In this document: piece by piece, positions 1 through 64,000 of the stretch | Numbering within the stretch: position 1 is the stretch's first letter | Layout of the letters: the number at the start of each line of letters is the position of its first letter | Source: an uncultured Patescibacteria group bacterium | Lineage (GTDB): Bacteria > Patescibacteriota > Minisyncoccia > Phycocordibacterales > UBA918 | Direction of reading: 5' to 3' | Assembly: GCA_934699595.1 (NCBI GenBank) | Contig: CAKUWT010000001.1 | Span: 135,839-199,838, forward strand | Length of the DNA: 64,000 bases | Notes under the pieces: model-generated | Database searches by the model: none | What the model was told of the DNA's origin: nothing | The model's input: the letters and a program-made list of their open reading frames with translations, nothing else | Position numbers and translations under genes: made by a program

Positions 1-298
1 ATCCCAGCTGTCCCGAGCGGTGGAACAACGCGGTGGTAAACCACGCTTATCCGACCTTCGTGACTCCGGCTCTATTGAGCAAGATGCTGACGTAGTGATG
101 TTTATTCACCGTGAAGATAAAGCCAACAAAGATGTCCCTGCGGAGCGTCCGAATATCGCGGAAATACTAGTGGAAAAACATCGTAACGGCCCTGTCGGCG
201 TGGCCGAGCTTTACTTTGACGGCCAGCACGTACGCTTCCTCAATCTTGATAATAATCACGTTGAAAATTTTAGCAGCGGCGGTCATGACGATTTCTAA
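1..298 (+). CDS. dnaB: Replicative DNA helicase DnaB, C-terminal fragment (5' end lies outside the window)
   Basis: The translation [24 protein letters not shown]...[10 protein letters not shown] matches the conserved C-terminal RecA-like region of DnaB. The frame is open to the window edge. Confidence 0.8.
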
Positions 299-309
299 AT
301 ATTCTACAC

Positions 310-933
310 ATGTCTTCTTTTGATAAATTAGTCACTTACTTTGAAAAGTTTCCTGGAGTTGGTATCCGCCAAGCCCGACGCTTTACTTACCACTTACTTA
401 AACTACGTCCCCAAGAGATTGGAGAGATTTCTGAATTAATTAAAAACTTATCCGCCAGTGTTGGCGAATGTCACGACTGTCACCGCTTCTTTACCAAGCG
501 TTTGGCGAGTGATGTTCTTTGTGATATTTGTAGTAATCACACCCGTAACCATCAGCAGCTTTTAATCGTCGCAAACGACAGCGATATTACCGCTCTGGAG
601 CGCAGTGGTTTGTACCACGGATATTATTTTGTACTTGGCGGACTCGCACCGCTACTGGAAACAAAGAACAATAACCGCCTCCGCAGCGGTGCCCTTAAAG
701 CACTGGTGGAAAAAAAATTAGCCACAGACTTGAGAGAAGTCATCCTTGGCTTTGCCGTTAGTCCAGACGGTGAAAATACTGGCCGTTACGTACGCTCCCT
801 TCTCAATGATTACCACCGACCCACAGGGGAAGAACTTCATTTTAGTGAGTTGGGCCGTGGGTTATCTACAGGCAGCGAACTGGAGTACGCCGACCCTGAG
901 ACTTTAAAAAATGCTTTACGAAACCGTACTTAG
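310..933 (+). CDS. recR: Recombination protein RecR
   Basis: Length is 207 aa. There is an N-terminal HhH (FPGVGIRQARR), a C4 zinc finger (CHDCHRFF...CDICSN) and a Toprim-like LLIVANDSD region. Confidence 0.9.
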   Translation: MSSFDKLVTYFEKFPGVGIRQARRFTYHLLKLRPQEIGEISELIKNLSASVGECHDCHRFFTKRLASDVLCDICSNHTRNHQQLLIVANDSDITALERSGLYHGYYFVLGGLAPLLETKNNNRLRSGALKALVEKKLATDLREVILGFAVSPDGENTGRYVRSLLNDYHRPTGEELHFSELGRGLSTGSELEYADPETLKNALRNRT

Positions 934-991
934 TAGCCCGTACACGGATTAATTTAATTTGACGTAGACAATAATTGGTAACAGAATAAAT

Positions 992-1022
992 AAAAGCCTC
1001 GCTCCAAAGGACGAGGCTTTTA
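992..1022. terminator. Bidirectional hairpin terminator between convergent recR (+) and rplU (-)
   Basis: The sequence aaaaGCCTCGcTCCaaaGGACGAGGCtttt is a hairpin flanked by A- and T-tracts. Confidence 0.5.
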
Positions 1023-1040
1023 TTTAATTCTTAATTAAGA

Positions 1041-1373
1041 CTAAGTAATTTTCTCAATCTTGATCAGGGAGTACTTTTGTCGATGTCCTTGCTTACGGTT
1101 TCGGTTACTTTTAGCTTTATATCGCAGAATAGTAATCTTCGGCCCTTTGTCAGTACCCAAATAAGTAGCAGTAACCTTAGAGTCAAGATAAGGGGTGCCA
1201 ATTTTAGAGGTGCTACCATTATCAGTCATCAGTACCGTATCAAACGTCAAGCTATCACCCTCCTTATAATCACCAAGAAGCTCTACCTGCATAGTGTCAC
1301 CTTCATGGGCTAAATACTGTTTTCCACCAGTTTCAATGACTGCAAAAGCTTTGTTTTCTGTAGTTGTTGCCAT
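1041..1373 (-). CDS. rplU: 50S ribosomal protein L21
   Basis: FAVIETGGKQY...KITILRYKAKSNRNRKQGHRQ is the L21 signature. I chose the internal start MATTTENK at 1373 because a TTGCAA-N16-TATAAT promoter sits immediately upstream on the minus strand (about 1389-1428). Confidence 0.85.
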   Translation of the reverse strand: MATTTENKAFAVIETGGKQYLAHEGDTMQVELLGDYKEGDSLTFDTVLMTDNGSTSKIGTPYLDSKVTATYLGTDKGPKITILRYKAKSNRNRKQGHRQKYSLIKIEKIT

Positions 1374-1468
1374 AGTACGTGCCATTATACAAAAAAGCTT
1401 GAAAATTGCAAGATAACAGAGTACTCTGGCTTTAGATTGTAAAACCACATCACAAAAGGAGTCCCGAC

Positions 1469-1849
1469 ATGGCCACCTTGCCCGCAATACCAGTCTCTCA
1501 GCAATTTGGCATCATCATCGTTGGCGACCGTAAATTGCTGGGGTCGATGTCGAAGTTGGTTAAAATTGCCAACCAGTACAATCCTGGTCAAAGTAATGAA
1601 CGTGCCACGATCACCTTCAAGTATGTGGAGCCAAACCGAGTCACCGGCTTGGTCACGTTCGAGAATTATCTCAGTTTGACAATTCATCCCAAGGACGGGC
1701 TCTGTCTCTACTTTAGAATCTTTCGATCGGCACACAAGGGTGTTACCCTGGCCGAACTTCAGAAGTTGAGTGAGAGTATCGTAGTTGCCAGTCGAGGAGC
1801 CGTCAACAAAGTTGAACCCCACCAGGCTGGGTACTACTTCCATGTCTAA
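1469..1849 (+). CDS. Hypothetical protein (126 aa)
   Basis: A strong SD (AAAGGAG) sits 7 nt upstream of the ATG, and an intrinsic terminator hairpin lies just after the stop. This ORF competes with the antisense ORF 1385..1855. Confidence 0.4.
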   Translation: MATLPAIPVSQQFGIIIVGDRKLLGSMSKLVKIANQYNPGQSNERATITFKYVEPNRVTGLVTFENYLSLTIHPKDGLCLYFRIFRSAHKGVTLAELQKLSESIVVASRGAVNKVEPHQAGYYFHV

Positions 1850-1877
1850 GCGCACGACTCAAACTTGCGCATCATAA

Positions 1878-1908
1878 GGGCGTCAGCTTGCTGACGCCCT
1901 TTCTCATT
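1878..1908 (+). terminator. Rho-independent terminator
   Basis: GGGCGTCAGC-ttg-CTGACGCCC is followed by tttctcatt. Confidence 0.5.
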
Positions 1909-1912
1909 CCCA

Positions 1913-3031
1913 CTACTCATCTTTAACTGGCCGATCCAATACCAATACCTCGTGCCCAATCCCCTCCTCAGCAATTTTGAGAATATCTTTGTCGATCTTG
2001 CCCAACTCTTTATTGGCATTATTGTAATGATTAACCGTGGTGCCGAGTGTATTACCCAGCTTCACAAAGTATTCATTATAGGCTTGCAAGTGACGGGAAA
2101 GTTTCTCCACATTTTTCTGAATTTCCTTGGCCCCCTCCTCCACTTGAAAAGCCCGAAAACCATACAGTACTGATTGTAAATAAGCAGCAAAAGTCGTCGG
2201 TGAGACGATGATGACGTTTTTGTCACGGTAAGCATAGTCAATCAGAGAGCGCGTATTTACTTTGACCGAACCAACCTCATTGACCAACAGGTCATAATAA
2301 ATGGCCTCAGCCGGAATATACATAAAGGCAAACGGCAGTGTGCCTTCGTTTGGGCGAATGTATTTAGCAGTTTCGTCAATCCGTTTCTTAAGATCATTCT
2401 TAAAATCTTTTTCCAGTTGGACTTTTTCAATATCATCTTGACTATCCACTAAACGGCGATAGTTATCCAAAGAAAACTTGGCATCCACGGGAATGAGGCC
2501 GTCCTTAGTTTCAATAACTGCATCCACGGCTTCACCATTAGTAAAACTGTGTTGCAACCGGTAAGAACCGGCCGGCAACATATTTTCTAAGGCCAATTGT
2601 AAGGAAGCTTCACCCAAATTCCCCCGCTGCTTTTGATGCTTAAGGACTTTTTCCAGATTTTGCAACTGCTCAGCGATGGTGAAGACCTGTTTAGAGCTTT
2701 CACTGACTTCAGAAACATTCTTCTGTACAAACAGAAGCTTTTCATTAACGCTTTCTTGGATGGAGCGAATTTGTTCACCTACATCTTTATTGATTTGCTG
2801 CATCAGTTCACGACTTTCTCGGAACTGATTCTGGCTACCTTGCTGAGAAAGTTTAGAGGCTTCGCTCATTTGCTCCTGCACCGTACGAGACAACTCTTGA
2901 ATCTGTTGTTGCATAAGTAACATACTCTCAGACTCAGCTGGCTTAGCCTGGCTATTCTTAGTGACTTGATAGACCAGAAATAACACCACTACCACCAAAG
3001 CACCGAGTACCACTAAAATTAAAGTTTCCAT
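1913..3031 (-). CDS. rmuC: DNA recombination protein RmuC
   Basis: There is an N-terminal TM helix and a long coiled-coil Q/E-rich region. The conserved RmuC C-terminal domain is present (VDAKFSLDNY...FAFMYIPAEAIYYD...VIIVSPTTFAAYLQ). Confidence 0.85.
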   Translation of the reverse strand: METLILVVLGALVVVVLFLVYQVTKNSQAKPAESESMLLMQQQIQELSRTVQEQMSEASKLSQQGSQNQFRESRELMQQINKDVGEQIRSIQESVNEKLLFVQKNVSEVSESSKQVFTIAEQLQNLEKVLKHQKQRGNLGEASLQLALENMLPAGSYRLQHSFTNGEAVDAVIETKDGLIPVDAKFSLDNYRRLVDSQDDIEKVQLEKDFKNDLKKRIDETAKYIRPNEGTLPFAFMYIPAEAIYYDLLVNEVGSVKVNTRSLIDYAYRDKNVIIVSPTTFAAYLQSVLYGFRAFQVEEGAKEIQKNVEKLSRHLQAYNEYFVKLGNTLGTTVNHYNNANKELGKIDKDILKIAEEGIGHEVLVLDRPVKDE

Positions 3032-3090
3032 AATTAGTCCATTTTAGCACAAGCTGTGCTAAACTATTTTAACCTAAATAAATCATCATT

Positions 3091-3546
3091 ATGCCTAAAC
3101 ATGAGGAACTAAAAAGCAGCTTAAAGGATGCTCTCAAAAATAAAGAAGTGGTAAGATTGCGGGTAATCCGCAGCATTCTAACAGCCCTTACCAACGAATT
3201 GGTGAGCCAAGGTAAAAAACCACAGGAAATATTGAGTGACAATGATGTCTTAAAAGTGATTAAACGCTTAGCTAAACAGCGCCAAGATTCAATTACTCAA
3301 TTTGCGGCGGGCGGACGAGCAGATTTGGCCGAAATTGAAAAAGAAGAGTTAGCAGTGCTAAATACTTACTTGCCACAAATGATGAGTCTTGAAGAAATTC
3401 GACCAATCGTAACCGCCAAAAAGATAGAGCTCGGCATCGAGGATAAGGGTAAATTAGGACAGCTAATCGGTGCTGTCTTGAAAGAATTACAGGGCCAAGC
3501 TGATGGACAAGATGTTAAAACTGCAGTAGAAGAACTCTTTAACTAA
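3091..3546 (+). CDS. GatB/YqeY domain-containing protein
   Basis: Length is 151 aa. The YqeY-like motifs LKDALKNKE...RLRVIRSIL...QFAAGGRADLAEIEKEELAVLNTYLP are present. Confidence 0.8.
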   Translation: MPKHEELKSSLKDALKNKEVVRLRVIRSILTALTNELVSQGKKPQEILSDNDVLKVIKRLAKQRQDSITQFAAGGRADLAEIEKEELAVLNTYLPQMMSLEEIRPIVTAKKIELGIEDKGKLGQLIGAVLKELQGQADGQDVKTAVEELFN

Positions 3547-3649
3547 ATACTGAAGGGTCGCTTCGTGAGACGGCGGCAACAAAAATAGTGGGCGGAACCA
3601 AAGGTTCCGCCCACTATTTTCTCTCCACCCTCTTTTCTACACCAAAATA

Positions 3650-4243
3650 CTAAATTCCTCGCTTTCCCAACTGCTCTACTTCTCGCAACCAACTTTGTCG
3701 TTTTTTGTCAGACACTTTCTGGACCGGCCCTAACGATGTGACGTTAGTACGGATTCCAGCAAATTCTAAAATGGCGTACTGGATCTCATTAGTATAATCC
3801 CCATAATTCCACCAAGCCATAAACGGATGATAGGAGCCAGACAAAATAATCACTCGTGCCGTTCTGCCAGCAAGCAGGCGGTCGGTCTTATTGGTATCAG
3901 CGCGATTAATAAAAGCAAAGCCAGACAGCCAAATACGGTCAAATAATCCTTTTAAGATTGCTGGCATGGCACACCACCAGTTCGGGTAAACGATCACCAA
4001 ATGATCACTATTCTTAATCGCTTCTTGCACTACCACCAAGTCTGACTCTAACAACTGCTCCTCGTTGTAGCCCTTACGCAACACTGGGTCAAACTCTAAC
4101 TCACCCACATTTACCTGAGTTACGTCATGTCCTGCTTCAGTAGCAGCAGCAGCATAATGTTTTGCTACTAAGCCAGTAAACGATTCTATGTCTGGATGAC
4201 CACAGATGACCAAAATCTTTTTAATCATAACTCTCGATATCAT
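3650..4243 (-). CDS. NAD(P)H-dependent oxidoreductase, flavodoxin-like fold (NQO1/MdaB-like)
   Basis: KILVICGHP...SFTG...VIVYPNWWCAMPAILKGLFDRIW is typical of the Flavodoxin_2 / NAD(P)H dehydrogenase (quinone) family. The start may instead be the internal MIKKIL at 4228. Confidence 0.7.
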   Translation of the reverse strand: MISRVMIKKILVICGHPDIESFTGLVAKHYAAAATEAGHDVTQVNVGELEFDPVLRKGYNEEQLLESDLVVVQEAIKNSDHLVIVYPNWWCAMPAILKGLFDRIWLSGFAFINRADTNKTDRLLAGRTARVIILSGSYHPFMAWWNYGDYTNEIQYAILEFAGIRTNVTSLGPVQKVSDKKRQSWLREVEQLGKRGI

Positions 4244-4290
4244 ACATCATCGTAGGACATTAGAAACTAGCCGCTTGTTAATTGGAAAAG

Positions 4291-4325
4291 CAGCCGGGCC
4301 ACCTTCGTGGCCCGGCTGGTTTTTA
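4291..4325. terminator. Hairpin terminator downstream of the minus-strand gene 4343..4657
   Basis: CAGCCGGGCCAC-cttc-GTGGCCCGGCTG is followed by a T-run. Confidence 0.5.
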
Positions 4326-4342
4326 CCCATATTCTTTCACCC

Positions 4343-4657
4343 TTATTGTCGCAGGCTACCGTCCGGATTAAACCGCCCAGCCGAACCCATTTGCATCTTC
4401 ATGAATTGCTCACGAGTTTCTGGACTCATAGCGGCCATGATCTCTTTTTGATACTTCGGCAACACCTTCATCGCGGCCTTCATTTGGTCGTTACCATTAG
4501 TTTTTAACTCCGCCTGAATTTCTTTGGCGATAGTCTCAAATAACTTTGGATCCTTCTCCAACATCTCCATAATCATCGCCTTTTGCTCTGGCGGTACATT
4601 CTTCATCTGAGAATCTACCAATTTCTTGATAGCAAAATTTTTTACTTTTCCAAACAT
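4343..4657 (-). CDS. Hypothetical small Lys/Met-rich helical protein (104 aa)
   Basis: Clean ORF with protein-like composition and its own terminator. I recognise no family. Confidence 0.5.
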   Translation of the reverse strand: MFGKVKNFAIKKLVDSQMKNVPPEQKAMIMEMLEKDPKLFETIAKEIQAELKTNGNDQMKAAMKVLPKYQKEIMAAMSPETREQFMKMQMGSAGRFNPDGSLRQ

Positions 4658-4755
4658 ACTGGTCTATTCTAACATAAGTTATTTTTAATTCTAAAACTTG
4701 ATTTATTTTAAAAATATGTTTAAATAGTGACAGATTACTTTTGGGAGGGTCTAGA

Positions 4756-4983
4756 ATGACCAAGGAGGAAGAACAGCTACATTGCGATTTTCATCACTGG
4801 TGTTCTACAAACAAGATTCCGATACAGGATAGATTTCGTCGCCTGGAGGGACACTTGGCTGATTTCTACATTGAGAAGAACGTCCCCTTCTCATCGTTTT
4901 CTTTAGCCGCAGATGTGCGGTTGTTACGATCGATTGCCGCCAGGAATCGATCAAAAAAGAGCGCGCGCATCAAAGCGGTTTGA
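4756..4983 (+). CDS. Hypothetical small protein (75 aa) with Cys/His cluster HCDFHHWC
   Basis: A GGGAGGG SD sits 8 nt upstream of ATG 4756. A strong intrinsic terminator follows immediately. Confidence 0.5.
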   Translation: MTKEEEQLHCDFHHWCSTNKIPIQDRFRRLEGHLADFYIEKNVPFSSFSLAADVRLLRSIAARNRSKKSARIKAV

Positions 4984-5002
4984 AATCCAAAACGGTAACC
5001 CA

Positions 5003-5031
5003 CCTGGGCCACTCTGTGGCCCAGGTTTTTT
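5003..5031 (+). terminator. Rho-independent terminator
   Basis: CCTGGGCCAC-tctg-TGGCCCAGG followed by tttttt. Confidence 0.6.
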
Positions 5032-5061
5032 GTCCCTATTTTTTATTCACAATAAATAAAC

Positions 5062-5802
5062 TTAGTCCTCCAGCCACCTTGGTATCACCCGTTCGCCACG
5101 TACCGCAATTTTATCCGCCTCTTCAATGCGAAACTCTCCCACCTGCGTCCGACGAAGATTTTGCAACACTGCTGGATAGCCAAGACGCCTCCCTAACTCT
5201 TTAGCCAGCGAACGAACGTAAGTACCGCTACCTACTCGGAAGCGTATCGTCACCACCATCAAAGCTTCTGTTTGATGATACTCCACTCGCATCAGCTCCG
5301 CTTCTTCCACTCGCATCAGCCGCTTTGGTAATTCTGCCTCGCTCAACATCTCTCCTTTGGCCAACGCTCGTCGAGCGCGCTGATAATAAGTCACCCCGTC
5401 TTTTTTAATGGCACTAAAAGCTGAGACTGTTAGCTCCGTCTCCCCGACCAAAGAAGTCAGTGCTTTAACAATCTCTCCATCCTCCAACTTTGGCACGGCT
5501 ACTTTCTCAGTGATTTCTCCCTCCATATCGTCAGTAGTACGCGCTTCACCAATTCTAATCTCTGCCAGATATTCCTTATCAAGCTTGATCAGCTCAGTTA
5601 ATTTCTTAGTCCCTGGTCCAACCCCAAGAATCATCAATCCCGTTGCCAACGGATCCAACGTACCCGCATGCCCCACCTTCCTTACACCTAACTGTCTACG
5701 TAAACTAGCCACTACTGCAAACGAGGTCACGCCGTACGGTTTATCCAGTAGATAAATCTCTTTTATTTCTGGTTTTTCTTTTCTCGCTTCCATACTAATC
5801 AC
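5062..5802 (-). CDS. truB: tRNA pseudouridine(55) synthase TruB
   Basis: KPYGVTSFAVV...GHAGTLDPLATGLMILGVGPGTKK is the TruB catalytic motif with the Asp in GTLDP. Confidence 0.9.
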   Translation of the reverse strand: MISMEARKEKPEIKEIYLLDKPYGVTSFAVVASLRRQLGVRKVGHAGTLDPLATGLMILGVGPGTKKLTELIKLDKEYLAEIRIGEARTTDDMEGEITEKVAVPKLEDGEIVKALTSLVGETELTVSAFSAIKKDGVTYYQRARRALAKGEMLSEAELPKRLMRVEEAELMRVEYHQTEALMVVTIRFRVGSGTYVRSLAKELGRRLGYPAVLQNLRRTQVGEFRIEEADKIAVRGERVIPRWLED

Positions 5803-6302
5803 TAAATTTTATCAACGCGACAATGCTGACAAGCCCCCACTTCACTATGTTCTCGTTGCCACTTTTGCAAAACCGCAATAGACGTGCCTCTAGTACGTTC
5901 GTGATGGCGCAAACTTTGCAGTCGTACTTGGTAGTCTGGCATAATTTTAGCCACCTCTGCCCAGTACTGTGGTGAATGATTGAGTTCTCGTAGATGGCAC
6001 AGTTCATGCACAATAATGTACTCGCGCAGGCAAATAGGCAGAAATAACAATTTATAACTAAAGTTAAGATTACCCAAAGATGAGCAACTGCCCCAACTAC
6101 GTTTTTGATTTCGGATGGCGATGCGTCCGTAGGTAAATCCTTCACGAGCGGCAAGATTTGCCACCTCTGCCACAATCACCCGCTTCGCTTCTGACTTATA
6201 CCGCTGATAAGCCTGCGCGCTTGGCGACAGCCGTCGCGATTTCTTGGCCCTCTTGGCTACCCCACCTCTAGTAGACCGCCGTCCTGTCAAAAAACCCAAC
6301 AT
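5802..6302 (-). CDS. YgjP-like metal-dependent hydrolase (DUF45, SprT/M48-like HExxH)
   Basis: YIIVHELCHLRELNHS carries the HExxH...H motif of the DUF45 family. The basic N-terminus overlaps the truB start by 1 nt. Confidence 0.7.
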   Translation of the reverse strand: MLGFLTGRRSTRGGVAKRAKKSRRLSPSAQAYQRYKSEAKRVIVAEVANLAAREGFTYGRIAIRNQKRSWGSCSSLGNLNFSYKLLFLPICLREYIIVHELCHLRELNHSPQYWAEVAKIMPDYQVRLQSLRHHERTRGTSIAVLQKWQREHSEVGACQHCRVDKI

Positions 6303-6328
6303 TACCCAGTTTTGTTTATTAAACCAAC

Positions 6329-8032
6329 CTAAGCTTTATCCGCTAGCAAAATCGCTAGCCGTAGCAGACGTAGAGTTTCATAGTCATACTCACCCTCTGT
6401 CGCTTCATACAAAGGTTTAAGTTTTTCCAGTCCAGTCTCCACTCCGGCGGCTACCTGACGCACCTTCTCCACATCAATTTTTTCAATTCCTAACTCTTCC
6501 ACCAATGGCCACACTTCCACCACATCTAGACTGTCACTCGCCAACAACTGCTCTACATGTCCAACAATGGTAGACATCGCCAAGTTGCGCACTTTAGCCA
6601 CCTCTCTGATGCTCTTCCCCTCTTTAAGTAAATACAAAGTCTGTTCAGTGGTGCTTTCTTTTTTGATACGCTCGGCCGGGGCCGCGCTCTCAATCGGTGT
6701 ATCTTTATCAATAAACTTCCCACCTTTAGAGATCACAAATTGTTTCTGCAAAGCTACCAACTCCTCTTCAGCCATTTCTTGAAAAGTCTCCTCGGCTGAT
6801 TCACTCTCCTCACGGAAACCAGCGTCGCGACGTCGTACTTCTGGATCGACCTGGAGAGCATTTGGATGCATACCCAACACTTTCAACCCCGCTAAAGACC
6901 GCACTCGCGATAGTGCCACATAACCCTGTCCAAACACAAAAGCCTTAGACAAATCAATCTCAGCCGCGTCCAAACTCATTCCTTGACTTTTATGCACCGT
7001 CACTGCCCATGCCAAGCGTAGTGGCACCTGCTCAATACTGGCCATCACCTTACCGTCCTCCATCATTTCCCAACTCTGCGGTTTAATGGTCAGTTTTCTT
7101 TTGTCAGTCGTTTCAATTACTGGCCAGTTGTCGGTTCCGGAAAAACCCACCACTCGTGCCATAGTGCCATTCACATAACCTTCTTCAAAATTATTCTTAG
7201 TGCACATCACCATTGCCCCTTCTTTCAGCACCAGACGTTCAGGTGACAAACATTGCTTGGTCAACGACTCCACCCGCGCCTTAGCTCCACGACCAGACAT
7301 CTTAAAAGTGCGTCCCGTACCAGGTAAGGACTTAAGATGACTTTCATTGACGCTATCTACATCAGCGTTGTGTGTATAAAGACGTGTCGGCTCAATACCT
7401 TCATACTCAATTTCAGTCTGCTCATTCAACAAAGTAAAATGATCCTCCTCAATCTCACCGCTGCGGATGGCGGATAGGAGTGATAGCAGTAACTCATCTT
7501 CTTGTCGGTGTTGCTCACCCAGGTAGCAAATTAGCGGCCGCATCCGCTCCCAGGTATGGCTTTGAAAAGCGTAGCGCTTAATCTCACCGTGACGGGCGAT
7601 TGGCGGTAACTGGAAAAAATCCCCCACCAAAACTACTTGCAGACCGCCAAAAGCCTCGTCACGGTTACGGATAGTCCGACAAATTAGCTCCACCAAATCT
7701 AAACTCTTGCCATCTAACATCGAGATTTCGTCAATCACCAAGACATCAGTTTTTTTAATTCGCTTCATCAGCTTCTCACGGCCAGTAATCGTCTCCAGCT
7801 CACCTCGCGTCAAGTCATTCTTAATACCCAAGCCACTCCAGGAATGAATCGTCATGCCGCCAAGATGTGTAGCTGCGATCCCGGTCGAAGCGGTCACCGC
7901 TACCGTCAAGCCGGTGGCTTCCAGCCAGGCAATGTACTCATTGATCACATAAGTTTTTCCCGCCCCCGGCTCACCCGTTAAGAAGACATTAGCCCCAGTT
8001 TTGAGAATTTCTAAAGCCTGCGATTGAATCAT
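6329..8032 (-). CDS. PIF1/RecD-like ATP-dependent DNA helicase with C-terminal HTH domain
   Basis: Walker A GEPGAGKT, VLVIDEISML and VGDFFQLPP (Pif1/RecD family) are present. The C-terminal region is sigma-70 region 4-like. Confidence 0.8.
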   Translation of the reverse strand: MIQSQALEILKTGANVFLTGEPGAGKTYVINEYIAWLEATGLTVAVTASTGIAATHLGGMTIHSWSGLGIKNDLTRGELETITGREKLMKRIKKTDVLVIDEISMLDGKSLDLVELICRTIRNRDEAFGGLQVVLVGDFFQLPPIARHGEIKRYAFQSHTWERMRPLICYLGEQHRQEDELLLSLLSAIRSGEIEEDHFTLLNEQTEIEYEGIEPTRLYTHNADVDSVNESHLKSLPGTGRTFKMSGRGAKARVESLTKQCLSPERLVLKEGAMVMCTKNNFEEGYVNGTMARVVGFSGTDNWPVIETTDKRKLTIKPQSWEMMEDGKVMASIEQVPLRLAWAVTVHKSQGMSLDAAEIDLSKAFVFGQGYVALSRVRSLAGLKVLGMHPNALQVDPEVRRRDAGFREESESAEETFQEMAEEELVALQKQFVISKGGKFIDKDTPIESAAPAERIKKESTTEQTLYLLKEGKSIREVAKVRNLAMSTIVGHVEQLLASDSLDVVEVWPLVEELGIEKIDVEKVRQVAAGVETGLEKLKPLYEATEGEYDYETLRLLRLAILLADKA

Positions 8033-8130
8033 AATTACCCCTCATCTTAACATGCTTACTAATTTCAGACGAAATAGACAAAAACTAGGAATTTTCTATA
8101 ATAAGACAGTTAATTAAATAGTAATCACAT

Positions 8131-8751
8131 ATGGACAATAAAAACAGCTGGCAGAATAAAGAAATCCTCACCGCTTTGGTGGTAGGAGTAATCGTTGGAG
8201 TCGGCTTTAGTCTCATTTTCAATAATAATGAGTCAAAGAGTAATCTCATTAAGGAGTATTACGAGATTGAAAACGCCGTCTCGGTTAGTCCGCACGACCT
8301 CAAGGTCACCTTGCAGCAAGGTATTATGGACAAAAACTTTATCGTGGTCGACCTCCGCTCAGCCGGTCAGTACGCTGCGGGACACATCCCAGGAGCGATT
8401 AGCGTTCCTGCCAGCTCCGAAGATGGCGAAGATAATCGTGCCCGACTGGTGGAGACTTTCCGAGGCCTGGAAGATATCAAAGGTGATCGCGACATCATTA
8501 CCTACTGTAACAGCGCCGCCTGTATGCTGAGTCGTAAAGTAGGTTTGGCATTAGCCGAAGAAGGTATCTATGTAAAACATCTCAATATCGGCTGGAATGA
8601 ATGGGAGCATTATTGGACTCTTTGGAATGGTAAAGACGGTGTTGACCCAGAGCACTTTATTGCTCGTGGTGAAGAACCGGGCGAAGCTCGCCTGGACGAC
8701 GATGAAAAAGTACTCGCTCCTTGCGCAGCTGATGCGGAGTTTAGCTGTTAA
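8131..8751 (+). CDS. Rhodanese-like domain protein with N-terminal TM helix
   Basis: FIVVDLRSAGQYAAGHIPGAISVP...ITYCNSAACMLS places the rhodanese active-site Cys in a CNSA context. Confidence 0.7.
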   Translation: MDNKNSWQNKEILTALVVGVIVGVGFSLIFNNNESKSNLIKEYYEIENAVSVSPHDLKVTLQQGIMDKNFIVVDLRSAGQYAAGHIPGAISVPASSEDGEDNRARLVETFRGLEDIKGDRDIITYCNSAACMLSRKVGLALAEEGIYVKHLNIGWNEWEHYWTLWNGKDGVDPEHFIARGEEPGEARLDDDEKVLAPCAADAEFSC

Positions 8752-8775
8752 TGTTGTAGCAAGTTTTAAAAAAAT

Positions 8776-8811
8776 AAACGACGGACTCAAAAAGTCCGTT
8801 GTTTATTTTTT
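8776..8811 (+). terminator. Rho-independent terminator
   Basis: AAACGACGGAC-tcaaaaa-GTCCGTTGTTT followed by atttttt. Confidence 0.55.
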
Positions 8812-8856
8812 ACCTTTGTGAATAAACTATCATCATCTGCTTGACAATAGGTTAAA

Positions 8857-10836
8857 ATGAAAGCAATTGTTCTTATGTCCAGCTCTCCATCAGTGACTTC
8901 TTCAGCCCGCGCCAAGACCGTATCGCCTAAGAAAAAGGTGGGTAAGAAACCAGCTTCTAAAATTACCAAAAAAGCTGTCCCTAAAAAGACTACCAAAAAA
9001 ACTCCCGTTAAAATAGCTACCAAAGCCGCTGTTAAAAAGACTCAAGCTAAAGTGACTAAAAAAACTCTCCGGACCGCCGCCTCATCGACCAGCTCTCGAC
9101 GACGAGTTGCCGCTGCAATCAAGCAAGGTCTAGTGACCGGTATCAAAAGGCATCCTCTTGGACACCTCATGATAGAACGAGAACTACGTAAACTCGGTTT
9201 CCGTGGCAAATTACTAAGTGACGAAGTCTCATTGCACAAATACAGCACCGATGAAAGTATCTTTGCCATCGCTCCTCAGTTGATTTTGGTTCCTAAAGAT
9301 GAACGTGATGTCCGCTTAGCTACTGAAGTAACTGGCTGTCTTGTTAAGCGCTTCCCTTCTATCTCTCTCACTCCTCGTGCCGCTGGCTCTGGTTTAAGTG
9401 GTGGCTCTCTCACTGATTCTATCGTGCTTGACACTATGCATCTTAATACCATTGAACCAGTGCAGGTCAGTAAGAGTGGCATCACTATAACTTGCGAACC
9501 TGGAGCGATGTGGCACGACGTGGAAAAAGCCTTGGCAAAGTACGATGCTTACCTACCCTCCTTCCCCGCCTCTAAAGATCTCTGTACCATTGGCGGCAGC
9601 GTGGCCAACAACGCCGCTGGACCTGACTCACTACGCTATGGTCACACCGCAGATTGGGTAGAAAGTTTAGAGATCATTTTGCATGACGGCAAAAACTATC
9701 TCATCAAACCTCTCACTTACAAAGAATTCACCAAACAAAGTAAACAAAAAAATGAGCTCGGAAGAATCACCCGCGAGATTTGGGAGTTGATTTCCAAAAA
9801 TCAAAAAGTTATCCAGGAAAATACCCCAACTACAACTAAAAACTCTGCCGGTTACGCGCTTTGGTCTGTCCTTAATACTTCCGTGACTAAATTCAAAAAA
9901 GGTGACGGTACTTTTGACCTTACTCGCCTCATCGCTGGCAGCCAGGGCACCGTCGGCATCATCACCAAAATCACCATGCGAGCCTTGCCGATTCCGAGCC
10001 AGACCACACTTATTTCGGTACCTGTTTTTGCTCTAGAAGACGCTCCTCATGTCGTGGAGACCGCCCTTAAATACAACCCAATTAATCTAGAGCTGTTTGA
10101 TGCCGCCTCTTACGAACTAGCTCTGCAAAATCCAGATTTTTTTAAAAATTATTTAAGTGGCTTGGCATATTATCGTACCATGTTTGCAATGTATTCTACT
10201 TATCATGTGCGCTACAAGGGCCGACTGCCTGAACTCTCCCTCTTAATAACTTTGGATAAGGAAACCCTTAAAGACAATTCTCTGCCCGCTATTTTGGTGG
10301 CACTTTCTACCAAAAACTCGCGCGCGCGGGTAGTGCGTGACCGCTACGAGGCTGAGGCATTGTGGCAAGTCAGACGCGCCAGCTACTCTCTTTGTAAACT
10401 TCAGTCCCCCAAACTTCGTCCGGCCGCCTTTTTAGAAGACATGGTAGTACCACCAGAGCATCTGGCAACTTTCTTCATCGGCATCAAAAAGCTGCTACGC
10501 GAGTTTCGAGTACAGGCCACTGTCCATGGCCACGGTGGTAACGGTCATTTTCATTTTTATCCACTGATTGATTTCACCAATCCTACCACCCCCCTCTTAG
10601 TAGAAAAGATGGCAGAAAGATTTTTCAAACTTGCGGTAAAATACGATGGTAATATCTGCGGTGAGCATAACGACGGCATTATCCGCACACCACATTTGAA
10701 CAAAATATTTTCCACTAAAATGATTAAGCTGTTTGAAATTAATGAAAATATTTTTGACCCTGATGACATCTTTAATCCTGGCAAAAAAGTTAATCCACGT
10801 TTTGATATCAAGACCTCAATTAGAAAGGCAAACTAG
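8857..10836 (+). CDS. FAD-linked oxidase (FAD_binding_4 / GlcD-like) with a roughly 100-aa lysine-rich N-terminal tail
   Basis: The FAD-binding region GGSVANNAAGPDSLRYG and a C-terminal FAD-oxidase_C-like HGHGGNGHFHFYP are present. The N-terminus is a KKxxKK/TKK repeat. TTGACA lies 10 nt upstream of the ATG with no SD. Confidence 0.75.
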   Translation: MKAIVLMSSSPSVTSSARAKTVSPKKKVGKKPASKITKKAVPKKTTKKTPVKIATKAAVKKTQAKVTKKTLRTAASSTSSRRRVAAAIKQGLVTGIKRHPLGHLMIERELRKLGFRGKLLSDEVSLHKYSTDESIFAIAPQLILVPKDERDVRLATEVTGCLVKRFPSISLTPRAAGSGLSGGSLTDSIVLDTMHLNTIEPVQVSKSGITITCEPGAMWHDVEKALAKYDAYLPSFPASKDLCTIGGSVANNAAGPDSLRYGHTADWVESLEIILHDGKNYLIKPLTYKEFTKQSKQKNELGRITREIWELISKNQKVIQENTPTTTKNSAGYALWSVLNTSVTKFKKGDGTFDLTRLIAGSQGTVGIITKITMRALPIPSQTTLISVPVFALEDAPHVVETALKYNPINLELFDAASYELALQNPDFFKNYLSGLAYYRTMFAMYSTYHVRYKGRLPELSLLITLDKETLKDNSLPAILVALSTKNSRARVVRDRYEAEALWQVRRASYSLCKLQSPKLRPAAFLEDMVVPPEHLATFFIGIKKLLREFRVQATVHGHGGNGHFHFYPLIDFTNPTTPLLVEKMAERFFKLAVKYDGNICGEHNDGIIRTPHLNKIFSTKMIKLFEINENIFDPDDIFNPGKKVNPRFDIKTSIRKAN

Positions 10837-10930
10837 TCTCATTACTAGGGCCGTATTTGCCCGCACCGCTTTACAATCTGATTTTGATTGCTAAGATAGT
10901 GAAAGGGAACGTTCTTATGGGGTAAAGACA

Positions 10931-11263
10931 ATGGAAATCATCAAGCGCTTTCCCAAAGACCTGCTGGTCAATGTGGACAAAAAGGAGCTTCTTGAGGCTT
11001 TTGACCGCTACGATCAGAGCCACAACGTCCAGGTGATTGGAGAGTTCGTGTACCACCTCCCCGATGCCGAGGAGATTTTGAACAGTCTGGTTTTACCACT
11101 GACCGACCGCTTGCCGAACCTCCCCCGTCTTCATAACTTTGTCGACTGGTGGAACGAGAACCTTGAAGGGAAGCTGAGTGGCGTTCATTACGACTGTCGG
11201 CCTCTGGTAGAAGCGAGCGACTTCCGCTACTACCCGATTGGCAATTACCTGCGGGTCTCGTGA
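10931..11263 (+). CDS. Hypothetical protein (110 aa), GC richer than its neighbours
   Basis: The ORF has a G-rich SD-like stretch and is followed by a very strong terminator. Confidence 0.5.
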   Translation: MEIIKRFPKDLLVNVDKKELLEAFDRYDQSHNVQVIGEFVYHLPDAEEILNSLVLPLTDRLPNLPRLHNFVDWWNENLEGKLSGVHYDCRPLVEASDFRYYPIGNYLRVS

Positions 11264-11283
11264 CAACTTCTCCCAATCCCCAG

Positions 11284-11325
11284 ACGGGCGATTCCTCCGG
11301 AATCGCCCGTTAAATTTTTATTTTT
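11284..11325 (+). terminator. Rho-independent terminator
   Basis: ACGGGCGATTCC-tcc-GGAATCGCCCGT (12-bp perfect stem) followed by taaatttttattttt. Confidence 0.6.
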
Positions 11326-11494
11326 ATCTACCTGCACCACCTGATTCACGGATCCTCAACTTTCTTAAAACGCCCTAATTTTTTAATCATAGTAAAAGTT
11401 AACCCTCAGTTTAATATCAGAACTTTGATTAGACAGAACAACTACCGCACTTCTTTTATAAACTCTAACCCAGTCAAACATCACTTCACTAACA

Positions 11495-11536
11495 TTAAAA
11501 ATATATTAACCGCTCGTACGGATGGTACGAGCGGTT
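11495..11536 (-). terminator. Terminator of the SRPBCC gene
   Basis: AACCGCTCGTAC-ggatg-GTACGAGCGGTT hairpin with a T-rich tail on the minus strand. Confidence 0.5.
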
Positions 11537-11560
11537 TAACTTCTTTTAGATGTATCTTCT

Positions 11561-11998
11561 TTATTCCGGCGGCAGGCTGGCGAGTAATTTTTTCCACTGA
11601 CGATGTCGGTGCCAGTAAAAGTATTCGCTGAAGAGCCAGACCGCCACAGTGGCCCAACCAGCATTTATCGTGACCACATCGGTTAGGATAGATGATTCCC
11701 GACCATGCCCAGTAATAGACATTTGGTGCTGCCAACTAATAATCAATCCACCTGATTCTTCGGTTGTCATGATCCCTTTCTGTTCATTAATCTCAACAAA
11801 TGTCACGAAGTGATCTGTTGAAGGGCCACCACATACTGAGGGGAGAATGTTATACCTCTCGCCTCTTTCCCACTTTTCTGGTAAGGAGCCGTACGTGACG
11901 ACTCCTTGCGCTACCTTCGCCAGAGTATCGCCTCTCAATAAGAGTTCCCAGACGACTTCCTCTGATGCTGGTAGAATAGTTTGTCTTTTAACGTGCAT
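11561..11998 (-). CDS. SRPBCC (polyketide cyclase / START-like) family protein
   Basis: I chose the start MHVKRQ at 11998 because GGAGG lies 8 nt upstream. The composition pattern (W/E-rich with a C-terminal amphipathic region) is consistent with SRPBCC proteins, but the call is moderate. Confidence 0.5.
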   Translation of the reverse strand: MHVKRQTILPASEEVVWELLLRGDTLAKVAQGVVTYGSLPEKWERGERYNILPSVCGGPSTDHFVTFVEINEQKGIMTTEESGGLIISWQHQMSITGHGRESSILTDVVTINAGWATVAVWLFSEYFYWHRHRQWKKLLASLPPE

Positions 11999-12216
11999 CA
12001 CTCTCACCTCCTGCACCTTTAAACACTGAGCCCAAAAAGAACTCCGCCTACCCAACATTAAACAGGACAAACCTTAACTAAGCAACCCTACTCAGCCAGT
12101 TTGGCATTCTATACTTAATTTGCTATCATAACTGCACCTTTTTATTGTCTTCCTGACAAAAAAGGCGCGACATAAGTGTGACATCTGCCACAAGTGACAA
12201 TACACTTATGCGATTT

Positions 12217-12288
12217 GGCCCTATCGTCTAACGGCTAGGACACATCCCTCTCACGGATGAAATCCGGGTTCGATTCCCGGTAGGGTCA
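12217..12288 (+). tRNA. tRNA-Glu (anticodon CUC)
   Basis: Cloverleaf by hand. The acceptor is GGCCCTA/TAGGGTC (one G-U). D stem GTCT/GGAC. The anticodon stem CATCC/GGATG carries the loop CT-CTC-AC. The T arm is CCGGG-TTCGATT-CCCGG and the discriminator is A. No CCA is encoded. Confidence 0.8.
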
Positions 12289-12628
12289 CAAAACGAGACT
12301 TCGTCTCGACTTAAGGAGCGCGCCTCTCATCATAGACCAGCCAGAGGACGATATCGACAGTAAGATGATTAAGGATATTGTCGAGCAGGTCTGGAAAGCA
12401 AAGACTAAGCGACAGCTTATCTTTGCCAGCCACAGTGCAAACTTCGTAGTAAACGGTGATGCGGAACTTGTTGTGTGTTGCGATTACGTTAAAGCAGGAG
12501 TTCAGACCAGCGGCATGATCAAGCTTATTGGTGCTATCGACAACGAGAAGATCAAGGAAGAAATCACATTAGTCACCGAGGGAGGCCGTGCGGCGTTCAA
12601 GCTTCGTATGGATAAATACGGATTTTAA
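12289..12628 (+). pseudogene. C-terminal remnant of an ABC/AAA_21-type ATPase (Walker B, D-loop and H-loop only), truncated at the tRNA
   Basis: The frame is open from inside the tRNA 3' end. It reads ...SAPLIIDQPEDDIDSKMIKDIVEQVWKAKTKRQLIFASHSANFVVNGDAELVV..., which has Walker B (LIIDQPE), D-loop and H-loop (ASHS) motifs. There is no Walker A, ABC signature or credible N-terminus. Confidence 0.45.
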
Positions 12629-12630
12629 TT

Positions 12631-12663
12631 AAAAAAAGCCCCGGACACTTGCGTGCCCGGGAC
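12631..12663 (-). terminator. Terminator of the flotillin gene
   Basis: The hairpin CCCGG(A)CAC-ttgc-GTG(C)CCGGG has a poly-A on the plus strand, giving a poly-U on the minus-strand transcript. Confidence 0.45.
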
Positions 12664-12684
12664 GGGAGTCTCATGCGAGACAAG

Positions 12685-14055
12685 TTACTCGGTCTTGGCT
12701 TCCGGTGCGCCATCACCGCTCGGAGCGGCTTCGGTCACCTTGGCCGGAGCCGGGTTGGTCAGCTTGCCGACGATGGCTTGGCCAAGCGGGCTCTGCGCGA
12801 ACGCTTCGACCGCCGAAGCCAGATGGGTACCACCCTTGGAGGTGAAGAGATCCATGACGTTGGTCATGCCTTCGCCGGGCTTGCCCGTGTTGGCGATGAC
12901 CTTGACGTCGGCCTTCTGCAGCGCTTCGGCTTGCTTGCCGCCAACCACCACATAGCCCTTGATGCCTTCGATGGTCATCAGGTACTGTTGGTAGCCGACG
13001 TTGCCGCCGATTTCCTTCGCCAGGACGATCTGCGCCTCGACAGGAGCGAGTTGCATGGCCTTCTCGGCCGCTGCATTCGCCACGCCGACTGCTTCGATAC
13101 CCTGGGCACGCTTGCGCTCGGCTTCGAGCTGGCCATCGGCGATGATCACCGTGGTCTGCTTCTCTTGCTCGGCGGCCACGACCTGCTTGTCCTTCTCGAT
13201 TTCGGCCGTGCGCACTTCTTCGACGCGCTTGACCGCCATGTCGCGCTCCTTGGTCTCCTTCTCCTGCGTCAGAACTTCCTGGCGCGCGAGCTGGTTGGCG
13301 ATGCCGACAGCCTTGTCCTTCTCGGCAGTGCGCTCACCGACGGCCTGTTCGGCCTGCTGGCGCTGGATGTCGACTTCACGCTTGGCGGTGATTTCGGCCA
13401 TCTCGGCGGCCCGCATGTTCTCGGCAACGTCACGCCGGCTCTCCATCTCGATCTGCGAAGTCTTCTTCGCCATGATGTTGGAGATGACCTGGCTGCCACG
13501 ACCGTCACGGATGTCCATCAGTTCCATGGACTTGACCGGCTCGACACCCCACTGCTTGAGCTGTTCGACGACTTCAGCCGTGAAGGCTTCGCCGAACTTG
13601 GAACGCTCGAGCATGATGTTGTCGATCTTGTCGCCGGCGAGGACCTTGCGGACCGCGCCCTGGACGATCTGGTGCAGCTGTGCCTGGAGCTCGTCGATGC
13701 TGGCCACCCGCTGTGCGGCGAGTGCCGTGTCGGCGATGCGGAAGAACGCCGTGACGTCCACCATGAAGGGAACGCGATCGGCGTCGTAGGCTTCGTAGCC
13801 GTCGAGCGAGAGGTCGAAGTTGCTCACCGGCAGCTCGATGACCGTGACCCCGAACTTCGGAATCCAGCTGGGCCAGCGATAGTAGACGTTGCCGCCTTCG
13901 AGGCCGGTGCCGTAGGGCATCGTGGTGCGACCGCGCTGGACAATGTGCACCATGTTGGTGCTCACGACCTTTCGGTAGAGGATGGCGAGAATGATGGCAA
14001 AGACCACCAGTACGCTGATCAGGACGGACCCGATCAGAACAGGGATGTTGAACAT
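12685..14055 (-). CDS. Flotillin / SPFH (band 7) family protein with very high G+C
   Basis: There is an N-terminal TM helix, then the SPFH domain and a long EA-rich coiled-coil typical of flotillins (YqiK/FloT-like). I chose the start MFNIP at 14055 because GGAGAAG lies 6 nt upstream. Codons are strongly GC3-biased, unlike the rest of the window. Confidence 0.8.
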   Translation of the reverse strand: MFNIPVLIGSVLISVLVVFAIILAILYRKVVSTNMVHIVQRGRTTMPYGTGLEGGNVYYRWPSWIPKFGVTVIELPVSNFDLSLDGYEAYDADRVPFMVDVTAFFRIADTALAAQRVASIDELQAQLHQIVQGAVRKVLAGDKIDNIMLERSKFGEAFTAEVVEQLKQWGVEPVKSMELMDIRDGRGSQVISNIMAKKTSQIEMESRRDVAENMRAAEMAEITAKREVDIQRQQAEQAVGERTAEKDKAVGIANQLARQEVLTQEKETKERDMAVKRVEEVRTAEIEKDKQVVAAEQEKQTTVIIADGQLEAERKRAQGIEAVGVANAAAEKAMQLAPVEAQIVLAKEIGGNVGYQQYLMTIEGIKGYVVVGGKQAEALQKADVKVIANTGKPGEGMTNVMDLFTSKGGTHLASAVEAFAQSPLGQAIVGKLTNPAPAKVTEAAPSGDGAPEAKTE

Positions 14056-14738
14056 GTGCTTCTCCTGTGGAATTGGAGGGTATTCTCCACTTTCCACATT
14101 AACATACTATGACGTATCTGTCAACCCTACGTAATGGTTCAATACCTTCGCAACACCATAAGCTATAGGTTGCTCTATCTTGCCTACAGAGTAGCTAATA
14201 CAGGCAACGGGGCTTATACAGAAACGCCACCGAAGTAGCTCACACGAAACAACACCGAGCAGGCCACGCGAGCGGATGCGAGCGTGCCTATGCGAGGTGG
14301 TTGCACAGTGTGAGCGGACTCTCGATATACCACACGCGCTGTATACGGGAAGCGCGCCTCGCTTGACGCGAGGACGGAAAAAAGCGTAGTGGTAGGCTCT
14401 CAAGTGAGATGGAGACTATAACGAAGCTTTTTGGAGGACGAAGCGGCGACCCCAAACCAAAGAAATATCCTTTCAATTTTTTGTCGGCTCCTCCCCAGAC
14501 CCCTCCACCGAAAAAATGATTGTAAGGAAATTTCTTTGTTTTGGGTGCCGAGTGCAGCGAGGCAGCGAGGCGCGCCAAGCTCCAATGCGTACGCGGAAGT
14601 ATAAAGCCACCACGCGCTCGGCGCGTTGCAGGTTCACCGCTTCGCGGTGTAGTGAGTTAGAGCGCGATGCGCTAATACATCACAAAGTAACAAAACTGTA
14701 ATTTTACAATATAAGTCGACCAACTATACAGCATCAAA

Positions 14739-14769
14739 TTAACTACATAGTCTGGACCTATGTAGTTAA
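14739..14769. repeat. 12-bp perfect inverted repeat TTAACTACATAG-N7-CTATGTAGTTAA
   Basis: Seen directly in the sequence. It lies in AT-rich DNA between the GC-rich island and the deacetylase gene. It may be an operator or a recombination site. Confidence 0.4.
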
Positions 14770-14896
14770 AAGGAAACAATGCTCCTATAGGTTCATTTTA
14801 TGTAGAAGAATCTAGTTATAAATAAAACTGCTCAATAATAAACTTCCTTACACCCCACTCATAGACTCCTCTTCTCTCTAGCGTTACAATAAAATT

Positions 14897-16429
14897 ATGA
14901 GAAAAACTTTACTTATTTTAGGAGTGGTGTTTTTGTTGTTGGCGATCGGTGCTGATGTTTGGTTTAGTCGCGAAAACAAATTTTTTGCTATAGACAATAA
15001 CCAGATCGGTCTAGAACCTGACGAATATATTGTCCCATCAAAATACAAAGATATTAAAGTTAAAACCATCAATGAGCAATCGGATGATGAGCAACATCGC
15101 TACACCCTTCACGCCTCTTGGCCAGTCACTGATAATGACACCATCAATCAGACAGTTGAAAACTTCAGCAACAACTTTATTGAAGAATATCGGACTCGGT
15201 CAGTTGAGATTGAAGCCTCTCGCCTAGAATATATGGCTGAAACCGGTGAGGACGGTGTCACCTTCCATGCTGACTACAACCTATCTTTTGACGTGGCATT
15301 TGCGAGCGATGATTACCTAGCTTTTGCTTTTACACGTTACCGCAATACTGGGAATACTGGCACTCAAGAAGCTGCCACGATGATTTTTAACCGACAGTCA
15401 GGTGAAGAGGTACCAGTGGCCAATCTTTTCGTTAGCAATGATTATTTAAATAGATTATCGGATTTAGTTAGGGAAGATTTATATGCTCGGGTCAATAAGG
15501 AAGCACCAGAATCGGAGTTTGAATCTAGAGAGGAAAAAGAGAGATGGATAAACAATATGCAGAAAATGATTGACAACGGCACCGAACCAACAGCAGAAAA
15601 CTTTAAAAGCTTGGTGATTAATGACGAGGGAAAAATGGCTGTCTATCTTGACCGCTACCAGGCCGCACCAGGATATTGGGGTGTTTTAGAAATTGATCTT
15701 CCTTTAGAAAGCTTCATCGAATATTTGACCCCGCCAGTGCTAGAGATTTTTAATTTAGAAAATAAGCCCAGTGAACAGGCTGCTCCCGAGGAGCAGCCTG
15801 TTGCTAATGACCGTACTTCTAATGACAACGTAAACTGTACGATAGATAAGTGTATTGCCCTTACTTTTGATGACGGACCTTCAGTATACACTGAAGGTCT
15901 TTTGAAAACTTTGGTTAATAAGGGAGTGAAGGCGACTTTTTTTATGCTTGGCAGCCATGCCAAGGTGCAACAACAAACCGTAATCGATGTCAGTAAAGCC
16001 GGTATGGAAATCGGCAACCACACTTGGGATCATAAACAACTGACTAAGCTTGACGAAGCTGGTGTTGACAGCGAAATCAACGACACCCGTTCCCTGCTAG
16101 AAAAGATTACTGGTAAGTCCGTGGCTCAACTACGTCCTCCTTATGGTTCTTTCAATGACACTGTTAAGCAAATTGCTAACGGTCCAATTATCCTCTGGAA
16201 TGTTGATACTGAGGATTGGAAACATCGTGACAGCGCTTATATCAAAAATTACGTGGCAACTCATGCCAAACCAGGTGCTATTATTCTCATGCACGACATC
16301 CACCCTACCACTGTGGAGGCCGTTCCCACCATGGTGGACGAGCTAAAACAGGCTGGCTATACCCTCGTCACCGTTAGCGAATTATTTGGGGGACATTTAG
16401 TGACGGGAAAGATTTATTCTGGTAGATAA
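14897..16429 (+). CDS. PdaC-like polysaccharide/peptidoglycan deacetylase (N-terminal DUF3298/DUF4163-like region plus NodB/CE4 domain)
   Basis: A TM/signal N-terminus is present. The CE4 motifs are TFDDGP, HTWDH, LRPPYG and ILMHDIH. Confidence 0.75.
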   Translation: MRKTLLILGVVFLLLAIGADVWFSRENKFFAIDNNQIGLEPDEYIVPSKYKDIKVKTINEQSDDEQHRYTLHASWPVTDNDTINQTVENFSNNFIEEYRTRSVEIEASRLEYMAETGEDGVTFHADYNLSFDVAFASDDYLAFAFTRYRNTGNTGTQEAATMIFNRQSGEEVPVANLFVSNDYLNRLSDLVREDLYARVNKEAPESEFESREEKERWINNMQKMIDNGTEPTAENFKSLVINDEGKMAVYLDRYQAAPGYWGVLEIDLPLESFIEYLTPPVLEIFNLENKPSEQAAPEEQPVANDRTSNDNVNCTIDKCIALTFDDGPSVYTEGLLKTLVNKGVKATFFMLGSHAKVQQQTVIDVSKAGMEIGNHTWDHKQLTKLDEAGVDSEINDTRSLLEKITGKSVAQLRPPYGSFNDTVKQIANGPIILWNVDTEDWKHRDSAYIKNYVATHAKPGAIILMHDIHPTTVEAVPTMVDELKQAGYTLVTVSELFGGHLVTGKIYSGR

Positions 16430-16483
16430 GTCTTTAGATTAAACAAATTTTACTTGCTGGGTCTTTTATAAAATATACGTCGG

Positions 16484-16518
16484 ATAAACCCCGGGCGGAG
16501 GCAAAGCCTCCGCCCGGG
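16484..16518. repeat. GC-rich palindromic hairpin element, copy 1
   Basis: The sequence is ATAAACCCCGGGCGGAGGCAAAGCCTCCGCCCGGG. The 28-bp core CCGGGCGGAGGCAAAGCCTCCGCCCGGG recurs exactly at 17176. Confidence 0.6.
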
Positions 16519-16620
16519 TCTGGCTGATTCAAACGATTGTTTACTGGTCTGGTCTATGTTATTCTCGAAAACAGTCCTGGTGCGATTCCAGCTCCGTTCC
16601 TTTTTGCCAAGGAGGCAGCC

Positions 16621-17082
16621 ATGTCGGACATCACCGTCTCATATAAACTAGAGATTATCAAAGATGCAGTGCCGTTCCACAACGCACAAATCACGAACCA
16701 AGAGATCTCTGGGCGGAAGACTTCCCGTTATCTGATCGTTAGCTTTATCGTCCCAGATCCATCCAGGCCTGCCCTCTTGGTGGTGGAAGGTCATGCAAGT
16801 CACCAGTTTGGCTTTCTCGTGTTCGACCGACACCTCAAGCAGCTGCCTGTCTCTGAGAAGCAATCATTTTGCTTGGGTGCCGGCGATGTACCCTACCTGT
16901 CACTAGAGGAGTTAAGGAGAAGATACCCCTGGATAAGAATACTGGACCAGGAACTCTGCTTCAACAATTTAACCAAGCAGTTCAAGGTCATGGGATTGTG
17001 GAGAGAAATAGTCTCTTCTGGCTATCCCTGGGTCCGCAAGCAACAGCTGATAGAGGAGTTGAAGAACATCATTCTTAGATAA
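16621..17082 (+). CDS. Hypothetical protein (153 aa) bracketed by the two palindromic repeat copies
   Basis: I chose the start MSDITV because AAGGAGG lies 5 nt upstream. Its GC is higher than its neighbours. I recognise no family. Confidence 0.5.
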   Translation: MSDITVSYKLEIIKDAVPFHNAQITNQEISGRKTSRYLIVSFIVPDPSRPALLVVEGHASHQFGFLVFDRHLKQLPVSEKQSFCLGAGDVPYLSLEELRRRYPWIRILDQELCFNNLTKQFKVMGLWREIVSSGYPWVRKQQLIEELKNIILR

Positions 17083-17175
17083 CTCCCCCAAATAGCAAAG
17101 CAAACCGCCGCAGTCAATGACAGCGGCGGTTTTACTAATTTCACTGATAGCTTCTTGGCCAGGATGGAGAATCCT

Positions 17176-17209
17176 CCGGGCGGAGGCAAAGCCTCCGCCC
17201 GGGGTTTAT
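17176..17209. repeat. GC-rich palindromic hairpin element, copy 2
   Basis: The sequence is CCGGGCGGAGGCAAAGCCTCCGCCCGGGGTTTAT. Its right flank GGTTTAT is the reverse complement of the left flank ATAAACC of copy 1. Confidence 0.6.
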
Positions 17210-17266
17210 TACTCATCTCCAGACAATTTTGTTATTAGCTCTCCATTTTTTCTTCCTCGATCACCA

Positions 17267-19657
17267 CTACTTCGCCACCAGGTCATCAATCTCACACACT
17301 CCCGCTACGCAAGCCATGGCTTTGGCGCCTTCGGTATTATCGCTTTGTTCATAGGTGACGATTTTGGCAAAATCTACACCCGCAAAATTCTTCAACATTT
17401 TTTCGTAAGTCTTTTTATCAATGGCTTCGTATGGAGCTAACTGATACACATGATTACTGCGTGGTAAGAAAGATAAACCACCAACGATATCCCAATTTTG
17501 GTAAACCCAGTTACCAGTTTCCAGCCACTCATCCTCTCCAACCGAGACGGTCACGGACGGGTTGTGTTCAGTGAAATTTTCTTTCACTACCTTCCAATGC
17601 TCTAGCTGATCAATAGCGGTCAAATCATCCTGAAAGATTTTCCCTGGTGCCTTCACCGGAAACTCCAATACAAAAGTAGTAGCAGTCTCTTCAGTGTAGC
17701 CTACCTCTGGATGATACGGCACTCCTTGATCCTTTAGCATTTTAAATAACGAGTCTGTGGCTGAAATTCGAACTCGGCGGATATAGTACGGGCTGTGACG
17801 CGTATGCATACCACTGGAAGCATCGGTTAATTGTGAGACAGTTCCTGATGGCTTTACCGCAGTGACTGAAGTGGAAGGGTTGATACCCATTTTAGCGGCG
17901 TAAACCTTATTCCATTTAATTGCTTCCTTGCGTAATTTCTGAAGAATTTGCGGATCACGTGCAGCTTCTGAATCCCACTGTCCGGTAATAGAAATACCTA
18001 AGAGTCTCTCCGCTTCACAATTCTCCTGCCACTCTTTAGACAGATATGGGAAGTAGGTTAAAGTAGATTGGTAGGTTCCTAGAATAGCGGCAATTTTTAT
18101 TTTGCGCAGCAAAGTTTCTTCAGTATCATCTTCACGAGCTACTACTTCTGATAGGTTACAAAATTGTTTAGACTTCAGAATGATCTCTCCGCAAGGGTTA
18201 GTTCCCACAGATTTGATAATTTCTCCATTTTGGATATAGCCAGTTTGTTCCCACTCCGCGATACGTCGCTCAGGCAGTTGACCGGTTAAGGCACCTCGAT
18301 TGAAGATGCCTCGTTCACCAGAACCACTCTTCGCGAGAGACAACCACTCTTCCAAGAAGGTGACATTATCTGGCTTCTCGTTATAGACAGCAGAATTATT
18401 TGCCATGGCGCGCTGCGGCTCGGTGTTCCAAAACTGCCCGTCTTTAGCGTGACGCATTTGCTCATCTTCTAAATCAGATAACGAGATCAGGGCACTGCGA
18501 CGCACGCCACCCGCCACCACAATCTGGCCGATGTAGCAGACAATATCGTGTACATCAAGAGTGGTTAAGCGACGACCCTGACGAGAGAGAATCTTTTCTC
18601 GTGCATAGCGCATCAGGTCAATCAGGGGCTGGGGCCCAGAACTCTTACCGCCCATGGTGTGTAGACGCGCTCCTGCTGGACGCAATTTAGAGTAATCAAA
18701 GGCGATATCCTTGCCGGCAAACCAAGCCTTTAGACCAATAGTGAGAGAATCGGCCCACCCTTCTTTACTATCAGCTACCACATGCGTAGCTAGCTTTTCT
18801 CCGGTCTGCCTCTGGATCTGGGGCAAGGCCTGCACGTTTGCTTCTTCTACAGAAAAGCCTACCCCGGCACCACACATAGAGAGGTACATAATCTCTGCAA
18901 AATCTTCCAACCGAGCCGGAGCAATGAAAGAGCAGTTGTAACCAGTGACGTTAGTTTTTCGAGTGGCCTCGCCTGCTCCCCACATCAAACGCATCGACGG
19001 CATGGCCTCTTGTTTTAGGATCGCTTGACGTACTTCAGCATAATCTTTTTCAGAAATAGCAGCACCAATATTCTCTCGCATGAAGTCTACGTAGCGATCG
19101 ACTGTCTCAACCCAAGTTTCTCGCCTTTGCTCATTTTCAATCCACCGTGAATAGGTACGGTAATAGATAAACTCAGCCAAAGGGTTGCGGAAGTACTGCT
19201 TGGATTCTTCTGCCATTTTTTTCACGTGCTCTGGTACCACATTCCCCTTCTCCCGTTCTTGTGAACGTTTTTCACGATACAAAATATAAGCTTTGGCTGT
19301 CTTAGGGAATTGCAAATTGATTAACTCAGCCTCCACAATATCCTGAATACCCTCCACCGTTGGTGCTGGATTTTCGTAAACCTTTAAGTGTTCTTTGTAA
19401 AGCTTAATCACCCCCTTCTCCACCACTTTAGCTACCTGCTTAGCTTCTTTAGTACCACCCTCAAAGGCGGCCTGCATAGCCTTAGTAATGGCTACCTCAA
19501 TCAACTCCGGATTATAATCAACTAGCGTACCGTCCCGCTTCTGGACCTGATTAGGCTTGGTCGCCGACTTAGTAGCCTGCTTTGATTTAGCTGACTTTCC
19601 GATAGTTTGCTTGGTTTTCTTTAATTCTTTAGGCATAAAACTAACAATATTTACCAC
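17267..19657 (-). CDS. nrdJ: Ribonucleotide reductase, class II (adenosylcobalamin-dependent, NrdJ-like) with N-terminal ATP-cone
   Basis: An ATP-cone (KRDGTLVDYNPELI) is present, the active-site motif is TNPCGEI, and length is 796 aa. The start codon is GTG, with AGGAGG about 14 nt upstream. Confidence 0.8.
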   Translation of the reverse strand: MVNIVSFMPKELKKTKQTIGKSAKSKQATKSATKPNQVQKRDGTLVDYNPELIEVAITKAMQAAFEGGTKEAKQVAKVVEKGVIKLYKEHLKVYENPAPTVEGIQDIVEAELINLQFPKTAKAYILYREKRSQEREKGNVVPEHVKKMAEESKQYFRNPLAEFIYYRTYSRWIENEQRRETWVETVDRYVDFMRENIGAAISEKDYAEVRQAILKQEAMPSMRLMWGAGEATRKTNVTGYNCSFIAPARLEDFAEIMYLSMCGAGVGFSVEEANVQALPQIQRQTGEKLATHVVADSKEGWADSLTIGLKAWFAGKDIAFDYSKLRPAGARLHTMGGKSSGPQPLIDLMRYAREKILSRQGRRLTTLDVHDIVCYIGQIVVAGGVRRSALISLSDLEDEQMRHAKDGQFWNTEPQRAMANNSAVYNEKPDNVTFLEEWLSLAKSGSGERGIFNRGALTGQLPERRIAEWEQTGYIQNGEIIKSVGTNPCGEIILKSKQFCNLSEVVAREDDTEETLLRKIKIAAILGTYQSTLTYFPYLSKEWQENCEAERLLGISITGQWDSEAARDPQILQKLRKEAIKWNKVYAAKMGINPSTSVTAVKPSGTVSQLTDASSGMHTRHSPYYIRRVRISATDSLFKMLKDQGVPYHPEVGYTEETATTFVLEFPVKAPGKIFQDDLTAIDQLEHWKVVKENFTEHNPSVTVSVGEDEWLETGNWVYQNWDIVGGLSFLPRSNHVYQLAPYEAIDKKTYEKMLKNFAGVDFAKIVTYEQSDNTEGAKAMACVAGVCEIDDLVAK

Positions 19658-19912
19658 TTATTAATAAACTTCCTCCTTTTAGGAGTTAATTGTAGCAGTG
19701 TATTCACCCAAGGCTGATGTGGATAAAGCATCTCGATACAAAATTATTGCTCTGTAAAATCTCACCTTGTAAATACGCTTACTTAGCTACTTATTTCTGC
19801 CGGGCAAAATATTTTCTGGTTAAAAATGTAAACAGTGGCGGGGAGCAAAGCTCCCCGCCACTGTTTATTCCCTCCAACCTCTCCTACCCGCACCCCATCG
19901 AACTCGCTTTAG

Positions 19913-20464
19913 TTAAAACTCCACCTGGCACACCAAGGGATTAGCTAAATCACGCAGCAATCGCCAGATAGTATAGGCCAGCACTAAGATTGCCACCAGT
20001 TGCAGCTCCACACCGCCAAATGGCAACAGCACTAAAATACTACTGATACCGATAAAGGGAATCAGTGCGGAAATTAAAGCAGTGCCACAAGCCGCACAAC
20101 CAACGCCAATGATCCCGAGCAAGAATCCGAACGTGCCAGTGGCCGCATCTTTTTTACTAAAACGTTGTGCCCGACGACTGCGGACTACCAGCAAAACTGA
20201 GTTGAGCCCGAGTAAGGCACCGAGCAGAGCTGCCACCACAACATTAAAAGTGGAAATACTTTGGTTGAGTGGCCACAATAAGCTACCTGCTAAACGCGCA
20301 CCCTCACCCCATCCGTTCAGGACAATAACTTGCTTAAATAAGCCAAAGTTTGGTGTCAGAATCACCATCATCACTACCAAAACTGTTGCCGACACTAAAG
20401 CCGCCCAAGTAGAGACTTCCTTTAGCACTCCACTGAGAATAGTTAGCTTGCGATATTTTCTCAT
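19913..20464 (-). CDS. Polytopic membrane protein with a CxxC (CAAC) in a TM segment
   Basis: Length is 183 aa with 4-5 predicted TM helices. It sits adjacent to and upstream-oriented with a DsbA-like gene, so it may be its redox partner. Confidence 0.5.
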   Translation of the reverse strand: MRKYRKLTILSGVLKEVSTWAALVSATVLVVMMVILTPNFGLFKQVIVLNGWGEGARLAGSLLWPLNQSISTFNVVVAALLGALLGLNSVLLVVRSRRAQRFSKKDAATGTFGFLLGIIGVGCAACGTALISALIPFIGISSILVLLPFGGVELQLVAILVLAYTIWRLLRDLANPLVCQVEF

Positions 20465-20519
20465 GATTAACTATTACTGATCAAGCCGAAATAATAGCTA
20501 CCACACCTGACCTGGGTGA

Positions 20520-21314
20520 CTAGTTACCCAGAGCCAAATCAAGCAACTGCGTGACCGTAGCAGCAGATTGCGCGCCATTAACCGGGTACTTAGTCCCGTC
20601 AGAAGCTACAATCACACTAAACGGTGTCCCCTCCACCCCCATTGCTAAGCCGTTGTTAGCTTGTGCGATAATTTTTGCATCATAAGCATCAGAAGCCAAG
20701 CACTTTGCAAACTCACTCACATTCAAACCCATGTCTTTAGCGACCGCTTCAGCAAAGTCGTCACCGGGTAGTTTGTTGGTACCCGCTTTTGCATAAACGA
20801 GATCAGCGTACTCAATAAACGCTTCATTCCCTCTTTCGGCCACTGCACATTCCGCCCCTCGCGCTAAAGCAAAACTATTATCACCTCCAACAATTGGCAA
20901 ATGGCGGAAGACAAAATTTACTCGGTCACCATACTTAGCCTCAATACCCTGCAAAGTATCATGAAATTTCTGACAAAACGGACAAAGAAAATCTGAGTAG
21001 TTCACCAGTGTCACTTTGGCGTCTCGATTACCGATACTGTGATCATCAGCTGCTACTGGTGCCATTTCTTCCAGACTTTTTTCAGCAGTGTCTGAAGTTT
21101 GTGCTTTACCGTTGTTTGTGGCAATTGTTCCGAGAGTAGTCGGCAACACAACAAAAGTCACGTAGATGATTAAAAAGAAAGTCGCGGTAGAAATAAAAGC
21201 GTTAAAAAATAATAAATACCGGTCGCCAGTCATCACTCCTTGAATATCCTGCTCATCCTCACCCCTGCTCCGAAAAATTCTCTTGAAAAATGTCATATGA
21301 GAACATGGTAACAT
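20520..21314 (-). CDS. DsbA-like thiol:disulfide oxidoreductase (thioredoxin fold) with N-terminal TM anchor
   Basis: CPFCQKF is the CxxC active site, followed by a typical DsbA helical insertion. The TM helix is FFLIIYVTFVVL. Confidence 0.7.
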   Translation of the reverse strand: MLPCSHMTFFKRIFRSRGEDEQDIQGVMTGDRYLLFFNAFISTATFFLIIYVTFVVLPTTLGTIATNNGKAQTSDTAEKSLEEMAPVAADDHSIGNRDAKVTLVNYSDFLCPFCQKFHDTLQGIEAKYGDRVNFVFRHLPIVGGDNSFALARGAECAVAERGNEAFIEYADLVYAKAGTNKLPGDDFAEAVAKDMGLNVSEFAKCLASDAYDAKIIAQANNGLAMGVEGTPFSVIVASDGTKYPVNGAQSAATVTQLLDLALGN

Positions 21315-21430
21315 TTTTTACTAAATATTTTTTAGTGGTAGTGAATTAATCTGTCAAAAATCAATCTTCGAAGAAACTACCGATAATTTTCTTCACAGTG
21401 TCATATAAAATCCCTAAGGTCACCCAGTAA

Positions 21431-22006
21431 TTATTCCAAAAACTCAAAGGTGTCTAGGAAATGGGCGAACTCGGTTTCGTAATATTCGTTAGAGCCGAGG
21501 ATGAGCGAGTAGTTGCCGAAATTAGGAACTATGAAATCGGTCATACCCATTTCTTGCCATTCATAATTATACATATCAGCTTTCCGACCTTTAAAAACGG
21601 TTGCGGTTTTTTGGTCCTGATAAGCTAAGAACGAGCTCCGAACAAAATCGGGAGTAACGATGTTTATTAAGATAGGATCATCCCAGCGACTTTCAGTAAT
21701 TGGCGTGACTAGAATATTAAACTGAGAATAATAATTCTCAAAATAATTCTCCTTAACTAGCCAATCCTCCGGGTACTCAAAAGCAAAGCCCCATTCTTCA
21801 TTTTCATAGCGCCTATAACCAGGAGTGACCTCATTCAAGCTTCCAGCAATCTCCTGGTTTTGTGAGATATTCGTAGACGATTTGTGACCTATCTCTGCAG
21901 TAGGTACTTCTAACGTTTTACTTTTATCATCACTCCATAAGTAAAACAAAAGCGTCGCTGCAAACACTATTGCAATTACCCCAATCCAAATTAATATTTT
22001 TCTCAT
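21431..22006 (-). CDS. Hypothetical membrane-anchored extracytoplasmic protein (191 aa)
   Basis: An N-terminal TM/signal anchor is followed by a W/Y/E-rich globular region (GFAFEYPEDW). Confidence 0.5.
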   Translation of the reverse strand: MRKILIWIGVIAIVFAATLLFYLWSDDKSKTLEVPTAEIGHKSSTNISQNQEIAGSLNEVTPGYRRYENEEWGFAFEYPEDWLVKENYFENYYSQFNILVTPITESRWDDPILINIVTPDFVRSSFLAYQDQKTATVFKGRKADMYNYEWQEMGMTDFIVPNFGNYSLILGSNEYYETEFAHFLDTFEFLE

Positions 22007-22196
22007 AACTAATTCACCTTAAAGATTAACATCTGTAGTTGTAACAAAAGCTCAAGCAGTTTGTTGAGTCCATTGAAGGAACGAAGCATTATTTCATCAG
22101 CAGCAGAAAATTCTTCTCCGTCCAGAGTGACTCCAGTAAGGGTGGCTTCGTGTAAACCAGTACTAACATCCTTGAAGTTTTGCGCAAAGAAGAAAA

Positions 22197-22394
22197 CTAA
22201 CAGGTCACGCTCTTCATATTATTCTTATCAACATAATAAAGAATCGTACTTTTTTGATGGTCATTTTGAATAACTCTTTTTTTACCTTTTAAGAGTGTTT
22301 TATTAACAATATCGGCAACGTGTGGTTTTTTTGGCCCCACTAGAGCTAATTCCTTCATCACCTTCTTTTCAAACTCGCTAAATTCTCTCATCAT
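22197..22394 (-). CDS. Possible small basic protein (65 aa), or a gene remnant
   Basis: ORF only, with no SD. It lies in a 500-bp gap upstream of the RM locus. Confidence 0.25.
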   Translation of the reverse strand: MMREFSEFEKKVMKELALVGPKKPHVADIVNKTLLKGKKRVIQNDHQKSTILYYVDKNNMKSVTC

Positions 22395-22515
22395 AAAACA
22401 TTCTATTTACCGACATTCACAAACCGCATTACTTTACTCTCTTCCTAATTCATAATAATACTAACCACCTGATCGCTTTAAAAAATCCGCCTCTCGTGCT
22501 ATAAGTAACAGTAAT

Positions 22516-25104
22516 ATGTCTAAAAAAGAAGCCGCTGCTCGGCTCAAAATTAACCATCTCCTAGAAGAAGCGGGTTGGCGACTTTTTGACACTGACACCG
22601 CAAAAGCTAACGTGAGCGTGGAAATCTACCTCCAGCCCGGACAAACTGTTGCAGGCGATACTCTTGGTAACGACTTTCAAGATACTAAAAGTGGCTTTGC
22701 CGATTATGTGCTTTTAGACTATAACCAAAAGCCGCTGGCGGTTCTCGAAGCTAAGCGCGAAAGTATTCCTCCACTCAGTGCCAAAGAACAAGCCCGTAAC
22801 TATGCCAACTCACTCCACGTTCGTTATGTCATTCTCAGTAACGGAAACTCCCATTATCTCTGGGATATGCTTGAAGGTAATCCTGAACCAATCTCCCGCT
22901 TCCCCTCCTTGGATTCACTACAAAGTAAGAAAAACTTTATCCCCAATCCAGACAGACTGGTTCACGAAAATGTAGACAAACACTACATCGCCTCATCACA
23001 ATTGCCGGGGTTCCAAACTCATCCAGAATATCTCGCTGGTGGCGACAGGCAGAAAGAATACCTGTTTGCAAACAAGCTCAAAATTATGCGCCACTACCAA
23101 GTCGGAGCAATCAAATCCATCCAGCAGGCTGCTAAAGATGGTAAGAGGCGCTTTCTATTAGAGATGGCTACCGGCACCGGCAAAACCCTGACCTGCGCTG
23201 CCATCATCAAACTCTTTCTTCGCACCGAAAACGCACGCCGGATTCTTTTCTTAGTTGACCGACTTGAACTAGAAGACCAAGCGGACAAAGCCTTCCGCCA
23301 AACGCTTGGACAGGACTATACTATCTTTACGTACAAACAACATCGTGATGATTGGGAAATGGCTGAAGTGGTCGTGACTACTGTCCAAAGCCTTCAGGTC
23401 AACGATCGTTATAAGGAAATATTCTCACCAACCGACTTCGACCTCATCATCAGCGATGAGGCCCACCGCTCTATTAACGGTAACGCCAGGGCAGTTTTTG
23501 AATATTTCATCGGTTACCGTATCGGTCTCACCGCGACTCCCAAAGACTATCTAAAAGGTATCGGTGAAGAAGATAACAAAACCCAGAAAGAGTTTGAGCG
23601 TCGTCAATTACTCGATACCTATAAAACTTTTGGCTGTGAGAGTGGCGAGCCCACCTTTCGCTATAGCCTGACAGATGGCGTCAATGACCCCGACGGCCCG
23701 TTCTTAGTAAACCCCACCATTGTTGACGCTCGCACCGAGATCACCACCAAATTACTAAGCACAGAGGGCTACGCCATTCACAAAACTATCGACGACAGCG
23801 AAGTAGACACAGTCTACGGGGCACGAGATTTTGAGAGACGTTTTTTCAATGAACGTACCAATGAAGTCTTGGCTGAAACTTTCCTTAATGAAGCCGATAC
23901 TGACCCTATTAGTGGCGAAGTTGGTAAGTCTATCATCTTTGCCGTTTCGCAAGACCATGCTGAAAAAATAGTAGACCGTCTCAATCAGCTAGCCGTCGAA
24001 CGTTGGCCTGGTAAATACCAATCAGACTTTGCCATCCAGATTACCAGCCGTGTGACCGATGCTCAGAACTTTACTGTCCGTTTCAGTGAAAACGATCTTC
24101 TGGGACACACTCGTTGGCTAGAAAATTATGAAAGTTCCCGTGCTCGGGTCGCTGTCACCGTGGGCATGATGACGACTGGTTACGACTGTGCCGACTTGCA
24201 AAATGTCGTCTTTATGCGACCAGTTTTTAGTCCGAGCGACTTCATTCAGATGAAAGGTCGCGGTACCCGTCTACATACTTTTAAATACATCAATTATCAA
24301 AATGATGAGGAAGTTATCACCACTCCGAAAACTGGCTTCAAGTTAATAGATTTTTTCGCCGTTTGTGAATTCTTCAACGAAAAATACGATTACCAAGCCA
24401 AGCTGGCTGTCCCTCGCCTCCCCGCCTCTGGAAGCAAAGGCTCAACCGATGAATTCACCGCTGCAACCGGTGGTGACGACATAAATTCAACACAAAAACA
24501 AACTGGTCCAGTCGAGCTGAATGAAGATGACTCTTTGGCTTCCAATACCTCCATTCTCGTCGGTGCCGACGGCATGCGTATTGACCAAGAAATGTTTCGC
24601 AGTTTTAAACAAGAGGCCTCAAACGACCCCACTCTCATTGCTCTTGATAAAGAAAACCCAGACGCTGCCCGTGAGTATCTTAAAAATAATCTTCTCAATA
24701 AAGCCTCTCACTTCATGACTTTAGAGAAGGTCCGTCGTTTTTTCAAACTTGACCGTCGACTGTCTCTCGATGAGCTTCTGGATATCATCATGGATCGCCT
24801 CGATACTCCCAAATCAAAGACTGCCGTTATTCAAGACCAGTTTGACGACTTCATCAAAAGCAATACCTTGTCCGATATCTTTGCAGAGAACCCTGCACTC
24901 TTCCAGCTTGCCTACCGTCTTTTTGATGCCTATATCTCCTCTCAAGCAGTCCGCGATGCCATTGACACTGGTACGTATGGTAATCTAGAAAGTACAGGAC
25001 AAATCACATTGTCTGAATTTGGCGAGCTATCTCGGTCTAATCTCGCTACCCCCATTATCAGTTATATCAATGACTACATCAGTATCGACAGACTCACTGT
25101 CTAG
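22516..25104 (+). CDS. hsdR: Type I restriction endonuclease subunit R (HsdR-like)
   Basis: The N-terminal PD-(D/E)xK nuclease reads FADYVLLD...LAVLEAKRE. The SF2 helicase shows Walker A MATGTGKT and DEAH ISDEAHRS. It is directly followed by hsdMS after 20 nt. Confidence 0.8.
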   Translation: MSKKEAAARLKINHLLEEAGWRLFDTDTAKANVSVEIYLQPGQTVAGDTLGNDFQDTKSGFADYVLLDYNQKPLAVLEAKRESIPPLSAKEQARNYANSLHVRYVILSNGNSHYLWDMLEGNPEPISRFPSLDSLQSKKNFIPNPDRLVHENVDKHYIASSQLPGFQTHPEYLAGGDRQKEYLFANKLKIMRHYQVGAIKSIQQAAKDGKRRFLLEMATGTGKTLTCAAIIKLFLRTENARRILFLVDRLELEDQADKAFRQTLGQDYTIFTYKQHRDDWEMAEVVVTTVQSLQVNDRYKEIFSPTDFDLIISDEAHRSINGNARAVFEYFIGYRIGLTATPKDYLKGIGEEDNKTQKEFERRQLLDTYKTFGCESGEPTFRYSLTDGVNDPDGPFLVNPTIVDARTEITTKLLSTEGYAIHKTIDDSEVDTVYGARDFERRFFNERTNEVLAETFLNEADTDPISGEVGKSIIFAVSQDHAEKIVDRLNQLAVERWPGKYQSDFAIQITSRVTDAQNFTVRFSENDLLGHTRWLENYESSRARVAVTVGMMTTGYDCADLQNVVFMRPVFSPSDFIQMKGRGTRLHTFKYINYQNDEEVITTPKTGFKLIDFFAVCEFFNEKYDYQAKLAVPRLPASGSKGSTDEFTAATGGDDINSTQKQTGPVELNEDDSLASNTSILVGADGMRIDQEMFRSFKQEASNDPTLIALDKENPDAAREYLKNNLLNKASHFMTLEKVRRFFKLDRRLSLDELLDIIMDRLDTPKSKTAVIQDQFDDFIKSNTLSDIFAENPALFQLAYRLFDAYISSQAVRDAIDTGTYGNLESTGQITLSEFGELSRSNLATPIISYINDYISIDRLTV

Positions 25105-25123
25105 TCACATTTTCTAAAACAAC

Positions 25124-27532
25124 ATGTCATACGAAGAATTCCGCCGCCGCATTGATACCGCTCGTCAGATCCTGGTCGGCGCCGTACCATCACCAGCTGG
25201 GCAGATCGACCAGATCACCTATGCGCTGATGTACAAATTTATGAACGACATAGACGACAAGTCTGCCTCGCTCGGTGGCAAGCGGAGCTATTTCACTGGC
25301 GAATACGCTCAGTACAACTGGCACAACCTAATGTCGGCCAGTCTCGGTGCACAGGAGCGTCTTGAATTATATCGTCAAGCCATCCAGACCATGACTAAAA
25401 ACCCTGCCTTGCCGCCGATGTTTCGTGAGATTTATCAAAATGCCTTTTTGCCGTTTAATTCTGCCAATGTCTTGACGCTATTCCTCAAAGAGATCGACAA
25501 ATTCAACCACGGCGAAAGTGATGACATCGGCGACGCCTACGAGTACCTGTTATCAATCACTGGCGCTCAGGGCGACGTCGGTCAGTTCCGTACACCGCGT
25601 CACATCATCAAATTTATCGTCGAGGTCGTAAATCCGAGAAAAACCGATACCGTACTCGATCCAGCCTGTGGCACCGCTGGCTTTTTGATCTCCGCTTATA
25701 GTCATGTCCGCGCCCAGCACGACGGTGTCGACGCCGAAGGCAAGCCTAACGACGAAAAGCGCCTATCTGCCGACGAACTCGACAAAATCCACCACAACTA
25801 CCGTGGCTTCGACATCGACCCTACTATGGTGCGCACTGCGAAGGTCAATCTATATCTGCATGGTTTTAAAACTCCAGAAATCATCAACCACGACTCCTTA
25901 AGTAGTGAAGATTACTGGAACGAACGTTACGACGTCATCCTGGCTAATCCGCCATTTATGACACCAAAAGGCGGCATCCAGCCGCACAAAAAGTTTAGTA
26001 TTTCTGCCAACCGCGCCGAGGTGCTGTTTGTCGACTATATCGCCAGCCACCTCAAGCCAACCGGCCGCGCCGGTATCGTCGTACCAGAGGGTATTATCTT
26101 TCAGAGCGGCAAAGCGTACAAAGAACTGCGAAAAAACCTAGTCGAAAATTACTTGTATGCTGTCGTCAGCCTACCTGCTGGCGTATTCCAACCTTACAGT
26201 GGTGTCAAAACCAGCGTGTTATTACTTGACAAAGAACTCGCTAAGCAGCGCGACAAGATACTATTCATAAAAATTGAAAAAGACGGCTTTAGTCTTGGCG
26301 CTCAACGAGCAAAGTTGTGTGAAGATAGCGGCAATCACCCAAATCTTTGCCCTCAACACAGCGACCTACCACATGCACTTCATGATTTAGCTGCGTTCAA
26401 GGCCGGCCAAGAATTTGCAAGTGAGCTTGCGCACAGTGTGCTACGTAGCAAAATTGCGGAAAGTGGTGACTACAACTTGAGTGGCGATCGATACAAAATC
26501 GTTACAAATAGTAATCTTGACGTCGAATTTATTGAATTGGGTGAAGTAGCCGAGGTGTATCAGCCAAAGACAATTACCTCTAAGGAGGTAAAAGACGAAG
26601 GAGAGTATAAGGTCTTTGGAGCGAATGGCGTAATCGGATACTATAGTCAGTACAATCACGAGCATGCAGAAGTAGCTGTGACTTGCCGGGGGGCAACCTG
26701 CGGAACAGTGAACTATACTGAACCGAAGAGCTGGATTACTGGAAACGCTATGGTTATTTCACCAAAGAATAGCAATAATCTAAACAAGAGATTCTTATAC
26801 TATATTTTGCAGAACGACTCAATCAAAAACGTCATTAGTGGCTCTGCCCAGCCGCAAATTACTCGAAGTTCACTAGCTCCATTCAAAATCCCACTCCCTC
26901 CAATCGAAATCCAGCGCGAAATCGTCGCCGAACTCGACGGCTACCAAAAAATCATCGACGCCGCCCAAACTATCGTCCAAACCTACAAACCCACCATCAA
27001 GATAAATCCGGAATGGGACATGAGGCTGATTGGGGAAATTGCCGAAGTACGTAAAGGAAGCGCAGTTACGAAGGCGCAGATTAATCCAGGTGGCTCGGTA
27101 CCTGTTGTTGCAGGCGGACAAAAGCCTGCCTATTACCACAATGTATCCAACCGTGAGCCAGACGTAATCACTATCAGCGCGTCGGGAGCATACGCAGGCT
27201 TTGTGAATTACTGGACGGAACCCATCTTCGCTTCAGACTGCTCCACGATTCAAGCAATAGACGACAAAAGAGCTCTGAACAGGTACATTTTTGAGTCACT
27301 CAAGAGCCTTCAGGGCGATATATACAAACTCCAGATGGGTGGAGGACAACCTCACGTCTACCCAAAGGATATTGTAAAAATAAGCATCCCACTCCCACCA
27401 ATCGAAATCCAACGCGAAATCGTCGCCGAACTTGAAGCCGAACAAAAACTCATCGATGCCAACAAAAAACTCATCGAAATCTACCAACAAAAAATCAAAT
27501 CCAAAATCGCCGAGGTCTGGGGAGAATCATAA
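25124..27532 (+). CDS. Fused type I methyltransferase and specificity subunit (HsdM-HsdS single polypeptide)
   Basis: Residues about 1-460 form the HsdM_N helical domain plus the N6-adenine MTase (LDPACGTAGFL and NPPF motifs). Residues about 465-802 form two short target-recognition domains, each ending in the HsdS conserved repeat IPLPPIEIQREIVAEL. Confidence 0.8.
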   Translation: MSYEEFRRRIDTARQILVGAVPSPAGQIDQITYALMYKFMNDIDDKSASLGGKRSYFTGEYAQYNWHNLMSASLGAQERLELYRQAIQTMTKNPALPPMFREIYQNAFLPFNSANVLTLFLKEIDKFNHGESDDIGDAYEYLLSITGAQGDVGQFRTPRHIIKFIVEVVNPRKTDTVLDPACGTAGFLISAYSHVRAQHDGVDAEGKPNDEKRLSADELDKIHHNYRGFDIDPTMVRTAKVNLYLHGFKTPEIINHDSLSSEDYWNERYDVILANPPFMTPKGGIQPHKKFSISANRAEVLFVDYIASHLKPTGRAGIVVPEGIIFQSGKAYKELRKNLVENYLYAVVSLPAGVFQPYSGVKTSVLLLDKELAKQRDKILFIKIEKDGFSLGAQRAKLCEDSGNHPNLCPQHSDLPHALHDLAAFKAGQEFASELAHSVLRSKIAESGDYNLSGDRYKIVTNSNLDVEFIELGEVAEVYQPKTITSKEVKDEGEYKVFGANGVIGYYSQYNHEHAEVAVTCRGATCGTVNYTEPKSWITGNAMVISPKNSNNLNKRFLYYILQNDSIKNVISGSAQPQITRSSLAPFKIPLPPIEIQREIVAELDGYQKIIDAAQTIVQTYKPTIKINPEWDMRLIGEIAEVRKGSAVTKAQINPGGSVPVVAGGQKPAYYHNVSNREPDVITISASGAYAGFVNYWTEPIFASDCSTIQAIDDKRALNRYIFESLKSLQGDIYKLQMGGGQPHVYPKDIVKISIPLPPIEIQREIVAELEAEQKLIDANKKLIEIYQQKIKSKIAEVWGES
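26885..26940 (+). repeat. HsdS conserved-region direct repeat, copy 1
   Basis: About 56 bp, roughly 90% identical to 27384..27440 (ATCCCACTCCCTCCAATCGAAATCCAGCGCGAAATCGTCGCCGAACTCGACGG). Confidence 0.6.
27384..27440 (+). repeat. HsdS conserved-region direct repeat, copy 2
   Basis: Direct repeat of 26885..26940 inside the same ORF. Confidence 0.6.
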
Positions 27533-27980
27533 TCCAATAGAACACGCAGGTACGACCTATCTAAGAGTAAATCAAGTGTACACAGTCTTCAATTTTTAGA
27601 AATCTCCTCTCCTGCCTCTGTGGCCATAGTCCAGCCGAACTACAGCGATACGCAACAACGAATAAGTGTCGGGCATAACTTCAACATCCTGACCGTGAGT
27701 TTACTCATCAGTGAATGACTGCGATTTCTGCACTCCTCACCCTTTCATCCTTTCACATCTGAAGTTAAGATCAGGACAGGAAACCTTTTGTAACTTGTAG
27801 ATGATTCGATAAAATACCGGCAATACTTTTTATTCTTTATCATGTTTATCAGTATTCTGGAGTTATGTGACAAATTTCACGTAATTAAAAGGTGCGTAGT
27901 CTATAGACAACAGCGATTGAGAGTGGTACTTTTAAATTGAGGGTCGAAGAATGAAATTATTAATCTAATCAAATATATAT

Positions 27981-28181
27981 ATGCTTAGATGGTCATTAGT
28001 CTTCCTTATAGTTGCGGCAATCGCGGGCGTACTAGGTTTCACATCAGTGGCCGGTGCCGCTATTGGTATTGCCAAAGTATTATTCTTTATCTTCCTGGTT
28101 CTGTTTGTCATTACTCTTGTTCTCGGAATCGCTGCCGGGAAGGGTATTAAAAGCGGAGTTGATAATCTGCTTGATCGGTAG
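27981..28181 (+). CDS. UPF0391 / DUF1328 small membrane protein
   Basis: 66 aa with two TM helices. The signature is [34 protein letters not shown]. Confidence 0.7.
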
Positions 28182-28259
28182 GTAAAAACCCTACTCCACC
28201 TACTCTAATAAAAGTCTGCGGACTTTCCTTTTAGGAAGAAAACTATAATTTGAAATGAG

Positions 28260-28294
28260 ATAGCCACGAGTTTCTGACTTGTGGCTATTTTTAT
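28260..28294 (+). terminator. Rho-independent terminator
   Basis: ATAGCCAC-N13-GTGGCTAT followed by ttttatt. Confidence 0.5.
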
Positions 28295-28392
28295 TATTTA
28301 ATTTTAAGAGAGTAGCTTTGGGTTGGTAGCATTTTCTCTATTGTTGTTGATAATCCAATTACCGCTCTTGAGGACGGTAGAACAGTGAATAA

Positions 28393-29664
28393 TCAGCCAA
28401 CCTCTCCGCCTGCCACCATGCCTGTGGTCCAGCAGAGCTGGAGGGAGTAGCCGCCTGAAGGGCGGCGAATATTAAGCAAGTCTCCAGTCACTAAAAGATT
28501 CTGATACTGCTTCACCCGCATGGTGCGCATATCTACTGCCTCTAAATCTAATCCGCCGTCGGTAATTACCGCTCGTTTAAATCCCATCAAAGACAAAATT
28601 GTCAAGGGTAAGGCTTTCAAAGTACTACCAGTCTCCCGCCTCTCTGCTACTGTAATACTATGTACCTTCTTGTCTCCGTCCACCCCAGAGAAGAGTGGCA
28701 GCATGGCGGCACCCGCGCCTAATGGGCCAAACTCATTAAAGATGTTTTTGAGATTTTTGTTTTTATGGACGGCAAAGACGGCTTGTAATTTTTGATCAAG
28801 AGTATGGTCGTCAAGCTCGGGATAGATATCTATCGTAGCTGTCACTTCTCCCTCCTCTAGCAAATCTTTTACGCGGGTAGCGGCGTTTAAAATTAGTGGT
28901 CCGGAAATGCCAAAATGCGTGCAGAGTATGTCCCCTCGCAAGGTAAAGCGACGCTTTTGGTCAACAAAAAAACTAATCCGCACATCTTTCAATGTGGTAC
29001 CAGCTAGTTTTTTCACCCACTCCTCCTTTACCTGAAGCGGTACTACCGAGGGTGAGGGCTCGGAAACAGGCAAACCTAGGTCTCGCAGCCAAGTAAAGCC
29101 GTCACCTGTTGAGCCAGTCTCTGGATGAGACAGGCCGCCTGTCGCCAATAAATAATTCCTAGCGGTAAGAGTCTCTTTGCCTACCTGCACACCCGTCACC
29201 TGCTTATCGGTATGAGTAATTTTGGTCACCGCTGTATTGAGGCGCACCTCTACTCCACCAGCTTTTAGGTAATCATGCAGCACTAGAAACACATCAGCAG
29301 CACGCTCACTAACCGGAAATACTCGCTGCCGGTCTTCAGTCTTGAGCGGTAAACCACGCTCGGTAAACCACTTCATCGTCGCCCGGTTACCAAACTTAGT
29401 AAAAGCTGAAAAAAGGTACTTCCCCGCTGCACCATAATGAGCGAGGAGTTGATGAATATCGGTCTCAGCGTTGGTAATATTACATCGTCCGCCGCCAGTG
29501 ATTTTGAGCTTCTGACCTAGTTCGGCGTTTTTCTCCAGGAGGAGAACGCGTGCGCCGCCTGCGGCGGCGCACGCGGCAGCCATCATCCCCGAAGCGCCAC
29601 CACCCACCACGATCAAGTAGTACGGCTCACCCCCCTTCGTACCCTTTATCCCCGCTTTTTGCAT
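28393..29664 (-). CDS. NAD(P)/FAD-dependent oxidoreductase, HI0933/BaiN-like flavoprotein
   Basis: The N-terminal Rossmann motif is VVGGGASGMMAA. The LLEKN...GGGRCN motif is typical of the HI0933 family. Confidence 0.75.
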   Translation of the reverse strand: MQKAGIKGTKGGEPYYLIVVGGGASGMMAAACAAAGGARVLLLEKNAELGQKLKITGGGRCNITNAETDIHQLLAHYGAAGKYLFSAFTKFGNRATMKWFTERGLPLKTEDRQRVFPVSERAADVFLVLHDYLKAGGVEVRLNTAVTKITHTDKQVTGVQVGKETLTARNYLLATGGLSHPETGSTGDGFTWLRDLGLPVSEPSPSVVPLQVKEEWVKKLAGTTLKDVRISFFVDQKRRFTLRGDILCTHFGISGPLILNAATRVKDLLEEGEVTATIDIYPELDDHTLDQKLQAVFAVHKNKNLKNIFNEFGPLGAGAAMLPLFSGVDGDKKVHSITVAERRETGSTLKALPLTILSLMGFKRAVITDGGLDLEAVDMRTMRVKQYQNLLVTGDLLNIRRPSGGYSLQLCWTTGMVAGGEVG

Positions 29665-29807
29665 GCGGAGATTATAGCATTTTACTCCCCAATTACCTCA
29701 GCAAGCGGGAGCGCTGACTCTCTACAAGCAAGACCAAAAACCAGAATGAGTTACCCCAAAAGCGCCAAAGCCTTGGCAGATTTCACCAACAGGCGTATGC
29801 TAAATAT

Positions 29808-30410
29808 ATGATGCACTGGACTTATCGTCACTGGTATCAAGTGGGTATGATCTTCGCCCTGGCGATCGCTGTTTTTCTAGCTATCCATTACCAAGAGATT
29901 GACCCTTTTAAGATAATCCTCCTCCTCAGTCTCATCACTCTATTTCTGCATCAGTTTGAAGAATATCAATGGCCGGGCGGCTTCCCGCAGATGGTAAACG
30001 CCGTAATGTTTAAGAGTCCGCAGCCGCGGCGCTACCCGCTTAACCCCCGCACAGCTTTTATTATCAATGTCGGTCTGGGTTGGAGCGCGTATCTGCTGGC
30101 TTTTATTTTTGCCAGTAGCGCCGTATGGTTGGCGGTGGCGACCATCGTGGTCTCGCTCGGTAATTTTTTCGCACACACTTTTTTATTCAACCTTAAGGGC
30201 CACAGTTACTATAATCCCGGTATGGCCACCGCAGCTCTGCTCTTCCTACCACTCACAATTTACTTCTTTATCTTTGGCATCCAGCACGGACTGTTCACCA
30301 CTACCAACCTTCTGGTTGGCATCCTGTTGGGAGCGGCCCTCAACTACTTCGGCGTAATTAAACTCATTACCCTTTTGGCGAAGAAATCACCAGACCGTGA
30401 ATATGTGTAA
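29808..30410 (+). CDS. HXXEE domain-containing membrane protein
   Basis: HQFEEY matches the HXXEE motif. There are 5-6 TM helices. Confidence 0.6.
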   Translation: MMHWTYRHWYQVGMIFALAIAVFLAIHYQEIDPFKIILLLSLITLFLHQFEEYQWPGGFPQMVNAVMFKSPQPRRYPLNPRTAFIINVGLGWSAYLLAFIFASSAVWLAVATIVVSLGNFFAHTFLFNLKGHSYYNPGMATAALLFLPLTIYFFIFGIQHGLFTTTNLLVGILLGAALNYFGVIKLITLLAKKSPDREYV

Positions 30411-30434
30411 GGAAAATGCTAAAATATATAGTAT

Positions 30435-30794
30435 ATGAAACCCCTTACTCCAGAAGAGAAATACGTCATTATTGACAAAGGTACCGAACGCCCCGGCACA
30501 GGAGCGCTGCTTGATGAAGGCCGTCTTGGCACCTACCATTGTCGTCAGTGTGGCGCCCCTCTGTACTCATCTACCAGTAAGTTTCACGCTGGTTGTGGTT
30601 GGCCCAGTTTTGATGAAGAGATTCCTGAAGCAGTCACTCGCACCCTGGACGCTGACGGGCAACGAACGGAAATTACCTGTGCCAAATGTGATGGTCATCT
30701 TGGTCACGTTTTTATCGGGGAGCAATTTACTGATAAAAATACTCGTCATTGTGTAAACTCAGTCTCTCTCGAGTTTATCCCTAAAGTTATTTGA
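30435..30794 (+). CDS. msrB: Peptide-methionine (R)-S-oxide reductase MsrB
   Basis: CxxC...CxxC zinc site, GCGWPSF, and the catalytic RHCVNS. Confidence 0.9.
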   Translation: MKPLTPEEKYVIIDKGTERPGTGALLDEGRLGTYHCRQCGAPLYSSTSKFHAGCGWPSFDEEIPEAVTRTLDADGQRTEITCAKCDGHLGHVFIGEQFTDKNTRHCVNSVSLEFIPKVI

Positions 30795-30863
30795 TTTTGA
30801 AAGTTAACTTTAGCCGAGCTCGAGACTACCACGATAAGTTATAATAAAAATAACTTTGCATTC

Positions 30864-32297
30864 ATGACAATCTTTTGGACACTCTGGATAATCTTAGAAT
30901 GGAGTCTGAGAGTCTTGGCAGTCTTTGTGGTGCCACGCAACCGTGAGCCAAACTCCAGTATTATTTGGCTACTGATCATTTTCGCTTTCCCGCCTGTTGG
31001 TTTTGTTATTTATCTGGTTTTTGGCTTTTCCTCCTTACCAAAACACCGCTGTGAAGATCAGGCCACTCTCAGTGAACAAATAAGTGAGTTAATCAAAAAT
31101 TCTACCTTAGGAAAACAGATTAATCCCCCAGCTAAATACCGCGAGCTTGTTGCCCTAGCCGAAACACTTACTCACCTTCCCCTCTTTGCAAAAAATCATC
31201 TAGAGCCGATTACTGGCTACCAAGCGGCTATAGACACTCTAGTTACCGACATAAACGAGGCCAGATATTATGTCCATTTGGAGTATTACATTATCGCGCT
31301 CGACGAAACAACCGAGCCGGTAATTAAAGCTCTCGAGCGAGCAGCCAAACGAGGAGTAACCGTGCGGGTATTATATGACTGGTACGGCACTCTCAAATTC
31401 AAACGTCGCCGCGAATTACTTAAACGCCTGCAACACAGCGGCATCAGTGTCGCTTCTATGTTGCCGCCCACTTGGCCGGGAAGAAATTACGTTCGTCCCG
31501 ACCTACGCAATCACCGCAAAATCGCTGTGATTGATGGCGTTATTAGTCATACTGGATCGCTTAACCTTATTGCACGTAACTATCATCGCCGCGACAATTT
31601 AGTTTACGACGAACTCACCCTCCGATTGGTCGGACCCATCACTTTACAACTAGAGGGAATTTTTACTACCGACTGGTTTGTGGAAACGGGTGAGCTCATC
31701 AAAGACTATAATCTAACTCGTCGCTTTGATAAGACTAAGTACAGAGAAAGCACAGCGCACGTGATTCCCAGCGGCCCTGGGTACGACTATGATAATAACC
31801 TGAAAATCATTACCGCCGCCCTATATCACGCTCGTCAATCTATTACTATTGTTAATCCTTATTTAGTACCAGAAGAGTCGCTCAGCCAAGCCTTGATCAG
31901 TGCCGCCCAGCGCGGTATCACTGTCACCGTCATTAATTCTGAAATTAAAGACCAATTACTGGTTGCCCACGCACAACGTTCTTACTACGAAGCCTTACTC
32001 AAGGCGGGTGTTAAAATTTATCTTTACCGATCTCCAGTTTTACTACACTCTAAGTATTTACTAATTGACGACGATATGGCCTTAGTTGGCTCTAGTAATA
32101 TGGATATTCGCTCTTTTCAACTCAATCACGAATTGTCAGTAATTACTTATGATAAGAATGTAGTAGCCCAGCTACAAACTATCACCGACAACTACCTCCG
32201 TCGTACTATTTTTTTAGATAAAAACATTTGGCTCAGTCGTCCCGCCCATAAGAAATTATTAGACAATATCGCACGATTAACCTCTTCAATTCAGTAG
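30864..32297 (+). CDS. cls: Cardiolipin synthase (PLD superfamily)
   Basis: Two N-terminal TM helices and two HKD motifs (NHRKIAVIDG..., LHSKYLLIDD...). Confidence 0.85.
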   Translation: MTIFWTLWIILEWSLRVLAVFVVPRNREPNSSIIWLLIIFAFPPVGFVIYLVFGFSSLPKHRCEDQATLSEQISELIKNSTLGKQINPPAKYRELVALAETLTHLPLFAKNHLEPITGYQAAIDTLVTDINEARYYVHLEYYIIALDETTEPVIKALERAAKRGVTVRVLYDWYGTLKFKRRRELLKRLQHSGISVASMLPPTWPGRNYVRPDLRNHRKIAVIDGVISHTGSLNLIARNYHRRDNLVYDELTLRLVGPITLQLEGIFTTDWFVETGELIKDYNLTRRFDKTKYRESTAHVIPSGPGYDYDNNLKIITAALYHARQSITIVNPYLVPEESLSQALISAAQRGITVTVINSEIKDQLLVAHAQRSYYEALLKAGVKIYLYRSPVLLHSKYLLIDDDMALVGSSNMDIRSFQLNHELSVITYDKNVVAQLQTITDNYLRRTIFLDKNIWLSRPAHKKLLDNIARLTSSIQ

Positions 32298-32365
32298 TCA
32301 CCCCACTGCAAAGAGTTAACCCCCCGAGAAGTAAACAAATGAAGGAGGTAAGGTTGGTACAAACA

Positions 32366-32388
32366 GTGGGCGGCCTGCGGCCGCCCAC
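32366..32388. terminator. Bidirectional hairpin between convergent cls and glycosylase genes
   Basis: GTGGGCGGCC-tgc-GGCCGCCCAC, a perfect 10-bp stem. Confidence 0.5.
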
Positions 32389-32427
32389 CGTTTGTAAAAA
32401 GGTTAACCCAACGCAGAAGTGGGTGAC

Positions 32428-33096
32428 CTACTCAGAGTCACTCTCCACAGCTTTCGGCAAATTGTGGAGCGACTCCCACAAATACAAACTCGCTATTGAA
32501 CGATACGGTCGCCACTGATCCGCGATTGCCAACAAGTCTGCTTTAGTCCAACCAGCGATTAGCTCCTTAGCTAATCGCTGATCCATCTTTTGTTTTTTGG
32601 GTGCCGCATAATGATTGACCACAGCTTGCTGCAACCCTCGGTCCCCAACTGAAAACACATCTGGCCGTCCGAGCGTAAAAAGTAGAAACATTTCCGCCGT
32701 CCAGGTGCCGATACCGACAATCTTGGTCAACTCAGTAATCACGTCCTCATCACTAAGTTCCTCTAAGTGGGTGAAAATCTCGGGTTTAGTTAAAAAGTGC
32801 TGTGACAAGGCTTCTAAGTAACGTTTTTTCTGACGTGATAAACCAATTACTTTAGCTTGCTCCACAGTCAAATCCTTAATAACATCTAAATCAAGACCAG
32901 TAACAGTTTGTAAGCGTGAAAAAGTTTTAGCAGCGGAGTGGGTGGACACTTGCTGACCAATAATGGAGCGCGCCAAACTACGAAAATAATCCCCATTATG
33001 GTTATCCCTTGGCGTAAGTGGCAAATTATCTTTAATAATTTTCCGCATAATTGAATCACGCTCACTAAGATACTTTTCTGCCACTAGGTATGTCAT
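32428..33096 (-). CDS. HhH-GPD family DNA glycosylase (AlkA / 3-methyladenine glycosylase II-like)
   Basis: The HhH-GPD motif is VGIGTWTAEMFLLFTLGRPDVFSVGD, with a catalytic Asp. Confidence 0.7.
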   Translation of the reverse strand: MTYLVAEKYLSERDSIMRKIIKDNLPLTPRDNHNGDYFRSLARSIIGQQVSTHSAAKTFSRLQTVTGLDLDVIKDLTVEQAKVIGLSRQKKRYLEALSQHFLTKPEIFTHLEELSDEDVITELTKIVGIGTWTAEMFLLFTLGRPDVFSVGDRGLQQAVVNHYAAPKKQKMDQRLAKELIAGWTKADLLAIADQWRPYRSIASLYLWESLHNLPKAVESDSE

Positions 33097-33146
33097 GTAA
33101 TAAATCTAAACTAAAAGTCATTACCACGCAATGCTATAATTGCTTT

Positions 33147-33509
33147 ATGACTACCCTTAGGCAAAATTCGTGGCTAAAATATCTACTAATCATTGCGATC
33201 CTAATTGCCGCAATAGCTCTTACTGCTATCTTTACAAAAAATCGTAACCATAATATAGACATCACCGATTCAGAGACAAAGTCTACCCTCTCAACAGACA
33301 CTGATAAAAACCCTCACAGTGACATCACGGCTGATGAAGCTGAACGTATCGCCCTCGATGAGTTTGGCGGCACAGTCAAGGAGACCGAGAGCGACCACTA
33401 CCGTGGTGAGCCAGCTTGGGAAGTAGAAATATATGATAGTCGCGAGGGTCGAATTGAGGTTAAAGTTCATAAGCAATCTGGAGAAATTCTCCACTGGGAA
33501 AAGGACTAA
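33147..33509 (+). CDS. PepSY domain-containing membrane-anchored protein
   Basis: A TM helix is followed by ITADEAERIALDEFGGTVKETESDH...WEVEI...EVKVHKQSGEILHWEKD, which is PepSY-like. The start MTTLRQ was chosen to avoid overlap with the convergent gene. Confidence 0.6.
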   Translation: MTTLRQNSWLKYLLIIAILIAAIALTAIFTKNRNHNIDITDSETKSTLSTDTDKNPHSDITADEAERIALDEFGGTVKETESDHYRGEPAWEVEIYDSREGRIEVKVHKQSGEILHWEKD

Positions 33510-33530
33510 CCTCCTCAGTCACTAACCACC

Positions 33531-34598
33531 ATGATACAATCAACAGGTAACCACTTTGACATGCCCGAAGATACTCAAAAACTTTTACGCCGCCGACTAG
33601 GCGGACAAATTCACTTTAATGACGTTTTTAACGAACCGACTAACCTCCACACCATTGCCTGGTGGCAATTCACTGACTTTGACGCACCCTTGACGGTGCA
33701 GATGGAAAGTATGGGATTCCCCGATTTCTTTCCTGTTGCTATTGGCGGCCGACCCTGGTTCACCCCCTACGGACTCTTACTGGTAGACGATTTGCTCACC
33801 TCACGACTTACACGGCTATCTCGTGCTTATGATCTGCAAAAAATTCATCCAGATTTAGCGGCTGAATTAGAGGAAAGTCATCTAGCCCTAGGCATTATCG
33901 CCAATTACGCCCCTCGTGATGAAGCGAGTACCGCGCAGCAACAAAATGGAGCTAGCTTTTTTCTCGCTATCACCACCTCCGGCTTAGAAATTTACACCAC
34001 CCAGCTAGCTTTTCTTTCTAGCCTTGAAGCTCACGGACGCTTACTAAAACTGTACCGCATCCCCAATCAGAATCACCCAGAGTTTAATGGCGAACAAGAG
34101 CAGTTCCGTTCTGCACGTATCATTCGTAGTCGCCGCCATCCTGAACACCTGGAGTTACTTTTTGACTACCCAACTCTCCGGGAACGTCTCCAAGCCGTTA
34201 AAGACGGTAAACACCCCCCAATCATTCCCCCTCTTGCTGAGGGGCGGATCTCTTTTGTTGATAAGTTTGGCAATGTTAAATTAGAACTTCCTAACGTAGT
34301 CGAGTTTGACTCTCTACTAACCAATGAAGCAACAACTTTAGTAATTACAAATCAAGACAAGGTTCATGAATTATCAGTTATCATTACTACCGACCTAAAA
34401 TCCGCACCCTTAAATCAATTAGCTATTTACCGCAACACCTCAGATGTCATCGGTAATTATGCTGATTATTCACTGTTTGAATTAGTTGTGCGCACCGATG
34501 GCAATCCTACCCATTCCCAAAAAACTGCTGCCTATGAATTAGTAAAAAGGATTCCTAACCTCGATTTTGCCTCGGCCCAAATCAAACTAAAGTACTGA
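33531..34598 (+). CDS. Hypothetical protein (355 aa), likely co-transcribed with tdk
   Basis: Clean ORF ending 6 nt before the tdk start. I cannot assign a family with confidence. Confidence 0.5.
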   Translation: MIQSTGNHFDMPEDTQKLLRRRLGGQIHFNDVFNEPTNLHTIAWWQFTDFDAPLTVQMESMGFPDFFPVAIGGRPWFTPYGLLLVDDLLTSRLTRLSRAYDLQKIHPDLAAELEESHLALGIIANYAPRDEASTAQQQNGASFFLAITTSGLEIYTTQLAFLSSLEAHGRLLKLYRIPNQNHPEFNGEQEQFRSARIIRSRRHPEHLELLFDYPTLRERLQAVKDGKHPPIIPPLAEGRISFVDKFGNVKLELPNVVEFDSLLTNEATTLVITNQDKVHELSVIITTDLKSAPLNQLAIYRNTSDVIGNYADYSLFELVVRTDGNPTHSQKTAAYELVKRIPNLDFASAQIKLKY

Positions 34599-34603
34599 TA
34601 AAT

Positions 34604-35191
34604 ATGGCAAAACTTATTTTTAAATACGGCGCCATGAATAGTGGTAAGAGTGACTCTCTGATCAAAACCGCCTTTAATTACGAAGAGAGGGGTTTGAAGG
34701 TGGTGGTTATAAAATCATCTCTTGATACTAAGGGTGGTAAAAAAATTGTAGCCCGAGGCGGCCACAAGCGAGATATCGACATCTTAGCCAAATCAGACAC
34801 CAATCTGCAGTCGACTGTCCTCGACTACCAAAAAGATTATGGTTCACTTAACTGTATCTTGGTTGACGAGGCGCAATTTCTTACTCCGACCCAAGTCAAT
34901 CAACTATTTCGACTGACGAAGATTAATAACATCTCCACCATTGCGCATGGATTAAGGACCGACTTCCGTAACGAACTTTTTCCTGGCAGTCAGCAGTTAC
35001 TAGCATTGGCTGACAAAATCGAGAAGTTACCTACTATGTGTCACTGTGGTGCGCAGGCAGAATTTAACGCACGTAAAATTAATGGCGACTACGTATTTGT
35101 CGGTGAACAAATTGCTATTGATAACGAGACCAAGATTAGTTACGAGTCACTTTGTGGTAAGTGCTACTTAGAAGTAGGTGGGATTATTTAA
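34604..35191 (+). CDS. tdk: Thymidine kinase
   Basis: GAMNSGKS P-loop, VDEAQF, and the C-terminal CxxC...CxxC zinc ribbon. Confidence 0.9.
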   Translation: MAKLIFKYGAMNSGKSDSLIKTAFNYEERGLKVVVIKSSLDTKGGKKIVARGGHKRDIDILAKSDTNLQSTVLDYQKDYGSLNCILVDEAQFLTPTQVNQLFRLTKINNISTIAHGLRTDFRNELFPGSQQLLALADKIEKLPTMCHCGAQAEFNARKINGDYVFVGEQIAIDNETKISYESLCGKCYLEVGGII

Positions 35192-35312
35192 AACAGCCTA
35201 ACGACAGGGGGCTGCGAGTGAAATAGCTTTGCTATTTCACTCGCAGTCCGTCACTATCGCACTAACATCACTCACCCTTCTTCCACAAATCTTTTTAGTA
35301 AATTAAATATAT

Positions 35313-35341
35313 AAAACCGCGGTCGCCCGCGGTTTTATATT
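35313..35341. terminator. Bidirectional intrinsic terminator
   Basis: aaaaCCGCGG-tcgcc-CGCGGtttta. Confidence 0.55.
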
Positions 35342-35781
35342 CAGAAGATTAATGCTGTTATCTAGCGAGTCGCCGTGATCAGCCTTTCGATAATGCTGAA
35401 CCTTTTGACAAGATTTGGGGAGATACCCTACTCTCTCTTTTCCCTAGTTAAACTAAACTCTTCCCGACTTACTTTCAGCAACCCATTAGCTACTAGTTAC
35501 TAAAATTAAGGTTCACCGTTTAGTCCGGGAGTCCTATCGAGACTCCTAAGCATCGACATTTGTATTTGGCAAGTAATCATTGGGGTTTCCAATGGCTACC
35601 TGAAAAATGACGAGTCCGTAGACCCGTTAACTTATATTAACAACCGCCAACCGGGCCGCCAACCGTTCATCTGGGGACTACCGGAAGACCTGCCAGAGTA
35701 GACCGATGTGCCGGTCTACAGGACGCTACAGCACTACAAACCTCACAAACTTTTTAAACTACTTAATTAGATACTCTCCTG

Positions 35782-35809
35782 TTGACAACTAAATATTTTC
35801 ATGTATAAT
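35782..35809 (+). promoter_or_regulatory. Near-consensus sigma70-type promoter (TTGACA-N16-TATAAT)
   Basis: Exact -35 and -10 hexamers with a 16-nt spacer. A GGAGAGGAGGAAGG SD and an ATG follow within about 25 nt. Confidence 0.5.
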
Positions 35810-35832
35810 AGCGGGAGAGGAGGAAGGAAATT

Positions 35833-35952
35833 ATGAGAAAGATTCCGATTTTAGCCTGGTTTATCAGGCATCTCCAGGCCTTCGAAGAAAGCCTGGATGC
35901 TGAGCAGCGAGCCGCACTCGCTGCCGAACTGCTCAAACATCCAGAGTGGTGA
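35833..35952 (+). CDS. Stand-alone 39-aa ORF (MRKIPILAWFIRHLQAFEESLDAEQRAALAAELLKHPEW)
   Basis: It is not in the supplied ORF track (shorter than 60 aa). I found it from the promoter, SD and ATG arrangement, and from the tandem hairpins that follow. Confidence 0.45.
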   Translation: MRKIPILAWFIRHLQAFEESLDAEQRAALAAELLKHPEW

Positions 35953-36009
35953 CATCAGGAGATGTCACCACTCTCCCACCGGTCGCTTGGTTTTACCCTT
36001 GCGACCGGT
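35948..36009. terminator. Tandem hairpins between the convergent small ORF and the FNR-like gene
   Basis: GGTGACATC-agga-GATGTCACC overlaps the stop codon. It is followed by ACCGGTCGC-N14-GCGACCGGT and then ttcc. Confidence 0.45.
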
Positions 36010-36034
36010 TTCCATAGATAGAGTCGTGGTAATT

Positions 36035-36757
36035 TTAGTACCCAGTAAACTCTTCAGTGCGAATATTATCCTCACTGATAGCGAGTTCCCCCACCAGCAT
36101 CTGACGTATGGCTTTTACCATTCCTTCCGGCCCCGAGAGATAATAAATTGGCGCCTGAACGTTGCCAACATATTTTTTCAGAATATCTGCATTCATCCGA
36201 CCTTGCTCGGCACCGTCACTTTCTTCTTCTCCATAAACTGATACGTAGTGGAAATTACCATGTCTTGTTGCCAATTCCTGAAAATCACTTTCAAAAGGAG
36301 CATCCATGCTTGTACGGTTGGCGTGAAAAAGAGTCATCTGATGACCAGATCCATCATATAGAGCTTGCTTCACGATACTTCTAATTGGAGTCACACCGAT
36401 ACCACCAATAATAAACACTGCTGGGGTGGAAGAGGTTTTATGTAGAGTAAAATCGCCGTACGGTCCATCGAGTTTTACCTCTAGTCCCTCTTCCCCTAGC
36501 AACATACTTTTTAACACTCTTTTAAAAGCTGTATCACGAAGACGAGTGGCGAAGCCCAGCTCATCCTCATAGGGGGCGGTAATAAAAGAAAACCCCCGAG
36601 TATTACCTTCAGCGTCAGTCTCTGGAGGGTTTGTAAAAGTATAATCAGCAAACTGTCCCGCTCGAAACTCAAAGCTGTCCGGCTTGTCGAAATAGTAGGC
36701 CATAGTTCCATTGGCCACACTTTCTTTTCGTTTGATCTTAATATCGTAAATAGACAT
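36035..36757 (-). CDS. FAD/NAD(P)-binding oxidoreductase, ferredoxin-NADP reductase-like
   Basis: RxFS-type FAD motif (RGFSF), GGIGVTP NAD(P)-binding motif, and a C-terminal EEF. Confidence 0.7.
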   Translation of the reverse strand: MSIYDIKIKRKESVANGTMAYYFDKPDSFEFRAGQFADYTFTNPPETDAEGNTRGFSFITAPYEDELGFATRLRDTAFKRVLKSMLLGEEGLEVKLDGPYGDFTLHKTSSTPAVFIIGGIGVTPIRSIVKQALYDGSGHQMTLFHANRTSMDAPFESDFQELATRHGNFHYVSVYGEEESDGAEQGRMNADILKKYVGNVQAPIYYLSGPEGMVKAIRQMLVGELAISEDNIRTEEFTGY

Positions 36758-36960
36758 ATCTTACTTATTTAGTTACCAATAATATTTGGCTCACTAGAGT
36801 CAATTAGTAAGGTGGGTGATCTCTTTGTGAATACACAATCACTTAAAACGAACCCATCTTGCTATTTTTAGTATAACACTATCCTAAAAAAGTGGCGGCT
36901 TTAGAAAAGAGTTTTTAATGAAACGATTTACACTTTTACTATCAGTGTTAAGCTTAATGA

Positions 36961-37542
36961 ATGAAGAAACGCATTTACACTATTGGCCACTCCACTCGCA
37001 CCTTTGCGGAGTTGGTTACTACGCTCAGGCACTATGGTATCACCCACCTAATCGACGTACGCTCTGTACCCCGCTCCCGGCATACACCACAGTTTAACAA
37101 ACATTCCCTAGTACAAACTCTGCCGCGTCAGAATATCCGTTACACTCATATGAAAATACTCGGCGGTCTGCGTGCCACTCATAAAGATTCACCAAACAGG
37201 GCTTGGCGCAATAAAAGCTTTCGCGGTTATGCCGACTACATGCAAACCTCAGAATTCACAGCCGGGATAACCCAGCTGATTGAGTATACAAAAAAAGATA
37301 CTGTCGCAATTATGTGTGCTGAGGTGCTTCCCTGGCGCTGTCACCGCTCCCTGATCGGCGATGCCCTTTTGGTGCGGGGATATCAAGTGATAGATATTTT
37401 CGATGAGAAAAAAAGTGAGCCAGAAACTTTAACTAAGTTTGCCAAAGTGAAAGGGCAAGAAATTACTTACTCCAACACTAACGAAGCTGATGAAAAACGC
37501 TCACTAATCACCAAAAGAATCAGATTGCGCAAAAATATTTAA
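36961..37542 (+). CDS. DUF488 family protein
   Basis: IYTIGHSTRT...LIDVRSVPRSRHTPQFNK...GYADYM is characteristic of DUF488. Confidence 0.7.
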   Translation: MKKRIYTIGHSTRTFAELVTTLRHYGITHLIDVRSVPRSRHTPQFNKHSLVQTLPRQNIRYTHMKILGGLRATHKDSPNRAWRNKSFRGYADYMQTSEFTAGITQLIEYTKKDTVAIMCAEVLPWRCHRSLIGDALLVRGYQVIDIFDEKKSEPETLTKFAKVKGQEITYSNTNEADEKRSLITKRIRLRKNI

Positions 37543-37608
37543 ACTAGTCTCTTGACTTTTGTAGACACAATGAGATGATTAATAATAGACAAAAGACAGG
37601 AGGCTAAG

Positions 37609-37992
37609 ATGACAGACGCTAGTCAAATGTCTGCAATCGGGGAGGCTCGCTGGCTACTGCAAGTAATTGCTGACGGCCGTAATGAAGACGAGACCCTAGC
37701 TTTGATTCAGTGGTTTATTGATCTGACCGATGAGCACGGGATAACAGATAATGATTTACTGGAGGGCCTCACTGATCTGGCAGAGGTAGAAGCGTTTTGT
37801 GCTGATGCCAATAAAACCCTTCAAGACTTCCTCAAAAATCATCGCCATGGCTCGGCGGGGATTATGGAGAGAGTCGGTCTCTTGCGACAGTTCTATGACC
37901 TGATCGATAAAGCAAATTTGCCCCCCGCTTATTTTGGAGTCACTAAGAGTGAGCTAGAAACTCACCTTGATGAGATCAAAAAGACTAAATGA
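37609..37992 (+). CDS. Hypothetical acidic protein (127 aa)
   Basis: AGGAGG SD with 5-nt spacing, and a terminator follows. Confidence 0.55.
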   Translation: MTDASQMSAIGEARWLLQVIADGRNEDETLALIQWFIDLTDEHGITDNDLLEGLTDLAEVEAFCADANKTLQDFLKNHRHGSAGIMERVGLLRQFYDLIDKANLPPAYFGVTKSELETHLDEIKKTK

Positions 37993-37996
37993 AATT

Positions 37997-38032
37997 GCCC
38001 CGTCCACAAACAACCGGACGGGGCCTTTTATT
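37997..38032 (+). terminator. Rho-independent terminator
   Basis: GCCCCGTCC-N9-GGACGGGGC followed by cttttatt. Confidence 0.55.
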
Positions 38033-38083
38033 CATTAAAAATTACCTCATTATCTTAAAAAAAACAGAAGGGAGATAACCAAA

Positions 38084-39274
38084 CTACTCCGGGAAAAGAC
38101 CACAGAACCAATTCCCGCAAGTAGCATCTGCGTCGAGCTGGAGCCAGTACATCAGTAGAATCATCAATAGCACCAGACCAATCCCCAACAGAATATTCAG
38201 TGGTAAGTCCTTATAGAAACCTCGAATAATCATTGTACATAATCCAGCAAAAATTAGAACAGTAATGACTGAATAGGCGATACGTAACGGCAAAGTCTCA
38301 TTGGCAAAGAACCAGCGCTGCCAACTAGTTGTGCGCTGTCCTGGACTCACTACCAACAACTCTCCTCCTGGTGATAACGCCTGCTCACCACCAGCAAATG
38401 AAGAGTCATCAACAAATTCCGTACCTTGACTAGTTTCGTCAGCGACATTGGCTACCGTTCCCTGCACTTCACTATTTTTAGACACAGCACCTCCGACAGC
38501 TGTGATTTCAGCAGCTTGCAACGGGTCGGTTGGAATATTTTCTACTTGTCTCGCTTGGGAGTTGGGTGATTTATTAACTACAGTATTTGTTTCTGCTCCA
38601 GCAACAGTTCCCGGCACAATGATAGCCGGATCTTTCTCTGACAATACGTCTGGCTTAGGATCCTCATAAGCTTTAGTGGCGACAGTCGGAGCTGGTGCAG
38701 GCTGTCTCGGAGTACCAAACAGCTGTACCACAAAAACAGTTTCTTGGCCCTTGTAGTAGCCTATAGCAGTAGCTATTCCCACCTCGGTATAATTGGGGTT
38801 AAGAATATTCTCTCGGTGTCCGGGTGAGTTCATCCACCCTTGATTAACATCTTTTGATTCGGAAAAGTTCACCGCCAAGTTCTCCCCAGCATGCTTGTAA
38901 TCATACCCTACTGCCTCAAACCAATACCATGGTGTCACCCCTTCTGGACTCGTATGAGCAAAATAGCCCTTACTCGCCATGTCATTAGCTTTCATCTGCG
39001 CTGCTCTCTCAAGCAAGGGATTGGTCTTTAGGCTGCTTACCTGATAGCTACCCCGGTCCTCATTTGCCAAACTAACTAAAACTGCTGGCAAAACTTCCGC
39101 CAGAAAGCCTTTATTATTTTTAAGGTATTCAGTTCCCAGTAATGATATTGAGAAAACTAGAAGAATAACAAGGAATAAACTAGCGATACTGAGAGCAGTA
39201 AAAACTCCCGGTGCTTGGGTATTGTCTTTATACGGAGAAAGATAACAGCGTACTTGATACCAAAAGTTTTTCAT
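38084..39274 (-). CDS. CAP (SCP/PR-1, YkwD-like) domain protein with N- and C-terminal TM segments
   Basis: GHYTQVVW-like CAP motifs: GYFAHTSPEG, GENLA and GHRENIL. Confidence 0.7.
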   Translation of the reverse strand: MKNFWYQVRCYLSPYKDNTQAPGVFTALSIASLFLVILLVFSISLLGTEYLKNNKGFLAEVLPAVLVSLANEDRGSYQVSSLKTNPLLERAAQMKANDMASKGYFAHTSPEGVTPWYWFEAVGYDYKHAGENLAVNFSESKDVNQGWMNSPGHRENILNPNYTEVGIATAIGYYKGQETVFVVQLFGTPRQPAPAPTVATKAYEDPKPDVLSEKDPAIIVPGTVAGAETNTVVNKSPNSQARQVENIPTDPLQAAEITAVGGAVSKNSEVQGTVANVADETSQGTEFVDDSSFAGGEQALSPGGELLVVSPGQRTTSWQRWFFANETLPLRIAYSVITVLIFAGLCTMIIRGFYKDLPLNILLGIGLVLLMILLMYWLQLDADATCGNWFCGLFPE

Positions 39275-39410
39275 GTCTTTATATTATAGGCTACTTTTTG
39301 ATAATTCCAGAGCTGGTGGGGATAGTAGGCGGCAGCTTTGCTGCCGCCTACTATCCCCACCAAGATAATTCTGAGCAGTCCTCCAACCCTAAACTCCTTC
39401 CCTTTACTCA

Positions 39411-39457
39411 AAATAAACTACCCGGCCGCCTCTTACGAGGGGCCGGGTAGTTTATTT
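39411..39457. terminator. Long hairpin downstream of the giant surface-protein gene
   Basis: A 17-bp stem, AAATAAACTACCCGGCC-N13-GGCCGGGTAGTTTATTT. Confidence 0.5.
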
Positions 39458-39505
39458 TCCTCCCCAACCTGCAACTCATATCTTCAAGTTGGAGGTATTT
39501 TTGGC

Positions 39506-42500
39506 TTAGTAGCCAGTACCTAGTTGTCGGCGACGATAGAACCAGCCTCCCACAGCAATCACAGCAATCAAAAGTGCCCAAGGCCACCACGATGATTTCT
39601 TAGCAGTGCCGTCTTCAGCGGCTTTGTCGCTAGTATTATCGCCCGCCTGACCAGTTCCTCCACTTTCCTCCAAAGCCGATCCTTCAAAAAGTGGGTTTTC
39701 TCCCTCATTACCATTGCTGTCATAAAGAGGATTCTCGGTGTTAATTTGCATATCTGCACTGCCAACAACATCAGCCTGGGCTAGTCCACCCCAGAAAGCT
39801 GGGTCTGTTTGTGGATACTGACTTGCCAAGAGAGCAAAATCACCACTAGCAGTCGGCAAGCTGTTACCATCTTCGTCACGAGAGTCAGAAGCACCAGCCA
39901 CTTCTCCGTCTCCATCCGTTGTTGGGAATGCTCCACCTTGTCCACGATCGACAGGATCACTCAAGCTGCCGACAGTATAACCCCCACCCCCTCCCGTACT
40001 TTGTGGAATCGCGGCAGCCTCAACTACAACATCTTCAGAGTGGGCTGACTCTCCTTCGGCGTCATCCTCAACAATAGTGGCAATTACATAGTATGTGCCA
40101 GGAGCCAGATCAGTAAAGGTAGTTGCCCAGTTGCCGTCCTCATCAGCAGTCACATTATGATCATTTCCGACTTTAGTATCATCAGTAGTCTCATCTTCAC
40201 CGTCCCTCCAGAGAGAAACTTTTACTGTGGCTCCTGCGGGCGCTGTGCCGAAAGCATTGATACTACTACCGCTCGCGGTCGCATCTGCAGTTGTCTCTGA
40301 GTCGGTTGAGGTGTCTGTGCCTTCTTCATTTCCGGCAGGATCGTCTCCAAGAGTAAACGGTAAGTCAATACCACTCTTTTCGTTACCAACTTTATCGAAG
40401 CCACGGACCCGCAACACATATTCGCCAGCGATGAGATTCAAATCACTATCAAAGTAATTATCTATTCCCAAGCTTACTTCTGGCTTAGAAGTACGCTTTA
40501 AAATAACTGGACCACTAAACTCACCATCCTCATTAACTTCCAGGTCGGCACTGTTAGTAAAACCAATTATTTCTTTCCAACCGCCCTCGGTAAGCACACG
40601 GACAGAGTACTGTGCGTAGTCCGCGCCACTACCAGTATCGGTTATAGTTCCTGACACAGTCGTAGGGTTATTAGTACTATCAAGCTGCGCTGTTACGCCA
40701 GGGTTAGTATTGTCTACCAGAATATCAATATGCTTTGTTGTAGTATTACCAGCCTTATCGCCAGTACGGACATCTACTCGATACAGCCCATCAGCAAGGT
40801 TACTTACATCTGCAACACCGCCTATACCGGCACCACTATGATTTACGTATGTGCAGCCGCCACTATTAACTGAGCGAACAATGAAGTTCTGGTAGCTCAA
40901 GTTAGTGTCAGCAACCAAAGCATCCACCTTAACCTTAGTGGAGACTACGATTGGGGTCTCAGCAAATGAGCAGTTCTTTGGAGCTAGATTAGTAACTTCC
41001 ACATCATTGCCATTTAGCTTTAGTGCATCTACAGACGGAGCAACAGCATCGACAACAAAATTGTAAGTCATCATATTTCCAGCCTCGTCGTGCAGCACAA
41101 CAGTATTGTCACCTTCCTCGGCGTACCGATTCACGAACCACTGCGCGTCAAACGACTTTGGATCAGCCCATCCGTCGACAATCTCGTGACTATTGATAAC
41201 TACCTTAGCAAGCTTGTGATTGTCACGGAACTGAACGTTGATGTCCTTAGACTTAAAGGTTTGTCCGTCAGTCAGCGTATATGGACTGGCATGATCCTTG
41301 CCATCAAGTGCCCAGCGAGTAATTTGTGGTGCGGTGTTATCTACGATGAAGTAGTAGCTAGGATACTGCCAAGCTGAGTTGTTGCCGTAGTACCCATGAG
41401 TAACACCCTCATAGCCGTGCGCCTCTACCTTAAATAGATATCGTCCATCTGTAAGAGCTCCCGTGTCGACAACCGCATACCAGCCAGCGCTATCCTTTTG
41501 TAGAGAATAAACCTTACGGTCAGCGTTCGATGGTCTCTGGCCTTCTGTTACAACTTTATTGAGCTGTAGGTTACCTGTGCGCATAGCGTCAACATTGGCA
41601 ACGCTGATATCAATTCGCTGAGTACTGCCTTTAATGAAGCTACCCTGCGTAGGAGTCACAGATGTCACAACAGGGCTTACAGCCTCAGGCTTGACGTCGT
41701 CCCACGTAGCGCCGTTCAGGCTACCGATAGTAGCGTCGTTTTCTGTAATCACATCACCGTTTGCAAGCGTGATAATAACATCAACAGATTCTGGAAGTGC
41801 CGGTCCGCTCCAGGTACCTGTTTGATAGGTCCAACTACCGCTTGTGCGTTCGCCGTCAATCACAATCGGTCCACTAGTTGAAGTAGGGTCGGCTGCGCTG
41901 TTGATAGCAGTCACGAGACTAGGTTTTGCAAAGATTGAATACGTACCCCCGCCAACACGATTGACACGCAGTTCGATAGTCTTTGCTGTTGTAACGTTCA
42001 CCGTTTTAAAGTCTACGCCGATAGCTGTATAGCTACCTTTGTCCATATAATAAGCGCTGGCATTAGTAATATCTGGAGTTGGTGCTACTACGATTGCCTT
42101 GTGGTCTGCCGATAGAGCAGTGTTAATGTTCACTGTTTCTGTACCGTTATTCTGCTTAAAGAAGTTGTTGCTCATTACAGACTGCAATAGCGTCTGGTTA
42201 GTGGCTTCATACTTAACGAAATTCATACTTGCCAAGTCTGACTCAGTACCAGCTACAAAAGTATTGCCGTTGAAAGTGACATTGCTACTTGCAAGCTGAT
42301 GGGCTAGTACGACACCGCGATTACCACCGTTTGTATATCCACCGACTGTAGTAAATTCGTTTCCTGTAATAGACAGATTCGTTACTGCATGGTCAATATA
42401 GACAGGATAGTTCGAAGTAATTTTCGAATCTTTGATAGTTAAGTTCGCAATCGTCTTCGCGCCCTCAGAGTCTCCCGCATATACAGACTTGTAGGAATTA

Positions 42501-43399
42501 ATTGTTAAGCCATCTAAAGTGAGTGAATTAAGGGCTACAGCGCTCGGAACCTTAACAGCCACAACATTGCCGCTGGTGGTGAGCCGTAAGTTCGAAAGTG
42601 TTACATCACCACCTGCCGCTGTAATCTTGACCTGGCCATTAATCGCTACGTCACCTACGCCTTTGATAGTGAGCGATTTAGTGATGTCAATCGCTTCATT
42701 GTACGTACCAGCTGAAACTTCAATCGTTTCATCCGCACCTGTTGTGGCGGCATCGATTGCTTCCTGAATAGTTGAAAATGTTGAATCATCCTCAACGTTC
42801 CTTACTGGACCGTCTGTGTCAGGAGCGCCTCCGCCTGAGTTAACAGGATCAGTAATGGTAAATGCTGCAGTAGCCTTATATTCACTAATCGTGGCGCTTG
42901 TTACCCTCGCAGTAATTGTCGGGGTGCCTGTGGCGGTATCTTGATAGGAGAATTTTTTATAAGTTTTTGTGTCTATACCAGTGAACGCATGTCCTGTCCC
43001 CTTCCAGTCATTACCGGTATTACCAAGTCTAAATTGTCCGGTCGGTGAGGTAGAAGTAAGAGTGATAGTAAGTTCTTCTTGGGTGGTAGTGGTAGCTGTA
43101 GTAGTACCTGTCCCCTCAACAATTTCAATCTCATTCTCAATCTCGTTGTTTCCAGTAAACTTTACATCGAAAACAATCGGTACATTCACCTCGGCACTAT
43201 TAACAGTAACGGGAGCAATAGTTACTCCGGTCATGGAGTTGGTAACACCCAGAGATGTAGCAAAAGCTAACGGGGCAGCGAAGACTCCAGTCATCTGAAA
43301 AACGGTCAGGACCGCTAGCAACGCGACTCCTTGCTTCTTCGCCAATCCGCGAGCACGGCGGCGGACGCTAGTAAAGGTATTAGTAAGTAAAGTTTTCAT
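39506..43399 (-). CDS. Giant cell-surface protein (1297 aa): signal peptide, parallel beta-helix repeats, Ig-like regions, Gly/Thr-rich stalk, C-terminal TM anchor
   Basis: N-terminal signal. Beta-helix-like repeats occur (ITxxGxGxVxINGxV...NLRLT...). The C-terminus is WWPWALLIAVIAVGGWFYRRRQ. Confidence 0.75.
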   Translation of the reverse strand: MKTLLTNTFTSVRRRARGLAKKQGVALLAVLTVFQMTGVFAAPLAFATSLGVTNSMTGVTIAPVTVNSAEVNVPIVFDVKFTGNNEIENEIEIVEGTGTTTATTTTQEELTITLTSTSPTGQFRLGNTGNDWKGTGHAFTGIDTKTYKKFSYQDTATGTPTITARVTSATISEYKATAAFTITDPVNSGGGAPDTDGPVRNVEDDSTFSTIQEAIDAATTGADETIEVSAGTYNEAIDITKSLTIKGVGDVAINGQVKITAAGGDVTLSNLRLTTSGNVVAVKVPSAVALNSLTLDGLTINSYKSVYAGDSEGAKTIANLTIKDSKITSNYPVYIDHAVTNLSITGNEFTTVGGYTNGGNRGVVLAHQLASSNVTFNGNTFVAGTESDLASMNFVKYEATNQTLLQSVMSNNFFKQNNGTETVNINTALSADHKAIVVAPTPDITNASAYYMDKGSYTAIGVDFKTVNVTTAKTIELRVNRVGGGTYSIFAKPSLVTAINSAADPTSTSGPIVIDGERTSGSWTYQTGTWSGPALPESVDVIITLANGDVITENDATIGSLNGATWDDVKPEAVSPVVTSVTPTQGSFIKGSTQRIDISVANVDAMRTGNLQLNKVVTEGQRPSNADRKVYSLQKDSAGWYAVVDTGALTDGRYLFKVEAHGYEGVTHGYYGNNSAWQYPSYYFIVDNTAPQITRWALDGKDHASPYTLTDGQTFKSKDINVQFRDNHKLAKVVINSHEIVDGWADPKSFDAQWFVNRYAEEGDNTVVLHDEAGNMMTYNFVVDAVAPSVDALKLNGNDVEVTNLAPKNCSFAETPIVVSTKVKVDALVADTNLSYQNFIVRSVNSGGCTYVNHSGAGIGGVADVSNLADGLYRVDVRTGDKAGNTTTKHIDILVDNTNPGVTAQLDSTNNPTTVSGTITDTGSGADYAQYSVRVLTEGGWKEIIGFTNSADLEVNEDGEFSGPVILKRTSKPEVSLGIDNYFDSDLNLIAGEYVLRVRGFDKVGNEKSGIDLPFTLGDDPAGNEEGTDTSTDSETTADATASGSSINAFGTAPAGATVKVSLWRDGEDETTDDTKVGNDHNVTADEDGNWATTFTDLAPGTYYVIATIVEDDAEGESAHSEDVVVEAAAIPQSTGGGGGYTVGSLSDPVDRGQGGAFPTTDGDGEVAGASDSRDEDGNSLPTASGDFALLASQYPQTDPAFWGGLAQADVVGSADMQINTENPLYDSNGNEGENPLFEGSALEESGGTGQAGDNTSDKAAEDGTAKKSSWWPWALLIAVIAVGGWFYRRRQLGTGY

Positions 43400-43743
43400 A
43401 AGTCTTGGTTTTGTAATTTCTTATTCAATAATAATGCTAATAATAAAAAGGCGCTGGTGGCGGGCCTCAAAAACGAGACGCCTCCCTAGCGGCAACAATA
43501 AACCCAGTGAAAAGGACTATATGTTTTTAGGTTACCACGGTCTCAGTTTTTATCAACTGAGTTTTTACCCGCACTGGCGCGTGACAGGCAGTGGCGAATG
43601 ACCATCCCTACTTCACAAAGTTATGTTACGAATAATAGCCCTAGACAAAATTAAGCGCAGCCTGTTGACGGGGACGACTTTGGTGGCTATATTTTGAACT
43701 GGAAAGCGACATCGCAAATTGACAGCAAAAATGGGAGGAGAAG

Positions 43744-44139
43744 ATGGGAGAGATTATCAAGTTTCCAATATCCAAACAAACTACTAGGACGCCTGCTCAG
43801 AAGTCGGCAAGCTCACTGTCTAAGGAGATGGTGATTGCTCGGCTTCAAGCCCGGTTCATGCTCGAAAAGATGCGGACGGCCCGAGAGACACTTCGGCAGG
43901 ACCTGGTCAGCCTTATCGAGAACTCTGGTAATGCTCGAGATCTTGAGGCGGAGACTGAGCTGATCCAAGACTTCAATAATATGATCAGCCAGCTAGATGC
44001 CTCCCTCAGCCACCTATGTGCCCAAGGCAGTTTTACCTTGGAAGAAATTGACTGTTCAATTTCTGAGCACTACTACCTCGTAGGGGTTCGAGAGCCGGGA
44101 CATCCTCCACGCCCCTACACCGAGAAGTGGCATGGGTAA
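43744..44139 (+). CDS. Hypothetical protein (131 aa)
   Basis: GGGAGGAG SD and its own terminator. Confidence 0.5.
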   Translation: MGEIIKFPISKQTTRTPAQKSASSLSKEMVIARLQARFMLEKMRTARETLRQDLVSLIENSGNARDLEAETELIQDFNNMISQLDASLSHLCAQGSFTLEEIDCSISEHYYLVGVREPGHPPRPYTEKWHG

Positions 44140-44351
44140 TTTTCTCACGCCGTCATCAAAGCAAAGCCGCGACCCTCCTAGTGGATCGCGGCTTTTTTCT
44201 TTCCAACTTAACTAACAGGAAAAAATAAATAACTGAATCTGAACTCTCTCAGCCAATCCAGCAACTAAAATAACGACTTTCTACAAATGACACTAGCTTA
44301 TCCTGTGCGCAACAGCAGATTTTCTGAGCTGATTCTGTATCTAGATTAGTA

Positions 44352-44380
44352 TTGACAAATACCAGATTTCTTTATACAAT
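44352..44380 (+). promoter_or_regulatory. Putative promoter TTGACA-N17-TACAAT
   Basis: Hexamer match about 40 nt upstream of ATG 44422. Confidence 0.35.
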
Positions 44381-44421
44381 TGGTTCCGAGTAGTTTTTGT
44401 TTTCTAATTGAGGAGAAGTCA

Positions 44422-44781
44422 ATGTCGTCGGAAAAAAGTCCTGAGATTCGCGAACAGCTTGCCACCGCTCTTGAGGCCCTGGCTCAACTCTATCAGTTGC
44501 GCGATGAGCTTGCATTGGAAATTGCCAAGTTGGCCGACCGCCTACCCCACAACATTACCGAATGGACCCCTCGTGACCGACTCATTTGGCAAGAGGGCGA
44601 CAGGGGTATTCGCGACTCATTTGGTGCTCGCTCCCAAGTGCAGAGACAGAAAATTGACACTGTTCTGAAAAAGGGTGGTGTGACCTTGGCTGACCTTGAC
44701 ATCACTGCCTCTGAGCTAGAATCTTTAACACTTTTCTTGAAAAGTTCTGCCGACTGGCCACATGACACCAGCCTGCATTGA
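44422..44781 (+). CDS. Hypothetical protein (119 aa)
   Basis: I chose the start MSSEKS because GAGGAG lies 6 nt upstream. A terminator follows. Confidence 0.5.
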   Translation: MSSEKSPEIREQLATALEALAQLYQLRDELALEIAKLADRLPHNITEWTPRDRLIWQEGDRGIRDSFGARSQVQRQKIDTVLKKGGVTLADLDITASELESLTLFLKSSADWPHDTSLH

Positions 44782-44803
44782 ATTTGAGCACCTCACGAAA
44801 CAA

Positions 44804-44845
44804 AGCCCCCGCCAGTCAGAGACTGGCGGGGGCTAAATTTTTAAA
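44804..44845. terminator. Bidirectional terminator
   Basis: AGCCCCCGCCAGTC-agag-ACTGGCGGGGGCT followed by aaattttta. Confidence 0.55.
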
Positions 44846-44866
44846 CTTTCAACTTAACAAGATAAA

Positions 44867-45292
44867 CTAAATTTTGAACTTGTTGGCCAACCCCCCAATC
44901 AGTGGTAACGGCTTCATTTCTTTTTTAACCACATGCACAATTCCGATGATCGACATTATGATAATCGCCAACATCACAAAAGGAGTGAAGATAAATAGCA
45001 TCCAACCAAATATAGGTACCATCGTGATTACAAACCACGCTAAACTACCAGCCGCCAGGACCAAACCTTGCTTGGTGTGGTACCTCACAAAAGCGTCATC
45101 CTTTTCTACCAATAAAGGAATTAGGACTAGAATTCCTAAGTACGCCAAAATCCCCATCACATTCAGGACATCTTCTTCTTCGTGTTGGGTACTACCGGAA
45201 TCTGCAGTTGTTTCATTTTGCTTAACAGCCACCGTCTCGACATTGGTCTCAACTGCCTCACGTCCAACCTGATCAACGTTATCTTCTGACAT
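44867..45292 (-). CDS. Small membrane protein, DUF4870-like (acidic N-terminus, 2-3 TM helices, HTKQG motif)
   Basis: ILAYLGILVLIPLLVEKDDAFVRYHTKQGLVL resembles DUF4870 family members. The family call is tentative. Confidence 0.45.
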   Translation of the reverse strand: MSEDNVDQVGREAVETNVETVAVKQNETTADSGSTQHEEEDVLNVMGILAYLGILVLIPLLVEKDDAFVRYHTKQGLVLAAGSLAWFVITMVPIFGWMLFIFTPFVMLAIIIMSIIGIVHVVKKEMKPLPLIGGLANKFKI

Positions 45293-45742
45293 ATTTTTTT
45301 GTTAGTCGCCACCATGCCAGCGGCGAGTTAAACTGGTAATTGAATAAATTATAGAACTTTTTAGCCACGATGACAATTGTGGTGCTGTATATTGTAAAGC
45401 TTGAATATGGGCCAGATTAATTTTGTTGTGAACCAGTATCCTATCTCTTAGATCACTCACACAATCAATCATACTCGTAAACTATTTAACATTAATATAT
45501 AAGCATAATCCTAGTTAGTCGTAATGTCTTTTATAAAGGACATTGTTACTTATAAAAGACAAAACATGACTCAAATGTCTTTAAGAAAATTGTACCCGCC
45601 TACATTAATAATTTAGCGACCCGGTTACGATGCTGGGAGGAGATACTACTTAATAGACGATATCTTAATTAATTAATTAATTAGAGATGTTAGCCCGAAT
45701 TCTTATTTTATCTTTTAAGTTTAATCCGCTAAACTAATAGTA

Positions 45743-47542
45743 ATGAGTAAGATCAAAATATCACCACAAAAACTTTCCTTAATCAAACTATTTAACTTTA
45801 CCAAGCTCACACTACTAGGTCTGCTCTGTTCTCTAAGCTTCTTCTCGCTTGGCAGTAACCAGGCTTTGGCCTCAGTCGACAACTTCGTGATTAACGACTA
45901 CCGAATTGACTTTGTTCTTAGTAAAAATGCTGACGATCATTCAGTTCTCAAAACCACAGAGACCATTACCGCCACCTTCCCCGAGACTGACCAGAATCAC
46001 GGCCTGGAACGATGGCTACCACGCCAATACCAAAAGCATTCCACGAACTTAGAGATTATTAGTATCACCGATGCAGACGGCGCTTCGCTTCCCTACCACT
46101 CAGAAAACAATAACTCCTTTCTCCGGCTCCGGGTTGGGGACGCTGATACCTACGTCCATGGCGAGCAGACCTATGTCATCACCTATGAGCAACAAGATGT
46201 GACGCATTACTTTGCAGACACTAACGCTGATGAATTTTACTGGGACACAGTGGGAACAGATTGGCGAGTACCGATTGAGAACCTGCGCGTGACACTCTCA
46301 CTTGAGGATCAGTTGACTACCGCCCTCACTGGAGAAACAAGCTGCTACTTAGGAATACTAGGTAGCAATCAAACCTGCGAATTAATCCGTAGAGATAATC
46401 ATTTCATTGCCACAGCCAAACATCTCCAACCGGGAGAGAATCTTACTTTGGCGATTGGCTTTACCGCACACACCTTTACCCCCTATCAGACCAGCTTAGG
46501 AAAAAAATTATTCACCGCCTGGCTTATTTTACAAGGATTCCTATTGCCAATTTCTATCATTCTACTAATCTGGATTATGATTAGACGTTATGGCACTGTC
46601 AATCGCGTGCGAGAACTATTTCCTGTCGTGACTGAGTTTTTTCCACCACAAAACACGAGCGTATCAGTGACGGCAGGCATCCTGCCTGCTGTCACTTCGG
46701 TTTTTCCAGCGCAGCTGCTTGATCTTGCTGTGCGAGGTTTTTTGCGGATTAACGAAACCAAAGCGGCCAACCACTGGTGGCAAACAGCACAATTTGAAAT
46801 TGAAATTTTGCAAGACCTGAGCCCTCTCAAGCCAGAAGAGCGAGAAATTATTACTGACCTGTATGAAGACGAATCGCCTGTCGTCGGTAGCAGCTTTGCC
46901 ATGAATCAACTGCGGACAAATTTTAAGATCTCCAGCCGTCTCTCTGACAATCCCCAAAAAGTGGAACAACTAATTCGTCACTCTTACCAACTTAGGGCTT
47001 TATCTGCAAACCACCAAAAATCCTATCGTCGCCGAGCCAAAATTATTTTTATTTTTGCGGTCGTCACTTTAAGTCCGATTCTACTTATTCTTAGCCTCAT
47101 CACGCTTGCTATTAGTGGTACTTTTTGGATTCTTACTGATGAAGGGCTCGCGCTCGCTCGCCACCGACAAGGCTTGAGGCAATATATTAAAGTAGCTGAA
47201 GCGGAACGGCTAAGAATGCTACAGAGCCCCGGTGGTGCAGAAAAAGTTCAGATTGATACTAATGATCCCAAGCAAATGCTCAAACTCTACGAACAAAATC
47301 TACCTTATGCAGTGCTGTTTGGAATGGAAAAAGAGTGGAGTAAAGAATTGGCACAATACTATGAAAGAGCGGAGGTGTCGCCAGCCTGGTTTGTGGGTGC
47401 GAATGGCTTAGCTAATTTTAATCCGACCAGCTTCACCACTGCTCTTAGCAGTTTCTCTACCACAAATAGCTCCAGCGGCGGCTCTGGAGGCGGAGGGTCT
47501 TCTGGTGGCGGTGGTGGAGGTGGTGGCGGTGGAGGTTGGTAA
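45743..47542 (+). CDS. DUF2207 domain-containing membrane protein with C-terminal poly-Gly tail
   Basis: Signal plus extracytoplasmic domain, TM helices, and a C-terminal SSGGSGGGGSSGGGGGGGGGGGW typical of DUF2207 proteins. Confidence 0.65.
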   Translation: MSKIKISPQKLSLIKLFNFTKLTLLGLLCSLSFFSLGSNQALASVDNFVINDYRIDFVLSKNADDHSVLKTTETITATFPETDQNHGLERWLPRQYQKHSTNLEIISITDADGASLPYHSENNNSFLRLRVGDADTYVHGEQTYVITYEQQDVTHYFADTNADEFYWDTVGTDWRVPIENLRVTLSLEDQLTTALTGETSCYLGILGSNQTCELIRRDNHFIATAKHLQPGENLTLAIGFTAHTFTPYQTSLGKKLFTAWLILQGFLLPISIILLIWIMIRRYGTVNRVRELFPVVTEFFPPQNTSVSVTAGILPAVTSVFPAQLLDLAVRGFLRINETKAANHWWQTAQFEIEILQDLSPLKPEEREIITDLYEDESPVVGSSFAMNQLRTNFKISSRLSDNPQKVEQLIRHSYQLRALSANHQKSYRRRAKIIFIFAVVTLSPILLILSLITLAISGTFWILTDEGLALARHRQGLRQYIKVAEAERLRMLQSPGGAEKVQIDTNDPKQMLKLYEQNLPYAVLFGMEKEWSKELAQYYERAEVSPAWFVGANGLANFNPTSFTTALSSFSTTNSSSGGSGGGGSSGGGGGGGGGGGW

Positions 47543-47681
47543 TTTGACCAACTCCCAAAGCTACGAAGTTAATTCTTCATACCTATACGGCGACAAAATT
47601 ATCCTTCGTCAGAAATTGACTTATCCCAAACCAAACTTAACGAAAATATATTCTTCGCTATACTGGGTAAAGTCGTAACTT

Positions 47682-48344
47682 ATGAAGCGCCAACAGTATT
47701 CACTGCAGCCAAACTGGTCTAAGATCAAATTGCCCCCGGTTCAGCAACGCTTCTTTTACTCTGCTGACTGCAATCCTTTTGAGGAGATGGTAGCCAAACA
47801 TTTGCGAGACAAGCTAAACGCACAGGATTTTTACCTCTTCAACAACCTCATTCTCCCCTCCTCACACAATGGTTCGAGTGAAATTGATCACGTGGTGGTG
47901 TCTCGGAGCGGTGTGTTTGTTATCGAATCAAAGGACTGGGGAGGTTGGTTATTTGGTGACCGAATAAGTCGTTGCTGGACACTATCTCTCTCAAAGGGTC
48001 CTGGCAAGCGAGCTACCAAACAGGCTGTACTAAATCCCTGGCGACAAAACTATTCCCATATCAAAACTCTTAAAGAGCAGCTACCCTTTTTAGATAAGGT
48101 TTTTTATAATGTGGTAGTTCTTTCAGACAGAGGCGAATTTAAAACTGAACGCCCTGGAGGAATCCTTTATCTTTCAGAATTGGCACAATATATTACCAAT
48201 AAAGAAGAGACGCTCCTGACACGCGGCGAATTCACCATGACAATCGGGCGCCTAGCTTATTTACATCAAGCCGCTGGAATTAAACTTGTCGAACATGTTA
48301 ATAATATTAAAACCTACTTAGAGACAGGCGCTGCAAAGAATTAA
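47682..48344 (+). CDS. NERD (nuclease-related domain) protein
   Basis: EIDHVVVSRSGVFVIESKDWGG is the NERD core motif. Confidence 0.7.
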   Translation: MKRQQYSLQPNWSKIKLPPVQQRFFYSADCNPFEEMVAKHLRDKLNAQDFYLFNNLILPSSHNGSSEIDHVVVSRSGVFVIESKDWGGWLFGDRISRCWTLSLSKGPGKRATKQAVLNPWRQNYSHIKTLKEQLPFLDKVFYNVVVLSDRGEFKTERPGGILYLSELAQYITNKEETLLTRGEFTMTIGRLAYLHQAAGIKLVEHVNNIKTYLETGAAKN

Positions 48345-48386
48345 CCTCTACAAAAGAATCCCTTTTCAGCGAAACACCAAAAAGTT

Positions 48387-48914
48387 TTAACGCAACTTGT
48401 GAATCTTACCAGCAGCACTGACCTGGACTAAGGACGACGGGGCGACACTAGCTGGCACCGTGCCAGCGTCCCAATACACATCTACCTGATCACCAAAATA
48501 TGTCTTAGCCTCCGCGATGGTACGGGCTGGTGACTTGCCCTGCAGATTAGCACTCGGCGCTACTAAGGGACCCGTGTAGCGAAGCAAGGCTTGAAGTTCT
48601 CGATTTTGCGGCACTCGGTAGGCAACAGTGCCATCGTGGTGCTGCAACCAGGCGGGAGCGTGCGGAGAAAATACTACCACGGTTGTAGGTGTCTTGGCGG
48701 CGGCGGAATAGGTCTCCACCAACTCTTGACCATCAAAAGCCTGACTGGCGTCAGCAAGTAAGACAATCAGGGGCTTGCTACGATCGCGACCCTTGACGGT
48801 AAAAATCCGCTCCACCGTCTTTTGTAAATCGGCCCGCCCCAACAAGCCGTAAACCGTGTCGGTACGCACTACCGCTATTCCTCCCTCCTTCAGCACCTTC
48901 ATACTGTCGTTCAT
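48387..48914 (-). CDS. tsaC: L-threonylcarbamoyladenylate synthase (TsaC/YrdC family)
   Basis: VRTDTVYGL, KGRDRSKPL and APSAN motifs. Confidence 0.8.
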   Translation of the reverse strand: MNDSMKVLKEGGIAVVRTDTVYGLLGRADLQKTVERIFTVKGRDRSKPLIVLLADASQAFDGQELVETYSAAAKTPTTVVVFSPHAPAWLQHHDGTVAYRVPQNRELQALLRYTGPLVAPSANLQGKSPARTIAEAKTYFGDQVDVYWDAGTVPASVAPSSLVQVSAAGKIHKLR

Positions 48915-49024
48915 ATTCTATCTACTGTAACGAATATAGCCGTGCGTCGCAAGACGAGCTGTCGGTCTTAACTCTTGCACAAAGTAACTCTGTGCAAGAG
49001 TTCGGGGTTACCCTGGCTAGAGAA

Positions 49025-49068
49025 TGAAATAAAGTGGGCGACGTCTTTGACGTCGCCCGCTTTATTTC
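49025..49068 (-). terminator. Terminator of bcp
   Basis: About a 20-bp stem: GAAATAAAGTGGGCGACGTC-tttg-ACGTCGCCCGCTTTATTTC. Confidence 0.55.
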
Positions 49069-49098
49069 ATTATTTAATTCCACAGCGCTAAGCTTCAA

Positions 49099-49575
49099 CT
49101 ATTCCTTTGCTTCAAACTCAGCTTTAGCCTTAGCTACTGCCTCGAGCAGTTGTTTGGCGTGGGTAGCTGGGTCGACATCTGGGAAAACTGCCGCCACTAC
49201 ACCATCCGGATTAATAATGTAAGAGATACGGTCGGTTTTAGAATTATGCTCCGCATCCTTGTGTACCGCTCCATAGGCAGTAATCATTTCCAGCTCTGGA
49301 TCTGAAAGTAGAATGAATGGAATACCAAACTTGGCGGCAAAGGCCTGGTGCGACTCCACTGAGTCACGACTCACTCCCACTACCGCGATATTATTATTTT
49401 TAAATTCATCGTAATACTTGGTAATTTCTTGCGCTTCTACTGTACAACCTGGAGTATCGTCTTTTGGGTAGAAGTAAATTACCAACCACTGTCCGGCAAA
49501 TTCCTCTAGGGTGCGCAACTTCGGTGTCTGACAAGTCAAAGAAAAACCTGGCGCTTTTTGTCCAATTTCTAACAT
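49099..49575 (-). CDS. bcp: Peroxiredoxin (Bcp / AhpC-TSA family thiol peroxidase)
   Basis: FYPKDDTPGCT is the peroxidatic Cys motif. Confidence 0.85.
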   Translation of the reverse strand: MLEIGQKAPGFSLTCQTPKLRTLEEFAGQWLVIYFYPKDDTPGCTVEAQEITKYYDEFKNNNIAVVGVSRDSVESHQAFAAKFGIPFILLSDPELEMITAYGAVHKDAEHNSKTDRISYIINPDGVVAAVFPDVDPATHAKQLLEAVAKAKAEFEAKE

Positions 49576-49785
49576 ATTTTTACAAATTTAATTAGGATGA
49601 ATAACTACACCATTATAACATATTTACTGCTTACTCATTTTTCACCACCACTTTACAAAACTAGTCCTCCACTGCCAGACAAACTTCGATACTTTTTAAT
49701 GCCTGCTGTGATATGCACAAAAAAGGAAGATAAAAAACCCCGCAGTTTAGCTAAACTGCGGGGATGGATTTTGTTGAAAGAGGGT

Positions 49786-50334
49786 TTACAACAGCGGGAG
49801 TTTTTGGAACTCCTTATTGCCGTCACCAAGGCGACCGGTGCCGATCTTCATAACCTCTATCTGAAAACAGCTGTCAGAGGTCATACCGAAAAAATCGACA
49901 TCATCAGGTCCGAGCAGTACCCGAACTGGTCCCGAAACCCGCAGACGAGACACCCCGTGGACAGCTCCTGTACGCCAGCCAATGTGCCAGTAGGTCACTC
50001 CACCGTTGGCGGGAGCAATAACCACATACCGCTGCCAGCCGCCTCGCGTAAAGGTGAGGTGTCGTCTGAGGCCCGAAAGTCGATAATGACTGATGGCGTG
50101 AGTATCACCAGACAATCGCACCATCATTCCTTGACTGAGGTACTCAGTCTCACTGGGCTGGAGGTGGTGATTATTCCACAAATGAGTCCGTTGAGGACTT
50201 TCATTCAGGAAATTCCAGTTGAGGGTCAGCAAACCTCGCAGCACCATGACTCCCTTCATCACCGGCCACATAAGCAGGTCGGCTATTCGACCGACCAGGC
50301 CCTGCGGACGAACCCGCAGCATTGAAACAAGCAT
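49786..50334 (-). CDS. Hypothetical protein (182 aa)
   Basis: The SD AGGAGGAAAAG sits directly before ATG 50334 and a palindromic hairpin follows the stop. The overlapping plus-strand ORF 49597..50325 is low-complexity with no signals. Confidence 0.5.
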   Translation of the reverse strand: MLVSMLRVRPQGLVGRIADLLMWPVMKGVMVLRGLLTLNWNFLNESPQRTHLWNNHHLQPSETEYLSQGMMVRLSGDTHAISHYRLSGLRRHLTFTRGGWQRYVVIAPANGGVTYWHIGWRTGAVHGVSRLRVSGPVRVLLGPDDVDFFGMTSDSCFQIEVMKIGTGRLGDGNKEFQKLPLL

Positions 50335-50439
50335 CTTTTCCTCCTAATCTGCTCCAAACTATCTACCAGTATTATATCATTTTTTCAATAAAAATCAATA
50401 GTATCAGAACGCTCTCAAGACTGCCGCATATGTCAGTCT

Positions 50440-51261
50440 CTATTTACAGACGTCGCTGGCCCACAGCCCCGCGCCTGTCGCTTGGGCGGTAGCTTCTAAT
50501 TGTTTATACCAAGCCTGTTGCGCATAAGGAGTGCGGTAAGTGTACTCATAAGCGTAGCCTCCTTTCAGCATCATAGCCCCATAGTCTTCTCCATTAGGTA
50601 AAATCACTGAACGCAACCATCGGCCGTAACGATCGCTTTGATCTTGAGAATCGTCGACCTCTAAGAAAACTTTTTGACCCATTAATAACTGCTTAGCAAA
50701 ATTGCTCGCTTCCACACCAAAGCACTCTACTGGCTTACTAGGGTGCACAGTCTCTGGTGTATCAATGCCGATGACGCGCACCGTCTCTTCCATCTCATCA
50801 ATACGTACTTTGAAAGTATCGCCATCAACCACTCTGGTTACTAAATAAGCTTCCCCAAGAGCGCCGCTTGCAGAATCATCTTCCGCTAACACCGCTGCCG
50901 GTACCCAATTTCCATCTCGGTCTAGAACTGTCTTAATCCCGATCTCGCTTTCAGTATCCAAAGACTCAATAGACGCAGTGTTATCCTCGTCGATATGGCG
51001 ACTGCCATTAGCCACTTCTTGATCAGCCTCACTATTGGCAGAATTCTCTTTTATATTCCGATCTACACTAGCTAACTGATTCTCCTGCCACACTTCTTCC
51101 AAAACTTGCCATCGTCCATCAGAGACATCCACTCCAGTGAGAGCCTCAACCCCCAGAATCAATATCACCAAAAAACTCACCAGCAGTAATGATTTCTGGA
51201 CGCCCAATTTTTGAGAAATATTCTTTAACATTTGAGACTTGGCGGAAGTGGGCTTCGACAT
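50440..51261 (-). CDS. Secreted/membrane-anchored thermonuclease (SNase, micrococcal-nuclease-like)
   Basis: VVDGDTFKV...VRVIGIDTPE...RYGRWL...GYAYEY are SNase motifs. The start MSKPTSA at 51261 lies 4 nt after the murF stop and is followed by a TM helix. Confidence 0.75.
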   Translation of the reverse strand: MSKPTSAKSQMLKNISQKLGVQKSLLLVSFLVILILGVEALTGVDVSDGRWQVLEEVWQENQLASVDRNIKENSANSEADQEVANGSRHIDEDNTASIESLDTESEIGIKTVLDRDGNWVPAAVLAEDDSASGALGEAYLVTRVVDGDTFKVRIDEMEETVRVIGIDTPETVHPSKPVECFGVEASNFAKQLLMGQKVFLEVDDSQDQSDRYGRWLRSVILPNGEDYGAMMLKGGYAYEYTYRTPYAQQAWYKQLEATAQATGAGLWASDVCK

Positions 51262-51265
51262 AATC

Positions 51266-52555
51266 CTAGCGTTTTTCCCAGGCTCGTGATTGGCGCACCA
51301 ATAACTCGCTCGCTCGCTCTGGCTCTGCCATAATTTCTTCCACAATCGTTTCGGCACGAATACCCTGAGACGCCTTTATCAGCACCACATCTTTTGGCAG
51401 CAAATAATTCTGCAACTCCTTGCCCGCACGCTCAGCTTCATCATATTGAAAAATGAATTGTTCATTCATACCGTTTTCTAAGGCCTTTTCGGCAATCTTA
51501 CGTGCCCGCACTCCCACGGTGACCAACACCTCACAACACTCTGGTACCAGCACCCCAACTTTCTCATGTTCTTCTGAAGAATACTGTCCTAGCTCTAACA
51601 TATCACCAATGACCGCAATTTTACGTCCTGAGACTTCCAGGTTTTTCAAAGCAATTAGTGCTAACTCCAAAGCGATTGGTGAGGAGTTATAGGTGTCGTC
51701 AATAATGGTAGTGTTTTTAATTCCTGGCAACAGCCGCATTCTGCCCGAAGGTAACTCTAGATCGTCCATCGCGACTGCCACGGTCTTGAGTGAAATACCC
51801 AACTCGGCCGCTACGGCACTGGCGGCTGCTACCGCGTAAGTGACCGGCACTCCCAAGACACCCTTCACCAGAAAAGACTCTTTATCTTCACCGTGCTCAA
51901 TAGCAAACTCCATCCCCACAGGTTGATTATTGTCGTATACCACTTGGTCGGCGCGAGCGGTAAAATCGGTCGGCACTATCCGACTAAAGCCTACCTGGCG
52001 CTGGCGGACATTGGCTAACTGTTTCTGTAAGTTAGTATCATCATGATTGTAAATAAAAGCTCCATCTGGTCGCAAGGCTTTTACCAACTCCATTTTTTCA
52101 GCAATCACCGCTTCAGGCGAAGCAAAATACTCCACATGCACTGGGATATTGGGCAGACGCGTCATCACCACCACGTCTGGGCGCAGCCACTTGGCTAAAC
52201 TTTTCATGTCACCTGGACGATCAACACCTGCCTCCAAAATTAGTACGTCGGGATAATCCCTACTAAAAAGAGCAATCACCATGCCCTCCACAATATTCTT
52301 TAGCCACAAAAATGGATTATCCCAGGCATTATTTAGTCCCAAAACAGATAGAGGAATGCCGATTTCTGAATTATAACTTTTCAAACTTTTCCGAGTTTGT
52401 TTATGTTTAGAAATTGCAGCATAGATTGCATCTTTGGTGGAAGTTTTACCTACACTCCCGGTAACCGCCACAATGAACGGCTTGGTGCGTCGCAAAAGAA
52501 TCCTCGATTCCAAGGTGAGAATGCTAACAACCAAGTGCTTAAAGAGTTTTTTCAT
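51266..52555 (-). CDS. murF: UDP-N-acetylmuramoyl-tripeptide--D-alanyl-D-alanine ligase
   Basis: GSVGKTSTKD P-loop and Mur ligase middle and C-terminal domains. Confidence 0.85.
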   Translation of the reverse strand: MKKLFKHLVVSILTLESRILLRRTKPFIVAVTGSVGKTSTKDAIYAAISKHKQTRKSLKSYNSEIGIPLSVLGLNNAWDNPFLWLKNIVEGMVIALFSRDYPDVLILEAGVDRPGDMKSLAKWLRPDVVVMTRLPNIPVHVEYFASPEAVIAEKMELVKALRPDGAFIYNHDDTNLQKQLANVRQRQVGFSRIVPTDFTARADQVVYDNNQPVGMEFAIEHGEDKESFLVKGVLGVPVTYAVAAASAVAAELGISLKTVAVAMDDLELPSGRMRLLPGIKNTTIIDDTYNSSPIALELALIALKNLEVSGRKIAVIGDMLELGQYSSEEHEKVGVLVPECCEVLVTVGVRARKIAEKALENGMNEQFIFQYDEAERAGKELQNYLLPKDVVLIKASQGIRAETIVEEIMAEPERASELLVRQSRAWEKR

Positions 52556-52569
52556 AACTAGGCAAGATA

Positions 52570-54291
52570 TTAACGGTCAGGAGGAATAGAGTAATAATTG
52601 ATCAAAAATTTAGTTAAGTCCATGAAAGGCTCGGTCAAAGTCTCGGAAGCGTATTGTACCCCCTTCGGCTCTACAGTATACAAGAAAATAATGTATTTGG
52701 GGTCGTAAGCGGGAAAATAGCCGAAAAAAGAATGGAAGTAACGATCGTCATAATACCCACCACCTGGTTTAGCAATCTGCGCAGTACCAGTTTTAGCAGC
52801 GATAGTGTGATTAGGCAAAGCCACACTTCCACCTCGTAAGGCTTTATCCACTACCGTCACCAGCATCCGTGAAATGGTCTCACTGGTTTCATTACTAAAG
52901 ACCTGTTGTCCTTGCGGGTACAAAATGTCTTTGCTTGTACCATCTTCATACTCGATCCGTGAGACTAAGTGCGGTGTCACCAAGTAGCCACCATTCCCTA
53001 GAGCGGCTAATGCTCTGGTGGTGGCAATCGGCGTAGTAGCAATCCCTTGACCGAAAGAGGCGGTGGCATATTCCACTTCCCGCGGCGACTCCAAGTTACT
53101 CACCAATCCCCTGGCTTCACTTGGTAAATCAATACCTGTTTCGCTACCAATTTTCATCCGAGTAAAGTAATCACGAAAACGCTCATGTCCCATTAGCTTA
53201 GTAATATGAGCGACTCCAGTATTCAGAGACTGGTTAAGTACTTCCTGCATATCCACTGTGCCGCGGCCACGGCCGTCATAATTACCAATGGTAAAAGTAT
53301 TGAGAGTCAGAGTACCAGCATCATAGTAAGTAGAGGTTGGTGTCACCACTCCACTATCTAATCCCGCCGCCATCGTCAACGCCTTAATGGTGGAGCCCAT
53401 CTCATAGACGTTTTCTACTAACGGATTTTGAAAGGCCTCAATACTAGCTTGGCTGCGGTCGTTATTATTGTAGGTTGGCACCGCATCAAGCGCCACAATC
53501 TCTCCTGTTTTTGGATCCATAATAATCCCGCCCGTGGATTTGCTCTGGTAATACTCATTAGTTTCTAACAGGACCCGATCTAACATTCTTTGCACCGTGG
53601 GCTCAATAGTGGTGACCACACTGCCACGCTTTTCTTCTTCAGCTCCAGCATTAGTGACTCCAAAATTATTAAAAATCTCCGCAAATAAATTGACACTGGG
53701 GCCGCTCTTTTCCCGACTCAGCACACTATCGTAATAACGTTCAAGACCGTACTTTCCTTTTAACCCGTCTTCTGGATTACTAGTGTGCCCTACAAAACCG
53801 ATTACTTTCGCCCCCACACTTTCGCCTGGATAATAACGCCACTGATTTTTCGAAATAATTACACCATCAACTTTTGCTGAATCAATTTTGTCAGCAACCG
53901 CTTCTGATAAACGCTCTTCTAACACGACATAAGCCCGCTCTTTTTGCGACGCTATATTTTTAAAGGTGATTTCATCAAGCTTAGGCAAAACTGCTTCTGA
54001 CACTACTGCCCAAGCAGCGTCTGCATCGGTCATCATCCGGGGGTTAATAGCCAACAAGTAACCGTAATTTACTGTGGCCGCCGAGACCAATTCGCCATTT
54101 TTGGCTTGCATAAAAATATTCCCTCTCGCATACAGGTCGTTACTTTTTTTAATGTATTGACCCTCTGTTATCTCGGCAAACTCTGCATGTTGAACAATTT
54201 GAATATAATATAAATGCACTAGTAATAAAATACTTAGCAAGAGCACAGCCCCTGTTAGCAGTCTGATACGAGTAATGGCACCTTTTTGCAT
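52570..54291 (-). CDS. ftsI: Penicillin-binding protein 2B / FtsI-like D,D-transpeptidase
   Basis: N-terminal TM, dimerisation domain, and transpeptidase motifs STIK (GSTIKAL), SxN and KTGT (AKTGTA). Confidence 0.85.
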   Translation of the reverse strand: MQKGAITRIRLLTGAVLLLSILLLVHLYYIQIVQHAEFAEITEGQYIKKSNDLYARGNIFMQAKNGELVSAATVNYGYLLAINPRMMTDADAAWAVVSEAVLPKLDEITFKNIASQKERAYVVLEERLSEAVADKIDSAKVDGVIISKNQWRYYPGESVGAKVIGFVGHTSNPEDGLKGKYGLERYYDSVLSREKSGPSVNLFAEIFNNFGVTNAGAEEEKRGSVVTTIEPTVQRMLDRVLLETNEYYQSKSTGGIIMDPKTGEIVALDAVPTYNNNDRSQASIEAFQNPLVENVYEMGSTIKALTMAAGLDSGVVTPTSTYYDAGTLTLNTFTIGNYDGRGRGTVDMQEVLNQSLNTGVAHITKLMGHERFRDYFTRMKIGSETGIDLPSEARGLVSNLESPREVEYATASFGQGIATTPIATTRALAALGNGGYLVTPHLVSRIEYEDGTSKDILYPQGQQVFSNETSETISRMLVTVVDKALRGGSVALPNHTIAAKTGTAQIAKPGGGYYDDRYFHSFFGYFPAYDPKYIIFLYTVEPKGVQYASETLTEPFMDLTKFLINYYSIPPDR

Positions 54292-54301
54292 ACCAGAAGC
54301 A

Positions 54302-54628
54302 TTATAAACTATTGCCAGACAGTACCAAGGTTGGCGCTTGGCGCTTGACGTAAATTTTATGAGCAGTTTCCTCTGCTTGATAAGCCGCTACTTCCACCAT
54401 CTGTTCACTTACCAGATGCTGGGCTTCAAGATAGGCGTTTTCTAGACCAGCGATCTCAGATTCTAGTTTATCCATATCTTGCTGTAAGCTTTGTCGCTCG
54501 GACACATGCATCACTGTGGTACCTACCAGGTACATATACAAAAGACCCAAAGCAAAGATAGCGCCGATGAGAAGATACACGATGGCGGCAGGATTGGTTT
54601 TAGCGACAGTATGAGTGATGGCATTCAT
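54302..54628 (-). CDS. ftsL: Cell division protein FtsL-like (small bitopic membrane protein with coiled coil)
   Basis: Position between rsmH and ftsI. 108 aa with one TM helix and a leucine-zipper-like region. Confidence 0.55.
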   Translation of the reverse strand: MNAITHTVAKTNPAAIVYLLIGAIFALGLLYMYLVGTTVMHVSERQSLQQDMDKLESEIAGLENAYLEAQHLVSEQMVEVAAYQAEETAHKIYVKRQAPTLVLSGNSL

Positions 54629-54641
54629 AGCGATTAATAAT

Positions 54642-55544
54642 TTAAGTTAGTAATTTTTGAAAAGTACGCATTTTAGCGCTGCGGGCGCGGGGATTATGAG
54701 CAATTTCTGCTGGTGAAGGAACTAAGGGTTTTTTCCTCAAAACAGTGCCAAGATTAAGGTTGACCAATTCGCGAAAGCGATGCTTGACGATACGGTCTTC
54801 CAAACTATGGAAGGTGATGATGACTAACCGACCACCAGGTTTTAAAGCGGCAACAGCCTGATCAATAAACTGTGCTAAAACTTGCAGCTCGTCATTAACA
54901 GTGATACGCAAAGCCTGGAAAGTTTTGGTAGCTGGGTGAATTCTCTGATGACGATTTTGCGGATTGACTACTTGTGCAATGCAAGTAGCTAATTCTTTGG
55001 CAGAGGTAAACGGTCGCACCATTCGCTCACGCACGATCGCTTTGGCAATCCGGCGCGCTGCCTTCTCTTCACCGTAAGCAAAGATAATGTCAGCTAAGTT
55101 CTCTTCGTCCCAGGTGTTGACTATTTCTTTAGCGGTAAAAAGATAGTCATCCGGGTCGCCATAGGTCATCAAGAGATCGGCCTCGTCCTGGAAAGAGAAA
55201 CCTCTCCCCAACTCTAGGAACTGATCTGTCCGCCAGCCCAAATCTGCTAAGATGCCGTCAACCTGCTTAATCTGCAAACTTTCTAATATCTGAGAGAGCT
55301 GGCTGAAGTTCGTCTTAACTAACTTCACCGCCGGCTTTACTTCCGCCAACTTTTCCTCAGCCAGTTGGAGTGCTCTGGGGTCTGCGTCAAATGCGATTAG
55401 TCGACCAGACTTTCCTAAAGTATCGGCAATCAAGCGACTATGTCCACCAGCACCCAAAGTGGCATCTACCACCACACTATCTGGTCGCAAAGCCAAAGCT
55501 GCGACCGCCTCCTCCAATAAGACAGTTTGATGTGCTGAATTCAT
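54642..55544 (-). CDS. rsmH: 16S rRNA (cytosine1402-N4)-methyltransferase RsmH (MraW)
   Basis: DATLGAGGHS SAM-binding motif, with conserved synteny downstream of mraZ. Confidence 0.9.
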   Translation of the reverse strand: MNSAHQTVLLEEAVAALALRPDSVVVDATLGAGGHSRLIADTLGKSGRLIAFDADPRALQLAEEKLAEVKPAVKLVKTNFSQLSQILESLQIKQVDGILADLGWRTDQFLELGRGFSFQDEADLLMTYGDPDDYLFTAKEIVNTWDEENLADIIFAYGEEKAARRIAKAIVRERMVRPFTSAKELATCIAQVVNPQNRHQRIHPATKTFQALRITVNDELQVLAQFIDQAVAALKPGGRLVIITFHSLEDRIVKHRFRELVNLNLGTVLRKKPLVPSPAEIAHNPRARSAKMRTFQKLLT

Positions 55545-55570
55545 AGGTAACTTTTACTTAAGTGCGCACC

Positions 55571-56005
55571 TTATAGAATACCGAGGTCTCCCAACTTCTC
55601 TGCCAAGGCATCGGCCTGACTTTCAATTTGTTGCTTGTAGCTGGTCCACTTGGTTTCATCCCAAATTTCTACCCGGTCATGAATACCGGCCAGGACCACT
55701 TTAGTATCTAGTCCAGCAAATTCTTTTAGATAATCAGGAACGAGAATTCTCCCTACTGAGTCTATCTCCACCTCCACCGCTCCCGACAAGAAGAAGCGAT
55801 TAAAACCCCTTGTATCAGCTTGTCCCCAAGGAAGTTCGGACATTTTTTCGGTAATGTGTCCCCACTCCTTCTTGGTGTAAACAAACAAACAGTGGTCTAG
55901 GCCTCTAGTAATAATTAGCGACTTACCCAACTCCTTCCGCCACTTACTCGGTAACGAGAGTCGCTTTTTTGGATCTAGGGTATGTAAATATTCGCCAATC
56001 AACAT
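55571..56005 (-). CDS. mraZ: Transcriptional regulator MraZ
   Basis: Two DxxxR-type MraZ repeats (LDPKKRLSLPSKWR / VDSVGRILVPDYL) and cluster position. Confidence 0.9.
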   Translation of the reverse strand: MLIGEYLHTLDPKKRLSLPSKWRKELGKSLIITRGLDHCLFVYTKKEWGHITEKMSELPWGQADTRGFNRFFLSGAVEVEIDSVGRILVPDYLKEFAGLDTKVVLAGIHDRVEIWDETKWTSYKQQIESQADALAEKLGDLGIL

Positions 56006-56180
56006 AAAAACACGATACTAAGTTCAATTAGTATACCACTTTCTCCCACCTTCAACACATTATATACCACTTCATCCCACAATTGGATGTTTATGCACAA
56101 GGTTTGGGGTTAATTAATAGACCAATGGTCTGGTTAATGACTACTTACCAAAACTGGCGATAGAGTTTATCGCTCTACTT

Positions 56181-56221
56181 AAAAAAGAAAAACCCCGCGC
56201 ATTAATTTGCGCGGGGTTTTT
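56181..56221 (-). terminator. Terminator of lysS
   Basis: AAAACCCCGCGC-attaatt-TGCGCGGGGTTTT flanked by A- and T-runs. Confidence 0.55.
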
Positions 56222-56291
56222 CCTCTTGACCCAACGATGACTGCGTCAGCTAAAGAGTCGAGGTCTCCTTTTACTATTCTCTTTCGATAAT

Positions 56292-57782
56292 CTATTCTAT
56301 TGACTCAATATTCTCATCCTTGCCTTTCTCCACCCGCGGCTTCATCAACGGAAAGAGCTGGGTCTCACGGAGAGGTAGGCCAGCTAAAAAAGCAAACAAA
56401 CGTTCACCAAAGCCAAAACCGCAAGTTGGTGGCATACCGTATTCCAACATCTCCACAAACTCCCAGTCGGGCATCATCGCCTCCTCGTCTCCAGCTTCCA
56501 GCAACTGCTGCTGTATTTTGAAGCGTTCTCGTTGGTCGTCAGGGTCGTTCAACTCACTGTAGCCTCGTCCCACCTCGCTACCAGCGATAATCGGTTGAAA
56601 CATCTCCGCCTTTTCCGTGCCAGGAATTTTCTTAGCCAATGGTGAGACAATCAGAGGATGATTAATGAGAAAAGCTGGGCCAGCAATACTCTTCCGACAA
56701 TACTTCCATAAAGTATCCATCAAACGCTCACGATTATCACCATCATACTTCACCCCTAATTCCTCTAGTTTGGCTCGCATCTCATCTTCGCTCGCGGTCA
56801 GGACGTTAATACCCGTCTGCTTCTCTACCTCGTCCACGTAATCAATCTCATACCACTCGTCGGCTAAGTCAAAATCAAGCCCGCGAATCGAAAACTTAGT
56901 AGTACCAAAGACCTCCTTTGCAATGCGACGATACATGGCCTGAATCAGTTTCATACCATCACGATAATCGGCGTACGCCCAGTAGAATTCCATATTGGTG
57001 AACTCTTGCAGGTGCTCAGGGCTAGTGCCTTCGTTGCGGTAAGCTTTACCAATTTCAAAAGTCTTAGGATAACCTGCTGCCATCAAGCGCTTCTGCCACA
57101 ACTCGCCGATACTGATGCGCATGTATACCGGTAGATCATAATCATTATGATGAGTAGCAAAAGGACGGGCCTCAGCACCACCGGTCGTGACCTCAATGGT
57201 TGGCGTCTCCACCTCCAAAAAGCCGTGCTCTACCAAGAAAGCTCGAGTGACCTGCCAGAATTTTTCTTTTTTATAAAACAATTCTCGGAGCTCGTCATTG
57301 AGGAGTAAGTCTAAGTAACGCTTCCGGTAACGCTCATCCTCATCTTTAATACCAAAATGCTCAGTAGGAATTTGCTGCAAGGTTTTAGTGAGGACTTGCC
57401 AAGCGGTTGCCTGCACCGCTTTGGTTTCCCGCTTAGTGGTAAAAGCGGTGCCGGTGACTTCAATAAAATCGCCGGGGTCGATATTGTCAGTAAAAAGATT
57501 AAACGACTCGACACCGAGATGCTCCACCGTCAACATTGCCTGGACTTTTTCCGTCCCGTCGAACAAATCTGCAAAAGCCAAAGCGCCGTGGCGACGAATG
57601 GACATTACTCGTCCAGCGATAGTCAAACTAGTGGCCTCAGCCTCCAGAGTAGCAAAATTAGTTAATAAATCAGCGATAGTAGTATCACGATTGGTGGTAG
57701 CCGCGTATGGATCCATACCCGCGGCTTGTAAACGTTCTCGCTTGGCGCGGTGCTCATTTTTTAGCTCTTCTAAGGTAGACAT
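56292..57782 (-). CDS. lysS: Lysine--tRNA ligase (class II)
   Basis: N-terminal OB anticodon-binding domain and class II motifs (FEIGKAYRNEG, GxGxGxER). Confidence 0.9.
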   Translation of the reverse strand: MSTLEELKNEHRAKRERLQAAGMDPYAATTNRDTTIADLLTNFATLEAEATSLTIAGRVMSIRRHGALAFADLFDGTEKVQAMLTVEHLGVESFNLFTDNIDPGDFIEVTGTAFTTKRETKAVQATAWQVLTKTLQQIPTEHFGIKDEDERYRKRYLDLLLNDELRELFYKKEKFWQVTRAFLVEHGFLEVETPTIEVTTGGAEARPFATHHNDYDLPVYMRISIGELWQKRLMAAGYPKTFEIGKAYRNEGTSPEHLQEFTNMEFYWAYADYRDGMKLIQAMYRRIAKEVFGTTKFSIRGLDFDLADEWYEIDYVDEVEKQTGINVLTASEDEMRAKLEELGVKYDGDNRERLMDTLWKYCRKSIAGPAFLINHPLIVSPLAKKIPGTEKAEMFQPIIAGSEVGRGYSELNDPDDQRERFKIQQQLLEAGDEEAMMPDWEFVEMLEYGMPPTCGFGFGERLFAFLAGLPLRETQLFPLMKPRVEKGKDENIESIE

Positions 57783-57840
57783 AATGCTCTTAGTATAAAC
57801 GACGAATCATTTCTGGCAATACGGGGCTTAGGATGGCGGG

Positions 57841-57888
57841 AGGTAAAAAGCGGGGGCGGCCACTTGTGGCCGCCCCCGCTTTTTACCT
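57841..57888 (-). terminator. Terminator of greA
   Basis: About a 20-bp GC-rich stem: AGCGGGGGCGGCCAC-ttg-TGGCCGCCCCCGCT. Confidence 0.55.
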
Positions 57889-57905
57889 CTTCGCATCAAC
57901 CAGAC

Positions 57906-58376
57906 CTATTCCACCTTCAAAACTTTGTAAGCTTGCTTACCGTTCGGGGTTTCAAAAGTAAATGTGTCCCCTTTCACCTTCCCCATCAGAGCCTCACCAA
58001 GTGGTGACAAGTAAGAAAGTTTGCGCTCGTGAATATTGGCCTCTTCTGAACCAACCACAGTGTAAACATGGCTGTCCTTCTGGTTATCTTTTTGGATGGT
58101 CACCACTGAGCCGAGAGAAACGACATCTCCCTTCTTGCTGTCGCTCATAATCTTAGCCTCTTTGATCACTTTTTCTAAGTAAGCGATGCGCTCTTCAACA
58201 GCAGCCTGCATATCGCGAGCTTCTTGGTACTCAGCGTTTTCCGATAAGTCGCCCAGAGAGCGAGCGTACTCTAAGCTCTCAGCCACCTCCTTGCGTCGAA
58301 CAGTTTTTAGCTGTTCTAGCTCTACCTTAAACTCAGCAAACTTTTCCGCGGTCAGATAGGATTGTGTATCATTCAT
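57906..58376 (-). CDS. greA: Transcription elongation factor GreA
   Basis: The N-terminal coiled coil carries the acidic tip (LGDLSENAEY), with a C-terminal FKBP-like domain. Confidence 0.9.
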   Translation of the reverse strand: MNDTQSYLTAEKFAEFKVELEQLKTVRRKEVAESLEYARSLGDLSENAEYQEARDMQAAVEERIAYLEKVIKEAKIMSDSKKGDVVSLGSVVTIQKDNQKDSHVYTVVGSEEANIHERKLSYLSPLGEALMGKVKGDTFTFETPNGKQAYKVLKVE

Positions 58377-58671
58377 AATTTGTCAAACTTATTGTTGTTA
58401 CCCGATTATACGAAAGCGATTACCATCGGTCAAACGGGGATAAGTTTTATTTTGCTCTAGTGTACATGTTTAATATATCCGCTTAACGCTTTTTCTTTAT
58501 GAGGTCGCCAGATATCTCAAGTCACCTTTTCAAAAGAGGTCAATTATTTTTCTATTAACTCATTTGTCCGCAGACATTTTCTTAAGGTGAATTCAATGTG
58601 GTAAAGATCTTTTCCCTTTACTTTCCATCAAAAATGTGCTACGTTAACGCAGTTAATCTTACAGTCAATAT

Positions 58672-60207
58672 ATGAAAATTCTTAATAAACTCTACGCTTG
58701 GTACGGCAAAAAACCCGTCTGGGCTATCGGCATTCTACTGTTGTCGCTACTAGCGTACATCGGCTACTCATTGATAGTGAAAACAGTCACCACAAACGAA
58801 CCGGCAGTCAGGCCCGTCGCCGTTGACCTCACCACCCCAAGAGAATTACTCGCTACTCAGAGCACAACTATTACTGGTACCGTGACCGCTAAAACTGAAG
58901 CTGAGCTCGTTACCGAGCGTTCGGGGCGATTAACCAGCGTCAACACCGAGTTGGGTTATCAAGTACAGGCAGGCCAAGTTATTGCCACAATTGAGAACTC
59001 TGCCGAACGTGCTTCTCTTCTCTCTGCTCAAGGAGCGTACGAAGCTGCCTTGGTGTCTACCAACCAAAGCCAAATTAGCATCACTGATGCTGGTACTAAT
59101 CTAAGTGCCGCAAAGAGCAATGCTGTTACCACCTATCGCAACGCCTACGGCACTTATTCAGGAATTATCTTTAGTCAGATTGACCCACTATTCGCTAACC
59201 CGACCAGTAAAAATCCTTCTGTTCGGTTTGAGGGATTCAGTCAGACACAGAACATTATTGCTGGCCGTATCAAACTGCAGAGCATCATCACCCGATGGCA
59301 AGAACGTAATAACCACACCACCCCAGATAATGTGGTGGCTTACTTAATTGACGCCCAGAGTGATACTCGCTATTTGATTGATTTTATTGATACTCTAATT
59401 AACACCTTTGGTACTCTACCTGATCGCCAGCCAATGTCCGAAGAACAAGTCTTAACTTTACGCAGCAGTCTTAACAGTACTCGCGCTAACCTGGTCAATC
59501 TCAACAACTCTTTCGAAAACACCCTCGACAGTATCAAACAAGCCACCAGCGGTGTAGAGAGGGCCGAGTTGACTGGCTCTAACCAGCAACCTTCCCTATC
59601 TTCAGCACAAGAAAAGCAGGCACTTGGAGCTTTGCGGGCAGCGGAAAGTAGTTTAGCCAAGACTATCATTCGCTCACCGATCAGTGGCACTGTTTCTGCT
59701 CTAAATATCAAAACAGGAGACTTCGTCAACATGAATCAGGCGGTGGCGGTAATTACTAACGCTAACGGTTACGAGATTGTCACATTCGTCAGTGACAGCG
59801 AAGCTGGTCTGTTAAAAGTAGGTACCGAAGTTACAATTAATAATAATCTGTCTGGCACAGTTACCAACTTGTCCCCCACCATTAGCCCACATACCGGTAA
59901 GCGTGAGGCTCGCATCGCTATCGACGCTAGCAGCCTCACTGCTGGCGACACGGTACGTATCACTCTAAAACCTGAAGCCGATACCGGCCTAGAGGACGAG
60001 GTTTATTTACCCCTCAACACGATTCGCTTCAAGGGCGAGACCGCTTTTGTCTTAGTGGTAGAAAATGGAAAAATTACAGAACGCGCCATTACCATTGGCG
60101 ACATCAGTAATGGTCTCGTTCACGTAACGAATGGACTAGATAATGATACACGGATTATTAGCGACGCTCGCGGTAAGCAAGTCGGACAAACTGTCACAAT
60201 TAAATAA
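58672..60207 (+). CDS. Efflux RND transporter periplasmic adaptor subunit (HlyD/MFP family)
   Basis: N-terminal TM, biotin-lipoyl-like halves (VTAKTEAELV...IRSPISGTVSALNIKTGDFV) and a long alpha-helical hairpin region. Confidence 0.8.
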   Translation: MKILNKLYAWYGKKPVWAIGILLLSLLAYIGYSLIVKTVTTNEPAVRPVAVDLTTPRELLATQSTTITGTVTAKTEAELVTERSGRLTSVNTELGYQVQAGQVIATIENSAERASLLSAQGAYEAALVSTNQSQISITDAGTNLSAAKSNAVTTYRNAYGTYSGIIFSQIDPLFANPTSKNPSVRFEGFSQTQNIIAGRIKLQSIITRWQERNNHTTPDNVVAYLIDAQSDTRYLIDFIDTLINTFGTLPDRQPMSEEQVLTLRSSLNSTRANLVNLNNSFENTLDSIKQATSGVERAELTGSNQQPSLSSAQEKQALGALRAAESSLAKTIIRSPISGTVSALNIKTGDFVNMNQAVAVITNANGYEIVTFVSDSEAGLLKVGTEVTINNNLSGTVTNLSPTISPHTGKREARIAIDASSLTAGDTVRITLKPEADTGLEDEVYLPLNTIRFKGETAFVLVVENGKITERAITIGDISNGLVHVTNGLDNDTRIISDARGKQVGQTVTIK

Positions 60208-60238
60208 TTACTCGGGGTAAAACTTTTTATTAAACTCT

Positions 60239-63200
60239 ATGTGGAACTTCTTCCTGCGCAACACGCGTTTTACTTTTTTACTCATTATCAGCCTCACACT
60301 GCTGGGGATGTTTTCTCTCACCCAAATTCCTAAAGAATCCTCACCTGAGGTAAAAATACCTTACGGAATAGTGACAACTTCCCTACCCGGGGCAGCTGCA
60401 CCCGAAGTAGAAACCTTAGTGACTAACGAAATTGAACGTGGCCTGAGTGGTTCATTGAAGAACGTTAAGCAAATCACCTCTACTTCTGCAGAAGGTTTCT
60501 CATCAGTCATCATTGAGTTCAACGCCAATGTTGACTTAAGCAAAGCCATTACCGACCTTAAAAGCAGTGTGGATAGCATTAGTCCACGCCTACCAAAGGA
60601 CGCCACCTCTCCAGTTGTTAGTGAGGTGGATTTAAATGACCAGCCCGTGATGCAGATCGCTTTTGCAAGTAACCGTAGTGATAGTGAATTTGCTACTCTG
60701 GCTAAACAACTAGAAAAAGAGCTCGAAGCGGTTACTGGCGTGGCTAAGGTTGAGATCAGTGGAGTGCGAACACGAGCAGTCAATATCGTCATCAATCCCG
60801 AGACCCTCACTCGCTATCAACTATCCCTCAACGAAGTTATTAACGCTCTTGCAAGTGCCAACAACACTTTCCCGATTGGTCAGATTGTTAATAACAACAC
60901 CGCTTACAATATTAGCTTTGACGGCAAAATTAAAAGTTCAGAAGAGATTGCTGATTTACCGATTGCTAACCGTGGCGGTAGTAATATCTACGTCCGTGAT
61001 ATTGCGACAGTAGACGATGGCTTGGCTCCAGCCACCACCATCTCTCGTCTCAGTCTTGAAACCAATCCGGCTGAAACAGCCATAACAATAAATATTTACA
61101 AAACGACTGGTTTTGATATCACCAAATTAACCAAGGCGGTAAATCGAGAGATCACTAATCTACAGAGGCCTGGACAAATCCTAGAAGGAGTAGACAGCTT
61201 TACTCTATTCGACATGGGTGAGATTATTACCAATGACCTAAAAAATCTTTCTACTTCAGGCCTCATTACTGTTACTTTAGTAATTGGTGTTTTGATGATC
61301 GCCATCGGTTGGCGCGAAGGTTTGGTGGCCGGTATTTCGGTGCCACTAACTTTCATGATTAGCTTTATCGCACTTTATCTATCGGGCAATACCTTTAATT
61401 TCATCAGTCTTTTCTCCTTAATTCTGGGCATCGGTATCTTAGTGGACTCTGGAATCGTGATCGTGGAAGGAATGAATCGTCGCATGAAAGACGACCCCAA
61501 CATTGATAAGGTGGCGGCGGCCAAATTAACTATCAAAGACTTTGCCTCACCGGTCACCTCAGGGACTTTGACCACTGTCGCAATGTTTGCTGGCCTGTTC
61601 GTAGTTGGCGGTATTATTGGTGAGTTTATTTACAGCATTCCATTTACCCTAGTTTCAGTTCTACTTGCTTCCCTATTGGTCTCTCTAGGGTTTGTCCCTC
61701 TTATTAGTACTATCTTGTTAAGGAGGAAAAACCGCACTCATTTAGAAGAAAAGCAAATAGCTTACGCCAGAGATTTAGAGATTTGGTACCAAAAACAACT
61801 ACGCACTTTAGTAGAGAGTCCGCGGAAACAAAAGTACTTTTTACGCAGTCTCTACCTCGGACTAGCAGTGGCCATCATGATGATTCCGCTAGGAGTTGTG
61901 CCGGCAACCTTCTTTGAAGCCGGTGACGCAGAAGAAATCATTATTGATATTGAGCTACCAGAAGGCAGCCTGAAAGAAGAGACTGATATTGTCACTCGCC
62001 AGGTGGAGGAGGTGCTGTACCAGTACCCCGACACTATTAAGGCTTTCACCACAACAATCGGCTCTAGTAATGCCTATTCTGGGACTGGCGCTGCTGCCGG
62101 CGGTAAAGTGGCTAATATTTTCATCGCCCTGCAAGACAAGAGGAAGTTGAGCAGCCAACAACTAAATGAACAGCTACGTCAAAAAACTGAGGACATTGCT
62201 AACGCTAAGATTATCTTTAGTGAGCTAGCGTCTGGACCGCCAACCGGTGGCGCTATCGTAATCAATTTGTTTGGCGATGACTTGGCCGAACTAAGTTTAG
62301 TGGCTGACAATATAGCAAATCACCTACGTAGTCTAGATGGAGTAACCAACATAAGCAGTAGCAACAAAAACAACAGTACCGAGTTTGTCTTTAGACTAGA
62401 CAAAGCTAAGGCGAAGATGGTGGGCCTAGACCCACAAACAGTCTCAGCCACTTTACGAGCGGCGGTGTATGGTACCGAAGCCACCTCTTTAACGACCCTA
62501 GAAGAATCCATTCCAGTGATGGTAAAACTTAACCTAACCAGTGATATTGCCAGCCCCATCGGTAACACTAATTACACCACCATCACTACCCTAGAAAATC
62601 TTTCTCTCAGTACTCCGACTGGCGACTCTGTGCCTCTGTCCAGTCTGGTCACCACCTCGTTACGAGAAGCAAATTCAAGCATTAGTCATCAAGATCAAAA
62701 GCGTATCGTGACAGTGACCACTGATGTGGAGCCTGGATTTAATGTGCGTCAAGTCAATGCGCAGATTAAGACTGAATTAACCACAGCAGAATTTATTCCC
62801 AACACCGTCACCCTAAGCTTTGGCGGTGAGACTATGGAAGCAGATGAATCCTTTGGCGATTTAGGACTAGCGCTCTTGGTGGGACTATTGCTTATGTTAT
62901 CCATTTTGGTAATTGAGTTTAACTCCTTCCGTCATACCTTCTACATTCTAGCAATTATTCCCTTCTCCTTAATTGGAATTATTTTTGGCCTAGCTATTAC
63001 TGGAAACGCTCTCTCTTTCCCGGCTCTGATGGGTTTTATTGCCTTGACTGGTATTGTGGTCAATAACTCAATTCTTTTGATCGACAGCATGAACGCACTA
63101 CGCCGGCTGAATCCTGACCAGGAGATTTCTGAGGTAGTCATTAAAGCAGCTAGCGGCCGTTTACGTCCAATCCTGCTTACTACGGTCACCACAGTTATCG

Positions 63201-63343
63201 GACTCGTCCCTCTCCTTTTCTCAGATCCGATTTGGGCACCGTTGGCAAATGCCGTTATGTTTGGCCTCACTTTCTCAGTCATTATTACCTTGGCTTTAGT
63301 ACCAGTTATTTACCTACGCAAACCGGGTAAGTTAACTAAGTAA
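60239..63343 (+). CDS. Efflux RND transporter permease (AcrB/HAE family)
   Basis: 1034 aa with 12 predicted TM helices and two large periplasmic loops. It starts 32 nt after the adaptor gene. Confidence 0.85.
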   Translation: MWNFFLRNTRFTFLLIISLTLLGMFSLTQIPKESSPEVKIPYGIVTTSLPGAAAPEVETLVTNEIERGLSGSLKNVKQITSTSAEGFSSVIIEFNANVDLSKAITDLKSSVDSISPRLPKDATSPVVSEVDLNDQPVMQIAFASNRSDSEFATLAKQLEKELEAVTGVAKVEISGVRTRAVNIVINPETLTRYQLSLNEVINALASANNTFPIGQIVNNNTAYNISFDGKIKSSEEIADLPIANRGGSNIYVRDIATVDDGLAPATTISRLSLETNPAETAITINIYKTTGFDITKLTKAVNREITNLQRPGQILEGVDSFTLFDMGEIITNDLKNLSTSGLITVTLVIGVLMIAIGWREGLVAGISVPLTFMISFIALYLSGNTFNFISLFSLILGIGILVDSGIVIVEGMNRRMKDDPNIDKVAAAKLTIKDFASPVTSGTLTTVAMFAGLFVVGGIIGEFIYSIPFTLVSVLLASLLVSLGFVPLISTILLRRKNRTHLEEKQIAYARDLEIWYQKQLRTLVESPRKQKYFLRSLYLGLAVAIMMIPLGVVPATFFEAGDAEEIIIDIELPEGSLKEETDIVTRQVEEVLYQYPDTIKAFTTTIGSSNAYSGTGAAAGGKVANIFIALQDKRKLSSQQLNEQLRQKTEDIANAKIIFSELASGPPTGGAIVINLFGDDLAELSLVADNIANHLRSLDGVTNISSSNKNNSTEFVFRLDKAKAKMVGLDPQTVSATLRAAVYGTEATSLTTLEESIPVMVKLNLTSDIASPIGNTNYTTITTLENLSLSTPTGDSVPLSSLVTTSLREANSSISHQDQKRIVTVTTDVEPGFNVRQVNAQIKTELTTAEFIPNTVTLSFGGETMEADESFGDLGLALLVGLLLMLSILVIEFNSFRHTFYILAIIPFSLIGIIFGLAITGNALSFPALMGFIALTGIVVNNSILLIDSMNALRRLNPDQEISEVVIKAASGRLRPILLTTVTTVIGLVPLLFSDPIWAPLANAVMFGLTFSVIITLALVPVIYLRKPGKLTK

Positions 63344-63396
63344 TCAGTCACTTCTTTTTGTGGGGACTAGTCCTTAGTCACTCTTAGAAAAAATGT

Positions 63397-63436
63397 TTAA
63401 AACCGGGTGTCTCCTTAAGGAAACACCCGGTTTTAA
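63397..63436. terminator. Bidirectional terminator
   Basis: AAAACCGGGTGT-N12-ACACCCGGTTTT. Confidence 0.5.
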
Positions 63437-63473
63437 ACTCTTATTTCAACCTACCCCCTCTCCATCCTCACAA

Positions 63474-64000
63474 CTACGCCGTCACCGGATTATTTGGCTC
63501 ACCGCCATTCAGCACTGCCAAAACATTATCCGCGGCCATCATCGACATCTGCTCGCGAGTCTCCAGACTGGCTGAAGCGATGTGTGGCGTCATGATCACC
63601 CTGTCAATTGCTTTCAAGCGCTCATCCACTGCTGGTTCATTTTCAAACACATCTAAAAAGACACCAGCCAAATGTCCGCTTTCCAACACTTCTACCAAAT
63701 CATCTTCCTTAATAATGGGCCCACGAGCAGTATTCACCAGGTAGGCCTCTGGCTTCATCTTTTGCAAAGTATCTTTGTTCATTAGATGTGTGGTCGAAGG
63801 CAATAGTGGTACATGCAGTGTTACTACATCGGCAACCGCTAGCAAGTCCTCCAGTTGGTCATAGTAAGCGGCTTCGGGGGCAACCTCTTCAATATGTGCT
63901 GAGCGCTGTAGATCATAATAGGCAATCTTCATACCAAGACCGTGCACTGCTTTTTTAGCTACCTCATAACCAATCCGTCCGGCACCAACGACCCCCAATG
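63474..64000 (-). CDS. D-isomer-specific 2-hydroxyacid dehydrogenase, C-terminal part (N-terminus lies beyond the window end)
   Basis: GVVGAGRIGYEVAKKA NAD-binding motif, catalytic region ...TPHIASAS..., and the frame is open to position 64000. Confidence 0.75.
   Translation of the reverse strand, partial: LGVVGAGRIGYEVAKKAVHGLGMKIAYYDLQRSAHIEEVAPEAAYYDQLEDLLAVADVVTLHVPLLPSTTHLMNKDTLQKMKPEAYLVNTARGPIIKEDDLVEVLESGHLAGVFLDVFENEPAVDERLKAIDRVIMTPHIASASLETREQMSMMAADNVLAVLNGGEPNNPVTA

Follow-up and report, generated by a model that had tools for sequence, protein, structure and literature searches.

Within a 64,000-nucleotide stretch of a Patescibacteria genome (the window; contig CAKUWT010000001.1), the interval between the tRNA-Glu(CUC) gene and a polysaccharide deacetylase gene contains a foreign flotillin gene with the composition of a high-GC lineage, as judged from its GC content at third codon positions (GC3), its codon usage, its phylogeny, and the fact that other low-GC genomes carry it at unrelated loci. 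We read the interval as a variable stretch of a CPR genome, made up of the stump of a dead TrlF/Ppl gene, an imported flotillin cassette, and a structured noncoding element, with the cassette deriving from a high-GC lineage sister to the flotillins of Rhodobacterales and now occupying at least six sites; we assign this reading a probability of about 78%. It builds on what was observed of the foreignness of the gene, the boundaries of the cassette, its distribution over multiple loci, its phylogenetic position, and the selection acting on it.

Composition and identity of the flotillin gene

The flotillin ORF (positions 12685 to 14055, minus strand) has a GC content of 62.4% and a GC3 of 0.829, compared with a GC3 of 0.461 ± 0.052 (maximum, 0.587) for 42 further ORFs of 150 amino acids or more in the window (z = 7.0). 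Background windows of 1371 nt from the 64 kb reach a ceiling of 50.9% GC, and the tetranucleotide deviation of the flotillin region, 0.70 versus a median of 0.25, is the highest of any 1.5 kb in the 64 kb. Relative synonymous codon usage (RSCU) correlated at r = 0.05 with that of host genes and at r = 0.87 with that of the genes of L010 (61% GC) and of the Paracoccaceae locus L014. Composition and codon usage thus deviate from the host genome in the manner of a xenolog. The first-pass annotation, made from the sequence, had already described a strong compositional outlier with a G/C preference at third positions and proposed horizontal transfer, both of which were borne out. Its estimate of two-thirds or more G+C was too high given the measured 62%, and the jump in GC that it placed directly 3' of the tRNA is preceded by 333 nt of host-like GC, with the step at about position 12640.

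The gene encodes a flotillin-like SPFH protein of 456 amino acids. Residues 32 to 213 matched Pfam Band_7 (PF01145) with 56.1 bits against a cut-off of 23.6, which places the protein in the SPFH/Band 7 superfamily. The AF2 model (pLDDT above 80 in the SPFH core and 67.7 overall) consists of a helix at residues 4 to 26 (TM), strands and helices at residues 35 to 184 (SPFH alpha/beta), and further helices at residues 190 to 279, 290 to 350, and 353 to 381. Residues 190 to 350 are 33% A+E and 58% A/E/K/Q/R, so that the protein has the anchor, SPFH domain, and long Glu/Ala-rich coiled coil of the flotillin-type architecture. In Foldseek, the human flotillin complex ranked first as a full-length match (9bq2_A; 443 columns, E = 3.4e-12), ahead of stomatin, prohibitin, HflK/C, and QmcA. 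Sequence matches in the PDB were the PH stomatin and QmcA, and JGI annotates homologs as "flotillin." The flotillin/SPFH identity given to the protein at first pass therefore stands, with Band_7 above its cut-off and the best fold match to a flotillin complex.

The protein resembles the flotillin branch of the SPFH proteins (eukaryotic flotillin-1/2; bacterial K07192/COG2268 "YqiK") in its anchor, SPFH domain, A/E-rich helices, and C-terminal helical part, but it is just 13 to 25% identical to solved SPFH proteins, and its gene has no NfeD or partner gene next to it. With 15.6 bits (E = 0.006) on NF058507, the NCBIfam model for the FloT equivalog, whose cut-off is 700 bits, it is not an orthologue of FloT (YuaG). 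By analogy with 9bq2, HflK/C, and QmcA, the protein would, like other flotillins, form an oligomeric SPFH scaffold or cage, anchored in the membrane, that organizes microdomains there. A known defense role is unsupported, as neither PHROGs nor PADLOC assigned the flotillin to a family. The gene is intact and under purifying selection, with dN/dS values of 0.08 to 0.22.

The transferred unit and its surroundings

The transferred unit spans positions 12622 to 14129 (minus strand), which is the extent of 86 to 90% nucleotide similarity to copies in other genomes. Boundaries in individual blastn comparisons were 12622 to 14129 (against L023/L027/L028), 12630 to 14107 (L026), 12628 to 14093 (L007), and 12632 to 14088 (L003). 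These 1.5 kb form a self-contained, single-gene flotillin expression cassette with a promoter-like site, 5'UTR, Shine-Dalgarno sequence (SD), coding sequence (CDS), and terminator. A terminator scan identified the intrinsic terminator at 12638 to 12663 (minus strand) as a stem of GTCCCGGGCAC/GTGTCCGGGGC followed by T7; a small hairpin lies ahead of it at 12668 to 12681, and both are kept in the alignment with other cassettes. The 5' region (14056 to 14129, minus strand; 43% GC) contains the SD AGGAG at 14062 to 14066 on the minus strand, a conserved hairpin, GGAGAAUACCCUCC, at 14075 to 14088, and a promoter-like site read from the sequence, with a −35 box TTGACA (14119 to 14124), a 17-nt spacer, and a −10 box TAATGT (14096 to 14101). 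The −35 box, hairpin, and SD are conserved in L023, L026, L007, and L003; as the −10 box is weak and absent from the consensus-scan list, the promoter is a putative one. The gene does carry its own SD and terminator, as noted at first pass, but these are not in local style: other genomes preserve both along with the gene, so they travelled with it. The promoter/5'UTR and the terminator of the cassette are absent from the copies in L010 and Rhodobacterales.

A sharp GC step at each end of the insert is what a mis-join of a high-GC piece into a CPR contig during assembly or binning would produce, yet such a chimera is hardly credible here. Independent assemblies agree on the junctions: two from ENA, made from different samples and with different assemblers, match each other at 100% identity over the 21.4 kb surrounding the gene (in a 203-kb and a 400-kb contig), and the locus was also recorded from NCBI and Logan. 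Moreover, the insert lies inside contigs of 200 to 450 kb, the same cassette occurs inside low-GC contigs of 0.96 Mb and 1.03 Mb, and its ends consist of AT-rich regulatory DNA rather than arbitrary break points.

On its left, the variable region is bordered by an intact tRNA-Glu(CUC) gene at 12217 to 12289 (plus strand), the sole tRNA in the 64-kb window, on which ARAGORN and Rfam (60.7 bits) agree with each other and with the first-pass call. It is followed at 12293 to 12628 (plus strand) by the 3' remnant of a gene for a TrlF-family AAA-like ATPase of the Ppl anti-phage type, which matched NCBIfam NF045780 (E = 9e-42; model positions about 840 to 944 of 944), the Ppl model NF042955 (7.8e-24), and PADLOC Ppl (7.6e-23). 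The stump corresponds to the last ~105 amino acids of a protein of ~944 amino acids; about 840 N-terminal codons are missing, and its 143.8 bits stay below the equivalog cut-off of 350 for full-length TrlF/Ppl proteins (~880 to 944 amino acids), while a Walker-B-like motif, LIIDQPEDDID, is retained. The break lies at most ~16 nt from the tRNA 3' end, and in translation stop codons occur just upstream, within the tRNA. Judged by its sequence, the segment is a pseudogene fragment of an anti-phage ATPase, with a host-like GC content of 47.6%.

To the right of the cassette, and outside it, lies a structured, ORF-poor noncoding stretch (14130 to 14720; 51.6% GC) with fold z-scores of −4.7 and −3.7 and a long hairpin formed by an inverted repeat (14451 to 14482/14514 to 14545). 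Its positions 14190 to 14407 resemble intergenic DNA at two Nomurabacteria loci, and 14423 to 14720 resemble DNA downstream of the flotillin gene in L026. Rfam, run on the full 64 kb at the gathering threshold and on 12000 to 15000 in E-value mode, returned the tRNA alone and nothing at 14130 to 14720. A scan of viral contigs with the pattern of the conserved core gave 0 matches, and nhmmer found no further copies of the element over the collected loci. A decayed protein gene in this stretch is unsupported, as the small ORFs of 14107 to 14701 had no significant Pfam match (one chance-level match; E = 0.18). The part from 14230 to 14700, first taken for a GC-rich, ORF-poor continuation of the foreign gene, is indeed ORF-poor, but at 54% GC it lies outside the transferred segment. 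The right border of the variable region is the polysaccharide deacetylase gene (14897 to 16429, plus strand; DUF3298 and Polysacc_deac_1 in Pfam), a gene of host composition with a GC3 of 0.407.

The first-pass annotation had explained the whole of 12290 to 14700 as a decayed integrase island at the 3' end of tRNA-Glu, derived from an Actinomycetota host of a Saccharibacteria-type symbiont. The foreign, GC-rich flotillin gene fits this explanation, and the truncation of the TrlF/Ppl gene so close to the tRNA 3' end is the type of scar expected at a tRNA-side variable region. However, the ORFs between 12290 and 14896 are the TrlF stump, the flotillin gene, and four small ORFs, none of them an integrase or recombinase, and no repeat family within 12150 to 15000 involves 12240 to 12289 (seed, 8; minimum, 11 nt), so that neither the integrase nor the attR repeat of a tRNA-targeted island was found. 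The block is heterogeneous in GC, with 47.6% in 12290 to 12621, 62.4% in the flotillin gene, and 51.6% in 14130 to 14720. Only 12622 to 14129 is common to other genomes, where it does not sit beside tRNA-Glu. Among cassette loci, 3 of ~10 have a tRNA within 1.5 kb against a rough chance expectation of ~14% (assuming ~45 tRNAs per 1-Mb genome), which we did not take as significant for tRNA proximity as a general trait of the cassette. In a comparison aimed at an empty site, with the deacetylase gene immediately after the tRNA, no deacetylase homolog in other genomes exceeded 55% identity, and the neighborhoods of the nearest ones were nonsyntenic; the contigs that share the locus all represent the same strain.

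The proposed host and donor fared no better. The best named relatives of the lysyl-tRNA synthetase (LysRS) are from Paceibacteria, Parcubacteria, Pacebacteria, and Kaiserbacteria (70 to 75% identity), by which the host is Paceibacteria/Parcubacteria-like rather than of the Saccharibacteria type. Actinomycetota were absent from the 120 best protein matches and from the 16 GTDB-species loci, and the sister clade of the flotillin belongs to Rhodobacterales. The island explanation is thus largely refuted for donor and host, and as a whole we consider it quite improbable. The locus does resemble tRNA-associated islands in its position at a tRNA 3' end, its heterogeneous composition, and the truncated defense gene at the tRNA, and in this respect the description of a "decayed" tRNA-side region was right in spirit. 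It differs from them in lacking an integrase and attL/attR, and in that the foreign unit is a 1.5-kb single gene that is tRNA-unlinked elsewhere. With its truncated end at the tRNA, the defense gene would be compatible with an earlier event here that was mediated by an integrase.

Distribution and origin of the cassette

Low-GC genomes, those of Kaiserbacteria and Pacebacteria among them, carry the cassette with 86 to 90% identity at five further, unrelated loci. The closest proteins are 88 to 93% identical and are found in different gene contexts; tblastx among the flanks of the six contexts gave no shared match, and homologous flanks were confined to L023/27/28/30, which represent one locus. 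In L003, L006, L007, L019, L021, L023, and L026, the flotillin gene has 58 to 62% GC compared with 37 to 48% in the flanks, while its GC matches that of the flanks in Rhodobacterales (59 to 66%) and in L010. Closest matches within the same lineage at similar GC had been named at first pass as a result that would speak against transfer: the closest relatives do belong to CPR lineages related to the host, but in those genomes, too, the gene stands out by its GC.

In neighbor-joining (NJ) trees of 24 sequences (numpy p-distance bootstrap; rooted by two 50%-identical outgroups), the clade of the window cassette, clade A, had 100% bootstrap support, and its grouping with Rhodobacterales flotillins, which have native GC, had 92%. 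Within clade A, copies from Kaiserbacteria and Pacebacteria stand together with those of other low-GC contigs and of a 61%-GC MAG, at nucleotide identities of 86 to 95%. The gene tree is hence incongruent with host relationships and the sites are nonsyntenic, as in a xenolog. The deeper transfers may have run either from CPR bacteria to Rhodobacterales or in the opposite direction. High-GC members of clade A are limited to a MAG titled "Bdellovibrionales" and a 71%-GC contig (L010 and L031), which lack the cassette flanks or are fragmentary.

Third-position synonymous singletons on the branches of low-GC hosts comprised 56 GC>AT and 7 AT>GC changes, in a parsimony test that is biased toward common-to-rare changes. 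The clade consensus has a GC3 of 0.849, above that of every extant copy. The window copy has the highest GC3 and 5 such singletons of its own (4 GC>AT and 1 GC>GC). In L010, the singletons were 12:0 in favor of GC>AT, and L010 may therefore also be a recipient.

These data bear on whether the gene could be native, that is, vertically inherited with its high GC kept by selection or GC-biased gene conversion. The family is widespread in CPR bacteria (Yanofskybacteria, Nomurabacteria, Kaiserbacteria, and Pacebacteria), and the purifying selection on the gene would agree with such a history. Nevertheless, we regard it as highly improbable, since terminal-branch substitutions run strongly from GC to AT, the gene contexts are unrelated, and 86 to 95% nucleotide identity is found between genomes with unshared flanks and GC contents differing by up to 11 points. 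In addition, other CPR homologs are host-like in GC (47% versus 43% in the flanks for Yanofskybacteria L038; 40% versus 32% for L039), so that a high GC content is no inherent feature of the family, and the idea of an intrinsically GC-rich gene was rejected on this ground.

A different account of the same distribution is that the copies were acquired independently and directly from a diverse high-GC proteobacterial reservoir, with no spread between CPR genomes. All copies have kept a GC3 of 0.75 to 0.83 despite pairwise dS values of 0.23 to 0.75, the high-GC carriers L010 and L031 fall inside the clade, and the window copy combines the highest GC3 with few singletons of its own, all of which speak for this account. 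It is at odds with the conservation of the 43%-GC promoter/5'UTR and the terminator in the window, L003, L007, L023, and L026 and their absence from L010 and Rhodobacterales, and a search of 185,579 GTDB species and the JGI scan turned up no high-GC genome with the cassette flanks. A survey has further reported that most horizontal transfer in Patescibacteria is intra-phylum (PMC12455944). On balance, we judge purely independent acquisition to be unlikely.

The flotillin resembles the single-gene transfers of that survey in that a single gene was transferred and its closest relatives are in other Patescibacteria; the divergence between copies, ~5 to 14% at the nucleotide level, lies inside the surveyed range of 3.9 to 34.5%. 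It differs in its GC3, which at ~0.8 has stayed alien to all six hosts, and in having its own conserved regulatory flanks. The terms flotillin and SPFH have 0 occurrences in the survey (PMC12455944).

Routes of transfer and implications

On the reading of an imported cassette from a sister lineage of the Rhodobacterales flotillins, the CDS would have been shaped in a genome of roughly 60 to 66% GC, with an ancestral GC3 of ~0.85, and then installed at a minimum of six unrelated chromosomal sites in different low-GC genomes. There, the copies would be slowly decaying toward AT under purifying selection, with the window copy the least decayed. Because the cassette comes with neither a mobility gene nor an att repeat, entry probably occurred by DNA uptake and illegitimate or short-homology recombination rather than through an integrase. 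At least some of the spread may have taken place between CPR genomes, since the AT-rich noncoding flanks are common only to the copies in low-GC hosts.

Nothing points to delivery of this copy by a plasmid or a phage: tblastn gave no match to PLSDB plasmids, a peptide-pattern scan of IMG/VR no close relative, and PHROG no match for the flotillin. The family as such is carried by mobile genomes, as jumbo phages (Xanthomonas BUDD and X1, Brevundimonas vB_BpoS, Ralstonia RP13, and Vibrio Cody) have homologs, annotated as "flotillin" or "SPFH domain-containing protein," that are 50 to 54% identical over ~90% of the query. These are far more distant than the bacterial relatives (69 to 93%).

A more specific scenario, which we offer tentatively and hold to be possible rather than probable, is that the gene was captured once from a high-GC bacterium with a Rhodobacterales-sister flotillin, which may be a physical host or neighbor of the episymbionts. 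The cassette would now circulate among distant Patescibacteria without mobility genes, presumably via DNA uptake, and tend to land in variable or defense-rich regions near a recurrent structured GC-rich element (14130 to 14720), perhaps a recombination hotspot or an ncRNA not yet described. Were this true, the cassette would be a tracer of contacts between CPR bacteria and their hosts and a sign of an imported membrane scaffold that is repeatedly selected in ultra-small cells.

The phenomenon itself is ordinary: a gene of a known protein family was acquired horizontally, which is well documented in this case, and the way it has spread over CPR genomes is of moderate interest. An appealing but wrong story, that of transfer from an actinobacterial host to a Saccharibacteria symbiont, is corrected as well. 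Little is known of the hosts of Paceibacteria-type CPR bacteria and of the sources of their genes, and a recent, un-ameliorated import traceable to a proteobacterial-type lineage is a concrete lead on their DNA-exchange partners. A membrane-microdomain scaffold emerges as a repeatedly retained acquisition, given an intact gene that occurs in six contexts and is subject to purifying selection.

Composition and product of the flotillin gene

The flotillin gene at 12685-14055 (minus strand), which encodes a 456-aa protein bearing a Band_7/SPFH domain, has a GC content of 62.4% in a window that averages 45.7%. Its GC3 of 0.829 compares with 0.461±0.052 (maximum, 0.587) for the 42 other window open reading frames (ORFs) of at least 150 aa (z=7.0), background windows of 1371 nt never exceeded 50.9% GC, and the two most tetranucleotide-deviant 1.5-kb windows of the 64 kb start at 12501 and 13001. 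The anomaly is therefore real and far beyond chance. The relative synonymous codon usage of the gene is essentially uncorrelated with that of its own host's genes (r=0.05), compared with r=0.87 for the genes of both L010, a 61%-GC metagenome-assembled genome (MAG) titled 'Bdellovibrionales', and the Paracoccaceae locus L014.

The first-pass annotation had correctly recognized the flotillin/SPFH product, its outlier composition and the neighboring tRNA-Glu(CUC) (12217-12289, plus strand), the sole tRNA in the window, but it misjudged the details. The gene, described as two-thirds or more G+C, measures 62%; the jump placed directly 3' of the tRNA lies instead at ~12640, with a second step at ~14060 and only 47.6% GC in 12290-12621; and the supposedly GC-rich stretch 14230-14700 reaches just 54%. 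By GC content, the ORF ranking second in the window lies at 48387-48914 (minus strand), with 54.9% GC and a GC3 of 0.574. We rejected a plus-strand ORF at 12649-14112 (487 aa) as a stop-free artefact of GC-rich DNA antisense to the flotillin; for the Pacebacteria contig L003, public annotation lists the equivalent artefact (9941-11398, minus strand) as a gene of 485 aa.

An assembly artefact could also be rejected. Two ENA assemblies from different samples and assemblers (contigs of 203 kb and 400 kb) agree at 100% identity over the flotillin protein and the surrounding 21.4 kb, and the same sequence is recorded in NCBI (454-kb contig) and Logan.

An AlphaFold2 model based on an alignment of 33 sequences (mean pLDDT, 67.7; SPFH core, >80) assigned residues 4-26 to a transmembrane helix, 35-184 to the SPFH domain and 190-381 to long helices. 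Foldseek matched the model best to the human flotillin complex (9bq2_A; E=3.4e-12, 443 columns), followed by stomatin, prohibitin, HflK/C and QmcA; by analogy, the protein would form a membrane-attached oligomeric scaffold. With 15.6 bits where the cut-off is 700 bits, it does not qualify as a FloT equivalog, and it matched none of the PADLOC defence models. Among jumbo phages, those infecting Xanthomonas, Brevundimonas, Ralstonia and Vibrio carry full-length homologs that cover ~90% of the protein's length with 50-54% identity (ON758385.1, OQ427096.1, ON529851-60, LC554890.1, MT460515.1). We found no close relative in IMG/VR and no relative at all in PLSDB.

Limits of the cassette and the tRNA side

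We delimited the foreign unit by blastn of the window against the loci with the closest flotillin homologs. Similarity was confined to 12622-14129 for the Kaiserbacteria genome RIFCSPLOWO2_01_FULL_45_25 (L023/L027/L028, L027 being a 0.96-Mb contig; 87.8% nucleotide identity), 12630-14107 for L026 (1.03-Mb contig; 89.7%), 12628-14093 for L007 (85.7%) and 12632-14088 for L003 (GCA_018061135; 86.7%). End alignments showed that a -35 TTGACA box whose position is fixed, the hairpin GGAGAAUACCCUCC in the 5'UTR and an SD AGGAG are kept 5' of the gene, and that a small hairpin followed by an intrinsic terminator (12638-12663) is kept 3' of the stop codon; the 5' noncoding part has 43% GC. The transferred unit thus amounts to a complete single-gene expression cassette of ~1.5 kb. 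L010 has the coding sequence alone in common with it. In L006 (4605-5978 of Logan SRR28641017_5406), the core is 94.8% identical to window 12741-14008, yet its opening ~16 codons, its closing ~19 codons and the DNA on either side are unrelated; the gene is a mosaic, which implies internal recombination.

On the tRNA side, the frame at 12293-12628 (plus strand) matches positions 840-944 of 944, the last ~105, of the NCBIfam TrlF-family AAA-like ATPase (E=9e-42) and the Ppl anti-phage protein (7.8e-24 in NCBIfam, 7.6e-23 in PADLOC). Read upstream, this frame meets stop codons within the tRNA, and it is therefore a 3' stump, the remainder of a defence gene of ~2.8 kb. The break lies at most ~16 nt from the tRNA-Glu 3' end, and the GC of the stump is host-like. 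It is the sole feature favoring an old rearrangement on the tRNA side: we detected no integrase-like ORF in 12290-14896, no repeat of the tRNA-Glu 3' end in 12150-15000 and no mobility gene or att site beside the cassette in any locus compared. The tRNA-targeted island proposed earlier is unproven.

Less than 10 kb from the flotillin region lie a type I restriction-modification system (HsdR plus an 802-aa HsdM-HsdS fusion) and a gene for a Pif1-family helicase (22516-27532, plus strand; 6329-8032, minus strand), making this a neighborhood rich in defence and DNA-handling genes. A 52%-identical homolog of the deacetylase bordering the region on the right (14897-16429, plus strand) directly adjoins a Cas12a(Cpf1)-Cas4-Cas1-Cas2 locus on two other contigs (L035 9885-16227, L036 7848-14190).

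Host, donor and apparent decay of the copies

The first-pass annotation had speculated that a Saccharibacteria-type symbiont could have received the gene from a high-GC actinobacterial host. Among named sequences, the LysRS of the window is closest to those of Candidatus Paceibacteria, Parcubacteria, Pacebacteria and Kaiserbacteria (70-75% identity); the host is a CPR bacterium of the Paceibacteria type rather than one of the Saccharibacteria. No Actinomycetota occurred among the best 120 flotillin matches or the 16 GTDB-species loci, and the proposed Actinobacteria-to-Saccharibacteria transfer is unsupported. In a neighbor-joining tree (24 sequences, 455 columns, 300 bootstraps), the window, L003, L006, L007, L023, L026 and L010 formed clade A (100% support), sister to a Rhodobacterales clade (100%; pairing, 92%). 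A clade of Nomurabacteria and a 'Saccharibacteria' MAG branched next, and native-GC CPR sequences fell outside these clades. The donor lineage was high in GC, with a flotillin closest to those of Rhodobacterales.

The gene is GC-rich relative to its flanks in the window (62% versus 45%), L003 (60% versus 48%), L006 (61% versus 37%), L007 (61% versus 42%), L023 (60% versus 44%), L026 (61% versus 38%) and the Nomurabacteria loci L019 (58% versus 40.5%) and L021 (59% versus 43%). Flotillin and flank GC agree (59-66%) in nine genomes of Rhodobacterales, Paracoccaceae, Frigidibacter and Cypionkella; they also agree in L010, where the gene (8852-10189) begins 127 nt downstream of tRNA-Gln (8653-8725). 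Because the flanks of the clade A members have no mutual tblastx match at 1e-10, the copies represent six independent low-GC contexts plus L010, with L023/27/28/30 counted once as one locus. A fragment in L031 (WBZP01031771.1, 3403-3894), 90% identical to the window gene, has 60% GC between flanks of 70.8%, so even where genomic GC is very high the gene seems foreign. High GC as a property of the family was rejected, since distant CPR homologs are compositionally native (gene versus flanks, 47% versus 43% in Yanofskybacteria L038 and 40% versus 32% in L039).

Clade A pairs differ by dS 0.23-0.75, with dN/dS of 0.08-0.22. Synonymous third-position singletons on low-GC-host branches comprise 56 GC>AT against 7 AT>GC changes (p=1e-10 versus stationarity), a ratio that fits the 83% expected under host bias; the known bias of such parsimony counts makes this test supportive, not decisive. 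The clade A consensus GC3 of 0.849 is higher than that of any extant copy, and ~0.85 is the value of genomes with 64-66% GC. All copies thus seem to be losing GC relative to an ancestor whose GC3 was ~0.85; the window copy carries the fewest private changes and has the highest GC3. In L010, the 12 GC>AT and 0 AT>GC singletons suggest that it may be a recipient, not the donor.

Spread of the cassette and the adjacent structured element

With the cassette, a CPR genome has truly acquired a member of a known protein family by horizontal transfer, and the limits of the acquired DNA are well defined. The earlier view was right that the gene is foreign but mistaken as to donor and host. The cassette sits in variable surroundings, beside the dead Ppl/TrlF gene in the window and, in L007, beside genes for methylase and Mrr; the L039 flotillin lies beside KAP-NTPase, ResIII and methylase genes. 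The simplest reading of its entry would be DNA uptake followed by illegitimate or short-homology recombination, after which selection would retain a ready-to-express scaffold gene. We favor a single capture with subsequent CPR-to-CPR spread, because the AT-rich cassette flanks are common only to copies in low-GC hosts and because, in a published survey (PMC12455944), ~83% of the individual transfers in Patescibacteria reportedly stayed within the phylum; independent captures from an unsampled reservoir would be the less favored course.

Outside the cassette, 14130-14720 is a structured, moderately GC-rich noncoding element with no family-matching ORF and no Rfam match. The earlier description of 14230-14700 as ORF-poor holds, but not as a continuation of the foreign segment. 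The element folds far better than shuffled sequence (z=-4.7 and -3.7). Its minus strand from 14720 to 14423 is collinear with L026 7539-7900 (plus strand), downstream of the L026 flotillin; common to both are a nearly identical core (GAGCGCGTnGTGGCTTTATAC) and, at 14451-14545, a long hairpin whose stems carry compensatory changes and whose 31-nt C-rich loop is inverted between the two. The minus strand from 14407 to 14190 resembles intergenic DNA ~1.5 kb upstream of two Nomurabacteria flotillins (L019 8360-8599, L021 8309-8549). In three further loci of low GC, parts of the element lie <2 kb from a GC-rich flotillin gene, and it may represent an undescribed noncoding RNA or a recombination hotspot. 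What deserves note is the spread of an un-ameliorated cassette over multiple genomes, together with the structured element beside it.

Follow-up and report, generated by a model that had tools for sequence, protein, structure and literature searches.

The DNA analysed here is a stretch of 64 kb (hereafter the window) from an uncultured Patescibacteria group bacterium, in which ARAGORN and Rfam find one tRNA gene only, an intact tRNA-Glu(CTC). Immediately downstream of this gene lie a short filler, the 3' end of a gene for an ATPase, and a convergent Band_7 gene with a terminator of its own, followed by a stretch in which no gene can be recognised (Table 1). The open reading frame listed at this locus encodes 87 aa; its frame, however, is open upstream to position 12284, the preceding stop codon being a TAG (12281-83) that lies within tRNA-Glu(CTC). 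Translated from 12284, the frame comprises 114 codons (GHKTRLRLDLRSAPLIIDQPEDDIDSKM...FASHSANF...DKYGF) and includes a Walker B/D-loop (LIIDQPEDDID, 12326-12358) and an H-loop (FASHSANF, 12422-12445), the residues of which are mostly invariant in the alignment with relatives. The fragment contains neither a frameshift nor a stop codon, and its GC content is not atypical (46.6% vs. 45.7% for the window). The exact protein encoded by the 87-aa open reading frame (P0005) is present in NCBI, ENA and Logan assemblies, and the order of tRNA, stump and Band_7 gene is identical in the independent assemblies L001 (ERZ27286916) and L002 (ERZ28614527) and in a 454-kb NCBI contig.

Table 1. Features next to tRNA-Glu(CTC) in the window, and stretches sharing the Band_7 region, by contig (positions refer to the window unless a contig is named)
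Feature	Positions	Strand	Basis or remark
tRNA-Glu(CTC), intact	12217..12289	+	ARAGORN; Rfam RF00005, 60.7 bits; left edge of the non-syntenic region
Junction filler, 28 nt	12290..12317	.	Unrelated to tRNA or TrlF
TrlF-derived 3' gene fragment	12318..12628	+	Last 103 codons and stop of a ~929-codon gene
87-aa open reading frame	12365..12628	+	ORF list; ATG 12365, TAA 12626-28
Intrinsic terminator of the convergent Band_7 gene	12638..12663	-	Terminator scan; strong; 11-bp stem + TTTTTTT
Band_7/SPFH (flotillin-like) gene, convergent	12685..14055	-	Pfam Band_7, E=6e-15
Stretch of ~740 nt without recognisable gene	14158..14896	.	Between the acquired block and a DUF3298/polysaccharide deacetylase gene
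Band_7 shared stretch, window	12630-14157		311 nt of TrlF DNA beside Band_7; left flank tRNA-Glu(CTC)
Band_7 shared stretch, L006	L006 663-1305		At least 660 nt of TrlF DNA beside Band_7, frame open to contig end
Band_7 shared stretch, L132	L132 59-1814		261 nt of TrlF DNA beside Band_7, different truncation point; then a ribosomal protein gene
Band_7 shared stretch, L134	L134 3-1532		No TrlF DNA; homology starts right after the TrlF stop (same for L134-136)
Band_7 shared stretch, L133	L133 4673-5940		No TrlF DNA; homology only inside Band_7

We found that the fragment matches, far beyond what chance would give, the C-terminal end of the TrlF family of AAA-like ATPases (NCBIfam NF045780; E=9.7e-42, 143.7 bits); the end-to-end alignment takes in the final 105 of the 944 positions (840-944), Walker B/D-loop and H-loop included. 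The curated cut-off of this model, which has 944 positions, is 350 bits, and full-length coverage is required for membership; the fragment, which scores below the cut-off with partial coverage, is thus derived from a member and is not itself a complete member. The defence protein Ppl was also matched, at lower scores (PADLOC PDLC02208, E=7.8e-23, 78.5 bits; NCBIfam NF042955, 83.6 bits, E about 1e-24, far under the 1000-bit cut-off of that model), as was the C-terminus of the Spaf_1101 family (NCBIfam; weaker than NF045780). Against Pfam AAA_21 (PF13304; E=1e-5, profile 262-302 of 304) the score of 26.2 bits falls just under the 27-bit gathering threshold because the query is only a fragment. 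With the wider set of AAA_21/OLD-type and SMC-like ATPases (AbiEii-like, GajA, AriA, PtuA, LmuB) the fragment has Walker B (hhhDxPE) and the H-loop in common, but these matches, which include PADLOC matches to AriA, GajA, LmuB and PtuA, are weak, with E values of 1e-3 to 1e-6, and extend over no more than about 40 residues.

An exhaustive HMMER search recovered 5498 relatives of the fragment, the full-length ones being 920-950 aa long, and in these the fragment always aligned to the last ~105 residues. A word-indexed search with the 114-aa query had returned only proteins of up to 200 aa, mostly contig-end fragments; we read this restriction as a property of the search or of contig ends, and stump counts taken from it are to be treated with caution. 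Judged by sequence, 12318-12628 is the C-terminal end of a TrlF-family ATPase gene that has been truncated.

Among the members of the 90% cluster to which the closest fragment (P0001) belongs is a complete protein of 929 aa, P0267, encoded on an activated-sludge contig (L007), and the 3' end of its gene is 95.5% identical in nucleotide sequence to the window (blastn; window 12318-12629 vs. L007 4265-4576). P0267 matches NF045780 over positions 1-944 with 511 bits (cut-off 350), and it carries a Walker A motif (GGRGTGKST), a signature-like SAGQQ and the same C-terminus as in the window. SMC/Rad50 matches over residues 283-715 correspond to a coiled-coil region, the match to AAA_21 reaches 41.9 bits, and the N-terminal PHP match is weak (PF02811, E=8e-5, 23.4 bits vs. 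a cut-off of 26.4; CehA/McbA metallohydrolase, E=1.6e-4); a sequence search of the PDB with P0267 gave no match. Ppl has an architecture like that of P0267, with a PHP-like N-terminus and an ABC/SMC-type ATPase, and its C-terminal lobe is homologous (E 1e-39 to 1e-50 for P0267). However, P0267 matches the Ppl model NF042955 with 171.5 bits in three separate stretches (cut-off 1000) and PADLOC Ppl with 134.3 bits, and TrlF is a separate family, usually found behind restriction, helicase or methylase genes, whereas Ppl stands alone.

Aligned with its longer relatives, the fragment lacks the Walker A, ABC signature (SAGQQ), coiled coil, PHP domain and start codon of an intact TrlF; as a pseudogene fragment, it amounts to 11% of the TrlF protein and is no functional member of the family. 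The start of the 87-aa open reading frame corresponds to an internal Met of TrlF, and even the Walker B motif lies outside this reading frame; reading the sequence 5' of ATG 12365 directly, we found nothing resembling a Shine-Dalgarno sequence. Both in DNA and in protein, the homology with intact relatives begins at 12318-12320 (comparisons with L006 and L007), and not at the tRNA, so the stump is ~103 codons long and not 110-115. The probability of meeting no stop over the ~11 codons of the filler is about 0.57, and we therefore attribute to chance the open frame that runs through the filler into the tRNA.

An earlier note on this DNA had described a frame that is open to 12284 inside the tRNA and that encodes a Walker B/D-loop and an H-loop, and had taken it for the last ~110 residues of an ABC/AAA_21-like ATPase without Walker A, signature motif or start. 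The translation and its motifs agree with the former description, and the profile matches and the alignment with the latter; what changes is the length, the C-terminal stump being as short as given above. The same note had thought of a stand-alone AAA_21 ATPase of the kind found in phage-defence modules, and here the superfamily and the defence-type clusters were right, while the family proves to be TrlF, a relative of Ppl, and not an AbiEii-type protein. The intact gene and its neighbours, which the note had proposed to recover from related genomes, were found in P0267 and in the restriction-type genes around it on L007; in the relatives the homology continues 5' of the annotated ATG, and none of them shows an intact small protein starting there.

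Over the 309 nt shared with each, 11 synonymous changes and 1 non-synonymous one separate the window from L006, and 13 and 1, respectively, separate it from L007; 4-5 changes in the fragment, 1 of them non-synonymous, fall on the window's own branch. Such few, mostly synonymous changes would fit a recent truncation; they are too few to argue for selection on the fragment, nor do they exclude it.

The filler that separates the tRNA from the TrlF homology contains a hairpin (CGAGAC-TTC-GTCTCG, 12294-12308) which, in the terminator scan, is followed on the minus strand by TTTT and is terminator-like; this hints that a minus-strand gene may once have ended between the tRNA and TrlF. The filler sequence has no exact match in viral contigs. 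The 3'-terminal 23 nt of tRNA-Glu(CTC) do not recur in the 64 kb, even with up to 3 mismatches allowed; no relevant direct repeats were found in 11-16 kb, and the genes from 10.9 to 33 kb include no recombinase or integrase domain. Likewise, tblastn of P0267 against the 64-kb window, with 12 kb on the upstream side of the stump and 51 kb on the downstream side, detected no second piece of TrlF. With its junction 28 nt past the tRNA and without an att repeat or an integrase, the locus thus gives no pointer to site-specific recombination at the tRNA end.

On the other side of the stump, the GC content shifts abruptly from about 12640, the Band_7 gene having 62% GC vs. 45.7% for the window (46% for the genome). 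Its terminator follows directly after the TrlF stop and is conserved in L006, L132 and L134; with this terminator of its own, the Band_7 gene looks like a single-gene cassette that was recently and repeatedly transferred from a high-GC donor. Searched against plasmids, it gave no match. At 92-95% nucleotide identity the gene recurs in L006, L132, L133 and L134-136, with unrelated gene content around it, and in the contigs that share it (at 60-62% GC) the remaining DNA has 37%, 43% or 46% GC. The block shared with the window, stump and Band_7 gene together, extends to about 14125-14157. Elsewhere the Band_7 gene is accompanied by TrlF pieces of varying length or by none (Table 1), and the stump may therefore have arrived in a truncated state. 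On these alignments, the stump and the Band_7 gene are recognisable as one horizontal block that was recently transferred among CPR genomes.

We reached the corresponding loci of relatives via protein matches and contig look-ups. The FAD-linked oxidase of the window has its best named matches, at about 60% identity, in Kaiserbacteria, Nomurabacteria and Paceibacteria, in line with a CPR/Patescibacteria organism, and as a query against GTDB species genomes it returned no orthologous locus, the nearest relatives being only about 66% identical. L087, whose oxidase is 66% identical, is the contig nearest to the window, and it is collinear with positions 1-10846 (RmuC, YqeY, flavodoxin-like protein, TruB, YgjP, PIF1 helicase, rhodanese and FAD oxidase), and an orthologous tRNA-Glu(CTC) is present both there and in L128. 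Past this tRNA, L087 has an entirely different gene set (12090-21900): four genes for hypothetical proteins, one for a large serine recombinase 2.7 kb from the tRNA, one for an HTH protein and three for DNA methyltransferases; in the next relative, L128, a type II CRISPR-Cas system (Cas9-Cas1-Cas2, 2245-8262) lies between the FAD oxidase and tRNA-Glu(CTC). At the divergence of L087 and L128 the intergenic DNA on both sides of the tRNA is unalignable, and the loci are compared by gene content. Among the relatives reached, none had a complete TrlF island at tRNA-Glu. By gene content, the surroundings of tRNA-Glu(CTC) are a variable hot spot for mobile and defence genes.

Two further observations concern this neighbourhood. 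The FAD-linked oxidase carries, at window 8857-9100, an N-terminal extension of ~70 residues rich in lysine, alanine and threonine (KKKVGKKPASKITKKAVPKK...), and the L087 ortholog has such an extension as well (10001-10180). We also considered whether TrlF is generally found beside tRNAs and rejected the idea, a tRNA lying within 1 kb in about 8 of the ~60 long loci, which is near chance for small genomes.

To the right of the block, a gene-free stretch as long as that at 14158-14896 is unusual for a compact CPR genome. Its open reading frames have no family matches, Rfam gives no match, and it contains a 32-nt imperfect inverted repeat (14451-14482/14514-14545); it may represent further decayed island DNA. 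The DUF3298/polysaccharide deacetylase gene that follows has no ortholog on the 762-kb contig of the relative, and its best matches are 55% identical or come from other phyla. This gene thus does not serve to mark the right edge of the variable region, and it may itself be accessory.

The neighbours of intact TrlF genes are largely of the restriction type. On L007, P0267 lies between a BPTD_3080-family restriction endonuclease (upstream, E=5e-177) and a Cas4-like PD-(D/E)XK nuclease (downstream), and at other loci the gene directly upstream is a ResIII helicase with RE_endonuc, ResIII alone, HsdR with a fused HsdM/S, R.HinP1I, or RadC. The order on Sphingobium plasmid pMI3 is methyltransferase, DEAD-box helicase, TrlF, and on an Agrobacterium plasmid a restriction endonuclease precedes TrlF. 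According to PMC11482910, Ppl combines an ATPase with a PHP domain and is an anti-phage system of one gene, the mechanism of which is uncharacterised. In the literature that we searched, no paper dealt with TrlF, and anti-phage activity was reported for Ppl only; from genomic association alone, we infer that intact TrlF is a defence gene. The window itself encodes, at 22516-27532 (22.5-27.5 kb), a restriction system of two genes, whose products are an HsdR-like helicase of 862 aa and an N6-methylase/specificity fusion of 802 aa; in L024 (5024-12787), an intact TrlF comes directly after an HsdR-HsdMS pair with this architecture. We rejected the window pair as the former operon partner of the stump: the L024 proteins are just 48% and 44% identical to it, and no link was shown.

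Relatives of P0267 that are 75-83% identical occur (L088-L103, L116) in MAGs labelled Saccharibacteria, Kaiserbacteria, Nomurabacteria, Peribacteria and WWE3 and, outside Patescibacteria, in MAGs labelled Acidobacteriota (Sulfotelmatobacter), Gammaproteobacteria and Bradyrhizobium. Such identity across phyla indicates horizontal spread by very recent inter-phylum transfer, or else mis-binned contigs. TrlF is rare in IMG/VR (2 loci). Further relics of the gene were found in three contigs: a 166-aa relic in L003 (706-1206); a copy in L004 (8279-10340), beside a large serine recombinase, in which an in-frame internal deletion has brought the beginning of the coiled coil up against the Walker B region; and, in a Saccharibacteria MAG (L118, 10001-10843), a C-terminal remnant of ~280 residues (650-929; longest open reading frame 225 aa) that abuts an 822-aa gene. 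These relics are as expected for defence genes with a fast turnover.

We therefore regard the fragment, with a probability of roughly 85%, as the dead 3' remnant of a TrlF gene that lies in an acquired block within the variable, defence-rich region of tRNA-Glu(CTC) and that lost its 5' part without the help of an integrase. The intact protein combines an N-terminal PHP phosphoesterase with a Rad50/SMC-like ABC ATPase head containing a coiled-coil insertion, and its gene is usually the distal one of restriction-modification-type operons. Keeping only the lobe with Walker B, D-loop and H-loop, the remnant can neither bind ATP nor act as a nuclease; it lacks its own promoter, ribosome-binding site and start, and its transcription is probably just read-through behind the tRNA. 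As for the truncation, we infer that the 5' 2.5 kb went through ordinary deletion or illegitimate recombination and not through an integrase acting at the tRNA. We lean somewhat towards truncation in situ at tRNA-Glu(CTC); that the gene was cut short earlier, or as it arrived together with the Band_7 block, is a possibility that we hold more tentatively.

The locus resembles decayed tRNA islands in its position at a tRNA 3' flank, in a gene content that varies among relatives and in a neighbouring gene of foreign composition, and it is unlike them in having neither an integrase nor an att direct repeat, in the 28-nt gap and in that the block also occurs away from tRNAs elsewhere. Two proposals of the earlier note are supported, with refinements. 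It had placed the truncation at the tRNA boundary; the gene is indeed truncated, yet the break lies beyond the tRNA and bears no sign of site-specific recombination. It had further suggested the relic of a defence island at the tRNA site, and here the variability of the site, with defence or mobile genes in L087 and L128, speaks in its favour, whereas a complete island at this place is uncertain given the link to Band_7 and the truncated TrlF in L132.

Indeed, the fragment could have come as passenger DNA, a foreign Band_7 piece with the donor's TrlF 3' end attached having been inserted by illegitimate recombination, such that no TrlF island ever stood at the tRNA. We take this to be possible, although we would not bet on it. 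It would account for a Band_7 gene that sits in hosts of 37%, 43% and 46% GC, in unrelated contexts and with a TrlF flank of at least 660, 311 or 261 nt or none, and it agrees with the absence of an att repeat and an integrase; independent deletions in a shared ancestral block, however, equally predict differing truncation points. Against passenger DNA, the 3' flank of a tRNA is a classic landing site of integrative islands, and that of tRNA-Glu(CTC) is variable in relatives; moreover, the terminator-like hairpin on the minus strand of the filler suggests a gene lost from between the tRNA and TrlF.

That the 87-aa reading frame, or a slightly longer one, encodes a real small protein is improbable in our judgement, whether as a free C-terminal lobe binding ATPases of the TrlF/Ppl type to modulate or poison them or in some other new role. 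An intact frame, a single non-synonymous change against 11 synonymous ones relative to L006 and 13 relative to L007, a fragment fixed in at least three assemblies and the recurrence of C-terminal TrlF relics in L003, L118 and L132 would all be in keeping with such a protein; but a synonymous bias is expected as well if most of the divergence is older than a recent truncation. The homology extends 5' of the ATG, where there is neither a start codon nor a Shine-Dalgarno sequence, the truncation points vary among relatives, and the Band_7 gene is found without the stump. In addition, the window has no intact TrlF to be modulated, and half of an ABC head, in isolation, is unlikely to fold on its own. 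Even less weight goes to the broader ideas that the TrlF lobe has been repeatedly retained (in the window, L132, L118 and L003) as a decoy or dominant-negative form of TrlF/Ppl-type ATPases, or that the TrlF 3' end and Band_7 make up a cassette which spreads among CPR by an unrecognised mechanism.

A split gene, in which the insertion of an element or an inversion parted TrlF and left the N-terminal part elsewhere, possibly to be restored by excision, is highly improbable: its sole support is a break beside a tRNA, a common integration site, while tblastn with P0267 finds nothing else in the 64 kb, the 3' end of the tRNA is unrepeated, and the left flank is collinear core genome. Least credible of all is an assembly chimera of a CPR contig with foreign high-GC DNA, since the abrupt change from 46% to 62% GC that might suggest one comes with an arrangement that is the same in L001 and L002, which derive from different samples, and in the 454-kb NCBI contig, and with a TrlF-to-Band_7 junction that is also present in L006 and L132.

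As pseudogene relics go, the dead TrlF remnant is ordinary: its family is known, and so is the kind of place in which it lies; it will not surprise a specialist and opens no long-standing question. For annotation, it means that the 87-aa 'hypothetical protein' of several assemblies should be relabelled 'TrlF-family ATPase, pseudogene fragment'. For the tiny genomes of the CPR, it provides a documented case of the quick gain and decay of a defence gene beside a tRNA, and for the family, the analysis shows TrlF to be a mobile gene, accessory to restriction-type operons and shared between phyla with an identity of about 80%.

Follow-up and report, generated by a model that had tools for sequence, protein, structure and literature searches.

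The window analyzed here, a 64,000-nt stretch of an uncultured Patescibacteria genome, contains a self-contained gene cassette lodged between two convergent genes, a polysaccharide deacetylase and a ribonucleotide reductase (RNR) (Table 1). A preliminary description of this DNA had placed the two genes in this convergent arrangement, which Pfam confirms. The cassette is bracketed by two copies of a GC-rich hairpin, each bearing on its outer side a short arm that occurs once. We found no transposase, integrase, recombinase, or other mobile-element gene, either by Pfam among the genes of the window or among the gene calls in the 20 kb beyond it, as the preliminary description had also noted for transposases and integrases. 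Likewise, ~84 kb of this genome (~1/5 of the whole) contains no cas genes and no CRISPR array.

Table 1 Features of the locus between the deacetylase and RNR genes.
Feature	Position	Strand	Description
Polysaccharide deacetylase	14897..16429	+	DUF3298 and Polysacc_deac_1 (Pfam 1.2e-36); left flank, converges on the site
Outer left arm	16484..16490	.	ATAAACC; unduplicated, A-rich; pairs with 17204-17209 and the last G of the core
Core copy 1	16491..16518	.	With C16490, 13-bp stem, loop AAA; DNA fold -19.4 kcal/mol, z = -6.7
Cassette	16519..17175	+	657 bp; promoter-like region, ribosome-binding site, ORF, own terminator, 43-bp tail
Putative promoter	16537..16565	+	TTGTTT-N17-TATTCT, with TGT just 5' of the -10; from sequence reading
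Shine-Dalgarno	16609..16615	+	AAGGAGG; canonical, 5 nt before ATG; atypical for the genome
Orphan ORF	16621..17082	+	153 aa; coding-like, foreign codon usage
Bidirectional terminator of the cassette	17102..17132	.	AAACCGCCGC...GCGGCGGTTT; 19 nt past the stop codon; z = -7.2
Core copy 2	17176..17203	.	12-bp stem, loop AAA; plus-strand T-rich tail directly after
Outer right arm	17204..17209	.	GTTTAT; unduplicated, T-rich, part of the ancestral palindrome
Class II (B12-dependent) RNR	17267..19657	-	With ATP-cone (Pfam, homologues); right flank, converges on the site

The repeat pair and the rebuilt palindrome

Exactly two copies of the 28-bp core, CCGGGCGGAGGCAAAGCCTCCGCCCGGG, are present in the window, at 16491–16518 and 17176–17203 and without a single mismatch between them, just as first described. 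No chance match to it arose in 100 dinucleotide shuffles. The identity spans exactly 28 bp, comprising 12 nt from the left arm and 13 nt from the right arm with the AAA loop between them, and the adjoining bases diverge on both sides (C versus T on the left, T versus G on the right). Both copies expose the AAA loop on the same strand and are therefore direct, not inverted, repeats. A reading of the pair as 35-bp terminal inverted repeats was ruled out by the shared loop strand and by the lack of a flanking target duplication outside 16484 and 17210. A third match to the core, on the minus strand at 16490–16517 with three mismatches, is merely copy 1 again, which as a palindrome matches its own complement. 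No Rfam match rose above noise between 16400 and 17300.

Joining the two outer arms around one core generates a perfect 41-nt palindrome with a 19-bp stem and an AAA loop, which folds at −39.7 kcal/mol as RNA and at −25.5 kcal/mol as DNA (z = −8.7). The preliminary description was correct about the arms and the 41-bp palindrome, but it counted one base too many on the right, where the arm consists of the 6 nt GTTTAT and the additional G belongs to the core, as its final base. The usual bidirectional terminators of this genome are perfect palindromes of 18–23 bp with an A-rich outer left arm, a T-rich outer right arm, and aaa or ttt loops, a form that the rebuilt 41-mer fits. Strong hairpins with a one-sided A/T arm are limited to the two core copies. 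Copy 1 has a T-rich tail on the minus strand only, and, judged from the predicted folds and tails, each copy is a strong hairpin whose sole T-tail faces outward.

The core is confined to this locus in all the DNA of this genome that we searched. Allowing up to six mismatches, ~84 kb (~1/5 of the genome) yielded no further copy, and viral sequences gave 0 matches. The 23-bp inner part of the core is found once each in nine metagenome contigs, as single terminators with unrelated flanks. The preliminary description had suggested a search for additional copies in the genome and its relatives, and had envisaged a hairpin-targeting mechanism or a small non-autonomous mobile element. Neither idea is supported at the level of a family, with a core at one locus in ~84 kb, no matches to the ORF or cassette in viral, phage, plasmid, or protein collections, and no recombinase in the window or its 20-kb surroundings. 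The opposite outcome that it had considered, a common REP-like terminator next to a gene conserved in synteny, does not describe the locus either: REP/RAYT (BIME) sequences are high in copy number, the core is present twice at one locus in 84 kb (~1/5 of the genome), and the ORF is not conserved in synteny. We also rejected a dispersed hairpin family, given 0 viral matches, nine unrelated metagenome matches, and nothing in the 20 kb of added genome.

No other hairpin-bearing direct repeat of at least 18 bp lies in the window. We surveyed 1.12 Mb for such repeats, taking in the window together with 83 loci from Patescibacteria and a few from metagenomes, and recovered this pair and two others. 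One of them, L007, is an artefact with an N-gap between the duplicated edges. The other, L075, is a true IS200-like element beside the RNR of a different Patescibacteria genome, where two occurrences of a 23-bp hairpin, separated by 696 bp, enclose a Y1_Tnp ORF. In the survey, no non-artefactual hairpin duplication surrounds another orphan, the only other true case being the one that brackets the IS200-like transposase. Within the window, the hairpins at 4286–4323 and 5002–5026 resemble each other; we judged them to reflect a common GC-rich stem vocabulary and not a second case.

RNR-based searches of 185,579 species-representative genomes and 5.8 billion protein clusters recovered the same genome (100%) and, beyond it, only relatives of 78% identity or less. 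No single-copy unoccupied site was found among them, because the databases hold no close relative; the nearest ones (74–78% RNR identity) have a different gene order.

The cassette and its orphan gene

The boundaries of the insert are tidy, one lying 18 bp before the putative −35 element and the other 43 bp past the cassette's own terminator. The possible promoter is weak, agreeing with the consensus at 7 of 12 positions, and it falls under the threshold of the promoter scan, which did not report it. The ribosome-binding site sets the unit apart from its host, where an SD core, even a 4-mer, precedes only 1 of 40 long ORFs. The higher GC content noted earlier is real, but modest (0.482 in the cassette versus 0.43 in both flanks) and within the range of native genes; a clearer outlier is the GC3 of the ORF, which reaches 0.61.

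The ORF frame scores best of the six, and a stop-free run of this length appeared in only 3 of 2000 shuffles. Its codon score of −0.026 is under that of every native in-frame chunk (minimum 0.047). Among ~15 billion proteins, in searches that included 5.8 billion clusters and 1.84 billion representatives, it has no relative. Profile searches of 16621–17082 placed it in no family of Pfam, PHROGs, or PADLOC; the preliminary description of an ORF with a strong SD (AAGGAGG, 5 nt before the ATG) and no recognizable family thus holds. A phmmer search of the PDB gave a sole match, the TLDc-domain chain 6r82, at E = 1.4. Alignment to 17 TLDc fragments with hhalign gave a probability of 34% over 38 columns, and the Pfam TLD model did not match the ORF. 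A single-sequence AlphaFold model had a pLDDT of 38.9 and was unusable. One HMMER match, P0122, was discarded as spurious, being a translated tandem repeat. Searched with tblastn and blastn, the cassette matched nothing among viral contigs, phages, or plasmids. Judged by three independent measures, its lack of relatives, its codon usage, and its SD, the inserted unit looks foreign.

The hairpins and tails suggest how transcription may run through the locus. With T-tails that face outward, the two core copies would stop transcription of the cassette before it ran antisense into either neighbor. Deacetylase transcripts meet copy 1 with no U-tract after it and may read into the ORF. On the other side, the first U-tract hairpin on the path of RNR transcripts is the inner bidirectional terminator at 17102–17132, which probably stops them. 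Exchange or slippage between the 28-bp copies would cleanly delete the cassette and restore the terminator.

Origin of the arrangement

We consider it likely, with a probability of roughly 0.8, that a foreign gene was inserted into a pre-existing terminator and that the hairpin core was duplicated in the process. The preliminary description had proposed such an insertion, and the proposal is well supported by a rebuilt 41-mer of the usual terminator form, by the one-armed copies, and by the foreign character of the insert. The direction of the event, insertion as opposed to anything else, is read from anatomy and composition only, because no empty site or polymorphic relative is available. The locus is a tidy one-off insertion scar with no demonstrable mobile-element family.

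As to how the insertion came about, a staggered cut is our tentative choice, held at somewhat less than even odds. A single past integration would have brought a self-contained foreign one-gene unit into the native 41-bp terminator common to the deacetylase and RNR genes, and the pre-insertion site is predicted to read ...GTCGGATAAACCCCGGGCGGAGGCAAAGCCTCCGCCCGGGGTTTATTACTC.... Two dyad-symmetric nicks, ~27–28 nt apart, would have opened the two strands where GC gives way to AT, at the base of the hairpin or cruciform. The foreign DNA would have been joined between the nicks, and fill-in would have copied the core on both sides. Such an event would duplicate the GC stem-loop, as 28 bp or, equally well, as 27 bp of symmetry and a single base that matches by chance, and would leave the AT-rich outer arms single, one per side. 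The chance base matters since the duplication is even-numbered (28 bp), so that strict dyad symmetry requires it. The nicks, the fill-in, the enzyme, and the joining step are all inferred, and the case is a single one. Since the insert has its own terminator, it did not have to carry in the hairpin of the host. Against the account, its tidy boundaries fit a recombination process acting on regulatory hairpins better than the capture of some random piece of DNA. For the complete account, a single integration of a foreign one-gene unit with core duplication by a staggered cut, we put the odds at about even.

The same flank-core-insert-core-flank topology is exactly that of a Campbell-type single crossover, in which a small circle carrying the cassette and one 28-bp core, like a PeSL (promoter-early stem-loop) mini-circle, would have recombined with the chromosomal hairpin; the circle junction would read ...GGAGAATCCT-core-TCTGGCTGATTC.... 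A length of 28 bp is close to the minimum for RecA-dependent exchange. The insert has the tidy boundaries of a unit, the core hairpin lies 18 bp 5' of the putative −35 in a PeSL-like layout, and both PeSL-flanked orphan ORFs and mini-circles are documented (PMC2839356, PMC4122927). Such a crossover, however, requires a donor with an identical 28-bp core, and this core is unique in ~84 kb of the genome; elsewhere only the 23-bp inner part recurs, in unrelated single terminators, and no PeSL-like multi-copy motif family exists here. It also leaves the origin of the first duplicated arrangement unexplained, and the cassette already has a terminator of its own. On balance we find a crossover unlikely. 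Less probable again is site-specific integration, with the 28-bp palindrome as the attL/attR core for a recombinase, of the tyrosine or serine type, whose gene lies elsewhere, and the element either mobilized in trans or a decayed remnant. Integrase-less remnants between att repeats are known, direct repeats of ~27–28 bp whose arms are inverted are reminiscent of the core sites of recombinases, and the topology fits. What makes this origin improbable is that no integrase or recombinase is encoded within the window or the adjoining 20 kb, that no collection searched contains a related element, and that the identical segment extends symmetrically from the dyad and ends at the GC/AT boundary on both sides, unlike the usual asymmetric restoration of a 3' end. 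The site is not a chromosomal dif site, and its use as an Xer/dif target (IMEX) was rejected: GC skew is negative over the whole 64 kb and does not change sign at 16.5–17.2 kb. The core is also GC-rich, unlike the dif consensus.

The layout invites comparison with an IS200/IS605-type element, or a non-autonomous derivative whose ORF would be a diverged Y1 transposase or a passenger, since size and anatomy agree (~713 bp, or ~0.7 kb, with one ~150-aa ORF and a hairpin that recurs in direct orientation close to either end, the cores identical with loop AAA), and L075 is a genuine element of the same layout. The profile test speaks against it: the ORF has no Y1_Tnp match at E ≤ 1, against 1.1e-7 for the L075 positive control, and the IS200-like reading was rejected on this result. 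Nor did BLASTP align the ORF with the L075 protein, its PDB search contains no solved TnpA, and no HUH motif is evident by eye. The L075 protein matched no solved TnpA either. In addition, the hairpins are perfect instead of imperfect, and the arrangement is single-copy in 84 kb. IS200/IS605 insertion makes no target duplication and would leave the complementary outer arms unexplained; here these arms rebuild a single palindrome, which implies that target sequence was duplicated. All of this makes an IS200-type origin highly improbable. That no insertion took place, and that an old resident gene sits between two terminators made identical by gene conversion or convergence, is very improbable as well, albeit a shade less so. 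The GC-rich terminator stems of this genome do draw on a small vocabulary (the segment at 3588–3615 is 68% identical to the core), and the 23-bp inner core has independent origins in nine other metagenome contigs. Convergence would nevertheless have to deliver 28/28 identity, complementary one-sided arms, and identical loop orientation, all around an ORF that is absent from every database searched and whose codon usage and ribosome-binding site are unlike those of the host. An assembly or scaffolding artefact, which is exactly what the L007 'duplication' proved to be, is barely credible here. Three assemblies of one and the same genome (MEGAHIT k141-style contigs, a separate scaffold assembly, and a Logan contig) agree at every base of the locus, and since these come from different pipelines the locus is not the product of one assembler. 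There are no Ns at the locus, the 28-bp repeat is shorter than the k-mers of the assemblers, and the insert is a coherent gene unit.

Returning to the insertion with duplication of the core, an agreement between the duplicated segment and the dyad stem-loop could be the footprint of an integration activity that recognizes structure or measures length, and that loads single foreign genes into terminator hairpins or cruciforms. A Cas1/casposase-like enzyme, a process coupled to a junction resolvase, or some other activity would be candidates, and this might be the route by which a largely SD-less genome comes by scattered small SD-bearing orphan genes. We give this idea little weight. If it were true, it would supply a mechanism for the class of events catalogued as 'insertion with long target duplication'. 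Short of that, an insertion as proposed would have left a record of gene acquisition in a Patescibacteria genome that is unusually easy to read, since the ancestral site can be reconstructed to single-base precision and the cargo is an entire foreign unit of expression. It would have kept terminator function on both sides, making terminators safe landing sites from which scar-free reversal is possible. That the duplicated segment is exactly the GC stem-loop of the palindrome would then point to DNA secondary structure as the determinant of where the two strands were broken. The value of the locus is limited because it is a single instance with no comparator.

Comparison with known systems

Several systems place genes between hairpins or repeats, and the locus departs from each in a different way. 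Integron attC sites have complete R''-L''...L'-R' boxes with extrahelical bases, span 57–141 bp, and depend on an IntI that is nearby or remote; here each copy is without one outer arm, the stems are perfect and free of bulges, the units measure 28–35 bp, and no integrase was found. Phage morons are autonomous promoter-ORF-terminator units between two genes, and the cassette is like them a self-contained expression unit of deviant composition between two unrelated genes. Unlike morons, it has no phage or prophage context, and a scar of duplicated hairpins is not known to be a defining trait of morons.

A duplication around incoming DNA is made by Cas1-Cas2 and by casposons, through staggered attacks at both borders of a repeat that is typically 20–50 bp long and usually dyad-symmetric. 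In vitro, Cas1-Cas2 integration sites also occur beside a cruciform-prone inverted repeat that is not part of a CRISPR, and recruitment is sequence-specific for the system's own repeat (PMC5389526). Unlike a CRISPR spacer, the insert is 657 bp long, and 84 kb of the genome includes no array, leader, or cas gene.

In T4-type phages, PeSLs are terminator stem-loops that form direct repeats near promoters and enclose orphan ORFs; exchange between the repeats excises or inserts the ORF as a mini-circle (PMC2839356, PMC4122927). PeSLs are a multi-copy family in hyperplastic regions of phage genomes, whereas the window contains no cluster of such motifs, only this pair, in an ordinary chromosomal neighborhood. 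The repeat is furthermore a split copy of one native terminator and not two members of a family.

Among documented events, 'insertion with long target duplication' comes closest; it is known from several bacteria, where restriction-modification gene units that carry no mobility gene were inserted in this way (Furuta, Abe and Kobayashi 2010, PMC2853133). Its targets often lie at the 3' end of a gene or in an intergenic spacer, the composition of the insert differs from that of the genome, and the mechanism is thought to involve DNA breakage (PMC2853133). The locus shares with these cases a unit without a mobility gene, in or next to the insert by Pfam and gene calls, an off-genome composition, and a unique sequence that forms a direct repeat on either side, the 28-bp repeat being single-copy within ~84 kb when ≤6 mismatches are allowed elsewhere. 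The published duplications range from 46 to >400 bp, with a cut-off of 30 bp chosen to exclude repeats made by site-specific recombination (PMC2853133), and at 28 bp the present repeat misses the >30-bp limit. It differs further in cargo, which is one orphan ORF and not a restriction-modification system, and in its Patescibacteria host. Above all, the duplicated segment is the GC stem-loop of a palindromic terminator, centered on its dyad, which is not reported for those cases (PMC2853133). This coincidence of a long target duplication with a dyad-symmetric hairpin is what is new here, and a duplication equal to the hairpin provides a concrete, testable hypothesis for the catalogued events.

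Architecture and reproducibility of the duplicated hairpin

The core CCGGGCGGAGGCAAAGCCTCCGCCCGGG is present in exactly two copies, as the preliminary description had claimed, and 100 dinucleotide shuffles yielded no match by chance. Differing bases on each side limit the repeat to exactly 28 bp. The AAA loop is read from one and the same strand in both copies, which makes them direct repeats and not terminal inverted repeats. The outer arm ATAAACC precedes copy 1, and GTTTAT lies directly after copy 2; joined to the core, the arms give a perfect palindrome of 41 nt, in which a 19-bp stem encloses an AAA loop (folding energy −39.7 kcal/mol as RNA; −25.5 as DNA, z = −8.7). The left arm and the joined palindrome thus stand as first described, whereas the right arm had been given one G too many, which is the final base of the core. 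The duplicated segment takes in the loop together with 12 nt of the left and 13 nt of the right arm, ending where the GC-rich stem meets the AT-rich outer arms. The neighbors, a polysaccharide deacetylase (+) and a class II ribonucleotide reductase (RNR, −), converge on the site as had been proposed.

The strong hairpins of this genome share a common design: they are perfect palindromes of 18–23 bp per arm, in which an A-rich outer left arm pairs with an outer right arm rich in T, and their loops are often aaa or ttt. The rebuilt 41-mer conforms exactly to this design, and the two core copies are the only strong hairpins with a one-sided A/T arm. Mainly for these reasons, the proposal that a pre-existing, native bidirectional terminator was split with duplication of its core is well supported, and we assign a probability of roughly 0.8 to a foreign gene enclosed by a terminator that was split and duplicated. 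Two unusual perfect hairpins with 13-bp stems lie within the coding sequences of the deacetylase and a 423-aa flavoprotein, at positions that are not those of terminators.

Three sequences match the window at 100% identity over the 12.6–22.4 kb spanned per locus: the source contig ENA ERZ27286916 (202 kb), a second ENA scaffold (400 kb), and a Logan contig. The shared structure rules out an assembly artefact, and all available sequences of the locus derive from one genome. Gene calling in two of these public assemblies put a spurious antisense ORF of 64 aa, which crosses copy 2, in place of the 153-aa ORF; therefore, genes of this kind may be under-represented in protein databases. At L007, a surveyed locus from elsewhere, a hairpin-containing 55-bp 'duplication' on both sides of an N run is a scaffolding artefact, a case that shows the need for an assembly check of hairpin duplications in metagenome-assembled genomes (MAGs).

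Coordinates of the locus and of other features (window positions unless a locus is named)
Feature	Position (strand)	Remark
Polysaccharide deacetylase	14897-16429 (+)	
Core copy 1	16491-16518	
Insert		657 bp between core copies
Putative weak promoter-like site		TTGTTT-N17-TATTCT; first element of insert
AAGGAGG		5 nt 5' of the ORF's ATG
ORF, 153 aa	16621-17082 (+)	between AAGGAGG and insert's terminator
Insert's own bidirectional terminator	17102-17132	19 nt 3' of ORF stop codon
Insert tail		43 bp, 3' of insert's terminator
Core copy 2	17176-17203	
RNR	17267-19657 (−)	
Spurious antisense ORF	17022-17216 (−)	
Native strong hairpins, examples	3582-3620; 19829-19867; 39314-39362; 57840-57889	
Hairpins in coding sequences	15774-15802; 29547-29575	deacetylase; flavoprotein
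SD-led small ORFs, examples	1469-1849 (+); 4756-4983 (+); 11561-12001 (−); 37609-37992 (+); 43744-44139 (+); 44422-44781 (+); 49786-50334 (−)	
tRNA-Glu	12217-12289	
Band_7/flotillin gene	12685-14055 (−)	
Region from tRNA-Glu through GC-rich gap	12217-14900	
Folded GC-rich segment	14110-14700	
113-nt direct repeat	26888-27000; 27386-27498	
L007 artefact	L007 5234-5443	
L075 IS200-like element	L075 1590-2313	Candidatus Niyogibacteria MAG, JACOVJ010000076.1
L075 hairpin variants	L075 1797-1820; 2076-2103	

Character of the insert

The 153-aa ORF looks coding-like: of the six frames, its own has the top score, and only 3 of 2000 shuffles produced a stop-free run of its length. Three independent counts, namely the lack of relatives, codon usage, and the ribosome-binding site, make the insert foreign-looking. 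Searches of 5.8 billion protein clusters and, exhaustively with HMMER, of 1.84 billion representatives recovered no relative but the ORF itself; the sole other HMMER match, P0122, was rejected as a translated tandem repeat. Viral contigs, phages, and plasmids gave no match to the insert or the ORF. The codon score is −0.026 bits per codon, whereas no native chunk of 153 codons scores less than 0.047, and GC3 is 0.61 versus 0.38–0.55 in almost all native genes. The strong Shine-Dalgarno (SD) site noted at the outset is confirmed, in a host that barely uses such sites: a 4-mer SD core lies upstream of only 1/40 long host ORFs, a candidate start within the first 50 codons is preceded by a 5-mer SD core in only 5/40, and host upstream regions are 72.5% A+T. 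Overall GC is higher than in the flanks, as first stated, but the rise is modest (0.482 vs 0.43).

The ORF matched nothing in Pfam, PHROGs, or PADLOC, in line with the initial reading that it has no recognizable family. A PDB sequence search returned one weak match, the TLDc domain 6r82 (E = 1.4), and from this weak start hhalign against a TLDc profile reached a probability of 34%; the Pfam TLD model gave no match, and TLDc identity is not claimed. The AlphaFold model (mean pLDDT 38.9) is too poor for use.

Across the window, almost all housekeeping genes lack an SD site, and the 20 nt upstream are rich in TAAA, TAAT, and AGTA. A handful of small ORFs without a Pfam family have canonical SD sites; several show raised GC3 (0.53–0.60) and low codon scores, and most have their own perfect hairpin 19–27 nt 3' of the stop codon. 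As a class, these ORFs resemble self-contained units that were acquired, and only the one at 16.6 kb bears a duplicated-hairpin scar. An SD-led Band_7/flotillin gene (GC about 0.62, GC3 0.83) follows tRNA-Glu and is followed by a GC-rich gap of about 800 bp without an ORF; local GC skew here is near zero, unlike the remaining window, and the region beside the tRNA may be a horizontally acquired island. Within the gap, folding is significantly better than in shuffles on both strands (z = −3.4, −4.3) with no Rfam match above noise; this segment may represent a decayed gene or a structured RNA not yet described. Relatives with 74–78% RNR identity (loci L084-L086, L096, L097) share the order aldolase, unnamed ORF, DUF192, RNR, small ORF, TPR protein, ATP synthase; the RNR studied here has a wholly different context, so the region is rearranged in this genome. 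Within an 802-aa N6_Mtase/Eco57I/Methylase_S gene, a 113-nt segment recurs in direct orientation 498 bp away at 80% identity; the two copies are probably duplicated target-recognition modules, the enzyme being a restriction-modification enzyme of type IIG or of a type I-like kind.

Mobile elements and the origin of the duplication

A mobile-element family is unsupported, as is the suggestion of a small non-autonomous element. No further core (≤6 mismatches) exists in the window and 20 kb beyond its ends. The 23-bp inner core has no viral match and nine metagenome matches, one per contig (contig GC 36 to 66%), and the longer palindrome in which the inner core is embedded is a different one each time. 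The stem is therefore generic among terminators, with independent origins. About 84 kb holds no transposase, integrase, or cas gene, and the first two absences agree with the preliminary description. A survey for direct repeats of at least 18 bp carrying a hairpin covered 1.12 Mb, made up of the window, 83 loci from Patescibacteria, and a few from metagenomes, and found three cases: the core pair, the L007 artefact, and a genuine IS200-like element at locus L075. There, a perfect 23-bp hairpin, ACTTGGAAGCGAGGCTTCCAAGT, occurs twice, 696 bp apart, around a single Y1 transposase ORF (217 aa; Pfam Y1_Tnp, 1e-7); two hairpins around one ORF are also the layout of our cassette. Membership in IS200/IS605 is nevertheless rejected: the orphan ORF has no Y1_Tnp match at E ≤ 1 and does not align to the L075 protein, and, to our knowledge, IS200/IS605 insertion makes no target duplication. 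The L075 element lies about 210 bp upstream of the RNR gene of that MAG, and two in-frame hairpin variants inside its transposase ORF (encoding GSLASKL and GSDASKL) suggest insertion of palindromic units into coding sequence. Also rejected were a dif/Xer target (GC skew stays negative throughout the window and does not switch at the locus), an integron attC site (one outer arm missing per copy, perfect stems, no IntI in about 84 kb), and a REP repeat (the core is not multi-copy in the same 84 kb); for an RNA element, Rfam gave no match above noise at the locus.

The flank-core-insert-core-flank topology can arise by two routes. Breaks staggered on either side of the core could be followed by fill-in, with a presumed enzyme nicking the foot of an extruded hairpin or cruciform in dyad symmetry and a presumed joining step. 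A serious rival is a single crossover with a circle already bearing the same core, for which the PeSL mini-circles of T4-type phages are a documented parallel and which better explains the tidy unit boundaries. However, a foreign donor identical over 28 bp to a locus-specific terminator is very unlikely, and the insert already carries its own terminator. For these reasons, and because the duplicated block is dyad-centered with both ends at a GC/AT boundary, as dyad-symmetric nicking predicts, the staggered-cut route is preferred, but unproven, for the originating event.

Relation to known insertion systems

Repeat duplication by Cas1-Cas2 has the same geometry as the core duplication, and integration beside a cruciform-prone inverted repeat has been reported in vitro (PMC5389526), but no other feature of the locus fits CRISPR adaptation. 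Among documented kinds, insertion with long target duplication comes closest: gene units that lack mobility genes are inserted, in many cases at the 3' ends of genes, with a unique target duplicated through a mechanism not yet explained (PMC2853133). The present case differs in its cargo, an orphan ORF instead of a restriction-modification system, in its Patescibacteria host, and in a 28-bp duplication slightly below the 30-bp cut-off of that study. The most interesting difference is that the duplication is exactly a palindromic terminator stem-loop.

Follow-up and report, generated by a model that had tools for sequence, protein, structure and literature searches.

A candidate micro-protein gene with a consensus promoter in a gene-less gap of a Saccharibacteria-like genome

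The DNA we analyzed is a stretch of 64,000 nucleotides, which we call the window, from a source genome that is Saccharibacteria (TM7)-like. Between a thymidine kinase (TK) gene and a convergent gene for an FNR-like oxidoreductase there is a gene-less gap of 843 bp (35192-36034), unusually long for a compact genome, and it holds what we call the micro-gene, a 39-codon open reading frame (the micro-ORF) with its own expression signals. The neighbors are cellular genes: the thymidine kinase, the FNR-like oxidoreductase and a DUF488 protein. Small proteins of fewer than 50 aa are systematically missed in annotation, and to our knowledge almost nothing is known of small proteins in bacteria of the Candidate Phyla Radiation (CPR). 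The features of the locus are as follows; the -35 hexamer, the AT-rich stretch and the purine tract were read from the sequence, and the hairpins within the ORF come from RNA folding.

35212-35246 and 35309-35340: strong hairpins after the thymidine kinase gene
35750..35781, plus strand: AT-rich stretch CTTTTTAAACTACTTAATTAGATACTCTCCTG, upstream of the -35 hexamer
35782-35787, plus strand: -35 hexamer TTGACA, half of a 12/12 promoter
35804-35809, plus strand: -10 hexamer TATAAT, after a 16-nt spacer
directly 3' of the -10 hexamer, plus strand: G+C-rich discriminator AGCGGGA
35814-35827, plus strand: purine tract GGAGAGGAGGAAGG
35819-35823, plus strand: Shine-Dalgarno (SD) core GGAGG, 9 nt ahead of the ATG at 35833
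35833..35952, plus strand: 39-codon micro-ORF, product MRKIPILAWFIRHLQAFEESLDAEQRAALAAELLKHPEW, stop codon TGA at 35950-35952
35854-35869, 35873-35897 and 35904-35924, plus strand: three consecutive hairpins within the ORF
35943-35974: hairpin 1, AGAGTGGTGACATC-AGGA-GATGTCACCACTCT, with a perfectly paired stem of 14 bp and a loop of 4 nt, overlapping the final codons of the ORF and its stop
35978..36009: hairpin 2, with a perfectly paired stem of 9 bp and a loop of 14 nt, 25 nt past the stop codon of the FNR-like gene
36035-36757, minus strand: NAD_binding_1/FNR-like gene, 240 aa, convergent with the micro-gene

A preliminary description of this DNA had placed the promoter, the purine and SD tract, the ATG, the 39-codon ORF and its stop codon at these positions, and all of them are there. 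It had also ranked the expression signals among the strongest in the window, which we can confirm for the promoter: TTGACA-N16-TATAAT is the sole 12/12 sigma-70 match in a scan of the 64-kb window, and at 35782-35809 the two hexamers have the spacing of 16-18 nt that defines a sigma-70-type promoter. By chance, 0.06 such matches are expected per window, and at least one was found in 6 of 100 shuffles. The loci of relatives described below, 1.43 Mb over both strands, contain two perfect matches, the equivalent of about 0.18 per window. The region upstream of the tRNA-Glu gene has a similar arrangement, GTGACA...TACACT. The AT-rich stretch at 35750..35781 may be a putative UP-element-like enhancer, and from the usual distance of about 7 nt past the -10 hexamer, transcription is predicted to start near 35816. 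The 16-bp spacer, the G+C-rich discriminator and the AT-rich upstream region together recall stable-RNA promoters, a likeness that we take from general knowledge and that is one of the arguments for a noncoding product, which we discuss with the RNA structure.

The GGAGG core is unpaired in the centroid fold of the micro-gene region, and the ATG at 35833 is the single possible start, with in-frame stops at 35806-35811. An SD sequence is not the rule among the genes of the window. Just 4 of the 53 ordinary genes have an SD core, even as a 4-mer, between -20 and -4, and several genes look leaderless, with a TAnnnT box 6-9 nt ahead of their ATG. In the literature, a search on SD or leaderless usage in Saccharibacteria found nothing specific. 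The pattern GGAGG-N4-10-ATG occurs at only 11 sites on both strands of the window, and at 8 of the 11 at least 30 codons follow. Half of the sites other than that of the micro-ORF (5/10) coincide with the first start of an ORF of 127-182 codons or lie close to it:

37609, 43744, 11998, 16621 and 50334 on the minus strand: starts of long ORFs with GGAGG-spacer-ATG

GGAGG-spacer-ATG appears to be a working start signal for a minority of genes here, and translation of the micro-ORF is likelier because such sites often mark real starts. By arithmetic from these counts, the joint chance of finding one GGAGG-spacer-ATG about 25 nt past the sole perfect promoter is of the order of 1e-4. The promoter-SD-ORF-hairpin anatomy is real and non-random. 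The observation that this genome is mostly without SD sequences and has kept them on a few atypical genes may aid gene calling in the lineage more generally.

The SD-led genes of the window are mostly ORFs that have no Pfam match and an atypical codon usage, and often an atypical composition, which is consistent with a foreign origin; the SD on the micro-ORF hints that this too could be acquired or young DNA. These observations fit a nonfunctional relic, that is, the 5' leftover of a recently acquired or decayed gene or of a mobile-element fragment, which may be expressed but is under no selection. We judge this explanation unlikely. The promoter with 12 of 12 positions, the intact SD and ATG and the two perfect hairpins should all be lost fast if selection were absent, the position of the stop codon within a terminator-type hairpin does not look random, and no remnant of a longer frame continues past it.

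The micro-ORF overlaps no other plausible gene and has already been called as a gene on the source contig, a metagenome contig in ENA (ERZ27286916, k141_158958, 202.7 kb). In a codon-usage log-odds model trained on the 33 long genes of the window, the frame of the micro-ORF scores +7.6 bits and the other five frames are negative; among 39-codon windows taken in the true frame, this score falls at the 19th percentile. With a stop-free background the score is +4.0 bits, the 22nd highest among 575 small ORFs, and per codon it is 0.10, versus 0.05 for a genuine DUF1328 gene of 66 aa elsewhere in the window. Equal codon-usage scores are reached by several small ORFs that lie antisense to real genes, so the codon evidence supports coding without deciding it, and we count the frame-specific, host-like codon usage as weak to moderate support for coding. 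The GC content by codon position (0.64 / 0.38 / 0.56) has a pattern similar to that of real genes (0.54 / 0.39 / 0.45). Overall GC is ~53% in the micro-ORF versus ~45% in the genome, a difference that would also suit a relic of acquired DNA. We considered an alternative genetic code as well, and reading through the TGA adds only 22 codons before a TAG at 36019, which leaves the picture unchanged. Taken together, the intrinsic evidence mildly favors translation.

The predicted peptide has a mass of 4.6 kDa, a pI of 6.0 and a GRAVY of -0.13. A single-sequence AlphaFold2 model, built with no alignment, has two helices (residues 5-20 and 23-35) at a pLDDT of 86.5, and this fold prediction is weak evidence because an antisense 45-aa ORF that we modeled as a control is also helical, with a pLDDT of 71.5. 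The amphipathic helix of the preliminary description survives in part: amphipathicity of the peptide is modest, with a muH of 0.42 for helix 1 that is equaled by 7% of shuffles, whereas helix 2 cannot be told apart from shuffles. A transmembrane segment is absent from the peptide (Kyte-Doolittle values reach at most 0.48 over 19 residues), and its hydrophobic run, IPILAWFI, has just 8 residues. Read by eye as a Sec signal peptide (MRK, IPILAWFI, LQA|F) the N-terminus is unlikely to qualify, with a hydrophobic region of minimum length that is followed by R and H. Tryptic peptides expected from the 39-mer are IPILAWFIR, HLQAFEESLDAEQR and AALAAELLK(HPEW).

Lack of a membrane-spanning segment had been the reason given in the preliminary description for doubting a membrane type I toxin, and we agree with it. 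In a type I toxin-antitoxin-like module, a structured mRNA would encode a toxic peptide and would be controlled by an antisense RNA. A small ORF in a highly structured mRNA is what such a module would have, and on the minus strand there is a weak, 9/12 promoter-like site (35876..35848) directed toward the start region, together with a terminator-like site at 35627..35610. However, 9/12 promoter matches occur at chance frequency (24 found versus 18.9 expected), the SD is not sequestered in the centroid fold, the peptide, with the hydropathy values given above, is without a transmembrane segment, and Pfam, NCBIfam and PADLOC offer no match. We find a module of this type highly improbable.

Both hairpins that follow the coding region had been reported as a tandem pair with 9-bp stems. 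This is correct for hairpin 2, including its 14-nt loop, but the stem of hairpin 1 has 14 bp instead of 9, and the AGGAG described as lying in its loop is in fact a loop of AGGA plus a final G that forms the first base of the 3' arm. In folding, hairpin 1 has a z of -5.7 and hairpin 2 a z of -6.5. Their perfect stems of 14 and 9 bp provide the G+C-rich stem-loop of an intrinsic terminator, and a U-tract follows neither of them on either strand: the plus-strand sequences 3' of the stems are CCCACC for hairpin 1 and TTCCATAG for hairpin 2, the minus-strand sequences past the stems are GGATGT and GGGAGA, and a terminator scan listed neither hairpin. Perfect hairpins of 9-23 bp are found near nearly every gene end of the window (29/35 intergenic, often paired), and many of these other hairpins have the T-tract that hairpins 1 and 2 are without. 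As such hairpins close almost all genes here, we assign hairpins 1 and 2 to the ordinary class of gene-end hairpins. Hairpin 1 probably marks the 3' end of the micro-gene or serves as its terminator, while hairpin 2 is probably the end hairpin of the convergent FNR-like gene or is common to both genes. With no T-tract, termination efficiency is uncertain, and transcription could therefore read through antisense to the FNR-like gene. The description of the micro-gene as a stand-alone, monocistronic unit is borne out by the convergent orientation of the next gene and by its own promoter, SD, single start and end hairpin.

We also considered whether the palindromes could be REP/BIME sequences or the ends of a MITE or IS, and rejected this, as none of the five palindromes has a second copy in the window. 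No repeat family ties them to other positions in the window, and there are no flanking repeats.

The RNA structure is not confined to the 3' end. The region 35816-36020 (205 nt) folds at a z of -7.95, and the ORF body alone has a z of -3.2 on the plus strand and -4.2 on the minus strand, versus a mean of -0.37 (sd 1.1) for 85 control coding windows. A z of -3 is reached by only 2.4% of these controls, which places the ORF body above 97.6% of coding windows in degree of structure. Structure in the ORF body is expected for a structural RNA, and it is evidence against translation.

The product could then be a small stable noncoding RNA of about 160-195 nt with five hairpins, or a cis-antisense RNA, made by convergent transcription from the strong promoter, that would overlap the FNR-like mRNA at its 3' end and modulate this mRNA, with the ORF being incidental or the RNA having a dual function. 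Besides the folding of the whole transcript and of the ORF part and the likeness of the promoter to stable-RNA promoters, it is consistent with this that nothing indicates conservation of the peptide, and with both hairpins lacking a U-tract, read-through into an FNR-like antisense RNA is conceivable. We nevertheless consider a noncoding RNA somewhat unlikely. It would make a coincidence of the well-spaced GGAGG, the only ATG, the 39 open codons and the codon bias. The stems are as perfect as those at ordinary gene ends here and are without the internal loops and bulges that are typical of functional RNA motifs. In the relatives' loci, nhmmer and blastn detected no homologous RNA, and hence there is no support from covariation. 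Rfam 15, searched with lax filters, gave no family at the gathering score or at E <= 10 (the best score was 16 bits versus a gathering score of 40, E = 0.91). With no Rfam family, and with ARAGORN reporting only the tRNA-Glu at 12217 for the window, we rejected tmRNA, 6S, SRP and RNase P RNA as identities for the transcript.

At every level, protein and DNA, the micro-gene locus is an orphan. A word-indexed search of 5.8 billion clusters at 90% identity, for which the query was padded to 40 aa, matched the peptide only to itself, as did a full HMMER scan of 1.84 billion representatives at 50%. Pfam and NCBIfam had no family for the peptide at E <= 10, the best PHROGs match was not significant (E = 0.045), and PADLOC had no matches. 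The best sequence match in the PDB had an E of 0.96, and Foldseek found no fold matches. Phage and plasmid records had no match to the peptide (tblastn) or to the DNA, nor was there any IS similarity, and back-translated patterns had zero matches in GTDB genomes, JGI metagenomes and IMG/VR. An anti-sigma factor, a signaling peptide or a toxin/antitoxin-type protein had each been suggested as the product. We find no support for any of these: none of Pfam, NCBIfam, PHROGs and PADLOC has a significant match for the peptide, and the micro-gene has no partner gene close by.

We also compared the locus with 61 loci of relatives, 48 of them with relatives of the FNR-like gene and 11 with relatives of TK, plus the contigs of the closest TK homologue. 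No similarity to the peptide or the DNA, or in six-frame translation, was found in these 61 loci (tblastn, blastn, nhmmer, tblastx). The flanking FNR-like and TK genes have exact copies on 3-4 contigs, with an identical FNR-like protein on 4 contigs, and the next-best matches to the flanking proteins are only 65-66% identical, mostly in MAGs of Candidatus Saccharibacteria/Saccharimonadales; within the relatives' loci the best identities were 63-66%. Gene order is not shared with the relatives: the gene after TK is dnaX or one for an acetyltransferase, and the neighbors of FNR homologues differ. With only ~65% identity in the flanking proteins and no synteny, even the nearest genomes do not allow alignment, covariation or Ka/Ks analysis. 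The preliminary description held that absence of the region from relatives would speak against its proposal. The region is indeed absent from them, but with the closest genomes this distant and arranged differently, its absence is uninformative.

The surroundings of the micro-gene also bear on the relic explanation. The 843-bp gap is unusually long and unique, and could be decaying acquired DNA, which counts against a micro-protein. Its hairpin at 35309-35340 looks like a bidirectional terminator, and the spacer beyond it (35350-35780, ~440 nt) has no ORF, an RNA structure z of about 0 and similarity to nothing. The adjoining FNR-like gene has a patchy, HGT-like distribution across Saccharibacteria and Proteobacteria, and a peptide that is a total orphan is as would be expected of a relic. 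On the other side, the lack of phage, plasmid or IS similarity and of flanking repeats argues against a relic. Six-frame searches of the upstream spacer with Pfam and with tblastn/tblastx gave nothing, and we rejected a pseudogene there.

Based on this evidence, the reading that we prefer, and to which we give about an even chance, is a genuine, strongly expressed, lineage-specific gene for a soluble two-helix micro-protein, with expression and fold both predicted. With no homologue, selection on the peptide cannot be demonstrated, and this is evidence against a micro-protein. If the preferred reading is right, the consensus sigma-70-type promoter would fire at about 35816, and the resulting RNA of about 160-195 nt would have its GGAGG accessible in a 17-nt leader. 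Ribosomes would initiate at the ATG at 35833 and produce a soluble, slightly acidic peptide of 39 residues with the shape of a helix-turn-helix hairpin. The 14-bp hairpin across the stop codon, possibly together with hairpin 2, would set and stabilize the 3' end, and the three hairpins within the ORF may add stability to the short mRNA. More speculatively, and by analogy with other helical-hairpin micro-proteins that stand alone in bacterial genomes, the peptide may act by binding a larger partner rather than by enzymatic or membrane activity.

A bolder form of this reading, to which we give little credence, is that the micro-gene is the founder of a new, very young and possibly de novo micro-protein family, driven in a Saccharibacteria episymbiont by the strongest promoter that the region has, with a five-hairpin transcript that perhaps has a dual function and acts in cis against the FNR-like mRNA. 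If true, this would be one of few documented examples of a gene that emerged recently in a reduced CPR genome and is highly expressed. The reduced genomes of the CPR leave scant room for junk. If it is expressed, the micro-gene becomes a candidate for a regulator specific to the lineage or for a factor in interaction with the host, and would illustrate the birth of a gene in a streamlined genome. As a single unconserved locus, its value is that of a flagged candidate rather than a discovery.

Within the known class of stand-alone small ORFs, the micro-gene is a new orphan, and it can be compared with several known systems. Small regulatory RNAs with Rho-independent-like 3' hairpins are similar in size (~160-195 nt), in having a strong promoter and stem-loops, and in lying between convergent genes; unlike them, the micro-gene has no Rfam match and no U-tract, and it has a well-formed start and a codon-biased ORF. 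The type I toxins hok, fst, tisB, ldr and ibs also have a short ORF in a structured, independently transcribed mRNA, but the peptide here has no transmembrane helix, and the locus has neither a convincing antisense RNA gene nor a sequestered SD. Phage morons are likewise self-contained units of a strong promoter, an ORF and a hairpin placed between unrelated genes, although here there is no prophage context, no significant PHROG (best E = 0.045) and no match to phage DNA or protein. The last comparison is with micro-proteins of fewer than 50 aa of the Sda type. The 46-aa Sda of B. subtilis, a helical hairpin, is an inhibitor of the kinase KinA and is conserved across Bacillus. The peptide of the micro-gene has no sequence relation to Sda and is without homologues, whereas the plan of the gene is alike: a monocistronic unit with a sigma-A/sigma-70-type promoter, an SD and a product of about 40 aa that is predicted to be a soluble two-helix hairpin.

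The Shine-Dalgarno (SD) core precedes just 4 of the 53 ordinary genes in this window; the genome is largely devoid of SD sequences. In several genes a -10 box of the form TAnnnT lies 6-9 nt upstream of the ATG, and this suggests that these genes are transcribed as leaderless mRNAs. Examples of these patterns lie upstream of:

28393-29664, minus strand
38084-39274, minus strand
52570-54291, minus strand
56292-57782, minus strand

The few genes of the window that are led by GGAGG are at 37609, 43744, 11998, 16621 and 50334 on the minus strand, and most of them have atypical codon usage. The gene at 43744, the only one of this set that was scanned, had no Pfam match. Two long ORFs on opposite strands overlap almost completely:

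49597-50325, plus strand, long ORF
49786-50334, minus strand, long ORF, with a GGAGG-N5-ATG arrangement at its first start codon

Codon-usage scores are poor for both.

Upstream of the 39-codon micro-ORF (35833..35952, plus strand), the thymidine kinase gene is followed by an unusually long gene-less stretch, 35192-35781. It holds two strong hairpins. No RNA structure is predicted for the ~440 nt after them, which lack an ORF, match no Pfam family in any of the frames and bear no resemblance to relatives. The following features lie in this stretch and in the micro-ORF:

35212-35246, strong hairpin
35309-35340, strong hairpin
35876..35848, minus strand, weak promoter-like site (TGGAGA-17-TAAAAT, 9/12 match) inside the micro-ORF
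35627..35610, minus strand, terminator-like hairpin with a T-run, ~215 nt downstream of the promoter-like site

The promoter-like site points toward the start region of the micro-ORF, and an antisense RNA could run from it to the terminator-like hairpin, but 9/12 sites are found here about as often as chance predicts.

Nearly all 3' intergenic regions of the window hold perfect hairpins whose stems are 9-23 bp long (29/35 are intergenic). These hairpins are frequently paired, and in many cases have A/T tracts inside the stem, in the style of bidirectional terminators. Examples are:

3582-3620, perfect hairpin
19829-19867, perfect hairpin
39314-39362, perfect hairpin
57840-57889, perfect hairpin

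One 28-nt hairpin, CCGGGCGGAGGCAAAGCCTCCGCCCGGG, is present in two copies 685 nt apart (16484-16518 and 17176-17209). Together they form a 34-nt inverted repeat on either side of the ORF 16537-17082, an arrangement that could be a small cassette or the product of terminator duplication. A third, diverged copy is at 3588-3615.

The FNR-like oxidoreductase encoded 3' of the micro-ORF (36035-36757, minus strand) is 58-65% identical to proteins of Saccharimonadales MAGs and of proteobacterial contigs alike, the latter assigned to Burkholderiales, Rhodocyclaceae and Rudaea, with Aromatoleum buckelii plasmid pU120 also among the matches. This distribution suggests that the gene has moved horizontally between Saccharibacteria and Proteobacteria, or else that contigs were mis-binned.

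Horizontal acquisition may also account for an island of 57% GC at 12649-14112, in a genome of 45% GC. It contains a 33-nt motif three times, at a spacing of 126-132 nt, and is formed by one gene:

12685-14097, minus strand, SPFH/Band 7 gene, with the antisense frame likewise fully open (487 aa)

A direct repeat lies within another gene:

25124-27532, N6_Mtase/Eco57I/Methylase_S gene, 802 aa

Its 113-nt direct repeat (26888-27000 and 27386-27498, 498 nt apart, 80% identity) probably mirrors a duplication of target-recognition domains in a type IIG/I-like restriction-modification enzyme.
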